A stretch of 59,667 nucleotides of DNA, filler included, from Catajapyx aquilonaris (Eukaryota): NCBI GenBank assembly GCA_000934665.2. It is 2 parts of 2 records of this genome, joined end to end, with 100 filler letters (N's around TTAATTAATTAA, not from the genome) between each part and the next. Parts side by side here need not be neighbours in the genome. Positions count along the whole stretch, not along the records: positions 29,890 to 59,667 come from KZ539209.1; 1 more part is not named here. The stretch is one strand, 5' to 3'. This document shows, piece after piece, positions 1 through 59,667 of the stretch; the first letter of the stretch is position 1, and each line of letters begins with the position of its first letter. The position numbers were made by a program, and so were the translations under genes. The notes below the pieces were generated by a model. It was not told the origin of the DNA and ran no database searches. It saw nothing but the letters and a program-made list of their open reading frames with translations.

Positions 1-528
1 ATTGCATTGGAGTATGAGGGAATATCGGGGCTGCCGGGTGTGGTAGGTGCGATTGGGGCATGCTCTGTAGCAGTGTTACTCACAAAGGGAAACAGGCGTG
101 GAGTTAAAACTGCCGTTGTTTTGCAAGGAACGTGTACTTCCAAGTTGATATTTACCAGCTGCGCATGTGGAGAACCAGGGAATACCAACATTTCAAGTGT
201 GTTGCAAGAATCAGATCTGTACCAGCACTCGAAAGAGATGTTGCCAGACAACCAGTACCATCTGGTTGGAAGCTGTGCTTACCCCCTCAAAGGCTGGCTT
301 TTGGTTCCGTTTGATGAGCAAGGACCAATCAACATGGAAGAAGTTGAGTACAACAACCAGCTTTCCAAAAGTTATGCTGAAATTGACTATGCCTTTGCCT
401 CTGTCAAGTCCAGATTTAAAAGGCTCAAATCTATGGTGCAATCAGATACAGAGAGTGCTTCAGATGTTATTATGAGTTGCTGCATTCTACATAATATGGA
501 GCTCAGAAGGAAGGGAATTTGCATGTAA
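1..528 (+). CDS. Harbinger/PIF transposase-derived protein (HARBI1/ALP1/DPLG-like, DDE_Tnp_4), C-terminal part; predicted catalytically inactive
   Basis: Frame is open from base 1 (IALEYEGISGLPGVVGAIG...) to TAA at 528. Motifs match Harbinger transposases: GxPGVxGAI, VLQxxC...F.....PG, HLVGxxAYPLxxWLLVPF, YNxxLSxxxxxIxxAFxxxKxRFxxL, CCILHN. AATAAA at 666-671. Confidence 0.85.
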   Translation: MALEYEGISGLPGVVGAIGACSVAVLLTKGNRRGVKTAVVLQGTCTSKLIFTSCACGEPGNTNISSVLQESDLYQHSKEMLPDNQYHLVGSCAYPLKGWLLVPFDEQGPINMEEVEYNNQLSKSYAEIDYAFASVKSRFKRLKSMVQSDTESASDVIMSCCILHNMELRRKGICM

Positions 529-1102
529 TGAGCACATGAGCACATGAAAAGAATGATTGTTAGTTGCTTTTGCCTGTAATTTAAGTTGATGTCAAATAAT
601 AACAGTTGTAAGTCAACCATTTTTAAAAGTGTGTATTGAACTGTTGTGTAGCCTAATAACAAGTCAATAAATGCAACTGAGCTATATTTTCCTTGAGCAA
701 CAGGAATCATGATGGTGTAGTGGTTAGACCACAGCCTTTCACCTTTGGAGTCCCATCTACATAGGCCTACCTGGTTTCATTTTTTTTTGAGTAGTGCACA
801 ACGGAGCAAAAATCTTGGTAAAAATCATGTGCAAGTCATGTTGTCCACAATAGCTTGCCATAAGCCCATAACTGACATCACAGATGCACTCTAGTCCAAA
901 TAAACAGTCAAGAAAGATATTTGTTGTCCAGAGAGTAATACAGGAAGGTACCTTTAGGAATGAAGTTGGCATAGGCTAGATATGTCATCTGTAGACTGTA
1001 CAGTACAGGCTATATTAGGTAACAATGCTCTTGTAAATGCCACCCAATTAAGTGAGGAATGTGACATTTTTGCTTTCAGCATTGCACGTATTACAAATTT
1101 AA

Positions 1103-1790
1103 ATGTGCATTTGTGGTGTCACTTGTCTCCATAAGATTTGGTATAAAACTGTACAGAGGATTTTTCGTCGGCATTTTGGGTTGGAACATCAAGACAACGT
1201 TCCAGACTACCAGACTATCAGAATGTGGGTGAAGAAGTTCCGGAGCAAAGCATCATGTATGAATGAGAAAAGTACTGGACGTCCAAGGACACAGGGGACC
1301 CCTCAACGAATCCAACAGGCAGGCAATGCTCTACTCCGAAGTCCTCGTCGATCGGCCGTCAGGTAAGCCTAGGCACTAAGAATGTCAGCTCACTCCCTGC
1401 GCCGAATCATCCATAGTGACCTGACTTTCACCCCTACAAGATGCAGGTCGGGCAAAGATTGAATGCAAGAGACAAAGTGGTCCGAAAAATCTTTGGCAAA
1501 GACTTTCTTGGGCGCGTTGCAGCAGATCCATAGAGAACGTGTGGCGGTGTGGTGCGGAATTGCATCCTTTGGCATCATAGGCCCTTACTTCTTTGAGCAC
1601 GCTCACGGTCGTGCCATTACAGTCAATAGATATCGCTAACGTTGAAATGTTGAACACCTTCCTCTTCCGGAGCTGGCCAACCGAAACCTACCACCGATAT
1701 GGTTCCAATAAGATGGGGCAACTGCCCATCCTGCCCGCTAGTCCATGGTCATCTCGTGACCTGCTTTCCCCGTATCCAGATTTGGGGACA
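1103..1790 (+). mobile_element. Degenerate Tc1/mariner-family transposase (DUF4817-type N-terminal HTH) relic
   Basis: YKTVQRIFRRHF...P...TIRMWVKKF...STGRPR...LRSPRRS, then in broken frames VWCGIASFGIIGPYFFE and WFQ*DGATAH; multiple stops and frameshifts. Confidence 0.8.
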
Positions 1791-3538
1791 TTCATCGGAT
1801 CATGCAGAGGATATAATGGATAGGATGATAGACAAAATGAATGACCATTATGAGTTACGAGTGACCTAAGGAACATGGAAATAGCGATGAATTTCCGTGG
1901 ACAAATATCGTGTTGCATATTGTTATACTCTTGTAGTCATATTTTCCATAACGGTTGAATTAAGAAGGCCAAGGCCAAGGCTCATGATCCATATGATGGG
2001 CCTGCTTCCTGATGAATTGGGCAGAGTCCGCTATAAAATACATGTCACTCTAATAAAATATATGTTTTCTACACATAAGTCATAATTTTGTTGTGGGAAT
2101 GAATGCTCAAGCTTTTCTTTTCACACCAAAATAGGATGATCTTGCTGAAAAATTGATTCACATAGCTGTGCATAAAATTCGTCTCGCATTTAGATGGTTG
2201 GAAAATAACACAGTATAATCTCTATAGGCTTTATTGCAGGCCACATATTGTAACAAAGTAAGCTCAAGAAATGAAGCTCAACAATAATTCAAAAAAATTA
2301 TCGGATCATCTCATATTTCTCAGCCCAATCAGGATCACCAGATGGGGATACGACCGTTTCTGGTGGGGAGGCCATGACTATATATTATTATACTGATTTG
2401 TAATATGCCTCTCAGTAAATTCCATCTCGATTAAAGATAAGTTTAATCCAGTTTTGTTAAAATCCCATTCCAGGCATTTAAGTGACAAGCCTGTCTTCAA
2501 TCCTGATTGCAGGGAATCCTCTCTGATATAGCCTTCATGCGATGCTAGATGATATGGGGATGCCTCTCCGAGTGGGGAAGGCATGCCCCATGAAGGATGG
2601 AGATGCCACAGGTCCAACTATTGGGATGTTACCGTCCCCAGTGGGGATGACACCACAGACCTAGCAGCTGCTTCTGGGCTTTCACCTGCAACATATGTAA
2701 TTAAATGTGAAATCAAATATCCTGTAGAGTGTATTACAGCCATAGAATTTACAGCAATAACTTATTGTAATGGTGATGTACTGGCGTAGAGTGGGTTTAG
2801 GACAGGGTGTAAGCACTGTAAGGGATGGTCGGATGGTCGGAGGTGCCGAACCATCACTATACGGGTTGGGGGCACATTCGGGCTACATCATTTATGGGAG
2901 GTTGATCGCGATGTCCTTTTAATTATACTGAATTCCTGCCTTACTAAGCAAAGGTTACAGGCAGCTACACACATCCGGAAACAACCACACACTGAACCAC
3001 CCAACTTTCTATATTCCCTTGAACTCGGTTGCACTCTGACCCCGGAACCTGCTGCCAGACATCTTCCTTGGAGCCGCCCGTACACCGTGCCCGTACAGTA
3101 CGTGTAGTATTAGTAAAATAAGCAGTCTAGAGATTACCGATCTTCTTTGGCAGTAATTACCCTTTCTTTGGAACAATGCTAAATGGAAGGAGTGTGCACA
3201 CAAAGCAAGATTACTGGTATTTGTCACCTGATTCCAACTGAGGCAGACAGACTAGGGAAGCATCACACATATGCTACCAAATGCCAATTATCATTCAACC
3301 AGTGTATAATTATGTTAGGCTCAAACCCCAAAAACGACATGAACAGGGACAAATCATGTAGATGCATGGCGCTCGCTGGAGCCGGAGGGGTTCCAGTTGA
3401 TACCGCAGGGTGCTGGTTCCGGTGCTGTTGACGTCAAACCACCTTATGGAATAAAGGGCATCAGTTGTGAATGCACTGGAGATACAGTGATATGAGAAAT
3501 TCACAAAAACCTTAAATGTTTCACTAGGAGAAGAGTAT

Positions 3539-3631
3539 TTTTTGCAATTTATTTATTTAGTTACCCCGTCTCAGGGCAGAGCCCTTTTGGGGGGACACTT
3601 TTATCATCACAATATACTACATCAGAGGTTA
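3539..3631 (-). mobile_element. Short 5'-truncated retroposon insertion
   Basis: 17-bp direct repeat CACTAGGAGAAGAGTAT at 3522-3538 and 3632-3648 flanks a 93-bp insert with a T-rich (minus-strand A-rich) end. Confidence 0.6.
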
Positions 3632-3973
3632 CACTAGGAGAAGAGTATGTATTCTCCAATGTAACTCAAAAGTATAATTCATTGCAAGTGCAGTACCATG
3701 ATACATGATTGTAAAACTACATTTTAGCCTTAATGAATGCACCACCAATCCTAATAACTTTTCAGAATTTATACTATTATTATTTCACCAAAACTGGCCC
3801 CAGGTCTGTTACTGCAAAACAGGATGTAAAACATTCTCAAAGATCAACACAATGGAGCTGTGAAGTGGCCTTCCATGTAAATCAGCCAGCTTTAGAATAA
3901 TCATTGCAGGCCTAATTGGAATATCCACCTCAACATGCACCTTCCATTTTAAAAGTGATGAAAATGTACTCAC

Positions 3974-4546
3974 CATGTCGGACAACAGAGTGGATATGGC
4001 CAGCCATCACTTCCACGCCAGCAGGGCTCAGATGCAGGCCATCCTTGGAGAGCAAGTGCCTCCATCCTTCATAGGCTGGCCACAGGTTGACATAGTGCAC
4101 ATCTGTGAACGAATGGCAGAGATCTTGCAGCACGCAGTTCAGGACCCATGCACGACCGTTCATCAGGTCCACTCGTGCAGTGTCCTTCTCCAAGTCCTTC
4201 TTGGGAAGAAAGAAGTTCAATCCCCTTGGCAAAATGGATGCAACATAAACCGTGCAATAGGGGTTGAGCTCTCGGATCCTGTAGATAAGAGCCCGATAGT
4301 GACCCAGACATTCTCTTTGGTCAGGTTGTTGTTGGTTCCAAGGTTGAGCCAAACAGACTCAGCACAAGGGACCAACTCCAACGCCTCCTCTGAGTGGAGA
4401 AAGTCCTGGACACGGTAGCCAGAGAAAGAGACAACACGGTCCACCCGCGACCATCCCTTCACCCTATCGAGGTACTTCACCTGCGTGTCTCCGCCAACCA
4501 GAACTCCCAAACACAACACTGACCTAGCTATCGATCTAAATGTACG
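3974..4546 (-). pseudogene. SGNH/GDSL-hydrolase-like domain (LINE ORF1 esterase type), frameshifted
   Basis: Blocks VLVGGDTQVK, SFSG and LNLGTNN in one frame, then VYVASILPR and LSKDGLHLSPAG in another; frame switch at ~4315-4330. Segment bounded by tttttctAG (4547-4548) and g|GTGAGT (3973). Confidence 0.75.
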
Positions 4547-4574
4547 CTAGAAAAATGAGTGATTTAACCTAGGC

Positions 4575-5040
4575 CAGAGATATTCAACTGGCGGACCGCG
4601 GTCCGGATCCGGACCGCGACGCAATTTTGTCCGGACCGCGACAATATACAGGACAGTTTGAAATAGCATGATAAATTACTCATTCGATTTTTTGGGGGAA
4701 AAAATGCTACCAATTTCATCAAATACACACCTATTCAAATCTCCCACATCTCACCTAAGCTCGTGTGACCTTGAACCCCCAAAAAATTTGTTCCCCGCCC
4801 TTTACGGCTTGTTCACCTTGTGCTTACGAAATGCCCCCCCCGGAAATTTTTCTGCCTACGCCCCTGTACAGGACATCATAAAGGGCGAAAATGTCTTAAT
4901 ATGACCTGTCTTGATAGGCCCTTCTACCCTTGCTGCACATGTTTATATTTTCGAATATGAACCCTGTGGTANGTCCGGACCTTCAATGGCCCAGGGAAGG
5001 TAAATACTGGACCTTGTCAGAAACTAGTTGAATACCCCTG
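4575..5040. mobile_element. hAT-type MITE
   Basis: TIRs CAGAGATATTCAACT / AGTTGAATACCCCTG; perfect 8-bp TSD ACCTAGGC (4567-4574, 5041-5048); subterminal CGGACCGCG palindromes. Confidence 0.9.
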
Positions 5041-5191
5041 ACCTAGGCTCTACTCTAGTAAAACTGCAACTTACAGTGTAAATAATCTTAGCCTTCAAAT
5101 GGAGATAAACGAAAAATTAGGCCTGTCTCCAGCAGCTGTGTGCAGCAATCCATGGACGTCCGAACGGCAGAATCTCGGTAGTGTAATAACT

Positions 5192-5590
5192 GTGTCCCAT
5201 CGTTCGCTAAAACGCCATCTTGTTCAAGGTGCAGCTCCTCTGGTAGGTACCGGTACAGTACCGTACCTAAAAGTACTAAAGTACTAAAACTGAGTACTAA
5301 ATTAAAATACTAAAACTAAGTAAAGTAAGGTTCTAACAACTAAGTACTAAAAGTACTATAGCAGCGGGTAGTCTGCTCGATCTTCCTTTCCTTCCGTAGA
5401 CTTACCACTTGAGTGCACCTTGAAAAATATGGCGGATAGCGAACAATGTAACGCCGTCAGCGCCAAATTCCCAGCCTGGCGGAGACACAGGCGTTAAACT
5501 ACCGTATCTATACAAATCGGGGGGATGCTCGGGGGGATGTGACCAGGGGCAGGGGGCTGGTCCTGAACCTAAATCCAAGATGGCAACTTG
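5192..5590. repeat. Dispersed repeat, same family as the insertion in SMC4 exon 2
   Basis: Colinear with ~34940-35170 (tcccatcgttcgctaa.acgccatcttgttcaaggtgca ... caccttgaaaaa.atggcggatagcgaac ... ttaaactaccgtatc), interrupted by an AGTACTAAA-rich tract at ~5270-5360. Confidence 0.8.
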
Positions 5591-6456
5591 CAAGGGGATC
5601 ATCCTGCTTGCCTACGTCAATGTCATGAACAAAAAAAAATTAGCCCCATATAATTATGACCTAAAGAACTTCCAGCTTCGTCCGCGCAACCGTCAGCGCC
5701 GCACCGTCCAATGACGTAGATACTGTCACGTCACATCCGGGGGCCCTCTTTTCTCCCTCTTCCGGACCGGCGGCATGCAGATGCCGCAGACCTGCCCACG
5801 TCTCCTGCTTCCGTGTGCCTGCGATGCGATCGAGACCGAGCTCGCCTATGGCAGGACCCCCTACCACCCAGCATACAGTTGAAGGCACGCCATCGTCTGT
5901 GCAAGATCCACTTGACCACTTTCGAGAAGAAGACGTTATTCTAAGGAGATTATTTAAACGGAATGTGGAAAGCTCCTGGATAGTGGTCGAGGTTAGTAGG
6001 ATCATTAGGTAATTACAAGCCGTACACCCAAAATATTGGGCCATCCCAAAAGAATAAGTGGAGTTTTGTATAGGATATGAACAAAATGTTTGGGTGTATA
6101 CACTCTAGGGCAAAGTTAGTTAATGAATGAAAATGTGATGGAACAGTGAATTATTTTAGGTCTCAGTCAAAGGTGTTATAATAAATAAATGCACTTTAAT
6201 GTGACATGGTATGTGACAAAATGACATAGGTACCTATGTTACATGTTAAAAGTGTATTTCAAGAAACTTTTTCATATCATTATTATTTTCGTTTTATCAT
6301 TGTTTTTATTGATCGTATTGTTTGCAGCATATGTCCTTACTGACTTGGTTGTCTGTTAAAGATGAAGTGGACTGTCCACGAAGCAAATTAATGTTAAAGG
6401 GGCATGAAGGGCGACCTATGGTGAACAGCTTGCACCGGCTTGCACCATGTAGGCTA

Positions 6457-7423
6457 CAAGGGTCGTTCATGAAGTTCGCGCCTTTGGGTTGAAGGAAATG
6501 AGAGAAACGCCTCTACATAATAATAATGATGCTCTGGTGCCCCTTATGCCATTGGTACATGGCTTATGGTAGAGTTTTGATACACCCTGTATAAACTCTG
6601 CAAAGCCACACATTTTTCCCAGCGATGCACGACTTGTGGGAGACCATTATTGCCGAAGTCGACACTTTGCGCTTGAAAAAAGTTTTCAGCCTCGGTAAGG
6701 CTATAAGGAAATGTTGGCGATGTTCCTCTCCGAAGATGGCAATTTTTTCAACCGACTCAGCATCATTGACGAATCTTGGATGTATACCACTACGACCTAG
6801 ATACCAAATTACAAAACAAGCAGTGGAAACACTAGGAACTCTCCGCCGCCGAAGAAGTCCAGGATGCAGCCATCATCTGGAGAGGTTATGCTCATTGTTG
6901 TGTCTTTTTAATTCCCGCGGATTTATCAGGACTAATTAGGCACGAAAAGGTCATACCATCACAGTGCAGTATTATCAAGACCTCCTGTAAAAGCTGCATC
7001 ACCAGATCAAGAGGAAGAGACGAGGAATGGCGACGCAAGGTGTTCACGACAACGCACCTGCCATTCTGCCCATGCAACTGTGGCACTTGCTGGTCAGTTG
7101 GGGTACATTGTACAATATTCTGCCCCATCCACCGTATTCCCCGGACCTCGCCCCTGGAAACCTCTTCCTCTTTCACCACTTGAAGCAAGCACTGTGTGAG
7201 AAGCATTTTGAAAGCAACGGGGGGTGAACACAGAGGTTGAAAACAATTTTCAAGCAAGTGTCGACTTCTACAATGATGGTGTCCCGCAGGTCGTGAATCA
7301 CTGGGGAAAATGTGTGGCTTTGCAGAGTTCATATAGACAGAAGGACTAATACATGTGTGCTATTTTAACAGTTTCTCTCATTGCCTTCAACCCAATGGCG
7401 CGAACATTTATGAACTCCCTTCG
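6457..7423 (+). mobile_element. Mariner element, internally deleted and degenerate
   Basis: ~55-bp TIRs (caagggtcgttcatgaagttcgcgcc / ggcgcgaacatttatgaactcccttcg), TA at left; remnants IDESW, VHDNAPA, LPHPPYSPDLAP, LFHHLK. Confidence 0.9.
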
Positions 7424-8733
7424 CATACCCACGTTCTGAGGACAAGTACTGTACCTCACAGGAGGAGATATGGGCCGTCATGTGCTCTCGTAACGTATCG
7501 GAGCCAGGAAGGGTATTGGAGCCCGTATGTTTGTGGCCTTTCCTCATAAGCCAGAACGTTCGTGGCCAGAACCCACACATGGGCATTACTAAGTTCGGGG
7601 AAATTAGCGCGGGTAGTAAGTATTACAACTTCTAGTGGCCCAGAGTCGATTGCGAGTATTCTGCACTGGGCGCGATTCATGGTTTGAAGCTGTTTGAACC
7701 ATGGTTTGAAGGTTTGAAGTCTCACGGCCTAGGTGAAGGTTAGATTTTTGAATTGGCATTCTGGGAGGATTCGATGCATGCGGATAGGTGCTTCGATCGA
7801 TGGCATCGACGCGATGTGCTTCTCTTCGGTCTGAACCCTGCTGCACTGGGAGCCGCCTGTGGTTGAAACTATGGAGATTCCATGTAATGTAGACACCCTG
7901 TAGATTTGAAACTGTAAATGAATTTTGACTATTATTGTTGAATTCGAAGAAAAAAACTTTTAACAAGAGGAGCTCCAATACTGTATAATGCTACTCAATA
8001 GCCTACTATATCACCATTGACTGTGTAACTACTGCAGTTACACAAAATGCTTTAGTTGATATTCATTTTACTTAGACTTCGTACCTTACTATTCTGTTTA
8101 TTGCGAACTTTCCAACACCGCATTTAATTTGCAGGTAGCCCCCGTTTTACTTAAGTCTTCTGTAATACTATTGGCCTGGTTACTAATTAATAATTATTAT
8201 CACTGGTACTTTTGACTCATGGAAGATGCAGCCATTCGTGGGAGGACTAGTGAATTATTTTTTTTTAATTCAAAATGTATTACTATTATGGACAGAGCTC
8301 TTAATTAATCCGGTTGTGAACAATACAAATGGCCCACTCTCACAGTCTAATGTCCGTAAAATTAAATGGCACAGAAACGGTGGCAGGTGGTAGGTACAGT
8401 ACAGTACAGTACATGGTGGGTTCTGTCAATGCCAATTGTTCCAATGGACCATTCCTAATCAAAATATATACTTTGCAGTTCAGAGCTTGAATGGATCATT
8501 CAGTTCGGAGTAATATTAGTATCCAATATTTTGATAACCAATAAAATAACTGCTATAAATAAACTACTATATAGTGCCAACAAATAGCCACAGCAGTCGG
8601 ACAAGACAGTATTTTGTACCACCCTGCATGCTGGGGCTGCAACAATGCTGAGATGTACTGTACAGTAGGCTCATATTAATATGTAGCATGTCGTCTATTT
8701 TAACAAGCCTAAATGACTATTCAGAATACTTAT

Positions 8734-8784
<51 letters not shown>
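8734..8784. repeat. (ACA)n microsatellite
   Basis: About 17 trinucleotide units seen directly. Confidence 0.95.
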
Positions 8785-9308
8785 CCATCACGACATTTCC
8801 CTATAAGGGGTAGTCAGCGATGACGGGAGCCACAAGCTAACCCAAAAAATGAACTAAATTAAAACTTGTAAAAATAAACCTATAAACAACCTGTCCCATC
8901 CTATTATGAAATTCCTTGCCTACACAGTATTTAGCTCAGCCAGCAGGAGACAGCGATATGTTGGTTGCATGAAACCACTTGATTATTATTGATTAAACCT
9001 GTAGTCGTTAAGGCTGGAGGAAGTAGAGTTAGGAAATTTCCTGGCACCTACGCCAACCCAATTATTATTATTCTTCTTGACGTGGCAATTTTTTAGTTTC
9101 GTCGCAACTATACTGTAAATAGTGTAAAAGCTTCTAACATATTCACTATATGAACATTATAACTGTAGCATCTACTACAGTTCAAGCCCAACGAAGGGCA
9201 ATTTATTAAATAACGAGTTGTATAAATACTGTACACAGGATTTGAGACATCACATCAGGAAGTTCCCTGCCAGACACAAAATTATTGAAGCCTAGAATGG
9301 GCTGAACA

Positions 9309-11835
9309 TCAAAGAGGACTGAGAGACTCCTCAGTGAGCGTTTCTTCCGTAGAACTGACTGCCGGTGTATTTGTTGAAGACCCACATCCAGGACAAGGAG
9401 CTGATGATACCTGGCTGCCGCTTACTCCACCTTGACAGTTGCAATCTGAGGAAAGCCAAACATGTAGACTCCAGATGAGCGTGTGATATAGGTTCGATAT
9501 GGATCGAGTCTTCTATAGCTTGAAGATTCGTCGAGTCAAAATATTTTCGAGGAATATAATAATAAAGGCACCCCCATTCATAGGCAGACAAAATATGGAC
9601 AATCGATGGGTGACTTTATTGGTCGAAACATGTTACACTTCCGATAGAAGAAGCGTTGGTGAGGGATTAATGGGTGCGGGATATATCTACTTTTCGGTAT
9701 ACCCTGTCTTCTCCTGGAAGCTTCCCACTCTGATATGTGATTCTAACTAAGGCAGTGATTCCATCAGTAATTTTGTACATCAAATTCAGTCTAAATACGT
9801 AATTGCGAGATAGCAGGATTCTCGCATATATAACGAACATTATTTGAAGTACCAATACCGGTACATCGTACTAAATACATTTGAACTAAATTATATGGCG
9901 GCAACGTTAGTGCATGCGAAATGGATTTGTTATATCAGTATTACGAAGTTTCTATACCGAATACACAGCCGCGAGCTGTCCACAGATGTTCCAAGACTTT
10001 CTCTCTCAGGGCTCGAATTCCTTCCTTTGGCAGTTCTGCTGGTGACACGTGCCCACATGGCTCTTTCTTCATGCGGATGATGCAATCCAAGAATTCCTGC
10101 ATGATAAGAAAAGGAATTTAATAATTTTCCTGTAAGTTGTTTTGTAGGGTGCAAGTGCTATACAGTACCCTTCGTATTATGCATCGTTCTTCCATTGGTG
10201 GCATCGTTTCACTGAATGCGTCCACTACAGGTCTTCCGCAGATTTCCAGAGATCGATAGCCACAAGTTTCTGTAAAGAAGAATTAGTTTTATCCGTGGTT
10301 GATCTCCAGGTCGTACAAGTTTGAAAAATACTAGGTTCTACACTGGCATCACAGATTCATGCCATTTTTTTCCAAATATAGCCTGCAGCAAATGTTAATA
10401 GCTTTTCCAAAGAAGATAGGAAACAGCCCCCAACATAATCGATCGAACAAACCGGATGTGAGAAATAAATATACACTACACAGAATCACGTAATTATCTC
10501 AGACTTGAGCAAGTGACTTTCTCTATGCGAGTATGCAGAACAATAGTGTTGTTGACCTTCAAGTATGTGTATAATGGCAGTACTTTGCAATCCTCTGCAA
10601 TAATATCGTACTATGACACACTACTTAGCACTTTCACGATGTGACTTGCTTCTCCCATAAACAGTTCAGTACTGACTAATAATGTGGCTAATAATAATTC
10701 ATATACCGGTACCCTACAGCCAGGTCCAATTAAGTGTGACTTGGGCGTATATTATGTCCGCGATTGTGTATGGATAATATTATTTGGAAACAACTGGTCG
10801 GGATTGTTTATACGATTTGGTCTGCATCAATCAACAGCAGATACTGTACAGTTAGTTATGCACGTTTAGACATCAACAAAAGCAATTAACAGTAAAATAG
10901 AATAGTTATAACAATACAATACTGTACTGTAATAATAGGCATATATACATATACCAATGTAGTTTAATATGCCGGTACGAATTATTCATGTTTAGACGTC
11001 AACAAAAACAATTACTGTAGCAATAAAAGGATACTGTAGTTGTTATAGGCCCTACTGTAATCAGTACAGTATGTGGTATAAAAATACATGCTGGATTTCT
11101 AAAATTTTATTTTCATCACGTAAGTTGATCTGTGGAGACCGTTGCAAGCCAAATTGTATAGCCAACTATATGCTTATTAGTATCCGGTTTGTCCTTGAAA
11201 AAATTCGGATTTCCCAAAAGTTTCTCTCAGAAGCTACATTTTATATGCACTTACACTATTATGTGAAAATGAGTTCCAGGGACTTGCGCATACTAAGATT
11301 ATTATCAGGATGCCTTTAGGGAACCAGCATAAAATTGCCTACAATCTCCAACCCAGCAATAACGTCGACCTTGGTACGGTCCTACATCCAAAAAAGACAA
11401 GCGCGGACTGAATACGAAAGGACCTTACCATTACGGCTTTTTTCCATCTTCTCCGACTTGTCCTGGACAGCCCGTGGTTTTCCCTCATTGCTCAAAACAC
11501 TCCTTCCTCTGCAAAAAAAAGAGAGAGAGAAATAGTTACGAAACCATAGATCAAAACGCGGATGTCGCTTCTTCCTTTCCGAAGAAGGCTGACATCCATT
11601 CCGAGAATACCAAGTCAGTTTTTTTGCGGTCTCTTTATACGTACGCCAGACAATAGAAAGCGTAGTGCCCTAATTCCTTTTCATTGAGAAATCTCTTATC
11701 AACAACCTGACTGTACCTGTCGATGTGATGAATTGCATTTTGTATAGGCTGCTGTCCAGTGGTGGTGTTAGGTACGGCTTGTACCGTACTGTAGATACAG
11801 ACAACCAGGAGCAGGGTGTACGTGAGTGTCTTCAT
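9309..11835 (-). CDS. Uncharacterised secreted cysteine-rich protein, 5 coding exons, 191 aa
   Basis: Exons 11835-11717, 11508-11429, 10269-10169, 10096-9958, 9445-9309; all introns GT-AG with pyrimidine tracts and compatible phases (2,1,0,1). Protein: MKTLTYTLLLVVCIYSTVQA-VPNTTTGQQPIQNAIHHIDRGRSVLSNEGKPRAVQDKSEKMEKSRNETCGYRSLEICGRPVVDAFSETMPPMEERCIIRREFLDCIIRMKKEPCGHVSPAELPKEGIRALREKVLEHLWTARGCVFDCNCQGGVSGSQVSSAPCPGCGSSTNTPAVSSTEETLTEESLSPL*. Signal peptide ends VQA; minus-strand AATAAA at 9202-9207. Confidence 0.8.
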
Positions 11836-12683
11836 GTCGGGAGTATCTGCGAATGAGAGACCGGCGGGAAAATTAGCACGGGAATGAAAGGCGAGCACGT
11901 GCGCAAGAGGAAGTGACCTCGACCGACAATCCGGGAGAGGCTGGAGGATATTGCATCGTGTTTTTCATGGCTTACTGTAATAATTTCAGATAGTGGAATG
12001 ACGGGGGCGTTGTGGAGACGTCAGATCAAAACACTACTTCCTATTAGATGACCTACCAAGTGGTCTTATCTCTACTGGCACTAATATCAGGATCTGGCTT
12101 GGCTGGCTGGTATCAGCATGTTTTGTTATTATGCGGTATATGGGCAGATTTGCAGCGGAAGTGTGGGTGTTGTTGCAAATCACTTAAAGGTTGCGGATTA
12201 TAAATATAAACGTAAGTATAGGAATATTTCTGAGTAATTTGCAACCCCCTTTCGTGATTGGTTATAGCAATCACTTCCGCTCACTTCCGTTGTAATATCG
12301 GTTGGGAATCGACATATTCCGTGCTACACAGCACCTCTTACTAAATATATACCATAAGTTGAGGTTAGACAGAATTTGTATTTTTTTCCATATTTTGTCG
12401 CTATGTATATAGGAAAGCAAAACTTTCTGAACCCAAAAGGGTATTACTTTGCACCTAAAATCATATTTTGGGGTTCGTGACATATTTTGCCGTACATTTC
12501 GTGTTTTATATATTTTTTAATGATTCCATTTTTGATTCCTTAGAACTCTGACCTAGTTTTGCGAAAGAGGTCCACAGAAAATTCCGAGCATGATTCTTAT
12601 AGGAACAATTTTTTTTCTCTAACAGGCAATTTATTAATGTAGAGTGTTCAATTAAATATTTTATGCTGATGAAAAAATAGTTA

Positions 12684-13050
12684 CAGTGGAGCATCGATTA
12701 TCCGAAACAATGGGGGACTGGGGGTGTTGGGATAACTTATTTTTCTGATAACCTATCATTTACGGAAAAACGGAGCAATATGACACAAAGAAACAGTGAT
12801 ATTAAACACAAAACTGCATATTTTGTATCACAGTCACGTCTTAAAAATACATATACCCTACGTAAAGTAGTATACAGTATACATTAAAGTAGGCCTACAG
12901 TTTAGGAAAAGAAGTCCAATACGTATTTCAGAACTGAGACTCGTTTTTTTGCCGCTAAATTTCACGCACAAATTTGAATTTGCCGACTCGAACATTTTCG
13001 GTTAACCGACGCTTCGGTTGATCGGTATTCGAATAATCGATGCTCCACTG
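12684..13050. mobile_element. Tigger/pogo-like MITE
   Basis: TIRs CAGTGGAGCATCGATTAT / ATAATCGATGCTCCACTG, TA TSD on both sides. Confidence 0.9.
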
Positions 13051-13150
13051 TATTCAATTTGTAACATCTTATGGCACCGAACAATTTATGTTTGAACTTG
13101 AAGACAGGAATTAAATATTGTGCCCGTCTATGGTTCCGTCTATGGCCCGT

Positions 13151-13208
13151 CCAGGGTATTTCTCAAAATCCCTATCTATTTAGATAGGGATTTTGAGAAA
13201 TACCCTGG
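13151..13208. repeat. Perfect 28-bp inverted repeat with 2-nt loop
   Basis: ccagggtatttctcaaaatccctatcta-tt-tagatagggattttgagaaataccctgg. Confidence 0.9.
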
Positions 13209-15713
13209 TTTTATCATATACTGAGCTCGGTGAAACCGGCCCTTAGAGACGGGACATCATGTGAACATATGAGGCCCTATCTCGGCATAAGATTTAACCT
13301 GGATTTAACAATCAACAGACGCCATCACACTACTTTTCATGGCAAGATTAAAACCCCCAATCTCAAGATAATACAGGAAATGTTCATCAACTGTCTCGCC
13401 TCCAAACCAAAACTTAATTCTTGACAACTCGACTGAAAAGTGTACACTGGAGTACCAAATTCAAGGAGTACCTAGGAGTAATAAAGAGTGAGGTACCTGA
13501 GGAGTACCAGGGAGTACCACTCGCAAGTGTACACCGGAGTACCGAAGTGATTACCTCCTTGATTCTTGATTACAAGATCACATGCCCATCAACTTATTAG
13601 TTATTATTAAAATCCTATACGTTGTTTGACTGAGCCCTCTGATTGGTCCGCCCCGTATTGTTGTTACCGCCGCTTATTCCCCTAGGCCTCCGATCCACGC
13701 ATATGCACCATGGGGTGTAAACAACGTCTCTAACTTACCATTCAGTCTCTGTCGGCCGTAGATCAACACTTCGCTATCTCGCACTTCGCGCCCAACTCGG
13801 CCCCACTCACAACGTTCCATTATAGGCTACACTTCTNCCTCATGTTCTATCCACCCATCCCTGTATTGTTGGGCGGTTGGCACCACTGACATTAAATAAA
13901 CAGGTCGTTCTTGGAACGTCGCGTCGCGTCGGAGGACGTGTTCTGATAGTGATAGCCAAAGGTTGGCAATCGCTTTCATCTGAATAACTTGACTTTAGTT
14001 CTTCAGGTATCTCCTACCTTATCTTGACAATCAGGTGCCAATATTGTGTGAATTATCCTAAAGTTCAAACCAAATAAAATTGCCATTAGTGGGTCACAAC
14101 AGGTTTTCTCTGGACCGATACACTCCTATCAATGTCATTCAACCCAGTACCCTCCACTATACATATATGCTGAGGAAGGTCAGGTACCTTTCCCGGGCAT
14201 ACATTTATTTTATTTTTTTGCTTCTATATCCTTCCAAGAAGGACATTCATTATTGCACCACGGGAGTTCATCGCTACAATGCATCTCCAATTTTTTTTCT
14301 CCGTATGTCTGCAACATGTGTTGGGTAATAAAGCGATAAATTACAGGGGACGCTCATCACGCAAGAGAGTGTCAATCCTGAACTCTGAGTGTTTTCCCAG
14401 AAAGCGATAAATTGATGGAAGAATAAGGAGGCATTTCATGAGAATGTGAGCCAACAACCTCTTTGGTCACAGTTACCCTCCGGTACTAAGTGCCTTTTCA
14501 CTTGAAACCTCCTGAGGCTTACTTCTTCAGGGCGGAACCTAGATGACCACTGAGCATCTGATTCTCCCCAGTGCGTCACCGGAATTTTTACGCAACGTCT
14601 TAATGTAAGTGGTGCAATTGCGCGGGGAAACAAAGGAGATGTAACTGTACTAATCACGTGACTCGTTATGGGTACTATTAGAAAAAAAAATTGAGGGGGA
14701 AAAAATCAGTGGAATCAATTGAGGCGTTGACATAGGAAAGGGCGTAAGTCCCAAGTCAATTACAGGGTGTAACAAGGCAGCTTGTATTTCCGCTTGGATT
14801 ACCACTGCGTGACAATAAAGGACGGTGCTGTATTAAGGAACGTGGGAGGTGCGTAAACAAGAACTGGCAAAAATTGGAGGGGGCAAATTAGGGCAAGATA
14901 GGATAAGAGATATGAAACTTGATCTTGGATTTTAAAGCTTCTTGGAAACGGTCTTACGAGAGGGTGACGGCACTATTGATGTCGAGTGCATCACAGTATA
15001 TGAATGAGGATGGAGAGGTTTCACGCTTGACCTCAGAAAGTAGCAAAAAAGCAGTCAGAAAATGAATGTGCAGCTTGCTCACCTTGGCAAGTGATTACGA
15101 GCGGTATATGTTGCGATTAATTAAAGAGGGATATTCCAGTAATATCTCATTTGCATGTTTGTAATCTATCGTACACTTTGGAAAAAGAATTCTTGGACTT
15201 CTTGACGTACTTATCAAATACATGCGAATGAGAATTAAAATACATACCAGCTGGGTTGGGTCTTGTGACGTATTTTGGTGCAAGGGCCCTGATATATTAT
15301 ATACGCAGACTCTCATAAGTTTAAAATGACATCACCTTTGTTACCATTGTTATTATGACAACAATGACGTATCTTGGAAATGTAAAAAAAAGAAGAGTTT
15401 ATATGGATCTAGTTCCTAATCTTAAAATTGTGCCTTTTAAATAGTTGAAAGCGGTTTTTGATTCGTGAAATTCTGCAAATCCGAAACTTCCGATATTCAC
15501 ACAGGAAAGCAAAAGCCTTAATTTGCATACAAATCTGACAGAAACATAAAGGTACAGGAAGTGCCACAGAAAAGAAGTCAACATTCAGGGGTGTAACAGC
15601 CAGTGACAAACGCAAAGGTCAGCAAGACCTTTTTCTCAGAAAGTCTGTTATTACTCCCATGTTGTAACACACCTTAATGCTACCATGACGTAATACGCAG
15701 CGATAACTCTTAC

Positions 15714-15900
15714 CTGTGCAGTTTCCTGGTTTGCCAAGCTGAGAAGTGAGCGCACCAAACCAGGGTCAGCAACAGAGTCACTAAATCTGCAGGGTCACTC
15801 TCCATCAATATCTTGAAAAAGTTGCTCTTTTTTTTACAACCATTAACGCTTGCGCGTATTTGTGACGTCATCTTGTCCCTTCCAAAAGTGATTGGTTGGA
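15714..15900 (-). promoter_or_regulatory. Candidate promoter and first exon on the minus strand
   Basis: CCAAT box (~15890-15896, minus), CRE TGACGTCA at 15863-15870, then strong donor CAG|GTAAGA at 15714/15713. Confidence 0.35.
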
Positions 15901-17279
15901 GAACCCTAGTGACTTGCACGTTTTTTCCACACCCATCAAACCCCGAGGGACAAGGATTGCACGATTGCTCTTAACCCCCCCCCCCCCCTCCTTTTTTTTA
16001 CTACTACCACCCCCCTGAACACCTCAAGCCCACCGCTTTTTTTGTTGCACTTGTTGCACCTGCCTGAGTCATTCTAGAAGCCTATTATCGGTAAGATGCT
16101 ATATAGAAGCCAGGGGGGATACAGTTTATAGGATCATTACTGCTAGCCCAAGGATCAATTTTAGCGAAATTAAATAATGATTATTGCTGCTCTATACAGA
16201 AAAGGGGAAGATTTTCATACTTTCATGATACTATGCAATCAATTTTAATAATTTTTTATACTATATTACACAGGCACTATTCGTGTCAGACATGCACGGT
16301 GGAATTTCCAAGTTGTTAATTATACAGTAGTTTTAACTGTATAGTGTTGATTCGTAGTAAATAAACTGGCCTTATTATACCAGCAACTGTGGCTATTTAT
16401 GCGCTAACTTTTCATTAATCCCCATATTAACTGGCCTTTATGCGCTTGACCACTATTAAATGTTTCATATATCGATCCAGCTCATAAAGATTAATGCATT
16501 ATTAATTTCAAAGCAAGATATTGTTATAATGGTATACCATATTGTTCCCCATCCTCCTTTACCAGGCGGATATTCAGCCTGGTGGATTTTTGCCTCTCAT
16601 GTTTTAGCCAGTAGATGGAACTAAGGCACGTTTGGCTATAGATAACACGCACCATGACGATATCTATAGCGTAAACACCACGATGTATAGTGTGTATTAC
16701 CATGGGAAATTTGAGACCGCGGTACGTACTAATAATTGAATGACCCAACAGAACAAAGACCAAAGTCCAGCAAGATAGGAAACTGGTGCAAAATATTTTT
16801 AAATGGTCAAGAATAATTTAATTACGCCTACGCTTAAAAGGTATTTCTGCTACCAATTTTTAAATCAGGCATGCTTTAATTTCAATTATCACATAGACTT
16901 CAGCTCATGTTCTATTGGATCATTCAATTAAGTAAATAAGTACGAGTATGCCCATCGAAATTGGTATATTGTGATGTGCGTCAGAAGTATTATGTTTTGA
17001 GCATAAGGAATTTAGAGTGAGACCTTGCCTATAGGTTGTTGGGCGGGTTTTCTCTTATTTGATCAGGGAAGATAAAGACCTTCATTCTCACTTGCCAGTG
17101 TTGCGAATAGCGGTGGGAATCAAAGGGGGAGAGGGTATTCGAGGTATAGCAGGTTACATAATCATGAGTACATGACACATGATCCAGCTGGCTATGTAAA
17201 AACATGTCATCAATGATGTGAAAATGTGAATGAGGTTATACATAGGTTACTGCAGGAATTACACTGTAGGGCCTACAGA

Positions 17280-17682
17280 CACTGTACTCTCGATTATCTA
17301 GGCTAATGACTGCATGGGTGTCGCCGGATAATCGTAAAACACGAATATACCGTAGAAATGAGCTATTCACAAGTTTTTCATGTAATTACTAGTGTATGGA
17401 GAGTATGCTACTTGGTTGAATCGAAATAATAACATTTACCATTTTGTCTTCTAGAAAAAAATCTGTTATAACTAGAATTGTTGTGGAGATGTACTGAGAG
17501 TGGGTGAAATTTTCGTCCCCCTGGGTAGTTACTGCTAACTTAGTCACTGGTACTGCTAAGTTAGCAGTATTTAGCAGTGGGACGAAAATTCGACACATTT
17601 TTTGTGACTTTCATTTTAAATTTTATTTTTTGGCGATGCACGGATAATCCACACCCGGATAATTGGGAACAGGAATACAGTG
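17280..17682. mobile_element. Degenerate MITE with CACTGTA termini (related to 21060-21486)
   Basis: cactgtactctcgattatc ... ggataat...aatacagtg, followed by TA. Confidence 0.5.
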
Positions 17683-18080
17683 TATATGTATTTTTTTCAA
17701 CACCCTCTGACTGTTTACTCACCCAGTAAGTGGAACAAAATGAGAAAATTGGACAGGCAATAAAATGTAGGCCTATGCAGCTCATTCATTCCTAATATCA
17801 GATAGACCCTTTAGACCGTACCTTTCCAATGCCAAGTAGTGTTCCTGCCACCAACACCTTTCACCAGCAACTTTTCAATTTTGCCTTTTACCTCTTTAAA
17901 ATTATCACAGGGGACGCTAGGAACATCAGATAATTTTAATTCTTCAAATAATAGTAGATCGTGACTGATTTTTTGAGATTCCATTATCCATGAACCCCTT
18001 CACTACGGACCGCCTCCCTGACTGTGAAGATAAGGACAAGAGATTTTACACATAATAACAGATACCGGTACACGTACATG

Positions 18081-18712
18081 TTCATGCAAAAGACTGAATA
18101 TATTTTGGAACCATTTTCATCATCTAGAAGTCCCTAAATTAATTTTCAAAAATATCGCTGTAAAAACTTCAAATTCAGTAGGCTACTATTGGCCAACTGT
18201 TAGGCCAATTTAATTATGAAATATGTTGAAACATACGGAGCATGTACCTTGAGAACGGTGCCAGATGAATTTGCTGAAATAGTTGTACTTCATGAGAAAT
18301 ATATTAAATTTTATTCTTATCTGCGGCTTGCTGGCACTTCGGAAAACCCCCTAATATTATTTCATGCGAAGTACAACGATTTCAGCAAATTCATCTGGCA
18401 TGGTTCTCAAGGTAGATGCTCCGTATATTTTAACTTACGGTATTTCATAATTAAATCAGCCTAATAACACTGGGTAGTACTTGGAAGTTTGAGTTTTTAC
18501 AGCAATATTTTTGAAAATTAATTTAGGAAATGATTTAGGAAAATTGTTCCAAAGGCATTCATAGTGAAGAGCATGAAGGTGGTGGTCTAACAGTTAGCCG
18601 GTAGTACAGTACTAGAATTTCAGGTTTGTACAGCGATCTTTTTGAAAATTAATTTAGGGACTTCTAGATGATGAAAATTGATCCAAACACATTCATAGTG
18701 TTTTGCATGAAC
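18081..18712. repeat. Foldback element: nested long inverted repeats with a duplicated right arm
   Basis: ~18200-18300 pairs with ~18358-18462; ~18081-18180 pairs with both ~18478-18577 and ~18610-18712. Confidence 0.8.
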
Positions 18713-19145
18713 GGGTAAGTATGGCTGTTGTTATTTGCAATATATTTTGTCCATATCTTTACAGTACGCGTAATAGAAAATCTAGGTGTTTTCGGCCTAG
18801 CTTGTAGCGAAGGGGTTAAAACCAATGTTCATATTCATTATGAGTTTACACTTCATGTCCTCTTGGTTTCTTTATTGTTTTCATATGCACCAATAAGAGG
18901 TTTTCATGCCAAAATGCAATCCTCCATAAGCACTTTTTTGTGCCACTCAAAATAAATCCCTCATGCCAATATTTATAACAGATTATTAAAACCGAAGGGT
19001 GTCATCCAACCAGTTTTTAAGCTTCTGTTATGTATCATTCCAATTGTGGTTTAGTCATCATCTAAGGATTTTATTATCATTCAGAAGTCAATCTACAGAT
19101 GTTCATATCAGTTGGCTGTTATATTATCTACATTAGGGTCTACTG

Positions 19146-19387
19146 CAGGGATTCCCAACCTGGGAGTCGTGCCCCCCTCCCCCCCAAGGGGGCCGTGGAG
19201 CAGGTCCAGGGGGGCCGTGAGAGCCATTGTACCATATTTGGTGTTTTGTATTAATATTGTGGGGAAATTACTTGTCTTGTTTGGCTGCTTCATTAAAGAT
19301 TTATGTATGTTACTTTTGCAAGGGGAGCCGTGGAGAAATTTTAGGTGATTTGGGGGGTCGCGGATGCAAAAAGGTTGGGAACCCCTG
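19146..19387. mobile_element. hAT (Charlie-like) MITE
   Basis: TIRs CAGGGATTCCCAACCT / AGGTTGGGAACCCCTG; perfect 8-bp TSD GTCTACTG. Confidence 0.92.
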
Positions 19388-20339
19388 GTCTACTGTATGT
19401 GACATAATATATTGGTTGTAAATAAAATATTATTTTATTGTGCAGTCAAAATACAGTATAAATATACCGTACATTGTGTTTTAATTCCAAATAGGGATGT
19501 GGAGCTTCTTTGAAGATGCACTTGTTGACACTCCCTAGAGAAAAAAAAAGTTTTGTGCCGTTTCATCACAGTACTGGCTGAACGCACTGCAAAAGAACAG
19601 GAGGAACTGACACTTTCATAGTATAATAATAAATGGCACTATCACATTTCAAAAAGAGGTTGTCTACATATTACAATGAAAGGGTTAGGTCACGTACCGC
19701 ATATTCCGCCATGTTTGATCCATATTTGTACCAAAAACAATATTTATGCCACACTATAACAACCCTGCCTCAATAATGGCAACACACGGATTTTTTAATC
19801 AACCGTATCATAATACAATGACCGTCCTTTCCGGTCCTTTCCCTTCCCACAAATTCGGGATTAAACATGGCGGCGCCCATTAATCACGCTACATGTTCGA
19901 AAATTTCGGGAAAATTTACATGCGGTGTCCCACAGTACAGTACACTCGAGTACACTGCATACACTGCACATTCTTCATACATCACCGAACTAATATAAAC
20001 CACCGTACTCCAGTATGGGCACCGGTATGCCTTCTCCAGCCACTACCGTACTCTACAAAACTTAAAGTCACACTACAACGTCGAGTGAGGTCAGCACCAG
20101 CGTACTCATCATATTGACTTTTTAATCCTGTACCCATCCGCCAACACCCCCTGTACAACACCCTGCCCCGTACAATTAATCTCCAACATCCCTACACCAC
20201 ATTATCAAACGCTGATCATCCAGTCATACCTTCCGCAATAAAATTGGCGCAGGTATGACCATGCACGTACCGGACAACCGGACTACTTGGTGTACCGAGT
20301 GGTGAAGAGGCCGAACATGCGCATTAAGTTCTGCAAGAA

Positions 20340-20580
20340 AAAAAAAGGACAACAAGGGAGCATTTCCGGAAAACGTGTCCCGCATGTGTGAGCTGAAAAA
20401 TTCACTCAAAGTACCTGGTACCGGCGAAAGATGTCAAGGATTCTTCGTAAGTGGAGTTGGAGAGTGTAGGTTTTTAAAAGTAACGAGTGGGATCAGGCGT
20501 GGAGAGAAGGAAATGATGGGTTTTGTCGGTCACATGCCATTTCCGTTCGGCGCAGGAAGTTGAAGATGGCGCCTAGCTAA
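20340..20580. promoter_or_regulatory. Candidate (possibly bidirectional) promoter of GABP-beta
   Basis: CpG-enriched; ETS-like cores (TTCCGGAA ~20364, ATTTCCG ~20539, CAGGAAGT ~20553) and YY1-like AAGATGGCG ~20563, upstream of 5'UTR splice donors. Confidence 0.45.
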
Positions 20581-20928
20581 CATCCTGTTGGAAGGAAATT
20601 TGGATTTGGAATTTTTTGGGGATGGGATAGATGTATGGCTGAAGGGGAATTAGTAGTTGGCATGTAGGTATGCCAGGAGTATTGAATGAGATATGATACA
20701 TACGCAGGCTAGTCATGTTGCGGACAGCTCTTGCCGGTTGGGTTGCGGAAAGATGTTGAGAGGTTGTTTACACTGTGCTGCTTTTGCTGGCTAGAACAGA
20801 TTGGAAATGAGTGTTAGTGCAACATCATCAGGTAAACATTTCAGTAAGTCGAATAATGTGATGTATGCGTAATATTTCAGTTTGAAGTTACGGAGACCAG
20901 AAATGCATCATTGGCCGCCATCAACAAC

Positions 20929-21036
20929 ATGTCCCTTGTGGACCTTGGGAAGAAGTTGCTGTTTTGTGCGAAGACTGGAGACACAGACCAAGTACGAGCC
21001 CTCATGACAAAAGGAGCACCATTTACAACTGATGGG
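20929..21036 (+). CDS. GABPB1: GA-binding protein subunit beta (ankyrin repeat), first coding exon only
   Basis: [36 protein letters not shown] closely matches the GABPB N-terminus ([36 protein letters not shown]); acceptor tttcAG at 20880; donor GTAAGT at 21037. Confidence 0.85.
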
Positions 21037-21059
21037 GTAAGTAGGAAGGAAATGAATTA

Positions 21060-21486
21060 CACTGTACTCCAAATTATAGTGATTCGGATTATCCATGCAT
21101 CACTAAACCGTGCATTCATTAGTCCGGATCAGCCCGAGGACACTTCTATCCTAGGCAAATAGAAAAAGCCGTGCCATTATCTCTTCCCGCAGTGGCGCTA
21201 ATATATCTGCAATGGAATCCTGCTGTGGAACTCACGTCTCCATAAGTTCAGCGCCTCTTATGGCACAATTATTTACTTATGCCTACAGCTTTATACGGCT
21301 CTATAGGCGTTAGTGCATAGTTGTGCCGTAATAGGCGCAGAACATATGGAGATGCGAGTTCCACAGCGGGGTTCCATTGCAGATATACTAGCTCCACTGC
21401 AGGAAGGGATAACGGGAAGCAAGGTGGCGTCGAGTGTCCCGACCTATTCTTCTTAGACCGTGGTCTGGATAATAGGGAGTACGGTG
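21060..21486. mobile_element. MITE (CACTGTACTCC TIR, TA TSD) with a nested palindromic element at ~21183-21407
   Basis: ta-cactgtactcc ... ggagtacggtg-ta; inner ~85-bp arms ttcccgcagtgg...ggcacaa / ttgtgcc...ccactgcaggaa. Confidence 0.7.
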
Positions 21487-21529
21487 TATACCCAACGAGA
21501 GCACTGACTGGTACAATCATGAATACATA

Positions 21530-22456
21530 TGAGGGCGAGTCAATAAAGAAAGAGAATTTCTTTTTTCACGTATCACGTTGTGGACGTACGGTGACAAAAC
21601 AATTTTTTGGGGGAATGGTCAGGTCTTGTGGGATTGGCTTAAAAAACTCTGAGCTTGTATGCGCATGCATCAGATAGCATTTAGCCAAAGACGCATGCAT
21701 GGTGAGAATTCGCCTACCAAAAATGGAGTAAGTTCGGGATGAGCAGCACGCTTCAGTGTCTGGTAGCGGAGTATGGCGAGGCCTGCCTGAATGTCATCAT
21801 TACAGATGTGTGGAGTTTGCTTCACCACTACAATCCCGAATGAAAACAGGCGAGCTCAGTCTGAAAATCACCCAGTTCTCTGACGCTGAAGAAGGCCGAG
21901 GTTGTTCGGTCAGCAGGAAAGGCAATGCCCATTACCTTGTTCGAATCCTGGGAAATGGTTTACCAGTATGAAGTGCCCCTGCATACAACAGTCAATGTTA
22001 AGTATTATGCGGGTATTACGTGACAGTTTTGAACGTCCTGGCTGAACACATCCAACGAAATCACCCTGAGCTGCACCCTGCCTGCACCAGGATAATGCAT
22101 GACCACACGTTGCCAATGTTGCTGCCCAATATTTGACCCAACAAAACATTGAATGTGTGCCATACAGCCCGGACCTAGGTCCATGCACTGTTTCTGTTCT
22201 CTTGTCTGAAATTGGTACTGCGGGGCCACCGTTTTGGATCATCAGCAACCATTATGAAGAACACGGCAGGCGGTTCTGAAGACGATGTCAAAAAACAGGT
22301 TCTGGCATTTCTTCCACGACTGGCACTAATGTTGGGCCAAGTGCATATAACTCAATGGGGACTATGTCGAAAAACACAATATCATCCTGTGTGGACCCTG
22401 CTTAATGTATTCAGTGAAAAATAAATTCTGTCTCATTCTTTATTGACTTGCCCTCG
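21530..22456 (+). mobile_element. Mariner element, degenerate
   Basis: TIRs gagggcgagtcaataaagaaagaga / tctcattctttattgacttgccctcg, TA TSD; remnants TVNVKYY, HQDNA*PH, SPDL. Confidence 0.85.
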
Positions 22457-23007
22457 TATAATGTCATCTCATAAACTCAATTTTTCTTATTATGCAACAT
22501 TTTAAAGTGAATGTTTGGAGATATGTTGTGTCACATGATTAGCATGCTGGGCATACTAAATGCAATCTTTTAAATTTATTTTGGTTCGCAGGGACTCAAG
22601 TGTAAACTATCAAATCATAAAATGAACACTCCCACTGCAAATTGCAAAATGCGTGCAATATGCCCAGCTTCCCTTCTAATCCTACTGAAGTTTAATATCA
22701 TTTTCCATTAAAATAACGGAAAATGATCACCTCATTTTGCTAATAATTTCAGTTCGATTTTGCTCTTACAGAGCTGTTACTGGCAGAATTTCACTGTTTC
22801 ACTTTACATTATTAAGAATAACTCCAGCTAAAAATTGTTGCGGTTCAAGGAAAAAGTAATCGCACTCAAGTAACGTTAGGATTGTGTATCATGAAACGAC
22901 GTATACAAATATCTTGGCAAAACATTTTTGTGTAATTTTGAGTTTCTTTTATGATTAAAATAATGGTATTCAGCTTTACCCCACAAGAGGGGTAATCCCA
23001 GGTCCAG

Positions 23008-23343
23008 GACACTCCCTATACCAGTACATTGCTCCCCCTGTGTACCTTAGCTGATCTCCCCCACTGCGGGGGTTTGCCATGCCGGCGCTGCAGTCTCGGA
23101 CTCCAAGATGGTGGTGCCTTACCTAGTGGGAAATTCTGAACCATTTCGGTCGACTCCGATTGGCTGGAGTAGTACACACCTTCTGTACTGCTCCACAGGA
23201 GGCCTTAACTACTCGAGCCTATCGGAGTCGAACCAAATTGGTTCAGAATTTCCTGCTAGGTAAGGCACCACCATCTTAGAGTTTGAGACGGCAGCGCCAG
23301 CATGGCAAACCCCGGCAGTGGGGGAGATCAGCTAAGGTGCACA
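23008..23343. mobile_element. Palindromic MITE, family A copy 1
   Basis: ~135-bp arms cttagctgatctccccca...ggagtagt / actactc...tgggggagatcagctaagg; homologous to 27526-27836. Confidence 0.8.
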
Positions 23344-23794
23344 TATAAATGTGCGGATACAGACCTATATTAGCGACACAGTCCGTTGCCTCCACCGACT
23401 AATACCCTCCCGCCTCCCGCACGGCAGTAAGAGCAAGTACAGCCGAAAAAAGTCTCTAAAATTGGCCATTTAAGCACCAATGCCCGAAATAGGCAATTTT
23501 AGGTTCGGGTCATTCGACGTGAAGCCATCATGAGGTGTGCTCGTGAATTTTAGGTTTCGAGAATATTTTGCAGGGAGATAGACCTATCACTAAACTCTAG
23601 ATATCCCAAGTATTTCTCTTCGCTGGCCTCTAGATCACAAGAGGTGAGGGGATATGTCTGAGGGGGCAAATTGCAACTTTCAGAATCAAGTATATCATAA
23701 ACTACGTGTCGTAGCGACTCTTTTCATGGAACATTTGTCTCAGATCATAGAATGTTGGATTTGAAAATGTAATCACTTATGATATATATGAGGC

Positions 23795-25081
23795 ATTCCA
23801 CGTCAAGCAGGCCACCTTCCGACAAATCTTTGAGGACTTTGACCAAAATTTAGTGACATGTACTACTCATCGACCTTTGCAGGAAACCAAATTATTATAC
23901 CTCTGCGTTGCGTGGTTGCGTAACTACGTACAGGGTGCAGAATCTACCAATTTATACGGTTTTTGCTTCGCATGCAGTCACTTGGATTACCATATCTCCC
24001 AGAGGATAAGTCCAAATCCTAAATTTATATGTGAGTTGGATACCTATTTTAACGCTCTGTGAGATGGCCATACTTATGATTACGATAATCAAAAATATAA
24101 AGTCAAAAAGTGGCGCTCCAATTTTGATTTTGATTGTTCTCAAACTTGGACATCTTTGAGATTTTTTTAATGGCTCTTAAAATGATGCTGGACATGTCTG
24201 GCCGATATTACCGAAAACTCTACGAGACTGAATTTGGTCTTTCTCGCGCTAGAAGCCGAAACGCAACCCTTGTGCATGCGAGGGGACCAGCCCGCCCGCC
24301 TTTCTGCGTGTATCCAATTCTAGCATGTGAAAGACCAAATTCGGTCTCGTAGAGATTTCGGAAATATCGGCCAGACATGTCCAGCTTCATTTTAAGAGTC
24401 ATTCGAGAAATTTCAAAAATGTCCCAAGTTTGAGAAAAATCAAAATTGGAGCGCCACTTTTTGATTTTATAATTTTGATTCCCCTAGTCATCAGTATGGT
24501 CATCTCATAGAGCGTTAAAATAGGTATCCAACGCACACATTAAGTTTAGGATTTGTATCTATCATCTTGGAGTTATGGTAATCCAAGTGACTGCATGAGA
24601 AGCAAAAATCCGTACAAGGGTTGCGTTTCGGCTTATAGCACGTGAAAGACCAAATTCGGTCTCGTAGAGTTTTCGGAAATATCAGCCAGACATGTCCAGC
24701 TTCATTTTAAGAGTCATTCAAAAAATTTCAGAAATGTCTAATTTTGTGAAAAATCAAAATTGGAGCGCCTCTTTTTGACTTTATATTTTTGATTATTGTA
24801 ATCATAAGTATGGCCATCTCATAGAGCGTTAAAATAGGTATCCAACTCACACATCAAGTTTATGATTTGTACTTATCCTCTTGGATGGCAATCCAAGTGA
24901 CTGCATGCGAAGCAAAAATCCGTATAAATTGGTAGATTCCGCACCCTGTAGTTACGCAACAACGCAAAGCAGAGGTATAATAATTTGGTTTCCTGCATAG
25001 GTCGATGAGTAGTACATGTCACTAAATTTTGATCAAGGTCCTCAAAGATTTGTCGGAAAGGTGGCCCACTTGACGTGGAAT
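23795..25081. mobile_element. Foldback element with ~470-bp inverted arms
   Basis: 23795-24273 is the reverse complement of 24613-25081; 24320-24612 is an extra tandem copy of the inner right arm. Confidence 0.88.
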
Positions 25082-25112
25082 TACAAAGTTCAAAACGTGG
25101 GCTTTCATAATA

Positions 25113-25374
25113 ATTATAATGGATACCCCGTGATAGGCCCCTTGGGCCTCTTAGGGGATCATCTTTTGAATAACCGACTTTAATCATTTGCCTGTAATGT
25201 GATGGATTTTGATGGTGGGAGGAAACGGGAGAACCCCGAGAAAACCCACGCGAACACGGAGAGAACCCATCGAAACTCTATCCACATAAGTATCCTCCGT
25301 CCGACCCGGGGATCGAACTCGGGACCTTAGAGGTGGAAGGCTGCGGCGCTAACCACTCGGCCACCGTGTCGCCC
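25113..25374 (-). mobile_element. tRNA-derived SINE with V-domain-like core
   Basis: A box TGGCCGAGTGG, B box GAGTTCGATCCC, core ttctctccgtgttcgcgtgggttttctcggggttctcccgtttcctccca; 13-bp TSD GGCTTTCATAATA. Confidence 0.88.
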
Positions 25375-27067
25375 GGCTTTCATAATATATCTGCCTGATA
25401 TATGATAATGGGGAAGTAGCCTTCATTTTGGAAACTACATAATAAATTCGCCCATATTTTTTGGATTTTTTTGGCATATTCCGTTTTAATATATCAGTTC
25501 CCGTTCCGGAGTAATTGGGGTTTTTATGTAGGGAAATGGTGACGTCACTGTTTCCCTAGAAAATGTTGACGTCACGCGAAGTGAAATGAACGCAAAAATG
25601 GTGTTATAGAACGCGCCCCGTCATTGTTGTAAAATGCTTCGCTGTGGTTAGCAACCGTCCCATTCCGTGAGCAAGATAGCGGCCGGGGCGCGTTTTTACT
25701 TCACGCCGCTCAATCAGCTAAGGGGCTGGCAGTGGTGCCAACTGGCAGGAATCATCTGTCACCCGAATTCGGCACATGAAGGCCCCCTTTTCTCCACCTC
25801 GATGGCCTACAGCCGCCTTGCGAGTGCTTTCCGTCGTGTCCGCGGTTAATTAAAAGTCAAATTCCTCATATCTCGCAGTCAACCAGGAATTTCAGTGTAC
25901 CCTTTAGATTGGCAGCGGCGTTTTTCCCGCCAATTTTGAAGGCACTTTTAAATGTGCCGTAATTTATCCAGTAATGTCATTTTGATGCAACAGAGTGATG
26001 GAATGTATGTTTACAGGCATGGGCTAGCTAGTTAGGAACAAATATCCCAAATCCCAGACCAAGGCTAGTTCCCCATTGGGCCTGGAGAGACGGCAGAGCC
26101 TGTTGTTTGAAGGCATGTTTCCTCCAGCAGCTGCAGCATCTGTACCCAGCCATCATGCCCCCATGGGAGAACACTGGAGAGTCCGAAGCACATCCGATGC
26201 TGGCCCAGTACAGATGCCACAGCTGCCAGCGGAAACATGCCTTAAACAAAAGACCCTACCGTCACTCCAGGCCCGATTACTACATACGAGGCAGATATAT
26301 TCTGAATGCCCACGTTTTGGACTTCCTGATTTTTAGTCGTCGTCCCACAGACCTTTTTTTGGGCGTCAATAATAGCCAAAATGAGGTTTCTTCAAAATAT
26401 GTATATTCATTTCTCCAACTTTATATATTGAACAATGCTAAATAATTGACAAGAGATCAGGTACATAGATATGTCTCCTACAAGGTATAATATTTGCAAA
26501 TGAATACAATATTATGGCAGTAAAAAATTCCGAAATAGCAAATTCTGACAAAAATACACATATTGCGCAGGCTGTAACGCTTTACACAATACATAATTAT
26601 AGTATCACAAAAGTGATTACATTTTCAAATTCAACGTTCTATGATCTGAAACAAGTGTTCAATGAAAGAGTCGCTACGACATATCCCCTCACCTCTCGTG
26701 ACCTTGAGGATAGTAAAGCGAAACCCTTGGGATATCTAGAGTTTAGGGATAGGTCTATCTCCTGCAAAATATTTTGGAAGTCTAAAAGTCACGAGCACAC
26801 CTCGTGATGATTTCACGTGGAATGACCCATTCTGTAAAACTGCGATTTTTGAGGTCCTTGTGTTGTGAAATGGATAGATATTTTGGTTCTGGTGTTCTAC
26901 CTGCAGAATAAAAAGTAAGTAAAAACCTAGAAATCCGTTCTCTAGTAATCAACAACTAGCCATACTAGGTTACATTTTCCTAGCATCCCATTATAATAGG
27001 GAACACCATTTTCTCGTAAACAAGCATTCAGAAAATGTTTTATCTCAATATTTGTGTTTTGGGAACT

Positions 27068-27349
27068 TATCAGTGGGGCTTAACGTCGGCCTATTTCTGC
27101 TGCTAAGGCTAAACACCAACGTCAGGGGGTGGTCCTCCTCCTGGAAATTTGGCCACTCTGGTGATCTTTAACGTGTACTCGGATAATGTCACAAGCACAC
27201 GGGACCGAAGGCTTTACTTCCTCTCCGAAGGAAGGTGCACTCTCACTTTTCTACCACCCGGAGAAAAGTCACCGACCTCGACCGGGTTCGAGCCCACAAC
27301 TTTGGGTCTCGAGGCAAGTGCACTAACCACGAGACCACCAGCGCCGGCT
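27068..27349 (-). mobile_element. tRNA-derived SINE with Deu/Nin-like core
   Basis: A box TGGTCTCGTGG, B box GGCTCGAACCC, core ccttcggagaggaagtaaagcc.tcggtccc...cacgttaaagatc; near-perfect TSD TGTTTTGGG(A/G)ACT. Confidence 0.82.
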
Positions 27350-27525
27350 TGTTTTGGGGACTAATATGAACTAATAAATAATAAAAAAATAACAAATACA
27401 AAATACAAAAATTACAAATTCAGCGAAAAAATCTTCAGGCATATCTGGGTTAAAGTAGTCTAGGTACTGTATTAACAATTCATATAGTATGACTAATGCA
27501 TTGCTTATTTAGGTTTATATATAAA

Positions 27526-27836
27526 CCCCCAGTCACTCTCCCTCTTTTCGCATGAGCTTAGTTGATTTCCCCCACCGAGGGGGGTTGGCCACGGTCGTGC
27601 AAGAGTCAAGTGCCAGTTCAGGTGGCGCCTTACCTAGCGGGGCAATTCTGCACCATTAGGGTCGACTCCAGCCAATCGGGAGTCGACCCTAATGGTTCAG
27701 AATTGCCCCGCTAGGTAAGGCGCCACCTATACTGGCACTTGACTCTAGCGCCGACCGTGGACAACCCCCATCAGTGGGGGAGATCAGCTAAGCTCACGGG
27801 GGTGGCAATGTAATGGTATAGGGAGTGACTGGGGGC
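27526..27836. mobile_element. Palindromic MITE, family A copy 2
   Basis: Arms cccccagtcactc...gggtcgactcc / ggagtcgaccc...gagtgactggggg; homologous to 23008-23343. Confidence 0.8.
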
Positions 27837-28164
27837 TGATATAAACTATTTATGACTTTCAAAGGTGAGTGATTCGCTGGATTACAGTTAGGTGTAATGA
27901 ACAGTACTACCAAATTAGTTCAAGAAATATCAGTGTATGGAATCAGCAGTATATCAGTAATGTAACTGAAAATCTGTGGTTTTGTAACATCAATGGTTAA
28001 GCAAAATAGATTTCACTCAATATTGAAGTCATGAAATTTGACTTCAAAAGTGAACAGGGTTCATTATTTGTCTGTCACAGGCTGAAACAATACACTTACA
28101 ATATCTTGAATGTCTACAGGGTCAGCATTTCCCCTTTCAGTCCACACCAACTTTCTTTTCTTAT

Positions 28165-28510
28165 GAGAGACGGAGTGGCGCTGCGGTAACGTAGGCGCCC
28201 ACGGATGTTAAGGTCCCGGGTTCGAACCCAACCCGGGGATACCCCCTTCATCTCGTGCAGAGTTCTCGGGTCGTCTCTGGCTTCGTTTCGGGTGGTATTT
28301 CCAACAGACTAAGCCACCCAAGGGAGCTCACAAAATGACCTTACTAGTCGATGCACTGCACCTTGCACATCCCCTCCCAGTCCCCCTGCCCGTAGGCCTG
28401 GGCGCTTCTAACATGGCCTAAGTTTCTATCGGACTTTAATCGATGGTGTATAGGAGCAATGGCTCTCCCCAAATACCCCGTAAGGGGTGGCAAGGGGTAT
28501 TACAAAAAAA
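28165..28510 (+). mobile_element. tRNA-derived SINE (family B)
   Basis: A box TGGCGCTGCGG, B box GGTTCGAACCC, A-tail; 16-bp TSD AACTTTCTTTTCTTAT; second copy at 45647-45973. Confidence 0.92.
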
Positions 28511-28952
28511 AACTTTCTTTTCTTATAATGAAAAAAACTTTACATCAATGAACCATTCTGACACCTGTGTTACTCCTCCTACATAGTAGTGTATTATGGA
28601 TCTCCTGCCTGCACATTTCACTAACACCCAGTCACGAGTCACCATCTTTCATTTGTCAAAAATCCTTTTCTAAATCACATTCACTAGAACTAGAGAGAGA
28701 GCTATGGGCTGACCCAACCTATAAGGCCCTACAGCCCACTGGAACTATGCGAAACGTGCATATTATCATGATAACTACACTGTGTGCCTACCAAAGATGG
28801 GATTAACGATGTCTTGTTTCATGTGCTTATAGAGCAACACTATAAGCACATGTTGATAATAATTTGTATTTTTTGGCAGCTTCCCTGTAATTGATGCATT
28901 TTTTAAAATTTCCCTAATTGCTTTTTCAAGTTTTTTGCATTACTGTTTAGAC

Positions 28953-29188
28953 CAGTGCTTCCCAAACTGTGGGTCGCGAAAATAATCTTTGGGGTCGTGA
29001 AGGAGGGTAACAAATTATTTTCATGAAATGAAGCTATCTTTCTTGAAAATCATGACCATAAGGTAAAGTCATTTCACTGTTTACGTGTCTTTTCATGTTG
29101 GCGGATCAAAATGTGCACATATAGGGGGTCGCAAATTTTACGAGACGATTTTTTTGGGGTCGCCAACGAAAGAAATTGGGAAACATTG
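28953..29188. mobile_element. hAT (Charlie-like) MITE
   Basis: TIRs CAGTGCTTCCCAA / TTGGGAAACATTG; TSD GTTTAGAC / GTTTATAC. Confidence 0.85.
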
Positions 29189-29789
29189 GTTTATACCATC
29201 ATCCTTCCATCCTACATCCATTCCTACCATCCATTCCTACCATCAGCCTTCTGTATTTGCAGCTAAACAGTACTGATTGGGGAAACATTACAGGAGGGCT
29301 GATTGCACTCAAAATTATTCTTAAAGGCTTGAGGACAGTCCATGCCCATTTTGGAATGCAATGAGTTGCAGCCATTAACAGTTATGCTCTAATATATCCA
29401 CCTGGGGCTTTATGCTGCACTGCTGGGGAGAATTCTCACCAGTGAATTTGATCCCACCTGATTGTTCTACTCAAGGCCCTGCTGCAGTGCAGTGGTGTGA
29501 ATTTGCTATGCTGGATAGAGCTTCCTCAGTACTACGATAAAATAGAGAAGGCCCTATAGAGGCAAAGATTCTTTCTGCTGCAGCATGGCCTTGAGCATAA
29601 CAGATGGGTGGAAGCGAACTTCACTGTGATGCAGTGTACTATCCGTTTATTTAATATAAAGCCCTGTGTTTGACTCTAAACAACTCCCAGGCAAATGGGG
29701 AACTAGCCTTCATTTTGGAAACTACATAATAAATTCGCCCATATTTTTTGGATTTTTTTGGCATATTCCGTTTTAAGATATCAGTTCCC

Positions 29790-29889
29790 NNNNNNNNNNN
29801 NNNNNNNNNNNNNNNNNNNNNNNNNNNNNNNNNTTAATTAATTAANNNNNNNNNNNNNNNNNNNNNNNNNNNNNNNNNNNNNNNNNNNN
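29790..29889. other. Assembly gap with artificial stop-codon linker
   Basis: 44 N + TTAATTAATTAA + 44 N = exactly 100 bp. Confidence 0.95.
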
Positions 29890-31577
29890 CCAAAACGGTC
29901 ACGTGGTTTATGGACGACCCCTTACCTGGGCTCTGAAATGTCTCATGGCGTTCTCAGGTGAGCACCCCCTGCAAAACGCCCCGGCAGGGGGTGGGTGGGA
30001 GTGACCAGACCTTACTTTCTATGACCACGGTCAGAGCAGTAAGGTAGGGTCGCCACATGTCTGTGAAGCCCTGACAAGCGCAATCACTTGGCCACCTGCA
30101 GCAAAAACCCCGTCAAGCGAGATGTGATTGACGCAACATCCATTTCTTCCCGGAGGATGCTTTATTGGATAAGTCTCGGAAGACACCTCTGATCAATCCA
30201 TTTGGTTCGGCAGACAACTGCTTATCATGCCAAAGCCTGTTCTGAAATCAAATTTCATCAGATGCATCAAATTCGTCTTGATTGTACGTCGATTCTTCGA
30301 CTGAGCTTTACAGGCACCACATCATCCATGGTGAGCATCATACTTGTTCCTTTGTGCTGCTGCTACCGCAAGTTGTTTGGCAGGAGTTTTCAGCACAACA
30401 ATAGGCTTCCTCATTATTGAGGTTTATAAAGATGATGATTCTAAGGCGAGATGTTAAAGTTGTAGTATATAGAAGAGGAAAAGGCTGGCAATAATATTGA
30501 GATTACCTCAACAGTGCAAAACTGCTGGAACGATTTGTGGCATTTGGTATGCCTTACGTCCGCGGTTTAATGTTACTTTAGGGTGGTTCCATTTCAGATC
30601 AGCCAGTGAGTGAAAAAAGGTGTCAGGTCATAGTCGTCGTTTTTTTAAAAATATATGTGAAGCCCACATCCAATTGAACTCTTATGGAGCAATCGGTTAT
30701 ACGAGATTAAATTTAGTTATCGAGATATTAATATTTCTTTTAAGGGGTACCAAAATAACCTTCACTGGAAGGTGCACTTTTTCCATTGCTTTCAATGAGT
30801 ATATTTCGGGAACTGGTATGAAAACCAACATGATATTTTAAACTCGTGCTTTTGGAATAACACACTACTGCTATGTAATGCATAAATTTACCTTATTTAA
30901 TGGTACAGTCACCTGCAAAAAAATCTCCAATCTTGCATATTTTGGTCAAAATGCACATATTTCGCAATTTATTACGCCGTTATGGTAAACGTGACGGTTG
31001 TGCTGATGATATTTTGTGATATACTCGGTGACCCCCTAAAGGTTATGAAATAAAACCTTTGTTAGCTCCGCGTGTAGCTGAGATGTGCGAGGTGGAAATA
31101 TGGCAACAAGCGAAAACATGCATGTTTCAAAAATTATTTTCTCAAAAAAGCCGTTTTAAATATTTTTTATTTATTTTTTATTTTACAAGGACGGACATGT
31201 TATAAAATTAAGTAGTGTCAAATCCCAGTATATATTTTTTATACGTGAGATATAAATTTTTGTAAACTAACAACTTTCGTCATTGTCCTACAATATGGAC
31301 ACTTAAAATAAATATTTTCTGGAAGAAGCAATTTTGAAAATTTAATCGTTTTTTGTATAACAAAGTAGCATGAGTTCGATTATAAAAGGATATCAAAATT
31401 CGGTATATATTATTTTCTATTCAGTCGAAAGGATTTTTTTTCACAGGGGTAATTTTTGTTTAAGTATGCAACAACATGCACATTTCTAAAATTAATATCT
31501 CGAAACCCCAATTTTTAATATCTAATATTTTATATTTCATAAAGGAAAGACCAGTTCTGTCATAAAATAATATAAAA

Positions 31578-32669
31578 ACCTGGTATCAGCTCAAACTTGT
31601 CACCAGGCTGTAAATAAAATAACCGTCAACCATGTGTGACACTAATAATTATTCAATGCAAAATAAGGTACAAACCAAGTCACGAATCTGCTGAAAGAAT
31701 ACAGATACGCTGCAACTGTTCAGGTTGTTGAAATTTTCTGAACTGTGGATCAGGACTCTGCCAACCGGTCCCTCCCGCATTTACGTGTTCTCCCCCGCCG
31801 CCCCTCACGCAGGGTTATTTCCCCCGCCGTAGAGATTATCGCTAAATTATTATATTTAGTACCTCACTCAGCCCCATGTCACTTCCACCCTAGTTGTATG
31901 GATACGGTAGTTTAATTTCTCTGTCTCCACCAGTCTGGGAATTTGGCGCTGGCCGCGCTACATCGTTCGCTATCCGCCATCTTTTTCAAGGTGTACTCAA
32001 GTGGTAAGTCTGCGGAAGAGAGATCCAGCCAATCGCGACAGACTACCCGCTACCTACCACAGGAGTTGGGAGTTGCACCTTGAACAAGATGGCGTCTTAG
32101 CGAACGATGGGACACAGAATCCCCCTCTCAGATGCCCAATCCCCCTCATTATGTCATTACCTCCGCCTCATTTTTTGGGGGTAGGGTCGGCAGCTCTGGG
32201 ACAGACACCTTCTTAGAGCGGATCTTTTGCGCACGGTAACCAAACACAAACAGCATGGCATCTATCACATTGCTCTTTCCACTTCCATTTGGGCCCACAA
32301 TTGCTGTAAAACTCTATAAGCATACAAATTAAGGATAAGCACAACATCCTAATAATGGTTACAATGCAATGCAAAGAATTACATACCTTACAAAATGGGC
32401 CAAGTATCTTGACCCCAGCATAACTCTTGAAATTGTGTAGCTGAATTTGGGTTATGACAAGCCGGGGAGTGCCTGAATCAAATGTGAGCGCCGGTTTTGG
32501 AGGGGGTGCGACATACATTTCCCCAATTCGGATTTCCGCCGTCTTCATCCCGTTCCACTACCACATCACTCTCCGCAATATGATGGACTCAGACAGAGCA
32601 ACAAGAGTGGCATCACGCACTACCATTGTAGCTCTCGTCTTGCTTCTGCGCTTTGCGCTTACGACCCAT
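31578..32669 (-). pseudogene. SMC4: Inverted partial duplicate of the SMC4 5' end (exons 1-2 and start of exon 3)
   Basis: RLVITQIQLHNFKSYAG and [32 protein letters not shown] on the minus strand; early stop and frameshift in exon 1; same transposon insertion (31757-32198); truncated in exon 3. Confidence 0.9.
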
Positions 32670-32915
32670 CTTCCAGCTATCCGCCTCTGTGCAGTCACAG
32701 TTACCTAAACCTGTAATGTTAAAAAACATATTTTAATAAAAGGCAACAAAAAATCCTAAAAATAATCAGTGGAGCAGAAAACCGTCCTTGCCCATATTTA
32801 TGCAATTCCAATAAAATCATAATTATTTAATGGTGCAGTGTTATTTTGATGTCCTTTATTATGTAGAAGATGGCCTTTATGCTCTTAACTAAGCACTTCA
32901 ATTAGCAGCATTCAG

Positions 32916-33070
32916 AAGGTAACGCCTGGCCAATTATCGCGCAGCAGTATGTGACGTCACATCTATGCGTCACATAGACGTGACGTCACATCTATGCGTC
33001 ACATAGACGTGACGTCACATAGATGTGACGTCACATACTGCTGCGCGATAATTGGCCAGGCGCTACCCTT
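32916..33070. repeat. Palindromic MITE-like element with 29-bp internal tandem repeats and four TGACGTCA sites
   Basis: Arms cgcctggccaattatcgcgcagcagtatgtgacgtcacatctatg / reverse complement; CRE at 32952, 32981, 33010, 33026. Confidence 0.88.
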
Positions 33071-34857
33071 CCTTCCCTGGTCAGGTGCAAGGAACAGGAA
33101 CATTCGTTCGGTACGTGGTTCGTTTGTTCGTTTGAGGTACAGCCAGCGGTCCCTATCCTCACAACATCGGCAAGACTGTCAGGTGCGATGTAGGGCCGGT
33201 GCTTCGCCTTGTGGATGTCGAAACACTTGTCTTTTTGTAGCGGTGTCCGCAGGTGTCCGGGCGAGGGGAGGTGTTCCATCCGGTTCCATCTGCCTGGTTG
33301 GGGCTCAGGAATCGAACGTTGTGGAGTAGGATTGATCGAAAAGTGCGTGGTTGTGACAAATATTATATACGCGCTACACGTATATAATATTTGGTTGTGG
33401 TACCTGCACCAGGTGGTTGGCAACCTCACGGACGCACAGGGCTTGGTAGGCCTAGTTCGAATCCTGTCATCACAAATGCCCGTTAGGTTACCTCAACTAT
33501 AGTGACACCTGATTAGTTTGTGTCCTAGTGTGTAGGTATAGCTGCTGGTAGTCCGGAGGTGAAACACATAACGGAATTGCATGGGATCTAAAGAATTTTC
33601 CATAATGGACAGGTTTCTGCTATATATCCATCAAAAAATATATTGCATGTCCTATGCTCGTTTTCGGAAAGAGATCCATAATATTGACAAGTTTCCGCTA
33701 CACTATTTATGGGTTCGTTATGGACAGATTTTACTGGAGTTAGACTCAATTCTAGATGGGTGAATGTTATAATCCCCAGTAGTAGGCTAGAGGCTGCATG
33801 TAACAATTTGGGCTAAGCATTGTGCGACAGTGCCAGTGCAGAGACTCATCAAATTGCACTGAAATGTAAGCTGTTACCTAGGTATGTCAGAATTTCATTG
33901 CTTGCGATTTATGTGCATCATAATTTTTTGTTGCTGACATCTTTAAAAATGGATTAGAACAGTTTTCTGGTGGTGTGATGGCCATTGGAATGGAAAGGGG
34001 CTTTTCGAGCCTTTCTTTCGGACTGACCAGGGTTGGAGAGAGTAGTTTCTGCCATTTGGCTTTCTAAGCCCCTGTGGAATTTCCTTAGCCTGCTGTGCTC
34101 GCTATACTGGTAATATGTTGGGGATCATTTTTGTATTGCTCTCTGGAGGAGCCTATAACCTTCTGAATGCTGCTTAGTTAAGAGCATAAAGGCCATCTTC
34201 TACATAATAAAGGACATCAAAATAACACTGCACCATTAAATAATTATGATTTTATTGGAATTTCATAAATATGGGCAAGGACGGTTTTTGTTCCACTGAT
34301 TATTTTTAGGATTTTTTGTTGCCTTTTATTAAAATATGTTGTTTAACATTACCGGTTTAGGTAACTGTGACTGCACAGAGGCGGATAGCTGGAAGATGGG
34401 CCGTAAGCGCAAAGCGCAGAAGCAAGACGAGAGCTCTCCTGCTGCTCTGTCTGAGTCCGTCATTGCGGAGAGTGATGTACGTGGTAGTGGAACGGGATGA
34501 GGACGGCGGAATCCGAATAGGTCAAATGTATGTCGCACACATGGGTCGTACCCCCTCCAAAACCGGCGCTCACATTTGATTCAGACACTCCCCGGCTTGT
34601 CATAACCCAAATTCAGCTACACAATTTCAAGAGTTATGCTGGGGTCAAGACTCTTGGCCCATTTGGTAAGGTGTGTAATTCTTTGCATTGCATTGTAACC
34701 ATTATTAGGATGTTGTGCTTATCCTTAATTTGTATGCTTATAGAGTTTCACAGCAATTGTGGGCCCAAATGGAAGTGGAAAGAGCAATGTGATAGATGCC
34801 ATGCTGTTTGTGTTTGGTTACCGTGCGCAAAAGATCCGCTGTAAGAAGGTGTCTGTG

Positions 34858-35334
34858 GAGCTGCCAACCCTACCCCCAAAAAATGAGGCGGAGGTAATGA
34901 CATAATGAGGGGGATTGGGCATCTGAGAGGGGGATTCTGTGTCCCATCGTTCGCTAAGACGCCATCTTGTTCAAGGTGCAACTCCTGTGGACGCTGTGGT
35001 AGGTAGCGGGTAGTCTGTCGCGATTGGCTGGATCTTTCTTCCGCAGACTTACCACTTGAGTACACCTTGAAAAAGATGGCGGATAGCGAACGATGTAGCG
35101 CGGCCAGCGCCAAATTCCCAGCCTGGTGGAGACACAGAAATTAAACTACCGTATCCATACAACTAGGGGGGAAGTGACATGGGGATGAGTGAGGTAGTAG
35201 GCCTACTAGTACTAAATATAATAATTTAACGATAATCTCTATACGGCGGGGGAAATAACCCTGCGTGAGGGGCGGCGGGGGAGAACACGTAAATGCGGGA
35301 GTCCCCCACCCAATGCGGGAGGGTTGGCAGTGCC
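34858..35334. mobile_element. Non-autonomous DNA transposon inserted in SMC4 exon 2
   Basis: Termini (ca)gagctgccaaccct / agggttggcag; splits KKVSV|LIHSSE; internal palindrome cgccatcttgttcaaggtg...caccttgaaaaagatggcg; further copies at 31757-32198 and 5192-5590. Confidence 0.85.
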
Positions 35335-36145
35335 CTGATCCACAGTTCAGAAAATTTCAACAACCTGAACAGTTGTAGCGTGTCTGTATTCTTTCAACAG
35401 ATTCGTGACTTGGTTTGTACCTTATTTTGCATTGAATAATTATTATATAGTGTCACATATGGTTGACGGTTCTTTTACAGCCTGGTGACAAGTTTGAGCC
35501 GATTCCAGGGTCAGAACTTCGGATTTCAAGGACTGCTTGCCGTGACAACTCATCTTATTATGAGATCAACGGTATGCGAAACATGTTCAAGGATGTGGCT
35601 GCTTTGCTTAGGCAGCATGGAATTGACCTGGATGGCTGGATCACAATCGATTCCTCATTTTGCAGGTGTGTACTTCTTGTAGTTTGTATTTCACACATAT
35701 TTGAAGATAATTATAATGACTAATTTAATATGCTTTCTTGTCTAGGGAGAGGTTGAGCAAATTGCTCTGATGAAAGCAAAATCTGTCAATGAGCATGAAA
35801 CTGGCATGTTGGAGTACCTAGAGGACATAGTTGGGTCAAATCGTTTGAAAGAACCCATAGTGGAATATATTACAGGAATAGTGGAAATACTAAGCAACAT
35901 CCGCAATGAACAGATGCAGAAGCTAAAGATCCTGGGCCAAGAGACGCACGTACTCCAGGCAGAGAGAGCTAAGGCATTTGCCTACCTTGAACTGGAGAAC
36001 AAGCTGGCCAGATTTCGTGGGATGGTTACTCTTAATTTATTAGGATTTATTGGGACTACATATTTTCAAACATGAGATTTCACTCAATAAGTTTTGCAAA
36101 GCCAGCATGTAGCTAAACTGAAGTAAATTATTAACCTCCTTGTGC

Positions 36146-36471
36146 GCCGAATGTAATTGTCAGTGATGAGCACCTCTTACAAAGATCCATAAGGTGTAAA
36201 TGATGTGCAGATAATAAATTATGAAGTGCAATTTAATAATACATTGTTGCAAGTGACAGTTGTTGTTTAGGAGTACTAATTACTTGATGTTCTTTAACAG
36301 TAACAAAAGCCGAATATAATAGTTGTCATTGATGAGGAGCGCCTCTTAAAAAGATCCATAAGGTGTAAATTATGTGCAGATAATAAATTATGAAGGGCAA
36401 TTTAATAATACGTTTGTTGCAAGTGGAAGTTATTTAGGAGTAATTACTTGATGTTTTTTAACAGTAACAAA
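36146..36471. repeat. Tandem duplication (~163-bp unit) of an SMC4 intron end including the acceptor
   Basis: gccgaat...gatccataaggtgtaaat...tttaacagtaacaaa occurs twice. Confidence 0.85.
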
Positions 36472-37588
36472 CGTACTCCCAAACTTGTGAAAATTGAGAA
36501 AGATGCAGAAGAAGTGGGGCAAAAACTGGCAGAGGTGCAAGAGAAGTTGAAAAACATGACTGCCATGAGGCCATGGCGGCTGCAGCAAAGTAAGTATAAT
36601 TGCTTCTGTGGGCTTGGTTGATGTCCAAAAAAGGAAAACATTGTCTAACTGGCTTTAATTTGTAGGGAGTGTGGAAGCCGCACTCGGCAGAAGGACCAAC
36701 TGCATGCTACCTTCAACAAACTGGACAAAGAGTGTTTTAAGATTACAGAGGATATGAAACATCGTAATGAGCAGTGCAAGAAAAATCAACACAGTTTGCT
36801 GGAGGCAGAGAAGAAAAAGGTCAGTGTGATGCACTTTGTGGATGACCCATTATGGCCAATGAGGCTTCTGCAAACCTCTTACTATCTCAGGCTGTTTCGA
36901 ATTCTTCTTATAAAATTTAGCTCAATTGAAGCAGTGAGAATCAGAAGTTGTTAAGTCCATTTTCCCCATTTTTCAGGAGAGCAGTTTGAAAGTTTCACGT
37001 AATGTTTGACATACCTTTCTTTGACATTACAGTCTCGGTAATTTTTATGTGATATCACTACGATTGTAAGTTAATATAATATAAATATGGAGTATCTAGT
37101 GCCCACACTGCAGGAGAAAAAAAAATTTCCGTCTTGGACTTTAACAACTTCTGGCTTGCAGAAATTTTGTGTTAATTTTTAAAACACTAACATGAGAAAA
37201 TGCAGGGAAATAATATCTCCTAAATTAATTTTAGTCCCTTTATTAGGCCTGAATGTGATGACAATAATTCTAAATACATTTTTTATGAAGGCCCTTTTTG
37301 GACTTTTCAACATCTGGCACGAATTTTCTCTGCAGTGCTAAGAGTATCCCGGTCTGAAAAGGGGACTTGTAATCATCTGGCTGGGATAAAACATTTTTCT
37401 ATGAACGTATGCCTGATATAGAGGCCTAGAATTTGCCCTTATCTTAAAATCGCCAAAAATGGACTTAGCAACTTCTGGTTATCGCTGCTTCAAATATTGG
37501 AAAGAGGCTAATAGAACAGTTTCAGGGCTTGAACAAAAAAAAGGGGGGGGGGGGGATTTGCATACTTGTAACACTTGTAATACTTGTA

Positions 37589-37925
37589 CAATAGAACCCC
37601 CATTATCCGTCACCCATGGGACCAGGCATGGTCGGAGCACAAAGAAAGGTCGGGTAATCCGAGGAGCAAGGAAAACCTTAATAAAGCACAAAAAAAAAAT
37701 CCGGACATAATGTACACTGTTACTGACTTCTAAAAAACAGAGAAGTATTTATCTTTTACATGTACAGATTGCACACTCTACTGTACTGTATTTACCATTT
37801 AACTAAAGCAATAAGAAACAAATGCATAGTAGCCCACATTACAGGGTTTGGTGAGAATAATATATTTATTTGTGAAGGTGGAGGGGTCAGATGAACCGAA
37901 GAGTTGGATAATCGGGGTTCTACTG
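37589..37925. mobile_element. Tigger/pogo-like MITE in an SMC4 intron
   Basis: TIRs caatagaacccccattatcc / ggataatcggggttctactg, TA TSD. Confidence 0.8.
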
Positions 37926-40900
37926 TAATACTTGTAAGTGAAAGGATATTAATTCCAGTTTGTACTTTTGCTTTGATAGCTGGAAGTGCTGCAGAAAGTT
38001 TCTAAATGCAATGCAGATGAGATTGAAATCTTGACTGGTAGGAAGGAGTTGACTCTAATAATTGACCAGCAGAAGGCACAAAAGGACTACCAGGTTGCTA
38101 TCCTAGGTCTGAGACAAGAGACCAAAGACTTGCAAGACCAGAAGGAGGTGCAGGAAAACAGGCTGCTGGTACTTCAAAAAGACAGGAATGACACTAAATG
38201 TGTGGTATGTAGATTAGATAGTACATTATTTTGTATTTTTCCATGCATTAACATTTTAGTTTGACATGTGTAGAATTTAATCCATGTGAACAGGTACAGC
38301 TATAAGCTCAGGAAGATGGACACATATCAAATTGCTGATATCTATGCTCCAACACAAATGTCCTAATGATTGTTGACTTTCTGTATCGTGTTATTCCCTA
38401 GTTTGACCTGGCCCAGTCAGAGTTGCAGTTGTATCTGAGCCCAGAGAAATCTGCAAAGGACAGGCTGGAGGAGCTGAAGCACAACCTGACTGAGGCAGGA
38501 AACAAATTTGCCAGCCTCAATGCTAAAGTGGTGGAGATGGAAGCGAGGATTCCGGAGCTGGAAGTCAATATGAAGAAGGGTGGGGCTGATTTGAAAAAGG
38601 TAGCAGAGGATGTTGCCGCAGCTGAGGCAGAACTCCAGAGAAAGCAAGCGGCCATTGGGGAGGTGAGGTCTGCACAGCAGAGTATGCAGAGCAGGGGCAG
38701 GATGCTCTCAGAATTGCTGGAGCAGAAGCAAGAAGGGAATCTTCCAGGAATCTACGGACGATTGGGGAGTGAATGAAGCTTCCCGCATGAGGCCCTCTTA
38801 CATAATACATTTTGGATGTATGCAGCCTCTGTGCCCTTTTTTAAAATGGGCTGCCTTTCTCTGGAATGCATGACTAGGATGTGGGCCAATAGAGGGGACA
38901 AAACATTGTTATAAGGTCATAAACCTGACCTTGTTATGGTCAAGTAGAGCAGATCTGTGACCCTCAGGCTACTACATTTATAAACATATTGGAGAATTTG
39001 ACCTGATAGCTAACATGTACTGTATAAATATTCGCATGTAATGCCAGTGTATTCATTCCTTAGGGTGACTTGGGTGCTATAGAGCCGAAGTATGATGTGG
39101 CAGTCGCTACTGCTTGTCCTTTCCTGGACGACATTGTTGTAGACACAGTGAATACTGCTCAGAAGTGCATTGAGTTTCTGAAGAAGAACAATCAGGGAAA
39201 AGCATCATTCGTCCCTCTGGAAACACAGTAGCACATTCGGGCACTGTACAAAGCAAAATTCAGGCCGTGAGTTGAATTACACTTTGTCAATGTGGCACCA
39301 CATACCATTTGTGCCGTCCTTGAATGTGGCATTTAATAAGTGTTGGATTTTTATTATACTTTCAGCCCTGAGAATGTACCTCGCTTGTTTGACCTGGTGC
39401 GTGTGGAAAATGAGACTATCCGACCTGCCTTTTACTTTCGTCTACGTGACACATTGGTTGCCGATGACCTGACCCAGGCCATGCGCATAGCTTATGGTCA
39501 AGTCCGTTACAGGGTGGTCACCCTCAAGGGGGAGTTAATTGAGACATCCGGAACTATGAGTGGTGGTGGAGGCTGGCCAAGCAGGGGACTGATGGGCCAT
39601 TCTGTGGTGTCAAGCCAGGGTGCAGCATCTCCAGGTGAGAGTCACTGCCTGCAGAAACAAGTAGATGAGCTTATGGGGAAGGTATGGGCTCTGAGGGATC
39701 ACGAGGCCCTGCTGGAAGAGGAGGTGTCTCGGATGGAGAGGGAGGCACAGACTCTGAGGAGAAAAGTACAAAGGTCCAGAATGGAGGCACAGGTAACTGG
39801 AGATCAAGAAAAAAGGCTGCGGGAGCAATGAAGGAGCAGGAGAAGAGGGTTAAGGAAACCAAGCCTGACGAAAGGAAGGTCGCCCAGATGGTGGCTGAAG
39901 TTAAGAAGACAAAATCTGGTGAGTGTTGAGTTTGAATTTTTAATATGGACATAAATGCAGTAAAACCCTACTGCGATGAATCTCGGGGGTCTGAAATAAG
40001 AGGATTTTAGCGCAATGGGTTTCTGCCTCTTTCTACACTCTCCCTCGGCTTCATTAAAATGTGTTCATTACCATTAATAAGGAGATTGTGTAGCTATTGA
40101 ATAAATATGTAACAGCTAGGTGTGTGGACAGCTTTAAGAGAAAAGAATTGCTTTTTGGAAGTTGCTTCACTAATCATGGACTGTTCCATCAATCACTGTG
40201 CCTTTTTTTTACACAAGACCTTTGGTGCTTCCAGCATATGAGAAGGCATCAGGGAAGACTGAAAAGATCCAGGAAGAAGTCACCCGTTTGACCAACAAGA
40301 TCCAAGATATCACTAAGAACCACATGAAGCCAGTGGAGAATACGCTTAAGACTGTCACAAGTAAAGTGGAGAAGGTGACCGGGGCCTTTACAAGCCTAAC
40401 GGTAGCGATCAAGACTTCCAAGAGGAATGCAGCGAAGAGCCAGGAGAAGATCAACAGCCTGGAGGTGGATGTGTCCGAGGCAGCCCTCCAACTCCAGCAC
40501 ATGAGTGAGAAGAGAAAGGAATTGGATTCTGAAGGACAAGAGTTGTTAGCCAAAATGGAGGTTTATCGCAGTGAAATAGAGGAGTACCAAGCTCGTCTTG
40601 CAGAGCTGAATCAGGGTAAGGAGGAGCTGGCTGGCATGGAGAATGAATCAAAGAAGGAATCCATTGACCTGGAGGCAAAGAAGTCGGAACTGACAAAGAA
40701 AGTGAGTGAGATTAAAACTGGGATCGATTCCCGGAAGAAGCAGTTAAAACAACTGACGGTGCACAATTTGGAAACAGGACAGGAGACACCATTGGAAGAG
40801 GTGAACTCATTTTATTTGTGGTCATCTGTTGAGAGGGGTCAACTTGTAAGCAAAGGTTGGAAGTGCTTCTTGTTTGTTTGTATAGCCAGTTGTTTCCTGT

Positions 40901-42252
40901 GGCCGTCACAATGAAACCTTATGCTGGCAATGACCTGAAGAGTCAGCATGACAGATTACATCTCCTACAGTTCAATTGGTCAGCTACATTTCGGGTGGGG
41001 TACCAACCACATCAAGTTGTGCAACTGCATGCAGTATTATTAAGTTGCATTATAACCATTAATACAAGTTCAAGGAGCATGCTCTTATTTTAAGGAGAGT
41101 AATTCTATCAGTGTAGAAGTGCTTACAACTGTCCATTGCTTCCTGATAGTTGGAACCAGAAAGGCTAGATGAAGTGGATGAAACCCATATCAGCAACCAG
41201 GTTACAAACATTGAGGAGGAGCTGAAGAGCATGCATCCAAACCTGGGCGTGATTGCTCAGTATCAAACGAAGGAAGATGATTACCTGAAGTGTGTGTCTG
41301 CACTTGAGGCGGTCACAAGGCGATGGGACATCCAGATGCTGCAATGTGATGATCTGCGCAGACAGAGGCACAGGGAGTTCATCTCTGCCTTCGGAATCAT
41401 TACTGCAAAGCTAAAAGAGGTGTACCAGATGATCACGTTAGGTATGGATTTCAAGGAGTTACTTTATGGGGTCACTTACACAGTACCAAGGATGTTCAGC
41501 CAGGTCCACTATTAGGTTGCTCGATGCAGTGCTAAACATAACTACAAACAATGTAACCTGATAGTACAGACATTATATCCTTGTTGGCATTTAGTAGCTT
41601 GGTAGTGGACCAGGTCCAATATCCTCAGGTCTGTATAAATGACCCCCTGTTCCATATCTGCTAGGAATTCGCAGGAATTTGAATAATATTTCATTGGCTT
41701 GCGTTAATATAAAGTTGCTTGTTGATTCCTGTCATTAGGAGGCGATGCTAATATAGCTCATAAACACTGCATAATGAAGAAATATTTTAAGTTATGTTCT
41801 TTTACTATTTTTCTAGTATTTTATTGTAAGTTATTTATGATATTAACATGAGATTTCCATCAGTACATTGTTTCCATTTGTCACACCATTTGCAATAATT
41901 ATATGTCACATCATGTGTAACGATTCAGTACCATAACAGAAAGAAATTATTAAACAATATCTATGCAGTTTTTGTGCAATTTATTCCTTCCAAGTGTCAT
42001 TTTTAGCAATTTCTCAAGCCTACAACGTGGACCGGACATGAAAGTGACCTGCAGCACCTCGAAGTGACCTCCAAGGTCACGGGGTAAGGCCGTGGCCAAA
42101 GTATTCCAAACCCCCAGCAGCCCCCACCCCCGTCCCCCCTTTCTGTAGCCACGGATACGGTACCGTATCACGATTTAGTTCGGAGAGTAAACCGATAGCG
42201 GCGCCACCAGCAAAGCGGGGACGAATTTTTAGTATTGAGTTTCCCATCTAGA

Positions 42253-42743
42253 GGGTAGTCGTAATCTGTGGTTCGTACCAGGGTCACCTCCATGAGTGCC
42301 TCCCCCACCTAGACAGGGTATTGTCTCTTCGGCATATTGGAGCTAAATCAGATGGGATCTGCATGCAGTGAAAAAATGCCTTGATTTTTTTTTTTTTTTG
42401 ACGCTTGCCAATTTCCTATCCTCCAGCATGCAATCTAGCTCCAATATGGACGCCCCATAAGGACTACGTGGAGGCAACCATGTAGGGGACCCTGGTTCGT
42501 ACTACCCGTATCCATGAAAACCTCTCTTGGAGGACATTGTTGAACTGCGCGCAGTTGTCCGGGAGTGGGTTCGCCGAACCACCAAAAAGTGGTTCCTGAA
42601 GGGCCTAAAGATGCTGGACCATACCATCAGTGGCGCCAGTGCATTCGTATCCAGGATGATTCTCTCGATAATGTGCGCCTACCTTCTGCATGAACCCTGC
42701 ATTTGTGGCAAAGAATAAAGTGTCAATCATTTTGGTGTGCCCT
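42253..42743. mobile_element. Degenerate palindromic MITE (42253-42508) followed by a mariner 3' remnant
   Basis: gggtagt..gtaccagggtc / gaccctggttcgtactaccc arms; ELRAVVREWVR...WFLKGLKML resembles a mariner C-terminus and ends in gccctc. Confidence 0.55.
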
Positions 42744-45507
42744 CAAAATAGTGCACATTTTTGAAGGAATTGTGCGCTTTGAGCCAAAAGCGATTTAATT
42801 TTTTTCCCGCCTTCCAGGCATCATGTGGAGTATTTTATGGCTGGAGTCACCACCAAAATTGCGGATAATTTTTTTTCTCTCGCAAATGTTTAAAACATAT
42901 ATTAAGTGATATAATTGGACATAATAGATGCCACGTCATTTTCTCTCTTTAACGAATATACATATACGTAACTAGGTTCCCACTCTCAGAGTGGATTCCA
43001 ACAAGGTCAGGCTTTCACAGAGAAAATTACATGTAAAAAAACAGAACTTACTTTTATCATCATCAACATCATCAAATTATTTTCTGACCGCCACATTTAC
43101 AGCGAGTTTAGGAAGTCTTTTTTACAACATAGATTTAACATCACTATCTGCAAAAGTGGGTTGAATAGAACGTAGTTTACTATTTTGACACAATTTCGTG
43201 AATAAATAAAAGCAGGACGGGTAAGACAGGCAAGACATGTCTTTTCTGGCAGCATACAATGTGTGGGCGCGACCCAAAATGGGGTCGCGACCGCAAAATG
43301 GAAAAGAACCCATAGAATAGTGCAACTGGATCCGCCACTGAACATGGCCGATAGTTTGGGAATTGTGAGAACTTGTCTGCCAGTGTTTTGGCATCTCTCT
43401 TGATCTCGGCTACACGGATGGCCTTCAGGTGACTCAGAAACTGCATGTAACTTACATGTACCGGTGGTCGGACAGGAACTTGTCGGTCAGGCTGTTCTCG
43501 TTGGTCATCCGGAAGAATCGTTGGAACATATGGTACAGAGCTTTGGGCGCAGGGGTCTAGTCACAGGCAACAATATCATGTGAATCCTTGCACCATTATA
43601 TAAGCAATAATTTTGGTTGGAAGTCACTTTGTACAGTATGGTACAGACACACTTTGGGAAATACAAGAAATACTAACTCATGACATTGGTTTTCATGGCA
43701 ACAATGACCAGAAATTGTATTGCAGTTCTTATTAGACTACTGTAGTGCTCTCTGGCGCGTACAGGTTGATGGGTAGGAATCGGGGGTGGTGGTTGGGGTG
43801 GGGGACCAGGTGAAATAATGTCACAGGGGCTTGCTAATCACTTTCTCTCTATTTCCGAGTTGCCTCCACCGTCTTACAGTAAGGCTCAGCTCGAACTGCC
43901 TGTCTGCCTTGTGCCTTCCCCCCACCCTGCTGCACACAAATTCCAGAAGGGTCCCCCTCTCCTAAAACAAGCCACCCTTCTTCTCATTCTCCCCTCCCCT
44001 CCCTCGACCCCCACAGGCCTCCGAAAGAGGGGAACACACCCAAAATCTGGACCAAACAGGCCAAGCACTACACTACCTAATTATTATTTTTCGTAACGTA
44101 ACACTTGTGTTTTACATTCAGATGGAAGCACTTTTTGGTGTTATGGGAAGCGAGACAGACTCAGAAGTGGACTCTCCTCCTTCAACCATTCCTCCAACTC
44201 TGTCCCACTCCCCAAGTCCTACTGTTGGTACAATGTCATAGGGCCCTGTCCTCACTCCAGTAAAAAGGCGGACGAGGGGAGTCCAGTAGAAGGCCCGCGA
44301 CAGTGCTGATGTTGATACCGAGATATCACGGATGGGCACATTTTAAGTCTGACTGAATATTAAATTTCATATTCGTGCCTTTATAATATTGCAGGGTTGT
44401 TATGGAAAAAGTTGAAACATCAGGGATGGTCAAATTTATTGACGAAGTGATGAAGCAAGTTCCACAACAGCTAGTATAAGAAACGCCGCATATACAGGAA
44501 GTGATGGATGTAGGCTACTCAGAAAGTATACCGATGTGGAATAAATATATTGTGCTAGTGAAAGGTGAAACAGATTAAGGACTTTGCTTCAACCCCTTCT
44601 GACTACCTGTTACATACTATGACCAAGCTATGACCTAGTCCTAGTGCAAATGAGTCTTGAAAAATATGTACAGTTGGTTCAAGGAGTATCTTACCACACT
44701 ATACCAAGAAATCAGCCTCCAACAGAGGTACTGCCTCCCCCTGATGCAATAACTCGCACTCCCCTAGGCAGCACCTCTGTCAGGCTAATTTCTTGGTCTG
44801 GTGTCGAAAGATAGGCCTACTCCTTTCACGGACTGCACTTCTATTTTACACCTGGAAACCACCCCATCCTGACTGCCTGCTGTGCCATGGGCATTTTTGC
44901 GGCAACGAACCGAGGTTCGGACGATTTTTAACAATCTTTCCAAGAAACTTTCATTGCTATTTGCCATGCTTGTGGAAAACCTTTGTGGATTCTGTTTTTT
45001 CTATCGAGTTCCAGGTATAGAGAGGACTACAATTTGCCACAAATCCGACACGTATGTTTCATTCGATAGCGCCAGAGGAGAGAGAACAAACACTGTAACG
45101 AACCAAGGTTTTGAGGACACGCATTTCTGCACCGTGTTATACACTGCGTAATAACTCTGCGAATTCTGATTGGTTATAAGGGCAGTATAGAGATGCTCTA
45201 GCGAAGAAAAGTGTGAGGAATCCATTGGTCACCTTGCCGTACCGGTATCTGCTTATATTTGCATCGTAGCGCAACAGAACACGCGGTAACGAACCAAGGC
45301 GTGCGATTATCTGCCAATGCAACGTACAGAACCTTTTCACTGGTAGTATTTGTTAGCTGTTTTGCCACTTCAGGAAATAACAGGATACATTTGCACGCCT
45401 GACCAGTCAACCTGAGGATTCTCATGTATCGGTCGCGATTGAGATGGCTGTATGACCTGGCCATCGCTTGCCACCCCATCATGAGACATTAGAGACAATG
45501 CCGTGAT

Positions 45508-46173
45508 CAGCGCCGGATTTACGGCAAGGGAACCTAGGCAGTTGCCTAGGGCGGCAGATTTCAAGGGGCGGCAAATTTAGGCATACAAAAAAAAGTAAAC
45601 GAAAAATAAAAAATAAATAATTAATAATAATAACAATAATAATAATCCGGGGTAGGGCTGACCTCATCAGAGGTATGTAGCACGGACCTTTATTTATTTT
45701 TGTCGTGTACATTGGAGCCTTTATACGTAACGCCCGGGCCCACGGGCAGGATGACAGGAGGGGATGTGCAAGGTGCAGTGCAATGTCTTAATGTGGCCAT
45801 TTTTAGTGAACTCCCCCGGGTGGTTTAGTCTGTAGGAAATACCACCCGAGACGAAGCCAGAGGTGACCCAATGAACTCTGCACGAGATGAAGGGGGTGTC
45901 CCCGGGTTGGGATCGAACCCGGGACCTTAACATCCGTGGGCGCGTACGTTACCGCAGCACCACTTCGCCTCCCAATAATAAATAATTACGCGACTTGAAG
46001 CAGCGCCGGATTTACCATTATCAGAATAGGCGGCCGCAAGTTGCAATAAATATTTTTCAAATAGGCTACAATAATAGGAAATAAAGGCGAAATCATTTGA
46101 AAATTTAAAATATTTTGCTGGGGGGTTCCCGGTGCTGGCTTTGCCACTAGGCAGAAAAGCCTAGGGACGGCCT
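45508..46173. mobile_element. hAT-like element remnant (CAGCGCCGGATTTAC termini) interrupted by a SINE
   Basis: cagcgccggatttac at 45508 and 46001; GCCTAGG subterminal motifs at both ends. Confidence 0.5.
45647..45973 (-). mobile_element. tRNA-derived SINE (family B)
   Basis: Reverse-complement homolog of 28165-28510 (gctgcggtaacgta.gcgcccacggatgttaaggtcccgggttcga); AATAAT-rich flanks. Confidence 0.9.
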
Positions 46174-46282
46174 TAAGTTGAAAGAGTTGAAAATATAAAT
46201 TTTTGTATAAAATTAATGAAATGAAGGAGAGAACTCGACAAAAAAAAATGCAAATTTAAGCGGCATGGGGGGGGGGGGGGGG

Positions 46283-46456
46283 NNNNNNNNNNNNNNNNNN
46301 NNNNNNNNNNNNNNNNNNNNNNNNNNNNNNNNNNNNNNNNNNNNNNNNNNNNNNNNNNNNNNNNNNNNNNNNNNNNNNNNNNNNNNNNNNNNNNNNNNNN
46401 NNNNNNNNNNNNNNNNNNNNNNNNNNNNNNNNNNNNNNNNNNNNNNNNNNNNNNNN
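46283..46456. other. Assembly gap
   Basis: Run of N preceded by a poly-G tract. Confidence 0.95.
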
Positions 46457-48076
46457 AACAGCAAATGGCAATATTTGGCTCGTAAGTACAAAAATGATCT
46501 CGGGCAGTTTTTTTTTTTTTTCTCGGGCAGTAGGATACAAGGAAGTTCATCAGTATGTCTACCACAGATACGTTACCATTTCGTGAAATGAAAGAAAAAT
46601 ATACCTTCTTGACATGATTAAATCTAAATAAACTCACGCAGATGTGTCTTTCATTTGATTTCAACACAAGAAATTCATATCAGTGAACAGAGTGTGAATA
46701 TTATTCTCCACAGGCGGACTCTTCAAAACCCCTCAAGTGCATTGTTATACTGACTGTGGGGTTTTGTCTTACCAGCAGACTCATAGTGGACCACTAAGTT
46801 CTGGGCAAGTATCCTGCACTATTTGTTAAGGAAACTGAGGAAATGTAGTTTCAATGAAAAACCAGACAGTGCCACCATATAGTTCACTGTAACAAACTGA
46901 TCTTCTATTTTTAAACTCCCAGGAGAAGAGAATATTACTATGAGAGAGGATTCTATTCCATATACAAATAATCTGTCAACACCACTATGAATCCCTGAAT
47001 CGTTCGTGGCATGCGTTGCAGCTGACAAGGTGTAGTTAGGCCTTTCTGATGCATCTAGTGAGTTTGGGGACTACTACCGTAGGTATGTCACTATGATGCA
47101 CCAAGATTGTGTTCATACCGGAAGTAACTATACCGCTGTCCTCCAGAGAAGACCAGTGCTGGGTGTCACTTCACAAAATAAATTCTCCGCACTGTGCAGT
47201 GAAATATTGACATGGTAACGAGATTTTATACAATTTTCATGTGCATGGCATTTAAAAATATACGGTGTTGCTGGTAGACTTAAACTTCGTGACATGTAGT
47301 GACAGCAGAGGAAGCGACTATGACTTGACGTGACTTGAAATTTTTCAAATTTGTTTCTTTACTGTTAATTTTTTATGAATTTTTAACAACTTGGGTGTTG
47401 AGGTATTCTTGCAGTATTCTTGTACATAGTTGAAACTTGCCAGAAACTTGCCCTATGCAATACACCTCCAAAATTAATGTGGCGGAACAAAACGTGATTA
47501 TTTGCTGCAGTCGCGCATGCGCATACCCAGTTTTAGAGCCTGATGGTGTATACCGGTCAGAGAGCCAATCAGAGACGAACATGACGTAAGTGATTGATCT
47601 GCAGAAGTTTTATTAATATATTTTAAGAGATGTCATAATTTAAATAGTATGGTTTGAATACGGTACCTGGAATTTTTCTCTTTAGGTGCCGATAAAACCA
47701 AGCATTTCAGTTTTCTGCTGAGGTCAATGACATCTATTTTGCATTGGCAACACTGTCGCATCGACATTCTAATAGTGTTCGCATCGGTTCGCATACAAGT
47801 CAGGATCGGTGCGGTGCGGTGATTGTTCCTTCTCGGTTGCCAGATTATAGAGAGATGTCAGGCGCTGCCGATGCTGGAGGAGATGCAGCTATCATACTAG
47901 CTATAAGTAACGGCGAGGTAGGTATCCGGGTAGTGGGAGTTGAGGGTCACGAATGGGGGTTGGGTTGGACAAGGGTCAAAGGGAGTCATTTAGACAGCAT
48001 CAAGTAAACTGGATGCGGTTCACTCTGCCTGTGATGCCAGCATGGAAGAATTCCATTGGTAGTTTCAGCTTCGACT

Positions 48077-48202
48077 CAAGGGGGTAACAACTCCCCAAAA
48101 AGGTGCTGTTCCACCCGGTTCCAGGCCGGTTCCAGACCGGTTCCAAGCTGGTTCCAGCGGGACCCTGTACAGCACCTGTTCCACGAAATTGTTACCCCCT
48201 TG
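48077..48202. mobile_element. 126-bp MITE (CA...TG termini, 8-bp TSD; hAT or P-like)
   Basis: TIR CAAGGGGGTAACAA / TTGTTACCCCCTTG; TSD CTTCGACT; internal CCGGTTCCAG tandem units. Confidence 0.88.
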
Positions 48203-49759
48203 CTTCGACTATAAAAGAGGAGTGAGAAGTCAGCTCAATGTTCAATCTTTCTGCTGATTGTCCCCCAACCCCCACCTTCAATAATATAGAATAAATTATT
48301 AATGTAACTGATTGTTGATCAGCAATAGCCACATTTTGCACTGCTTATGCCGGGTCATTATGGTCTCTAGTCAGTGCCAACCGCCTCCAAGAACAAACAA
48401 TGGTGGAGAGGCAGGTGGGAAATGTGACACTTCATATCTATATATATATATATATGTATATAGCATGTTGGCTGTTACCCCTCTCCAGTTGTTGGGTTTA
48501 TTGATGCAGACATGGTCCTATATTCCAAATTGTCAATAGCTGATCAGTTTGTGTTTTTTGGTGGGGAGTAATGTGCATTGCAACCGAATAGTAATCTATA
48601 CACCCAGTTTCTTTGGTGCTCTGTAAAAATGATTCCAAGACTGGCAGAGGGAAGTGCATGAAAAAAGTGGAACACTAGCACCCAAGCTAGCACCAAGAAG
48701 TCACATTCCATGCTAACTGACTGGGCCTGCTGGAATATTCAGTATTCAGTTGGGTCACTTTTGACCAGCTTTTGACCCACAGTAAAATGAAAATGATAAG
48801 TCGATTTTAGTAGCATTTTTGTCGATACAATCCGGGAAATTATCACTTCAGCCGATAGATGGCAGCATTATTTACTCCAATTAAAGAGATCTTCGACCAC
48901 CCGCTATTTTTTAAATAAGGATAAACAATGTATACTAGGTAGACCAGGTAGACGCTCCCTCTCCCTCTGAAAAGTGGGCCCAACATCTCCAAGGGGGGGG
49001 ATCACGTGACGACTGGCAAAAGGGAGGCGGGAATACGAATTAGCGTGGCGCATTATGGTAATTGTGACTCTCTTTGCGCCGTGCCTGTGTAGCGTCTATT
49101 GGGACTAAAAATATGCAATGCATACCAAATGAAAGCTACACTTAAGCTCTGTCTCATGCCGTACATGTCCATCCGAGAGGTTGAGTGGAGAATCTGTTAC
49201 ACGAGGACATACAAAACCCTACACTTTGTCATTGCTTCTCGCAGTAAGTGCAGTTTTTGTTACTACATCACTCAAACAACCCCATTAAAATGTTCTAAAT
49301 ATTTATATGTTGTAAAGACAATCTTCCTCTGCAAATCACACCAACTCGGGGTCGATTATCGAGGTTGATTTAATTATTCGAAAATAAAAATAGTTAGCAT
49401 GGGCAAGAGCTCTTGATTACAGATACAGTCAATATGACACTATTATTTTTTTATAATAAAGTCAATAATAATAAAGTCAATAATAAAGTCAAATAATAAA
49501 AAGTCAATGGCACTTTCATTGCCTCGGAAACTGTTCTATAAACCTTATGATGGTGTACGTAGTTTAAATTAATACTGCACGTATCTCCCAAAATATTTCC
49601 TACACCATGTGTCATCATGCTGCAAAGACCAAAAGACAGAATGATCTAAGTAAGCTAATTTTGTATGCATCATTCTGAGCTACCTTACAGTGTTTTAACT
49701 CTGGTATCTATATGATTTACCTTGAATAATCTTATTCTGCTGTATTCTCATTTTTCAAG

Positions 49760-52384
49760 GCATCGTTGGAACTGAGAGATGCAGGAGAGGACGGGAAAAT
49801 GATAGCCGTTGTAACACGAGGTGCGGAGCGCCGTGTATTCACTGTAGTTGAGAGATGCATAATGGATCTATGGACTAATATCGTTGTCCTGGAGGTGCAT
49901 CCTGTCGTGGATCCCCTCGACCCTATGGTCAGTATGCATCAGCTTAAAAATAACGTTGATATTTTTTTTTCAAAATTATAACCATTTATAACACTACATA
50001 AAATTACCTACTGCTATACGGTACCTCATTTATTCTTTTTTTTTTTTTTTTAATGTACCCCGTTGTGGGCCTAAGCCCTATAGGGGAGTGGGACACCACC
50101 ATTTCTTTTTGTTCGATTTTCTATATCTTCCAACTCCGGTGCAAGGACGAAAGGACATGGGGTAAGGATAGGGACTTTTTGGGGAGGGAACATAGGTGCA
50201 GGTGCAATGTCTACAAATGGGTCATGTGCTGTCCCCCAGGAGGTTAGGTTGCCAGACACCTCCTTGGTGCAGGTCAGAGACCCTCCCGACGCAGGTGAAA
50301 GGAAAGTTCCCCAGGCGGGGATCGAACCTGGGGCCTTTCACACAGCAAGCCGTGACGTTACCATCACGGCCACCACACCTCCCCCTACCTCATTTATTCA
50401 TATACGTATGTGCATGAATAGCATGATGTGCTCTTGAAATAATTGCGCCAGACAGCAAACTGTAAATGCCATTCTATAATTAAGTTTTATTCAAGCGTAT
50501 ACACTTACAACACAGGCCAACCAATGGTGCAAACACACCACAAAATATTATGCAGCATTAGTTACATTTAGAGAACGGATTTCTAGGTTTTTACCTCATT
50601 TTTATTCTGTAGGCAGAGTACCGGAACCAAACTATCCGTTTCATAACACAAGGACCTCAAATATCATAGTTTTATACTTGTAGAACATAAAATTGCATAT
50701 TTTGGGGGTTGGGACCTAAATGGCATATTAGCGCCTATTAGCGCCTATTTTCATATATTTTCACCTTTTAATGTTGCATAGGAATCGAAATAAATGAGAA
50801 CCTGCTTGATTTTTACTGCCTATTTAAGAGCTTATTTTGACTGTTTTCAGGGCCTAAATGCCTACCTACTTGAAGGTTTTTTAGAGCCTAAAAATCCTTT
50901 CTTTAGGTTTTAGGATAATTCAGGTTATGATTGTGTTTCTGATTATGCAAAATTTTGAGTTAATGAAGTGTGATTTATTGCATGTTGTTACAGTTTATTA
51001 TTTCCTCTTGCATTTTCTGTGACAGATGCACTGCCTTTGGTAATGGTGTATGATTTGTGTGCCTGTATGTGATCAGGAATCAATAGAAACAGATCAGCAA
51101 TGGAATCACCCTTGTGACGGTTTTTTTCTGTGGGGTTGGGAAAAACAAGGTGTACAAACCTGACACAAAGACAATATTAATACCCTTGAATATAAACTTC
51201 GCGAAGTCCTAGCTGCTGTTCCACATTAGTTTTCATATGCTTACTAATGACATTAGGCTATAAAATAATGTAGGGTAAGTTGGGGTAAGTGCGACAATGG
51301 GGCAAGTGAGGAATTGCTTCTAATTATTATGAAGCACAAGGTGGCAGGAGCTATCAAAAATCAGGTAAACGTTCACGACGACCTTTGCCCACTCTGATAA
51401 AAGTAGCACGATAATCTTACTTTCGTAACATAGACAAAAATAATATGGCCATGTTGGTGTTTTAACTTTTCCGGCGACTATGTACGAGTATCTATCGTAA
51501 GTATCTTTTGCAGGATGGTTTTTAAAAGGGGGACATCGTCGGGGGAAAGTGCGTGCCCAATTAATACGGATATGCCTATATGGATCGAAATGCAATATTG
51601 TAGGAATAAAGCTAGCGGTCGCCAAAAGAGGCGACGAGACATTTTTTTGTGGTCACCAATGGATATTCCGCTACTGGCGACATGCTAATTTCGAACACTG
51701 CACTGGTGTGAAAACACTCCACATAAATGCATTTTAACCAGATAATGCCAGTACTGTTGGCCAGCCTGTTGCGGAGCAGAGAATAAAAGTATAGCTACGT
51801 CCTGGAAAAACTTCTTGGATTTTTTAAAATTCGGAAAAATTTATATAGACTGACGGAGGAAGTTAGTGTCTTTGTGGTACGATTCCTATGCAACCCGAGC
51901 AATGTTTATTACTGTGAGAGAATTCCACAAACGTACTTACCCCATATCGCGGGGCAAGTGCTGCACCTGCACCACGTGCATATTTTGATTATTTTTAGGA
52001 GCACCCACATAATAATAGATGAATGTTATGTAATAGGCCAATTTGAAAGCCAATAACGTATATAAGGTACGGTATATTGTTCATTACTTTTTTCTCTCAC
52101 TTGCTAATTACTGAGGAAATAGCATGCTTTTAAACTGCACCTAATCAAAATCCGGCCGCACTTACCACAACTTACCCTATTTTTAGTTTCTTCGAGCTGG
52201 CCCAGCCACCACCAGGGGCAGACGCAGGGGTGGCAGCAGGGGTGGCAGCAGGGGTGGAAGCAGGGGTGGCAGCAGGGGTGGCAGCAGGGGTGGCAGCAGG
52301 GGTGGCAGCAGGGGTGGCAGCAGGGGTGGCAGCAGGGGTGGAAACCGAGGTAGAGGCAGGGGTGGAAGCCGGAGCCGCCGCTAG
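49760..52384 (+). CDS. Candidate small spliced gene with RGG-rich C-terminus
   Basis: Exon 49760-49927 (tttttcaAG ... ATG|GTCAGT, open, phase 0) joins exon 52187-52384 (ttttttAG): FLRAGPATTRGRR(RGGS)9RGGNRGRGRGGSRSRR*. Upstream donor GCA|GTAAGT at ~49244; AATAAA at 52873. Confidence 0.4.
50036..50385 (-). mobile_element. tRNA-derived SINE (family C) with poly-A tail
   Basis: A box TGGCCGTGATGG, B box GGTTCGATCCC, T17 tail on + strand; 14-bp TSD TACCTCATTTATTC. Confidence 0.9.
50569..50907. mobile_element. MITE with TAGAGAACGGATTT terminus
   Basis: tagagaacggatttctagg ... cctaaaaatcctttcttta; first ~105 bp recur inverted at ~26835-26944. Confidence 0.6.
51273..52177. mobile_element. pogo-like non-autonomous element
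   Basis: TIRs GGGTAAGTTGGGGTAAGTGC / GCACTTACCACAACTTACCC, TA TSD. Confidence 0.85.
52226..52345. repeat. 12-bp minisatellite (AGGGGTGGCAGC)x10
   Basis: Ten tandem units plus one more at 52358. Confidence 0.95.
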
Positions 52385-54734
52385 CGTCACCATCGCCACC
52401 ATCGTCGCAGCCACCACCCAACCTGTCGTATGTACAGTACAGTAGTATGTACTAAATAGTGTATAGAGCACGATTTTGTGCAAAGCCCTCCAAAATATTG
52501 TCAGTTGACACACGTATGGAAGGATGGAAGGGCGTCACATACATGTGCGTCATAGGACACAATCACATTTGTATAGTTTTCTGCGCCAGAATATGTCTTT
52601 CAACTCGTATTTTCGTGTCGTATACGTTTTACCGTAGCGGATTAGGCAAAAAATTAACACATATTGCTTTATGAAAACCTTTGTTGTGTGCATTTTACGA
52701 GTTACATGCGAACGGTTGCTTTTACGGAAATCCGTGATACGGTTATGGCCGCTTGAAACCCCGTCAATCATTTTCATACACCCTGTATAATTATTCTGCC
52801 TCTATCATTACGCAATACGTACACCACTGATGGGTCCAGTTGCCATAATCTTTTAAGTTTTAAGGCGAGACGAATAAATCACCAACTGAGATGAGACGGC
52901 AGCGGCAGTGCACTTACACCCCTTTAAAGTGCACTGTACAGATGTCTCGTTTTAGGCCACAAGCTATATTACTGCTGCTTCGTGACACGATGGTAATAAA
53001 ATGCTACAGGAAAATAGGAATTAAAAGTCACATTCTGTGCCGCAGAAAACCACATGTGTGCCCTACGACATGTATGTGTGTCATCCTTCCATTCTCTCAT
53101 ATGTGTGACGCGTGTCACGTTTTAGCGTGTTATTGCACGGTGTAGAATTAGGATATGCAGTGTGACATATCACATGGCACACAATTATGTGTTTGACACA
53201 AAACTCGTTGACAGGATTGCCTGACGCGTGTTTGTGTGTCGTAATATGACATAGTTCTATGTCGAAAGTGTGCCACCCTTTTGTGGGCACATATAGGACA
53301 AGTTCATTCAATAAAATTAAGCTTTTGTGTCTCTTCTTGCAGGCCAACCCTACCTCCACGATGGCTGATTTCCTCTTCCTGTAAAGCATGGTGCAAAATG
53401 CGAAGCGCAGGACAATATTCGCAGATGTGCCTAACTGAAGAGGGAGAATAGGTCAAAATGGTGACGGCTATAAGATTTTGTTCACAGGGTGAGAGGGAAT
53501 GTTGTAATAATATGAATGGACTTCTAAGATCTATGTGATACTAAAATTAGATATTTTCGTGGGGTAATACCCCGTGATGGGGCCCTAAAATTAATTTGTT
53601 TGCTCTGAGCAGTTAAGAAAATAAATTGATTTGTTTTTTGTACTTCACTGGAAGGTTTAGTGCTGCAAAGTGCATCGCTCAATCGAGTGACTAAGGCTCA
53701 AATGGCACCTAGACAAAACGGAATGTGCCAAGTTCCAGGAAAAATACAGCATGAAGATAATATACATATACTGGGTGTTTCTTACTAGTAGGTCCACCGC
53801 CAGTCAGCGTATTCCTAGGCCAAAAGCAATTCATTACATTCCTTTCCATCATTCCCACTCGTTCCCACCTTGTAACCTAATATATTGCATCTCGGGAAAT
53901 TTTCGCGGTGCATAAACTTCAGGGGTGCATAACCAGGTTCTATCCCTTCCTTGCTTACACCCCACACTGTCCACTGTGACATCGAACAACCGAAAGACGA
54001 CGTAGTGTACGATGGATATTTGAATTGATATTTGCGTGCCCCTGAGACAAAAACGCGTCCACCCACCAACAACCTTCTTGGTATAGGAAGGGTAATTAAC
54101 GAAAATTATGTCCGTTATGGTCATCGATTTTTTTTTGCAAAAAATATACCGTATTTGACGGTATATAAAACGCACGGGCGTATAAGATGCACCCTCATTT
54201 CAACAGATAATATTCAGTGAAAAAATGTTCTACTATCCGTTTATTTAATATAGGCCCTTGTGTTTGACTCGAAACAACTCCCAGGTAAATGATCCAAAAA
54301 ATTAATGTTAGATAACGTTAGAAAGCTTGTTTAAATCCACGTTACATATATGCGAGTTAGTTTCCTATCATCAGTGTGTGATTTTTCATCGCAAGAAGGC
54401 GGAAAGGTGTCATTTTTTGACTAGTTGCAGACGTTACGCAGCAAAATGTATTTCTTTATGACACTTCCCGGAGGCAAAAAAAAAAATCATCCTGTGAACC
54501 CCGAATAGTGCAAATCTTTGTCTATCTAATGACATATTTGAAACTTAGAAATCGCCATTTTTGTCATTATAATTAAGTTAATTGCACACCTCTGTTATCT
54601 CGTCCGTTTCTCATCCGAATTACTTTGAGAATGTATCGACGTCACGCCAGAAATGTGTGTGATAATTTACACCGTGCTCCGCCGTGCTCTGTTACACTAC
54701 AGAAATTTTAAAAGTATTGTTTTAGTAAGTTTAA

Positions 54735-55215
54735 AGGAAGGGTTCAGTGATTTTGCATGTTGAGCTCCAAAAATCAAACACGACTCCCTGATTTGAAATA
54801 TCCGATCCGTTTTGTTGGCAAATGCACCATAAGCGTAAAATTTCAAGTCAAAGTTGATTTTTTTGAAAATCAGCGCCGAACACGGCTTCCCTCTAGCCAC
54901 AAGAGTGGAAGCTTCGATGCAGCGGTCGAAGCTTCCACTCTTGTGGCTAGAGGGAAGCCGTGTCCCGTGAAAAGATGAAAAAATGGGCTCCGAGACTAAG
55001 CCCATCTCATTGGCCACGGTGGTGGCAGGTTACCGGAATTTCCGCGGGAGGCGCTGGCTGTACGCTTACCGTATCGAATACAGTAGCGGATATGGACTTT
55101 CACCTAACGGCATTTGTTTACGCGGCGTCAGATTCCAAAACTGACCACATTTTTGGAATCAGGGAGTCTTCCTTGATCTCTGAAGCCCAACATGCAAAAT
55201 CACTGAACACTTCCT
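54735..55215. mobile_element. Kolobok-like MITE with internal perfect hairpin
   Basis: TTAA TSD, AGG termini, ~60-bp imperfect TIRs (aggaagggttcagtgattttgcatgttg / caacatgcaaaatcactgaacacttcct). Confidence 0.8.
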
Positions 55216-56755
55216 TTAATAGACCCAGTCAGCTTTCTGGCGGGAATAGACGGCGCGGCGCGGCGATACTTTGAAACACATACTCAAAACCGCTCAAAAC
55301 AGTGTGATTCATCGGCCGCTCGCCAGATGGCCGTACCGTTTCTTAGCATTACTTTATGCCGTGTTAATCGTTGTGCTTGTGTGTTACCAGAGATGGGCAG
55401 TATATTATACATGTTAGGCTCAAACCCCAACGGCCATTGGGTGAATAAGTTCCAAAACATTGCAATATAAGACAAGTGCTTTGGTTCACCCTGTACAGAG
55501 TAATGGATTGACATTGGGCTGTTATGCTGAAGACACTGGGTTTCGAATTCTGGCACCAGTCATCCTGACTTGAGATTACCGTAACTACACACTTATACAG
55601 TACGTTTTCTCTGGTCAGCGTAATTCAATGCCGGTCTCCATTCAAAAGGACAATGGTGTTTCTTTCCTACCCTGTCCTTCACCTTCCCTGAAATGAGTGT
55701 GTGCATCTGTGCTATTGCCTTCCCGTCCAGCTTTTCTTCCTTGCTTGGTTACGCTTATCAGGCCAGGGCGCTAAAGGCATATCAGAACCATATAAAGCCA
55801 ACCAACTAATAATAATAATTTTTATTAGGGTGCAACCCTAGTTTCTCAATATGACTAAAACTGAATCGAATGTGAATTAATTTTTCTGAGAGTAAAATAA
55901 AATTCAGTACTAGAAGGAGAACTTCGTTTACTTTTGGTATAGGTACAAAATTCAATGTACTAGTGGAGAAAAGAAGAGCCTTTATTTTATACTGCATGCT
56001 ATAGGTATACTGCACAATATTTTGCCTGAAGAGTCCAACCTGAGTTGAGCAGCAGGCCTGAAGGAAACATTTTGTTCGTCATACTGGGCACCATACAAGT
56101 AAGTGACTCAATAGTTAAGATAGTAGCTAGAAATTCGATAGATCTGGATGCTTATACTTCTGTTCTTTTTTCATTGACGGCTCCATGTATAACTTGGTCC
56201 CAGATATCCTCTTACATAATAATCCAAATGTGACATGTATAAATCATGCCCTGGAACGTTTCCTTTGCACATACTAATTTTAATGATAATGGAGTCTTGT
56301 AAGTCTGACGAGTAATATTGCAGTTGAGGTTTATAACACTTTATCTTCACATTTTCCACATGATATATGAAAGAACAGAAAAAGAGTTGTTCTGCACAAT
56401 AGAAGCACAGCCGATTGCAGATTTCGATTTTCAGTGTACGTATGACTCCAAATAATACCGACGACAATGCAACATATACGGTAAAATCAGTTTGTTTACT
56501 ATACTTACATCATTTCATTTAACAGTTTAAAGCGAAATTATGTCTATTTACACCTGTGGTCTTCCATGTTGATGCAAGGTTCATTCAAATGATTCTGAGC
56601 CAATCAACTATATTATATGGACATGGTTATGAATAAGTTCAGTAGCAATTATGATAAAAGTCCCATCTACCAATGTCTTTGGTTAATATCAGAGCGGCAG
56701 GAGAGCCAGACGATATTCGTAAAAATAACCTCTCCCTATACCCAGGCCCTGATTA

Positions 56756-57057
56756 CAGTAGGGACAAGATAACTTATGGGTTTTGGGAGGTGGCTTGTGT
56801 CATTGGCAACCATAATTAGCCCCGCCCCCTACCGGTCAACCAATCAGGATTCGATTTCAAAGGAGATGGGCGTTATGTTCTAAAACCTCAAATAGAATGG
56901 GATGAGTTTGCTTACACTAACACGATTGGTAACCCAGCAGGGGGGAAATATTTCCCCACCAATCGTTCTAAATTCTATACAAAAACTCAGCAAGGGCTAA
57001 TGGTTGCCAAGGACACAAGCCACCTCCCAAAACCCATAAGTTATCTTGTCCCTACTG
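56756..57057. mobile_element. Tc1/pogo-type MITE
   Basis: ~57-bp near-perfect TIRs cagtagggacaagataacttatggg..., TA TSD. Confidence 0.92.
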
Positions 57058-58211
57058 TAGACACAGTGGATACAACTGCCACAAGGCCGGGTGACGCACA
57101 GGGATATAGGATAGAAGCGACAGTGAATGAAAGAGAAGACTTGTCATGCATGGGTTATTCAAGTCTATTTCCAAAGAACACTAAAAGCTCCTCCCACATC
57201 CAGGTCAAACATCTGATACACGTCTCATAAATTGCTGCGGCAACTGATGCAGAATTCGTTTGACAACATTGTCAAAAACAGGTGTATCAGATGTTTATTA
57301 TTGGTCCAGTGCAGTGGGATTACAGATGTCTCAGTGTTGGGATTTTCACTACACTATATCTTGTTCCTGAACTTATTCGCCACCATGTCCCCTAGGACTG
57401 GATGGTTCACTTTCATTTGAATGACACTCATTGTATCTATAGAAACCAAAATATCATTTTTTTGCACAATAATACTTTACCTTTGAATAAAAATTAAAGT
57501 AAGTACCGGTACTGCAGCCACTTACTTGTGCAGTGCGAATTATTACACTGCCTGAAAATGTAAATAAATAGAAATACAAACATCATTAGATTCATACAGT
57601 ATTGACGTCAGGCCAAATTTTTAACTGAAACATGGAATTTCATGACTTTCCGTTGCACTATCTACATACTTTATCAGAGTCAAGAACTCGCACATCCATA
57701 CATAAATATGCTGTACATACGATAAGACACGCATAAGAGGACGGAAACATCTCATTAAGTCCTCACACATTGAGCATATACATATCGTTTACATAGATTA
57801 ATTCCTCATTTCATTAATGTCTTACATCAACTAAAGTAGTTTCTTTATTATTGACCAGGCAGTGTACATTGACATGCTAAATTAACCTGCGCATGAGTGT
57901 ACATACAATATATGTCAGTTAAGGTAGCCATCCAAATAAATATCACCTCTTTTTCCACAGTCCTAAGCTTCTTACTCCAAAAATTTCTTTTGTTATTACA
58001 AGTGTCTTCTACTTGTCATCCGCATGACTAGGCGTTACAGTGGGAAAAGATATTTTCAAAAATTTGTGTCTGAATCTGAAAGATGGCCTGATCCATAAGA
58101 CCCACTTGGATAGGAGAAGCCATTCCAGTCAGTACGCCAGCTGTCATATATGTTGTAATTGTTGTGGCCCTTTCCGGATGATGATGGTCGCTGAAATAGC
58201 CAACACATGAT

Positions 58212-58299
58212 AATTTATTTTTTTATTCAGTTTTACCTCCCATCACAAACAATATTGTGTGGGAGGGGGAGGGAGTTCACTCTCACAATAAACCATGGT
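58212..58299 (-). mobile_element. Short retroposon tail insertion
   Basis: 12-bp TSD CCAACACATGAT (58200-58211, 58300-58311); stem-loop ctcccatcacaa...ttgtgtgggag next to a T-rich end. Confidence 0.55.
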
Positions 58300-59333
58300 C
58301 CAACACATGATTGTAAATTAATTCTTATGAAAGTTCAATCAAGTCAATAAAGTAATATTTATAACTAGTTTAGAGGCAAAGAATACACAATGGCTCATAA
58401 GTGTCAACATAACCATTTAGAACAAGTTATCTAGGAGAGTTGAACTGTATAGATCATGAATTAGCTTAATTAGCTATTGTGAATTCTGCTCAACAAGCTC
58501 TCTTATTCCTAATGAAATGTCGTGAGCACAAATGGCTATTTTTGGGAGGTACAGTATAAAAATTAATGGGAAGTGACCTGAGATATCACGGATCTCACTC
58601 AAACGTCATTCGCTACGAGACATATCAGAAACCATCTTTAGTTCGATACATATTTGGCGAGTCGATACAGGAATTAAGTTACGGCTACCGATAATAAAGG
58701 AAGCCAGATGAAGGTCACCAAACCCCTAAAGAGACAGTTGGTCAAGAAGTAGAAAGTTTGTAGCAATTGTGTAGTCAGGTACAAGAACAAAACATCCTTT
58801 TCCGCAATTGTATAGCCCCCTCCTTCTGACAAGGCCCACCATTTTGCCAAAACCGAATTTCTGGAATATGTTGCAATCTTTTCGCTGCCAGGGAGATTTT
58901 TCATCGCGCGCGCTTCTCCGCCCATTTTCGCTCCACTTCCAGTTCGGAGATTTTGTGAAACCTCCTTTATGGAAATGGAATATTAATTTCGATATACACT
59001 GGGTCTTTATTCCTGAGGTGCGGTACGATGCCTAATTTCGTTTCCGCGTTAGACAGGTGAGATACCCCAAGGTGTTAGATATCCCAAAGCGGGTGTCTAA
59101 ATTGAAGATAAATGGCACGGATGATGTCATGTGCCGTTTTAATTTTTTTTTCTCCACCACTTCTTACACTGGGAAAAAGAAAGCTCATTGTTGAACTTTT
59201 TTTTGTAGTAGAAATTGTTATTTTTTCAATGTGGTTTTACTATGGTTTACGTCTATAACTGCAACCCCCAACGTCAACATAATATATATTATTTTATACC
59301 AATACTGCCAGCATGTGGCTACTGGCTAGCCTA

Positions 59334-59532
59334 CACTGTAAACCGCAAAACATTAAAAGAGCATCACTGGTGAGTCTCTCATGGAACATCAATTTTTAAT
59401 GCTCTTGCGATGCTCCCATGATGCTTTTTTTGTTGCTAAAAGCATCACAAGAGCATTATAAGAGCATTAACAATTGATGTTCCATGAGAGACTCACCAGT
59501 GATGCTCTTTTAATGTTTTGCGGTTTACAGTG
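59334..59532. mobile_element. CACTA/EnSpm-like MITE, apparently young
   Basis: ~60-bp perfect TIRs beginning CACTGTAAACCGCAAAAC; TA on both flanks. Confidence 0.88.
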
Positions 59533-59667
59533 TAGCTATACAGTTTCTGCAAAAGAAACTGTAATGGGCAGGCTTTGTTTAAAAGTAAACTTGTCAGCTA
59601 CAGTAGTCCTACTTATGCAATGGATAGACATAATTATGCCAAAGCATTAATTATGATAGAGTGTGTA

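What the first reader, a model, noticed from the sequence alone, without database searches (positions are those of the whole stretch)
31578..35509. Head-to-head inverted duplication of a condensin SMC4 pseudogene 5' end: candidate hairpin-RNA/siRNA locus against SMC4
Seen: arms 31578-32920 and 34158-35509 (~1.35 kb, similar but diverged) flank a 1.24-kb spacer with promoter-like CpG-rich sequence. Both arms cover the Walker A exon and share one transposon insertion, so the duplication postdates inactivation; each then gained private lesions. Known: inverted gene-derived repeats generate endo-siRNAs (Drosophila hpRNAs) that repress parent or drive genes, and condensin pseudogenes are reported on selfish B chromosomes. 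Inference: a read-through transcript would fold into long dsRNA complementary to functional SMC4 mRNA.
Basis: partly seen in the sequence, partly recalled or inferred. Interest (0 to 1): 0.7.

Follow-up and report, generated by a model that had tools for sequence, protein, structure and literature searches.

The report
Inverted fragment of dead SMC4 copy
A broken extra copy of the chromosome-packing gene SMC4 has a mirror-image copy of its own front end next to it, most likely a decaying transposon-made accident, though it could in principle make silencing RNA against the working gene.

Summary
The inverted repeat is real: arms 31579-32920 and 34158-35509, 1255 of 1295 aligned bases identical, 16 indels. 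Both ends of the left arm abut ends of repeated elements. An intact SMC4 lies on contig C970. New here: the same arm-plus-spacer cassette recurs on C5779 in front of an SMC4 paralogue that lacks the MITE and has no stop in the part held. The hairpin-RNA idea is possible but unshown: 112 paired 21-mers match the intact gene's exons, but the gene's own first exon lies in the loop, so its transcript would hold one arm only, and arm differences show no G.U bias (10 against 11). Expression, small RNAs and B/sex-chromosome location could not be tested. Verdict: ordinary kind of rearrangement, in a small, recombining SMC4 family; interest 0.3.

The parts
31579..32920 (-). Left arm: inverted copy of the end of intron 1, coding exons 1-2 and the first 29 nt of coding exon 3 of the SMC4 pseudogene; no promoter or first exon of its own; frameshifted, stop after 18 codons
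31757..32198 (-). MITE copy in the left arm, inside the Walker A exon; same insertion as in the right arm (same site, same lost outer end of the 3' terminal repeat)
30579..31586 (.). High-copy AT-rich repeat; its end coincides with the distal end of the left arm (40 of the 41 listed matches, this locus's own copy and one short piece aside, stop at query 205-207 or are the self match). Left boundary approximate, from one match
32918..33085 (.). Small hairpin made of two ends of a common repeat, with four TGACGTCA motifs; its left end is fused to the left arm through a 5-nt overlap (GAAGG); identical junction on C5779
33086..34157 (+). Spacer: homologue of the intact gene's non-coding first exon (splice donor after 33183, inferred from sequence) and first intron; 73% identical to C970, 12 of 1057 bases different from C5779
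34158..35509 (+). Right arm: 5' part of the SMC4 pseudogene (ATG 34396; frameshifted, stop after 34 codons)
34858..35330 (+). MITE in the Walker A exon of the right arm; family with many copies in the genome (40 of 248 candidates scored), terminal inverted repeats, 6-7 nt target duplication read by eye in 4 of 4 other copies
35510..41749 (+). Rest of the unprocessed SMC4 pseudogene: 8-nt insertion, 16-nt and 1-nt deletions, two lost splice donors, a TAG at codon 670, and loss of the last exon (signature motif and Walker B) after 41749

Best explanation
A transposon-associated inverted duplication of the 5' end of an already dead SMC4 paralogue, now decaying, with no selected role as a hairpin. 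Order of events: (1) SMC4 was duplicated with its introns, the copy starting near the transcription start and sitting beside a small repeat-derived hairpin (shown: homology to C970 begins near 33120-33170; 73% in the spacer, 93% in exons); (2) a MITE entered the Walker A exon of one copy (shown); (3) a break or template switch at the left end of the hairpin, joined by a 5-nt overlap to intron 1, copied at least 1.34 kb of the gene in reverse (junction shown, mechanism inferred); (4) the unit was duplicated again and recombined with a MITE-free paralogue, giving the sister locus C5779 and probably C3250 (mosaic shown, direction inferred); (5) arms and body gathered private lesions. The native promoter in the loop would make a sense transcript with one arm only; any double-stranded RNA would be incidental read-through.
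For: Arms are genomic copies with introns and a MITE, 40 substitutions and 16 indels; transitions split 10 against 11 between the two strands' G.U options; MITE copies in the three arms differ by 14-16 of 422-449 bases, about as much as they differ from four unrelated family members (11-24), so no recent evening-out there; both ends of the left arm abut repeat ends; the sister locus has lost the distal part of its left arm and has a 1.85-kb insertion in its right arm, leaving 293 of 1155 21-mers paired against 628 of 1322 here; first exon and donor lie in the loop.
Against: 112 paired 21-mers here and 105 at the sister locus still match the intact gene's exons perfectly; the cassette exists at two loci; six derived sites are shared by the window's two arms alone and the sharing patterns among the five arms conflict, so some exchange between arms or loci has occurred; a D. 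simulans hairpin RNA arose from a partial 5' duplication beside its parent gene (PMC10317233, section 12 read). The G.U test has only 21 sites and little power.
Confidence: 0.68

Rival explanations
1. Hairpin-RNA locus: a promoter left of or inside the left arm (for example in the MITE or the flanking repeat) reads through both arms; the fold-back RNA is diced into siRNAs that lower the intact SMC4 or, more fittingly, the open paralogues C5779/C3250, in the germline.
For: 628 of 1322 left-arm 21-mers pair perfectly; of the 389 outside the MITE, 112 match the intact gene's exons, 133 the C5779 copy and 142 the C3250 copy (genomic, introns included). Cassette present at two loci. The SMC4 family is expanded and evolves with dN/dS 0.40-0.61 between copies. 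Precedents: hairpin RNA from a partial 5' duplication at ballchen (PMC10317233); inverted repeats from alternative transposition transcribed from a flanking promoter (bioRxiv 2020.01.07.897926, abstract and passages).
Against: No candidate outside promoter was identified; the native first exon is in the loop; no G.U bias; pairing is eroding at the sister locus; silencing an essential single intact gene would need tight tissue limits (inference).
Confidence: 0.14
2. The functional part is the repeat-derived hairpin with its TGACGTCA and CCAAT motifs, serving as the promoter of the paralogue family; the left arm is a passenger that may be read outwards in the sense direction, giving no double-stranded RNA.
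For: Homology to the intact gene's upstream DNA stops about at the first exon, and the hairpin stands where the core promoter would be; four TGACGTCA motifs, CpG ratio 1.23; the same hairpin precedes the open copy on C5779, though there with a 0.4-kb insertion between hairpin and first exon.
Against: Motifs alone are not function, and they are part of a common repeat; no transcript of a paralogue was identified.
Confidence: 0.1
3. Part of the picture is an assembly product: the mosaic copies C5779 and C3250 are chimeras or alleles of near-identical paralogues in a fragmented assembly, or, less likely, the inversion itself is misjoined.
For: 20583 contigs; C5779, C3250 and C9278 are small contigs; the switch from window-like to MITE-free sequence follows about 200 nt of near identity; none of the contig pieces listed bridges an arm-spacer junction (only the longest were shown).
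Against: The arm-hairpin junction is the same on two separately assembled contigs that differ elsewhere; the arms differ at 40 bases and 16 indels; two contigs show the same switch.
Confidence: 0.08

Closest known systems
Drosophila hairpin RNAs born from partial gene duplications (hairpin at ballchen, hp58, hp-tHMG-solo; PMC10317233, passages and section 12 read)
   Same: Inverted repeat made of a gene's 5' part, mixed with transposon sequence, present in more than one copy, with stretches fully complementary to the parent mRNA.
   Different: Those loci are defined by a primary transcript and Dicer-2-dependent small RNAs; neither is shown here, and the native first exon lies in the loop.
Inverted duplications made by alternative transposition (maize Ac/Ds composite insertions; bioRxiv 2020.01.07.897926, abstract and passages read). 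Antirrhinum niv-525 is recalled only; the term was in none of the 9 papers listed
   Same: Inversion junction at the end of a DNA-transposon-like repeat; double-stranded RNA depends on a flanking or retained promoter.
   Different: Here the repeat is a host gene fragment, the element is a tiny non-coding remnant, and the junction has a 5-nt overlap, so repair of a hairpin-induced break fits as well as transposition.
CAP-G pseudogene on the B chromosome of Eyprepocnemis plorans (PMC5732253, abstract read)
   Same: Broken copy of a condensin subunit gene in an arthropod.
   Different: B location is untested here; that pseudogene is transcribed yet did not change CAP-D2 or CAP-D3 expression, so it is no precedent for silencing.
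Co-amplified X/Y genes with endo-siRNAs in Drosophila (PMC6690552, passages read)
   Same: Several intact, truncated and recombining copies of a chromosome-segregation gene.
   Different: No sex linkage, testis expression or small RNA shown here; only three or four extra copies.
Specialised SMC4 duplicates (C. elegans DPY-27, PMC5373644 abstract read; Paramecium SMC4-2, PMC10700549 search listing only)
   Same: SMC4 duplicated; the paralogues on C3250 and C9278 share changes at residues invariant in 14 of 14 outgroups.
   Different: The copies here are young (2-7% from the intact gene in exons), exchange sequence with it, and the window's copy is dead.

Membership tests
Unprocessed (duplicated) SMC4 pseudogene | Keeps the parent's exon-intron structure | tested here: met
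   12 of 13 coding exons of C970 found in order at 83-97% identity
Unprocessed (duplicated) SMC4 pseudogene | Disabling lesions, with an intact parent elsewhere | tested here: met
   Frameshifts, MITE, stop, lost donors, missing last exon; C970 gives 1360 codons without a stop, 12 GT-AG introns, Walker A, signature and Walker B
Transposon-associated inverted duplication | Inversion junction at the end of a repeated element | tested here: met
   Inner junction at a repeat end; outer end at the end of another repeat. Which mechanism made it was not resolved
Hairpin RNA (hpRNA) locus | Long inverted repeat able to form a duplex | tested here: met
Hairpin RNA (hpRNA) locus | Complementarity of duplex-derived 21-mers to a target mRNA | tested here: met
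   112 of 389 non-MITE paired 21-mers match the intact gene's exons
Hairpin RNA (hpRNA) locus | One transcript that holds both arms | tested here: inconclusive
   Native first exon lies in the loop; only assembled contigs of one transcriptome-like run were available, which cannot decide it
Hairpin RNA (hpRNA) locus | Dicer-2-dependent 21-nt small RNAs and target de-repression | not testable with these tools
   No small-RNA or mutant data
Hairpin RNA (hpRNA) locus | Substitutions that keep pairing (G.U bias on one strand) | tested here: not met
   10 against 11 of 21 transitions, p = 1.0; low power, and a supporting rather than strictly defining feature
B-chromosome or sex-chromosome gene copy | Presence or dose varies among individuals or between sexes | not testable with these tools
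   DNA runs laid came from one sample and contig depth is no copy number
Palindrome kept by arm-to-arm gene conversion (as on primate Y chromosomes; PMC3723533 search listing only) | Arms nearly identical through ongoing conversion | tested here: not met
   Arms 96.9% identical with 16 indels; some local exchange is likely but MITE copies are not evened out

The most novel reading that the evidence does not exclude
The arm-hairpin-spacer cassette is a germline hairpin-RNA source that has spread by recombination among a young family of SMC4 paralogues and silences them or the intact gene: an RNAi suppressor in a conflict fought over condensin, in a genome that also holds SMC4 paralogues with a changed C-terminal ATPase head and a second, very divergent CAP-D2-like gene.
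Probability: 0.08. Interest if true: 0.8.

Novelty: new member of a known kind. Interest (0 to 1): 0.3.

Why it matters
As it most likely stands it is a clear small example of how a repeat end makes an inverted gene fragment, the raw material from which hairpin RNAs are born, and of exchange between young paralogues. It would matter more if small RNAs were found: none of three paper searches listed an siRNA locus directed at a condensin SMC gene. The more promising lead may be the neighbouring fact that this genome has extra, partly open SMC4 copies with shared changes in the ATPase head.

Tried and rejected
1. My first reading, that the MITE entered the left arm only and was later copied into the right arm by conversion (because C5779 has it only on the left), was dropped: the window's right copy differs from C5779 and C3250 both inside the arm (25 differences in columns 251-660) and beyond it (280 and 264 of 3467 columns), while the spacers differ by only 12 of 1057; the simpler account is that the left arm came from the window-type copy and C5779/C3250 are recombinants. 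It is not formally excluded.
2. Expression: no RNA holder listed among 5 runs. Three of the five were laid. Run X5, of unrecorded kind, has contigs that join SMC4 exons across introns; their letters at two joints are those missing from the window's copy, and their difference counts in two exons (20 and 29) equal those of the intact gene, so they come from another copy. X5 shows no contig in the bins covering 32398-33233 and 34070-34487; contigs cannot show absence, so this is no evidence either way.
3. Copy dose from contig depth: window-specific contigs 13-17 (X1) and 24-36 (X2), a joint matching the intact gene 27 and 40; too rough, not used.
4. A further old SMC4 paralogue: the other hinge and head matches that were fetched read as SMC1, SMC2, SMC3 and divergent SMC1-like genes (labels by recalled motifs); two weak head matches (C903, C3385) were not examined.
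5. CAP-D2 copies by Pfam Cnd1: of 7 contigs, four read as adaptin or coatomer subunits, one as CAP-D2, one as CAP-D3, one as divergent CAP-D2-like (labels recalled).
6. Thirteen other open frames of the window against Pfam: 2 of 13 hit (a DDE transposase, a GDSL-like domain); no intact neighbour gene was established.
7. Look-ups of earlier notes near the place and by sequence gave nothing. Supplements of the papers were not opened.

Full report
Observation. The window's strongest self-match is an inverted repeat between 31579-32920 and 34158-35509. The arms agree at 1255 of 1295 aligned columns, with 40 substitutions and 16 indels. Read outwards from the spacer, each arm holds the end of an intron, the first coding exon of SMC4, a short intron, and the Walker A exon interrupted by the same element.

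The gene. The right arm continues as an intron-containing SMC4 copy to 41749. An intact SMC4 lies on contig C970: 13 coding exons, 12 GT-AG introns, 1360 codons without a stop, with Walker A, signature and Walker B motifs. The best database matches of a hinge-side stretch are SMC4 proteins of arthropods and other animals at about 50% identity, so no close annotated relative was available. Against C970 the window's copy has frameshifts in the first coding exon, the element in the second, an 8-nt insertion, 16-nt and 1-nt deletions, two lost splice donors, a TAG at codon 670, and no last exon. It is dead. Searches of the genome with three parts of the gene found four further pieces: C970, C3250, C5779 and C9278. 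C5779 stops at the point matching window 39841 and C9278 starts at 40093, so they may be one copy (not shown). C5779 and C9278 have no stop in the exons they hold; C3250 has one, at codon 916.

The spacer. From 33167 to 34094 it is 73% identical to the DNA in front of the intact gene, and includes a splice donor after 33183 that matches one in C970. I read it as the non-coding first exon and first intron (inference from sequence). The arms therefore begin inside intron 1 and the left arm has no first exon. A transcript from the native start runs right and holds one arm only. A hairpin RNA needs another promoter, left of or within the left arm, or far to the right on the other strand; none was identified.

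The junctions. At 32918-33067 lies a small hairpin (-120.9 kcal/mol). Its arms match the end of a common repeat (40 of 47 candidates scored; the same terminal motif in 8 of 8 loci read). The left arm is fused to its left end through the five bases GAAGG, present in both. The outer end of the left arm meets the end of another high-copy repeat, whose other copies stop matching at 31584-31586. So the arm is bounded by repeat ends on both sides. Aberrant transposition and repair of a hairpin-induced break by template switching both fit; I cannot tell them apart.

The inserted element. It is a MITE of about 470 nt with terminal inverted repeats and many copies; four other copies show 6-7 nt target duplications (read by eye). 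The three copies in SMC4 arms share the site and the loss of the outer 3' terminal repeat, so they stem from one insertion. They differ from each other at 14-16 of 422-449 bases and from four unrelated copies at 11-24: they separated soon after the insertion and have not been evened out.

The sister locus. C5779 has the same left arm, hairpin junction and spacer (12 of 1057 bases different), but its right copy lacks the MITE and is open. C3250 starts inside the spacer and is also MITE-free. I first took this to mean that the MITE had spread from left to right arm in the window. Distances argue otherwise. In columns 251-660 of the arm alignment the two left arms and the window's right arm differ from one another by 12-16 and from the MITE-free copies by 21-28; the tree groups them at 84/88, which is not strong, and groups the two MITE-free copies at 100/99. 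Beyond the arm the window's copy is 264-291 of 3467 columns from all others, which are 77-113 apart. Sharing patterns among the five arms conflict, and 30 sites in the body pair the window with C3250 against C970 and C5779, so the copies have exchanged tracts, unless some are assembly chimeras. At C5779 the left arm has lost its distal part and the right arm has a 1.85-kb insertion.

Could it work as a hairpin RNA? The potential is there: 628 of 1322 left-arm 21-mers pair perfectly; 239 are MITE; of the other 389, 112 match the intact gene's exons. Drosophila simulans has a hairpin RNA made by a partial 5' duplication beside ballchen (PMC10317233; passages and section 12 read), and maize inverted repeats from alternative transposition are transcribed from flanking promoters (bioRxiv 2020.01.07.897926; abstract and passages). 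But nothing here shows selection on pairing: transitions that would leave a G.U pair number 10 on one strand and 11 on the other, and pairing has fallen to 293 of 1155 at the sister locus, though 105 of these still match the intact gene. Expression could not be decided (see tried and rejected). The grasshopper B-chromosome CAP-G pseudogene cited as a parallel was reported not to affect CAP-D2 or CAP-D3 expression (PMC5732253, abstract).

Context. dN/dS between copies is 0.40-0.61 by a simple counting method, which fits relaxed selection. C3250 and C9278 share changes in the last exon at positions invariant in 14 of 14 outgroup proteins (K1225R, L1248H, and R1249 to Q or S). This keeps a conflict or specialisation story open but does not link it to the repeat.

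Verdict. A real inverted duplication of the 5' end of an SMC4 pseudogene, bounded by repeat ends, copied to a second locus, most likely without function (0.68); hairpin RNA 0.14. New member of a known kind; interest 0.3. Three paper searches listed no report of an siRNA locus against SMC4; the library is partial and supplements were not opened.

Noticed in passing
G000:C5779 7866-12043 (L012, L013) and G000:C9278 1-2003 (L011): SMC4 paralogue pieces without a stop in the exons held, possibly one open gene behind the same inverted cassette; N87D in the N-terminal head motif.
   Followed up: partly
G000:C3250 6474-6893 (L009) and G000:C9278 1584-2003 (L011): Both paralogues have His in place of the Leu invariant in 14 of 14 outgroup SMC4 proteins (L1248H), plus K1225R and loss of R1249, and a shorter C-terminal tail. 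His at this loop is the general ABC-ATPase state (recalled).
   Followed up: partly
G000:C3232 about 13900-17000 (L051): Second, very divergent CAP-D2-like gene besides the one on C456.
   Followed up: partly
G000:C6883 (L017) and G000:C1892 (L016): Two divergent SMC1-like genes besides the ordinary one on C2456 (labels by recalled motifs).
   Followed up: no
G000:C970 137258-144742: The intact SMC4 itself departs from residues conserved in at least 10 of 14 outgroups at 27 of the variable positions, some of which the dead copy keeps: fast evolution of the lineage or of this gene.
   Followed up: no
window 20857-21162: Frame resembling the N-terminus of an ankyrin-repeat transcription cofactor (GABP-beta-like, recalled); no Pfam hit for this short piece.
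   Followed up: no
window 29790-29889 and 46283-46456: Assembly gaps; the first holds a 12-letter linker, so the DNA left of 29890 is only scaffold-linked to the SMC4 locus.
   Followed up: no
window 18021-18765, 21174-21415, 23010-25081, 27553-27827, 59321-59544: Many short fold-back repeats, probably MITEs; inverted repeats of transposon origin are common in this window.
   Followed up: no
window 52174-52401: Tandem array of a 12-nt unit.
   Followed up: no
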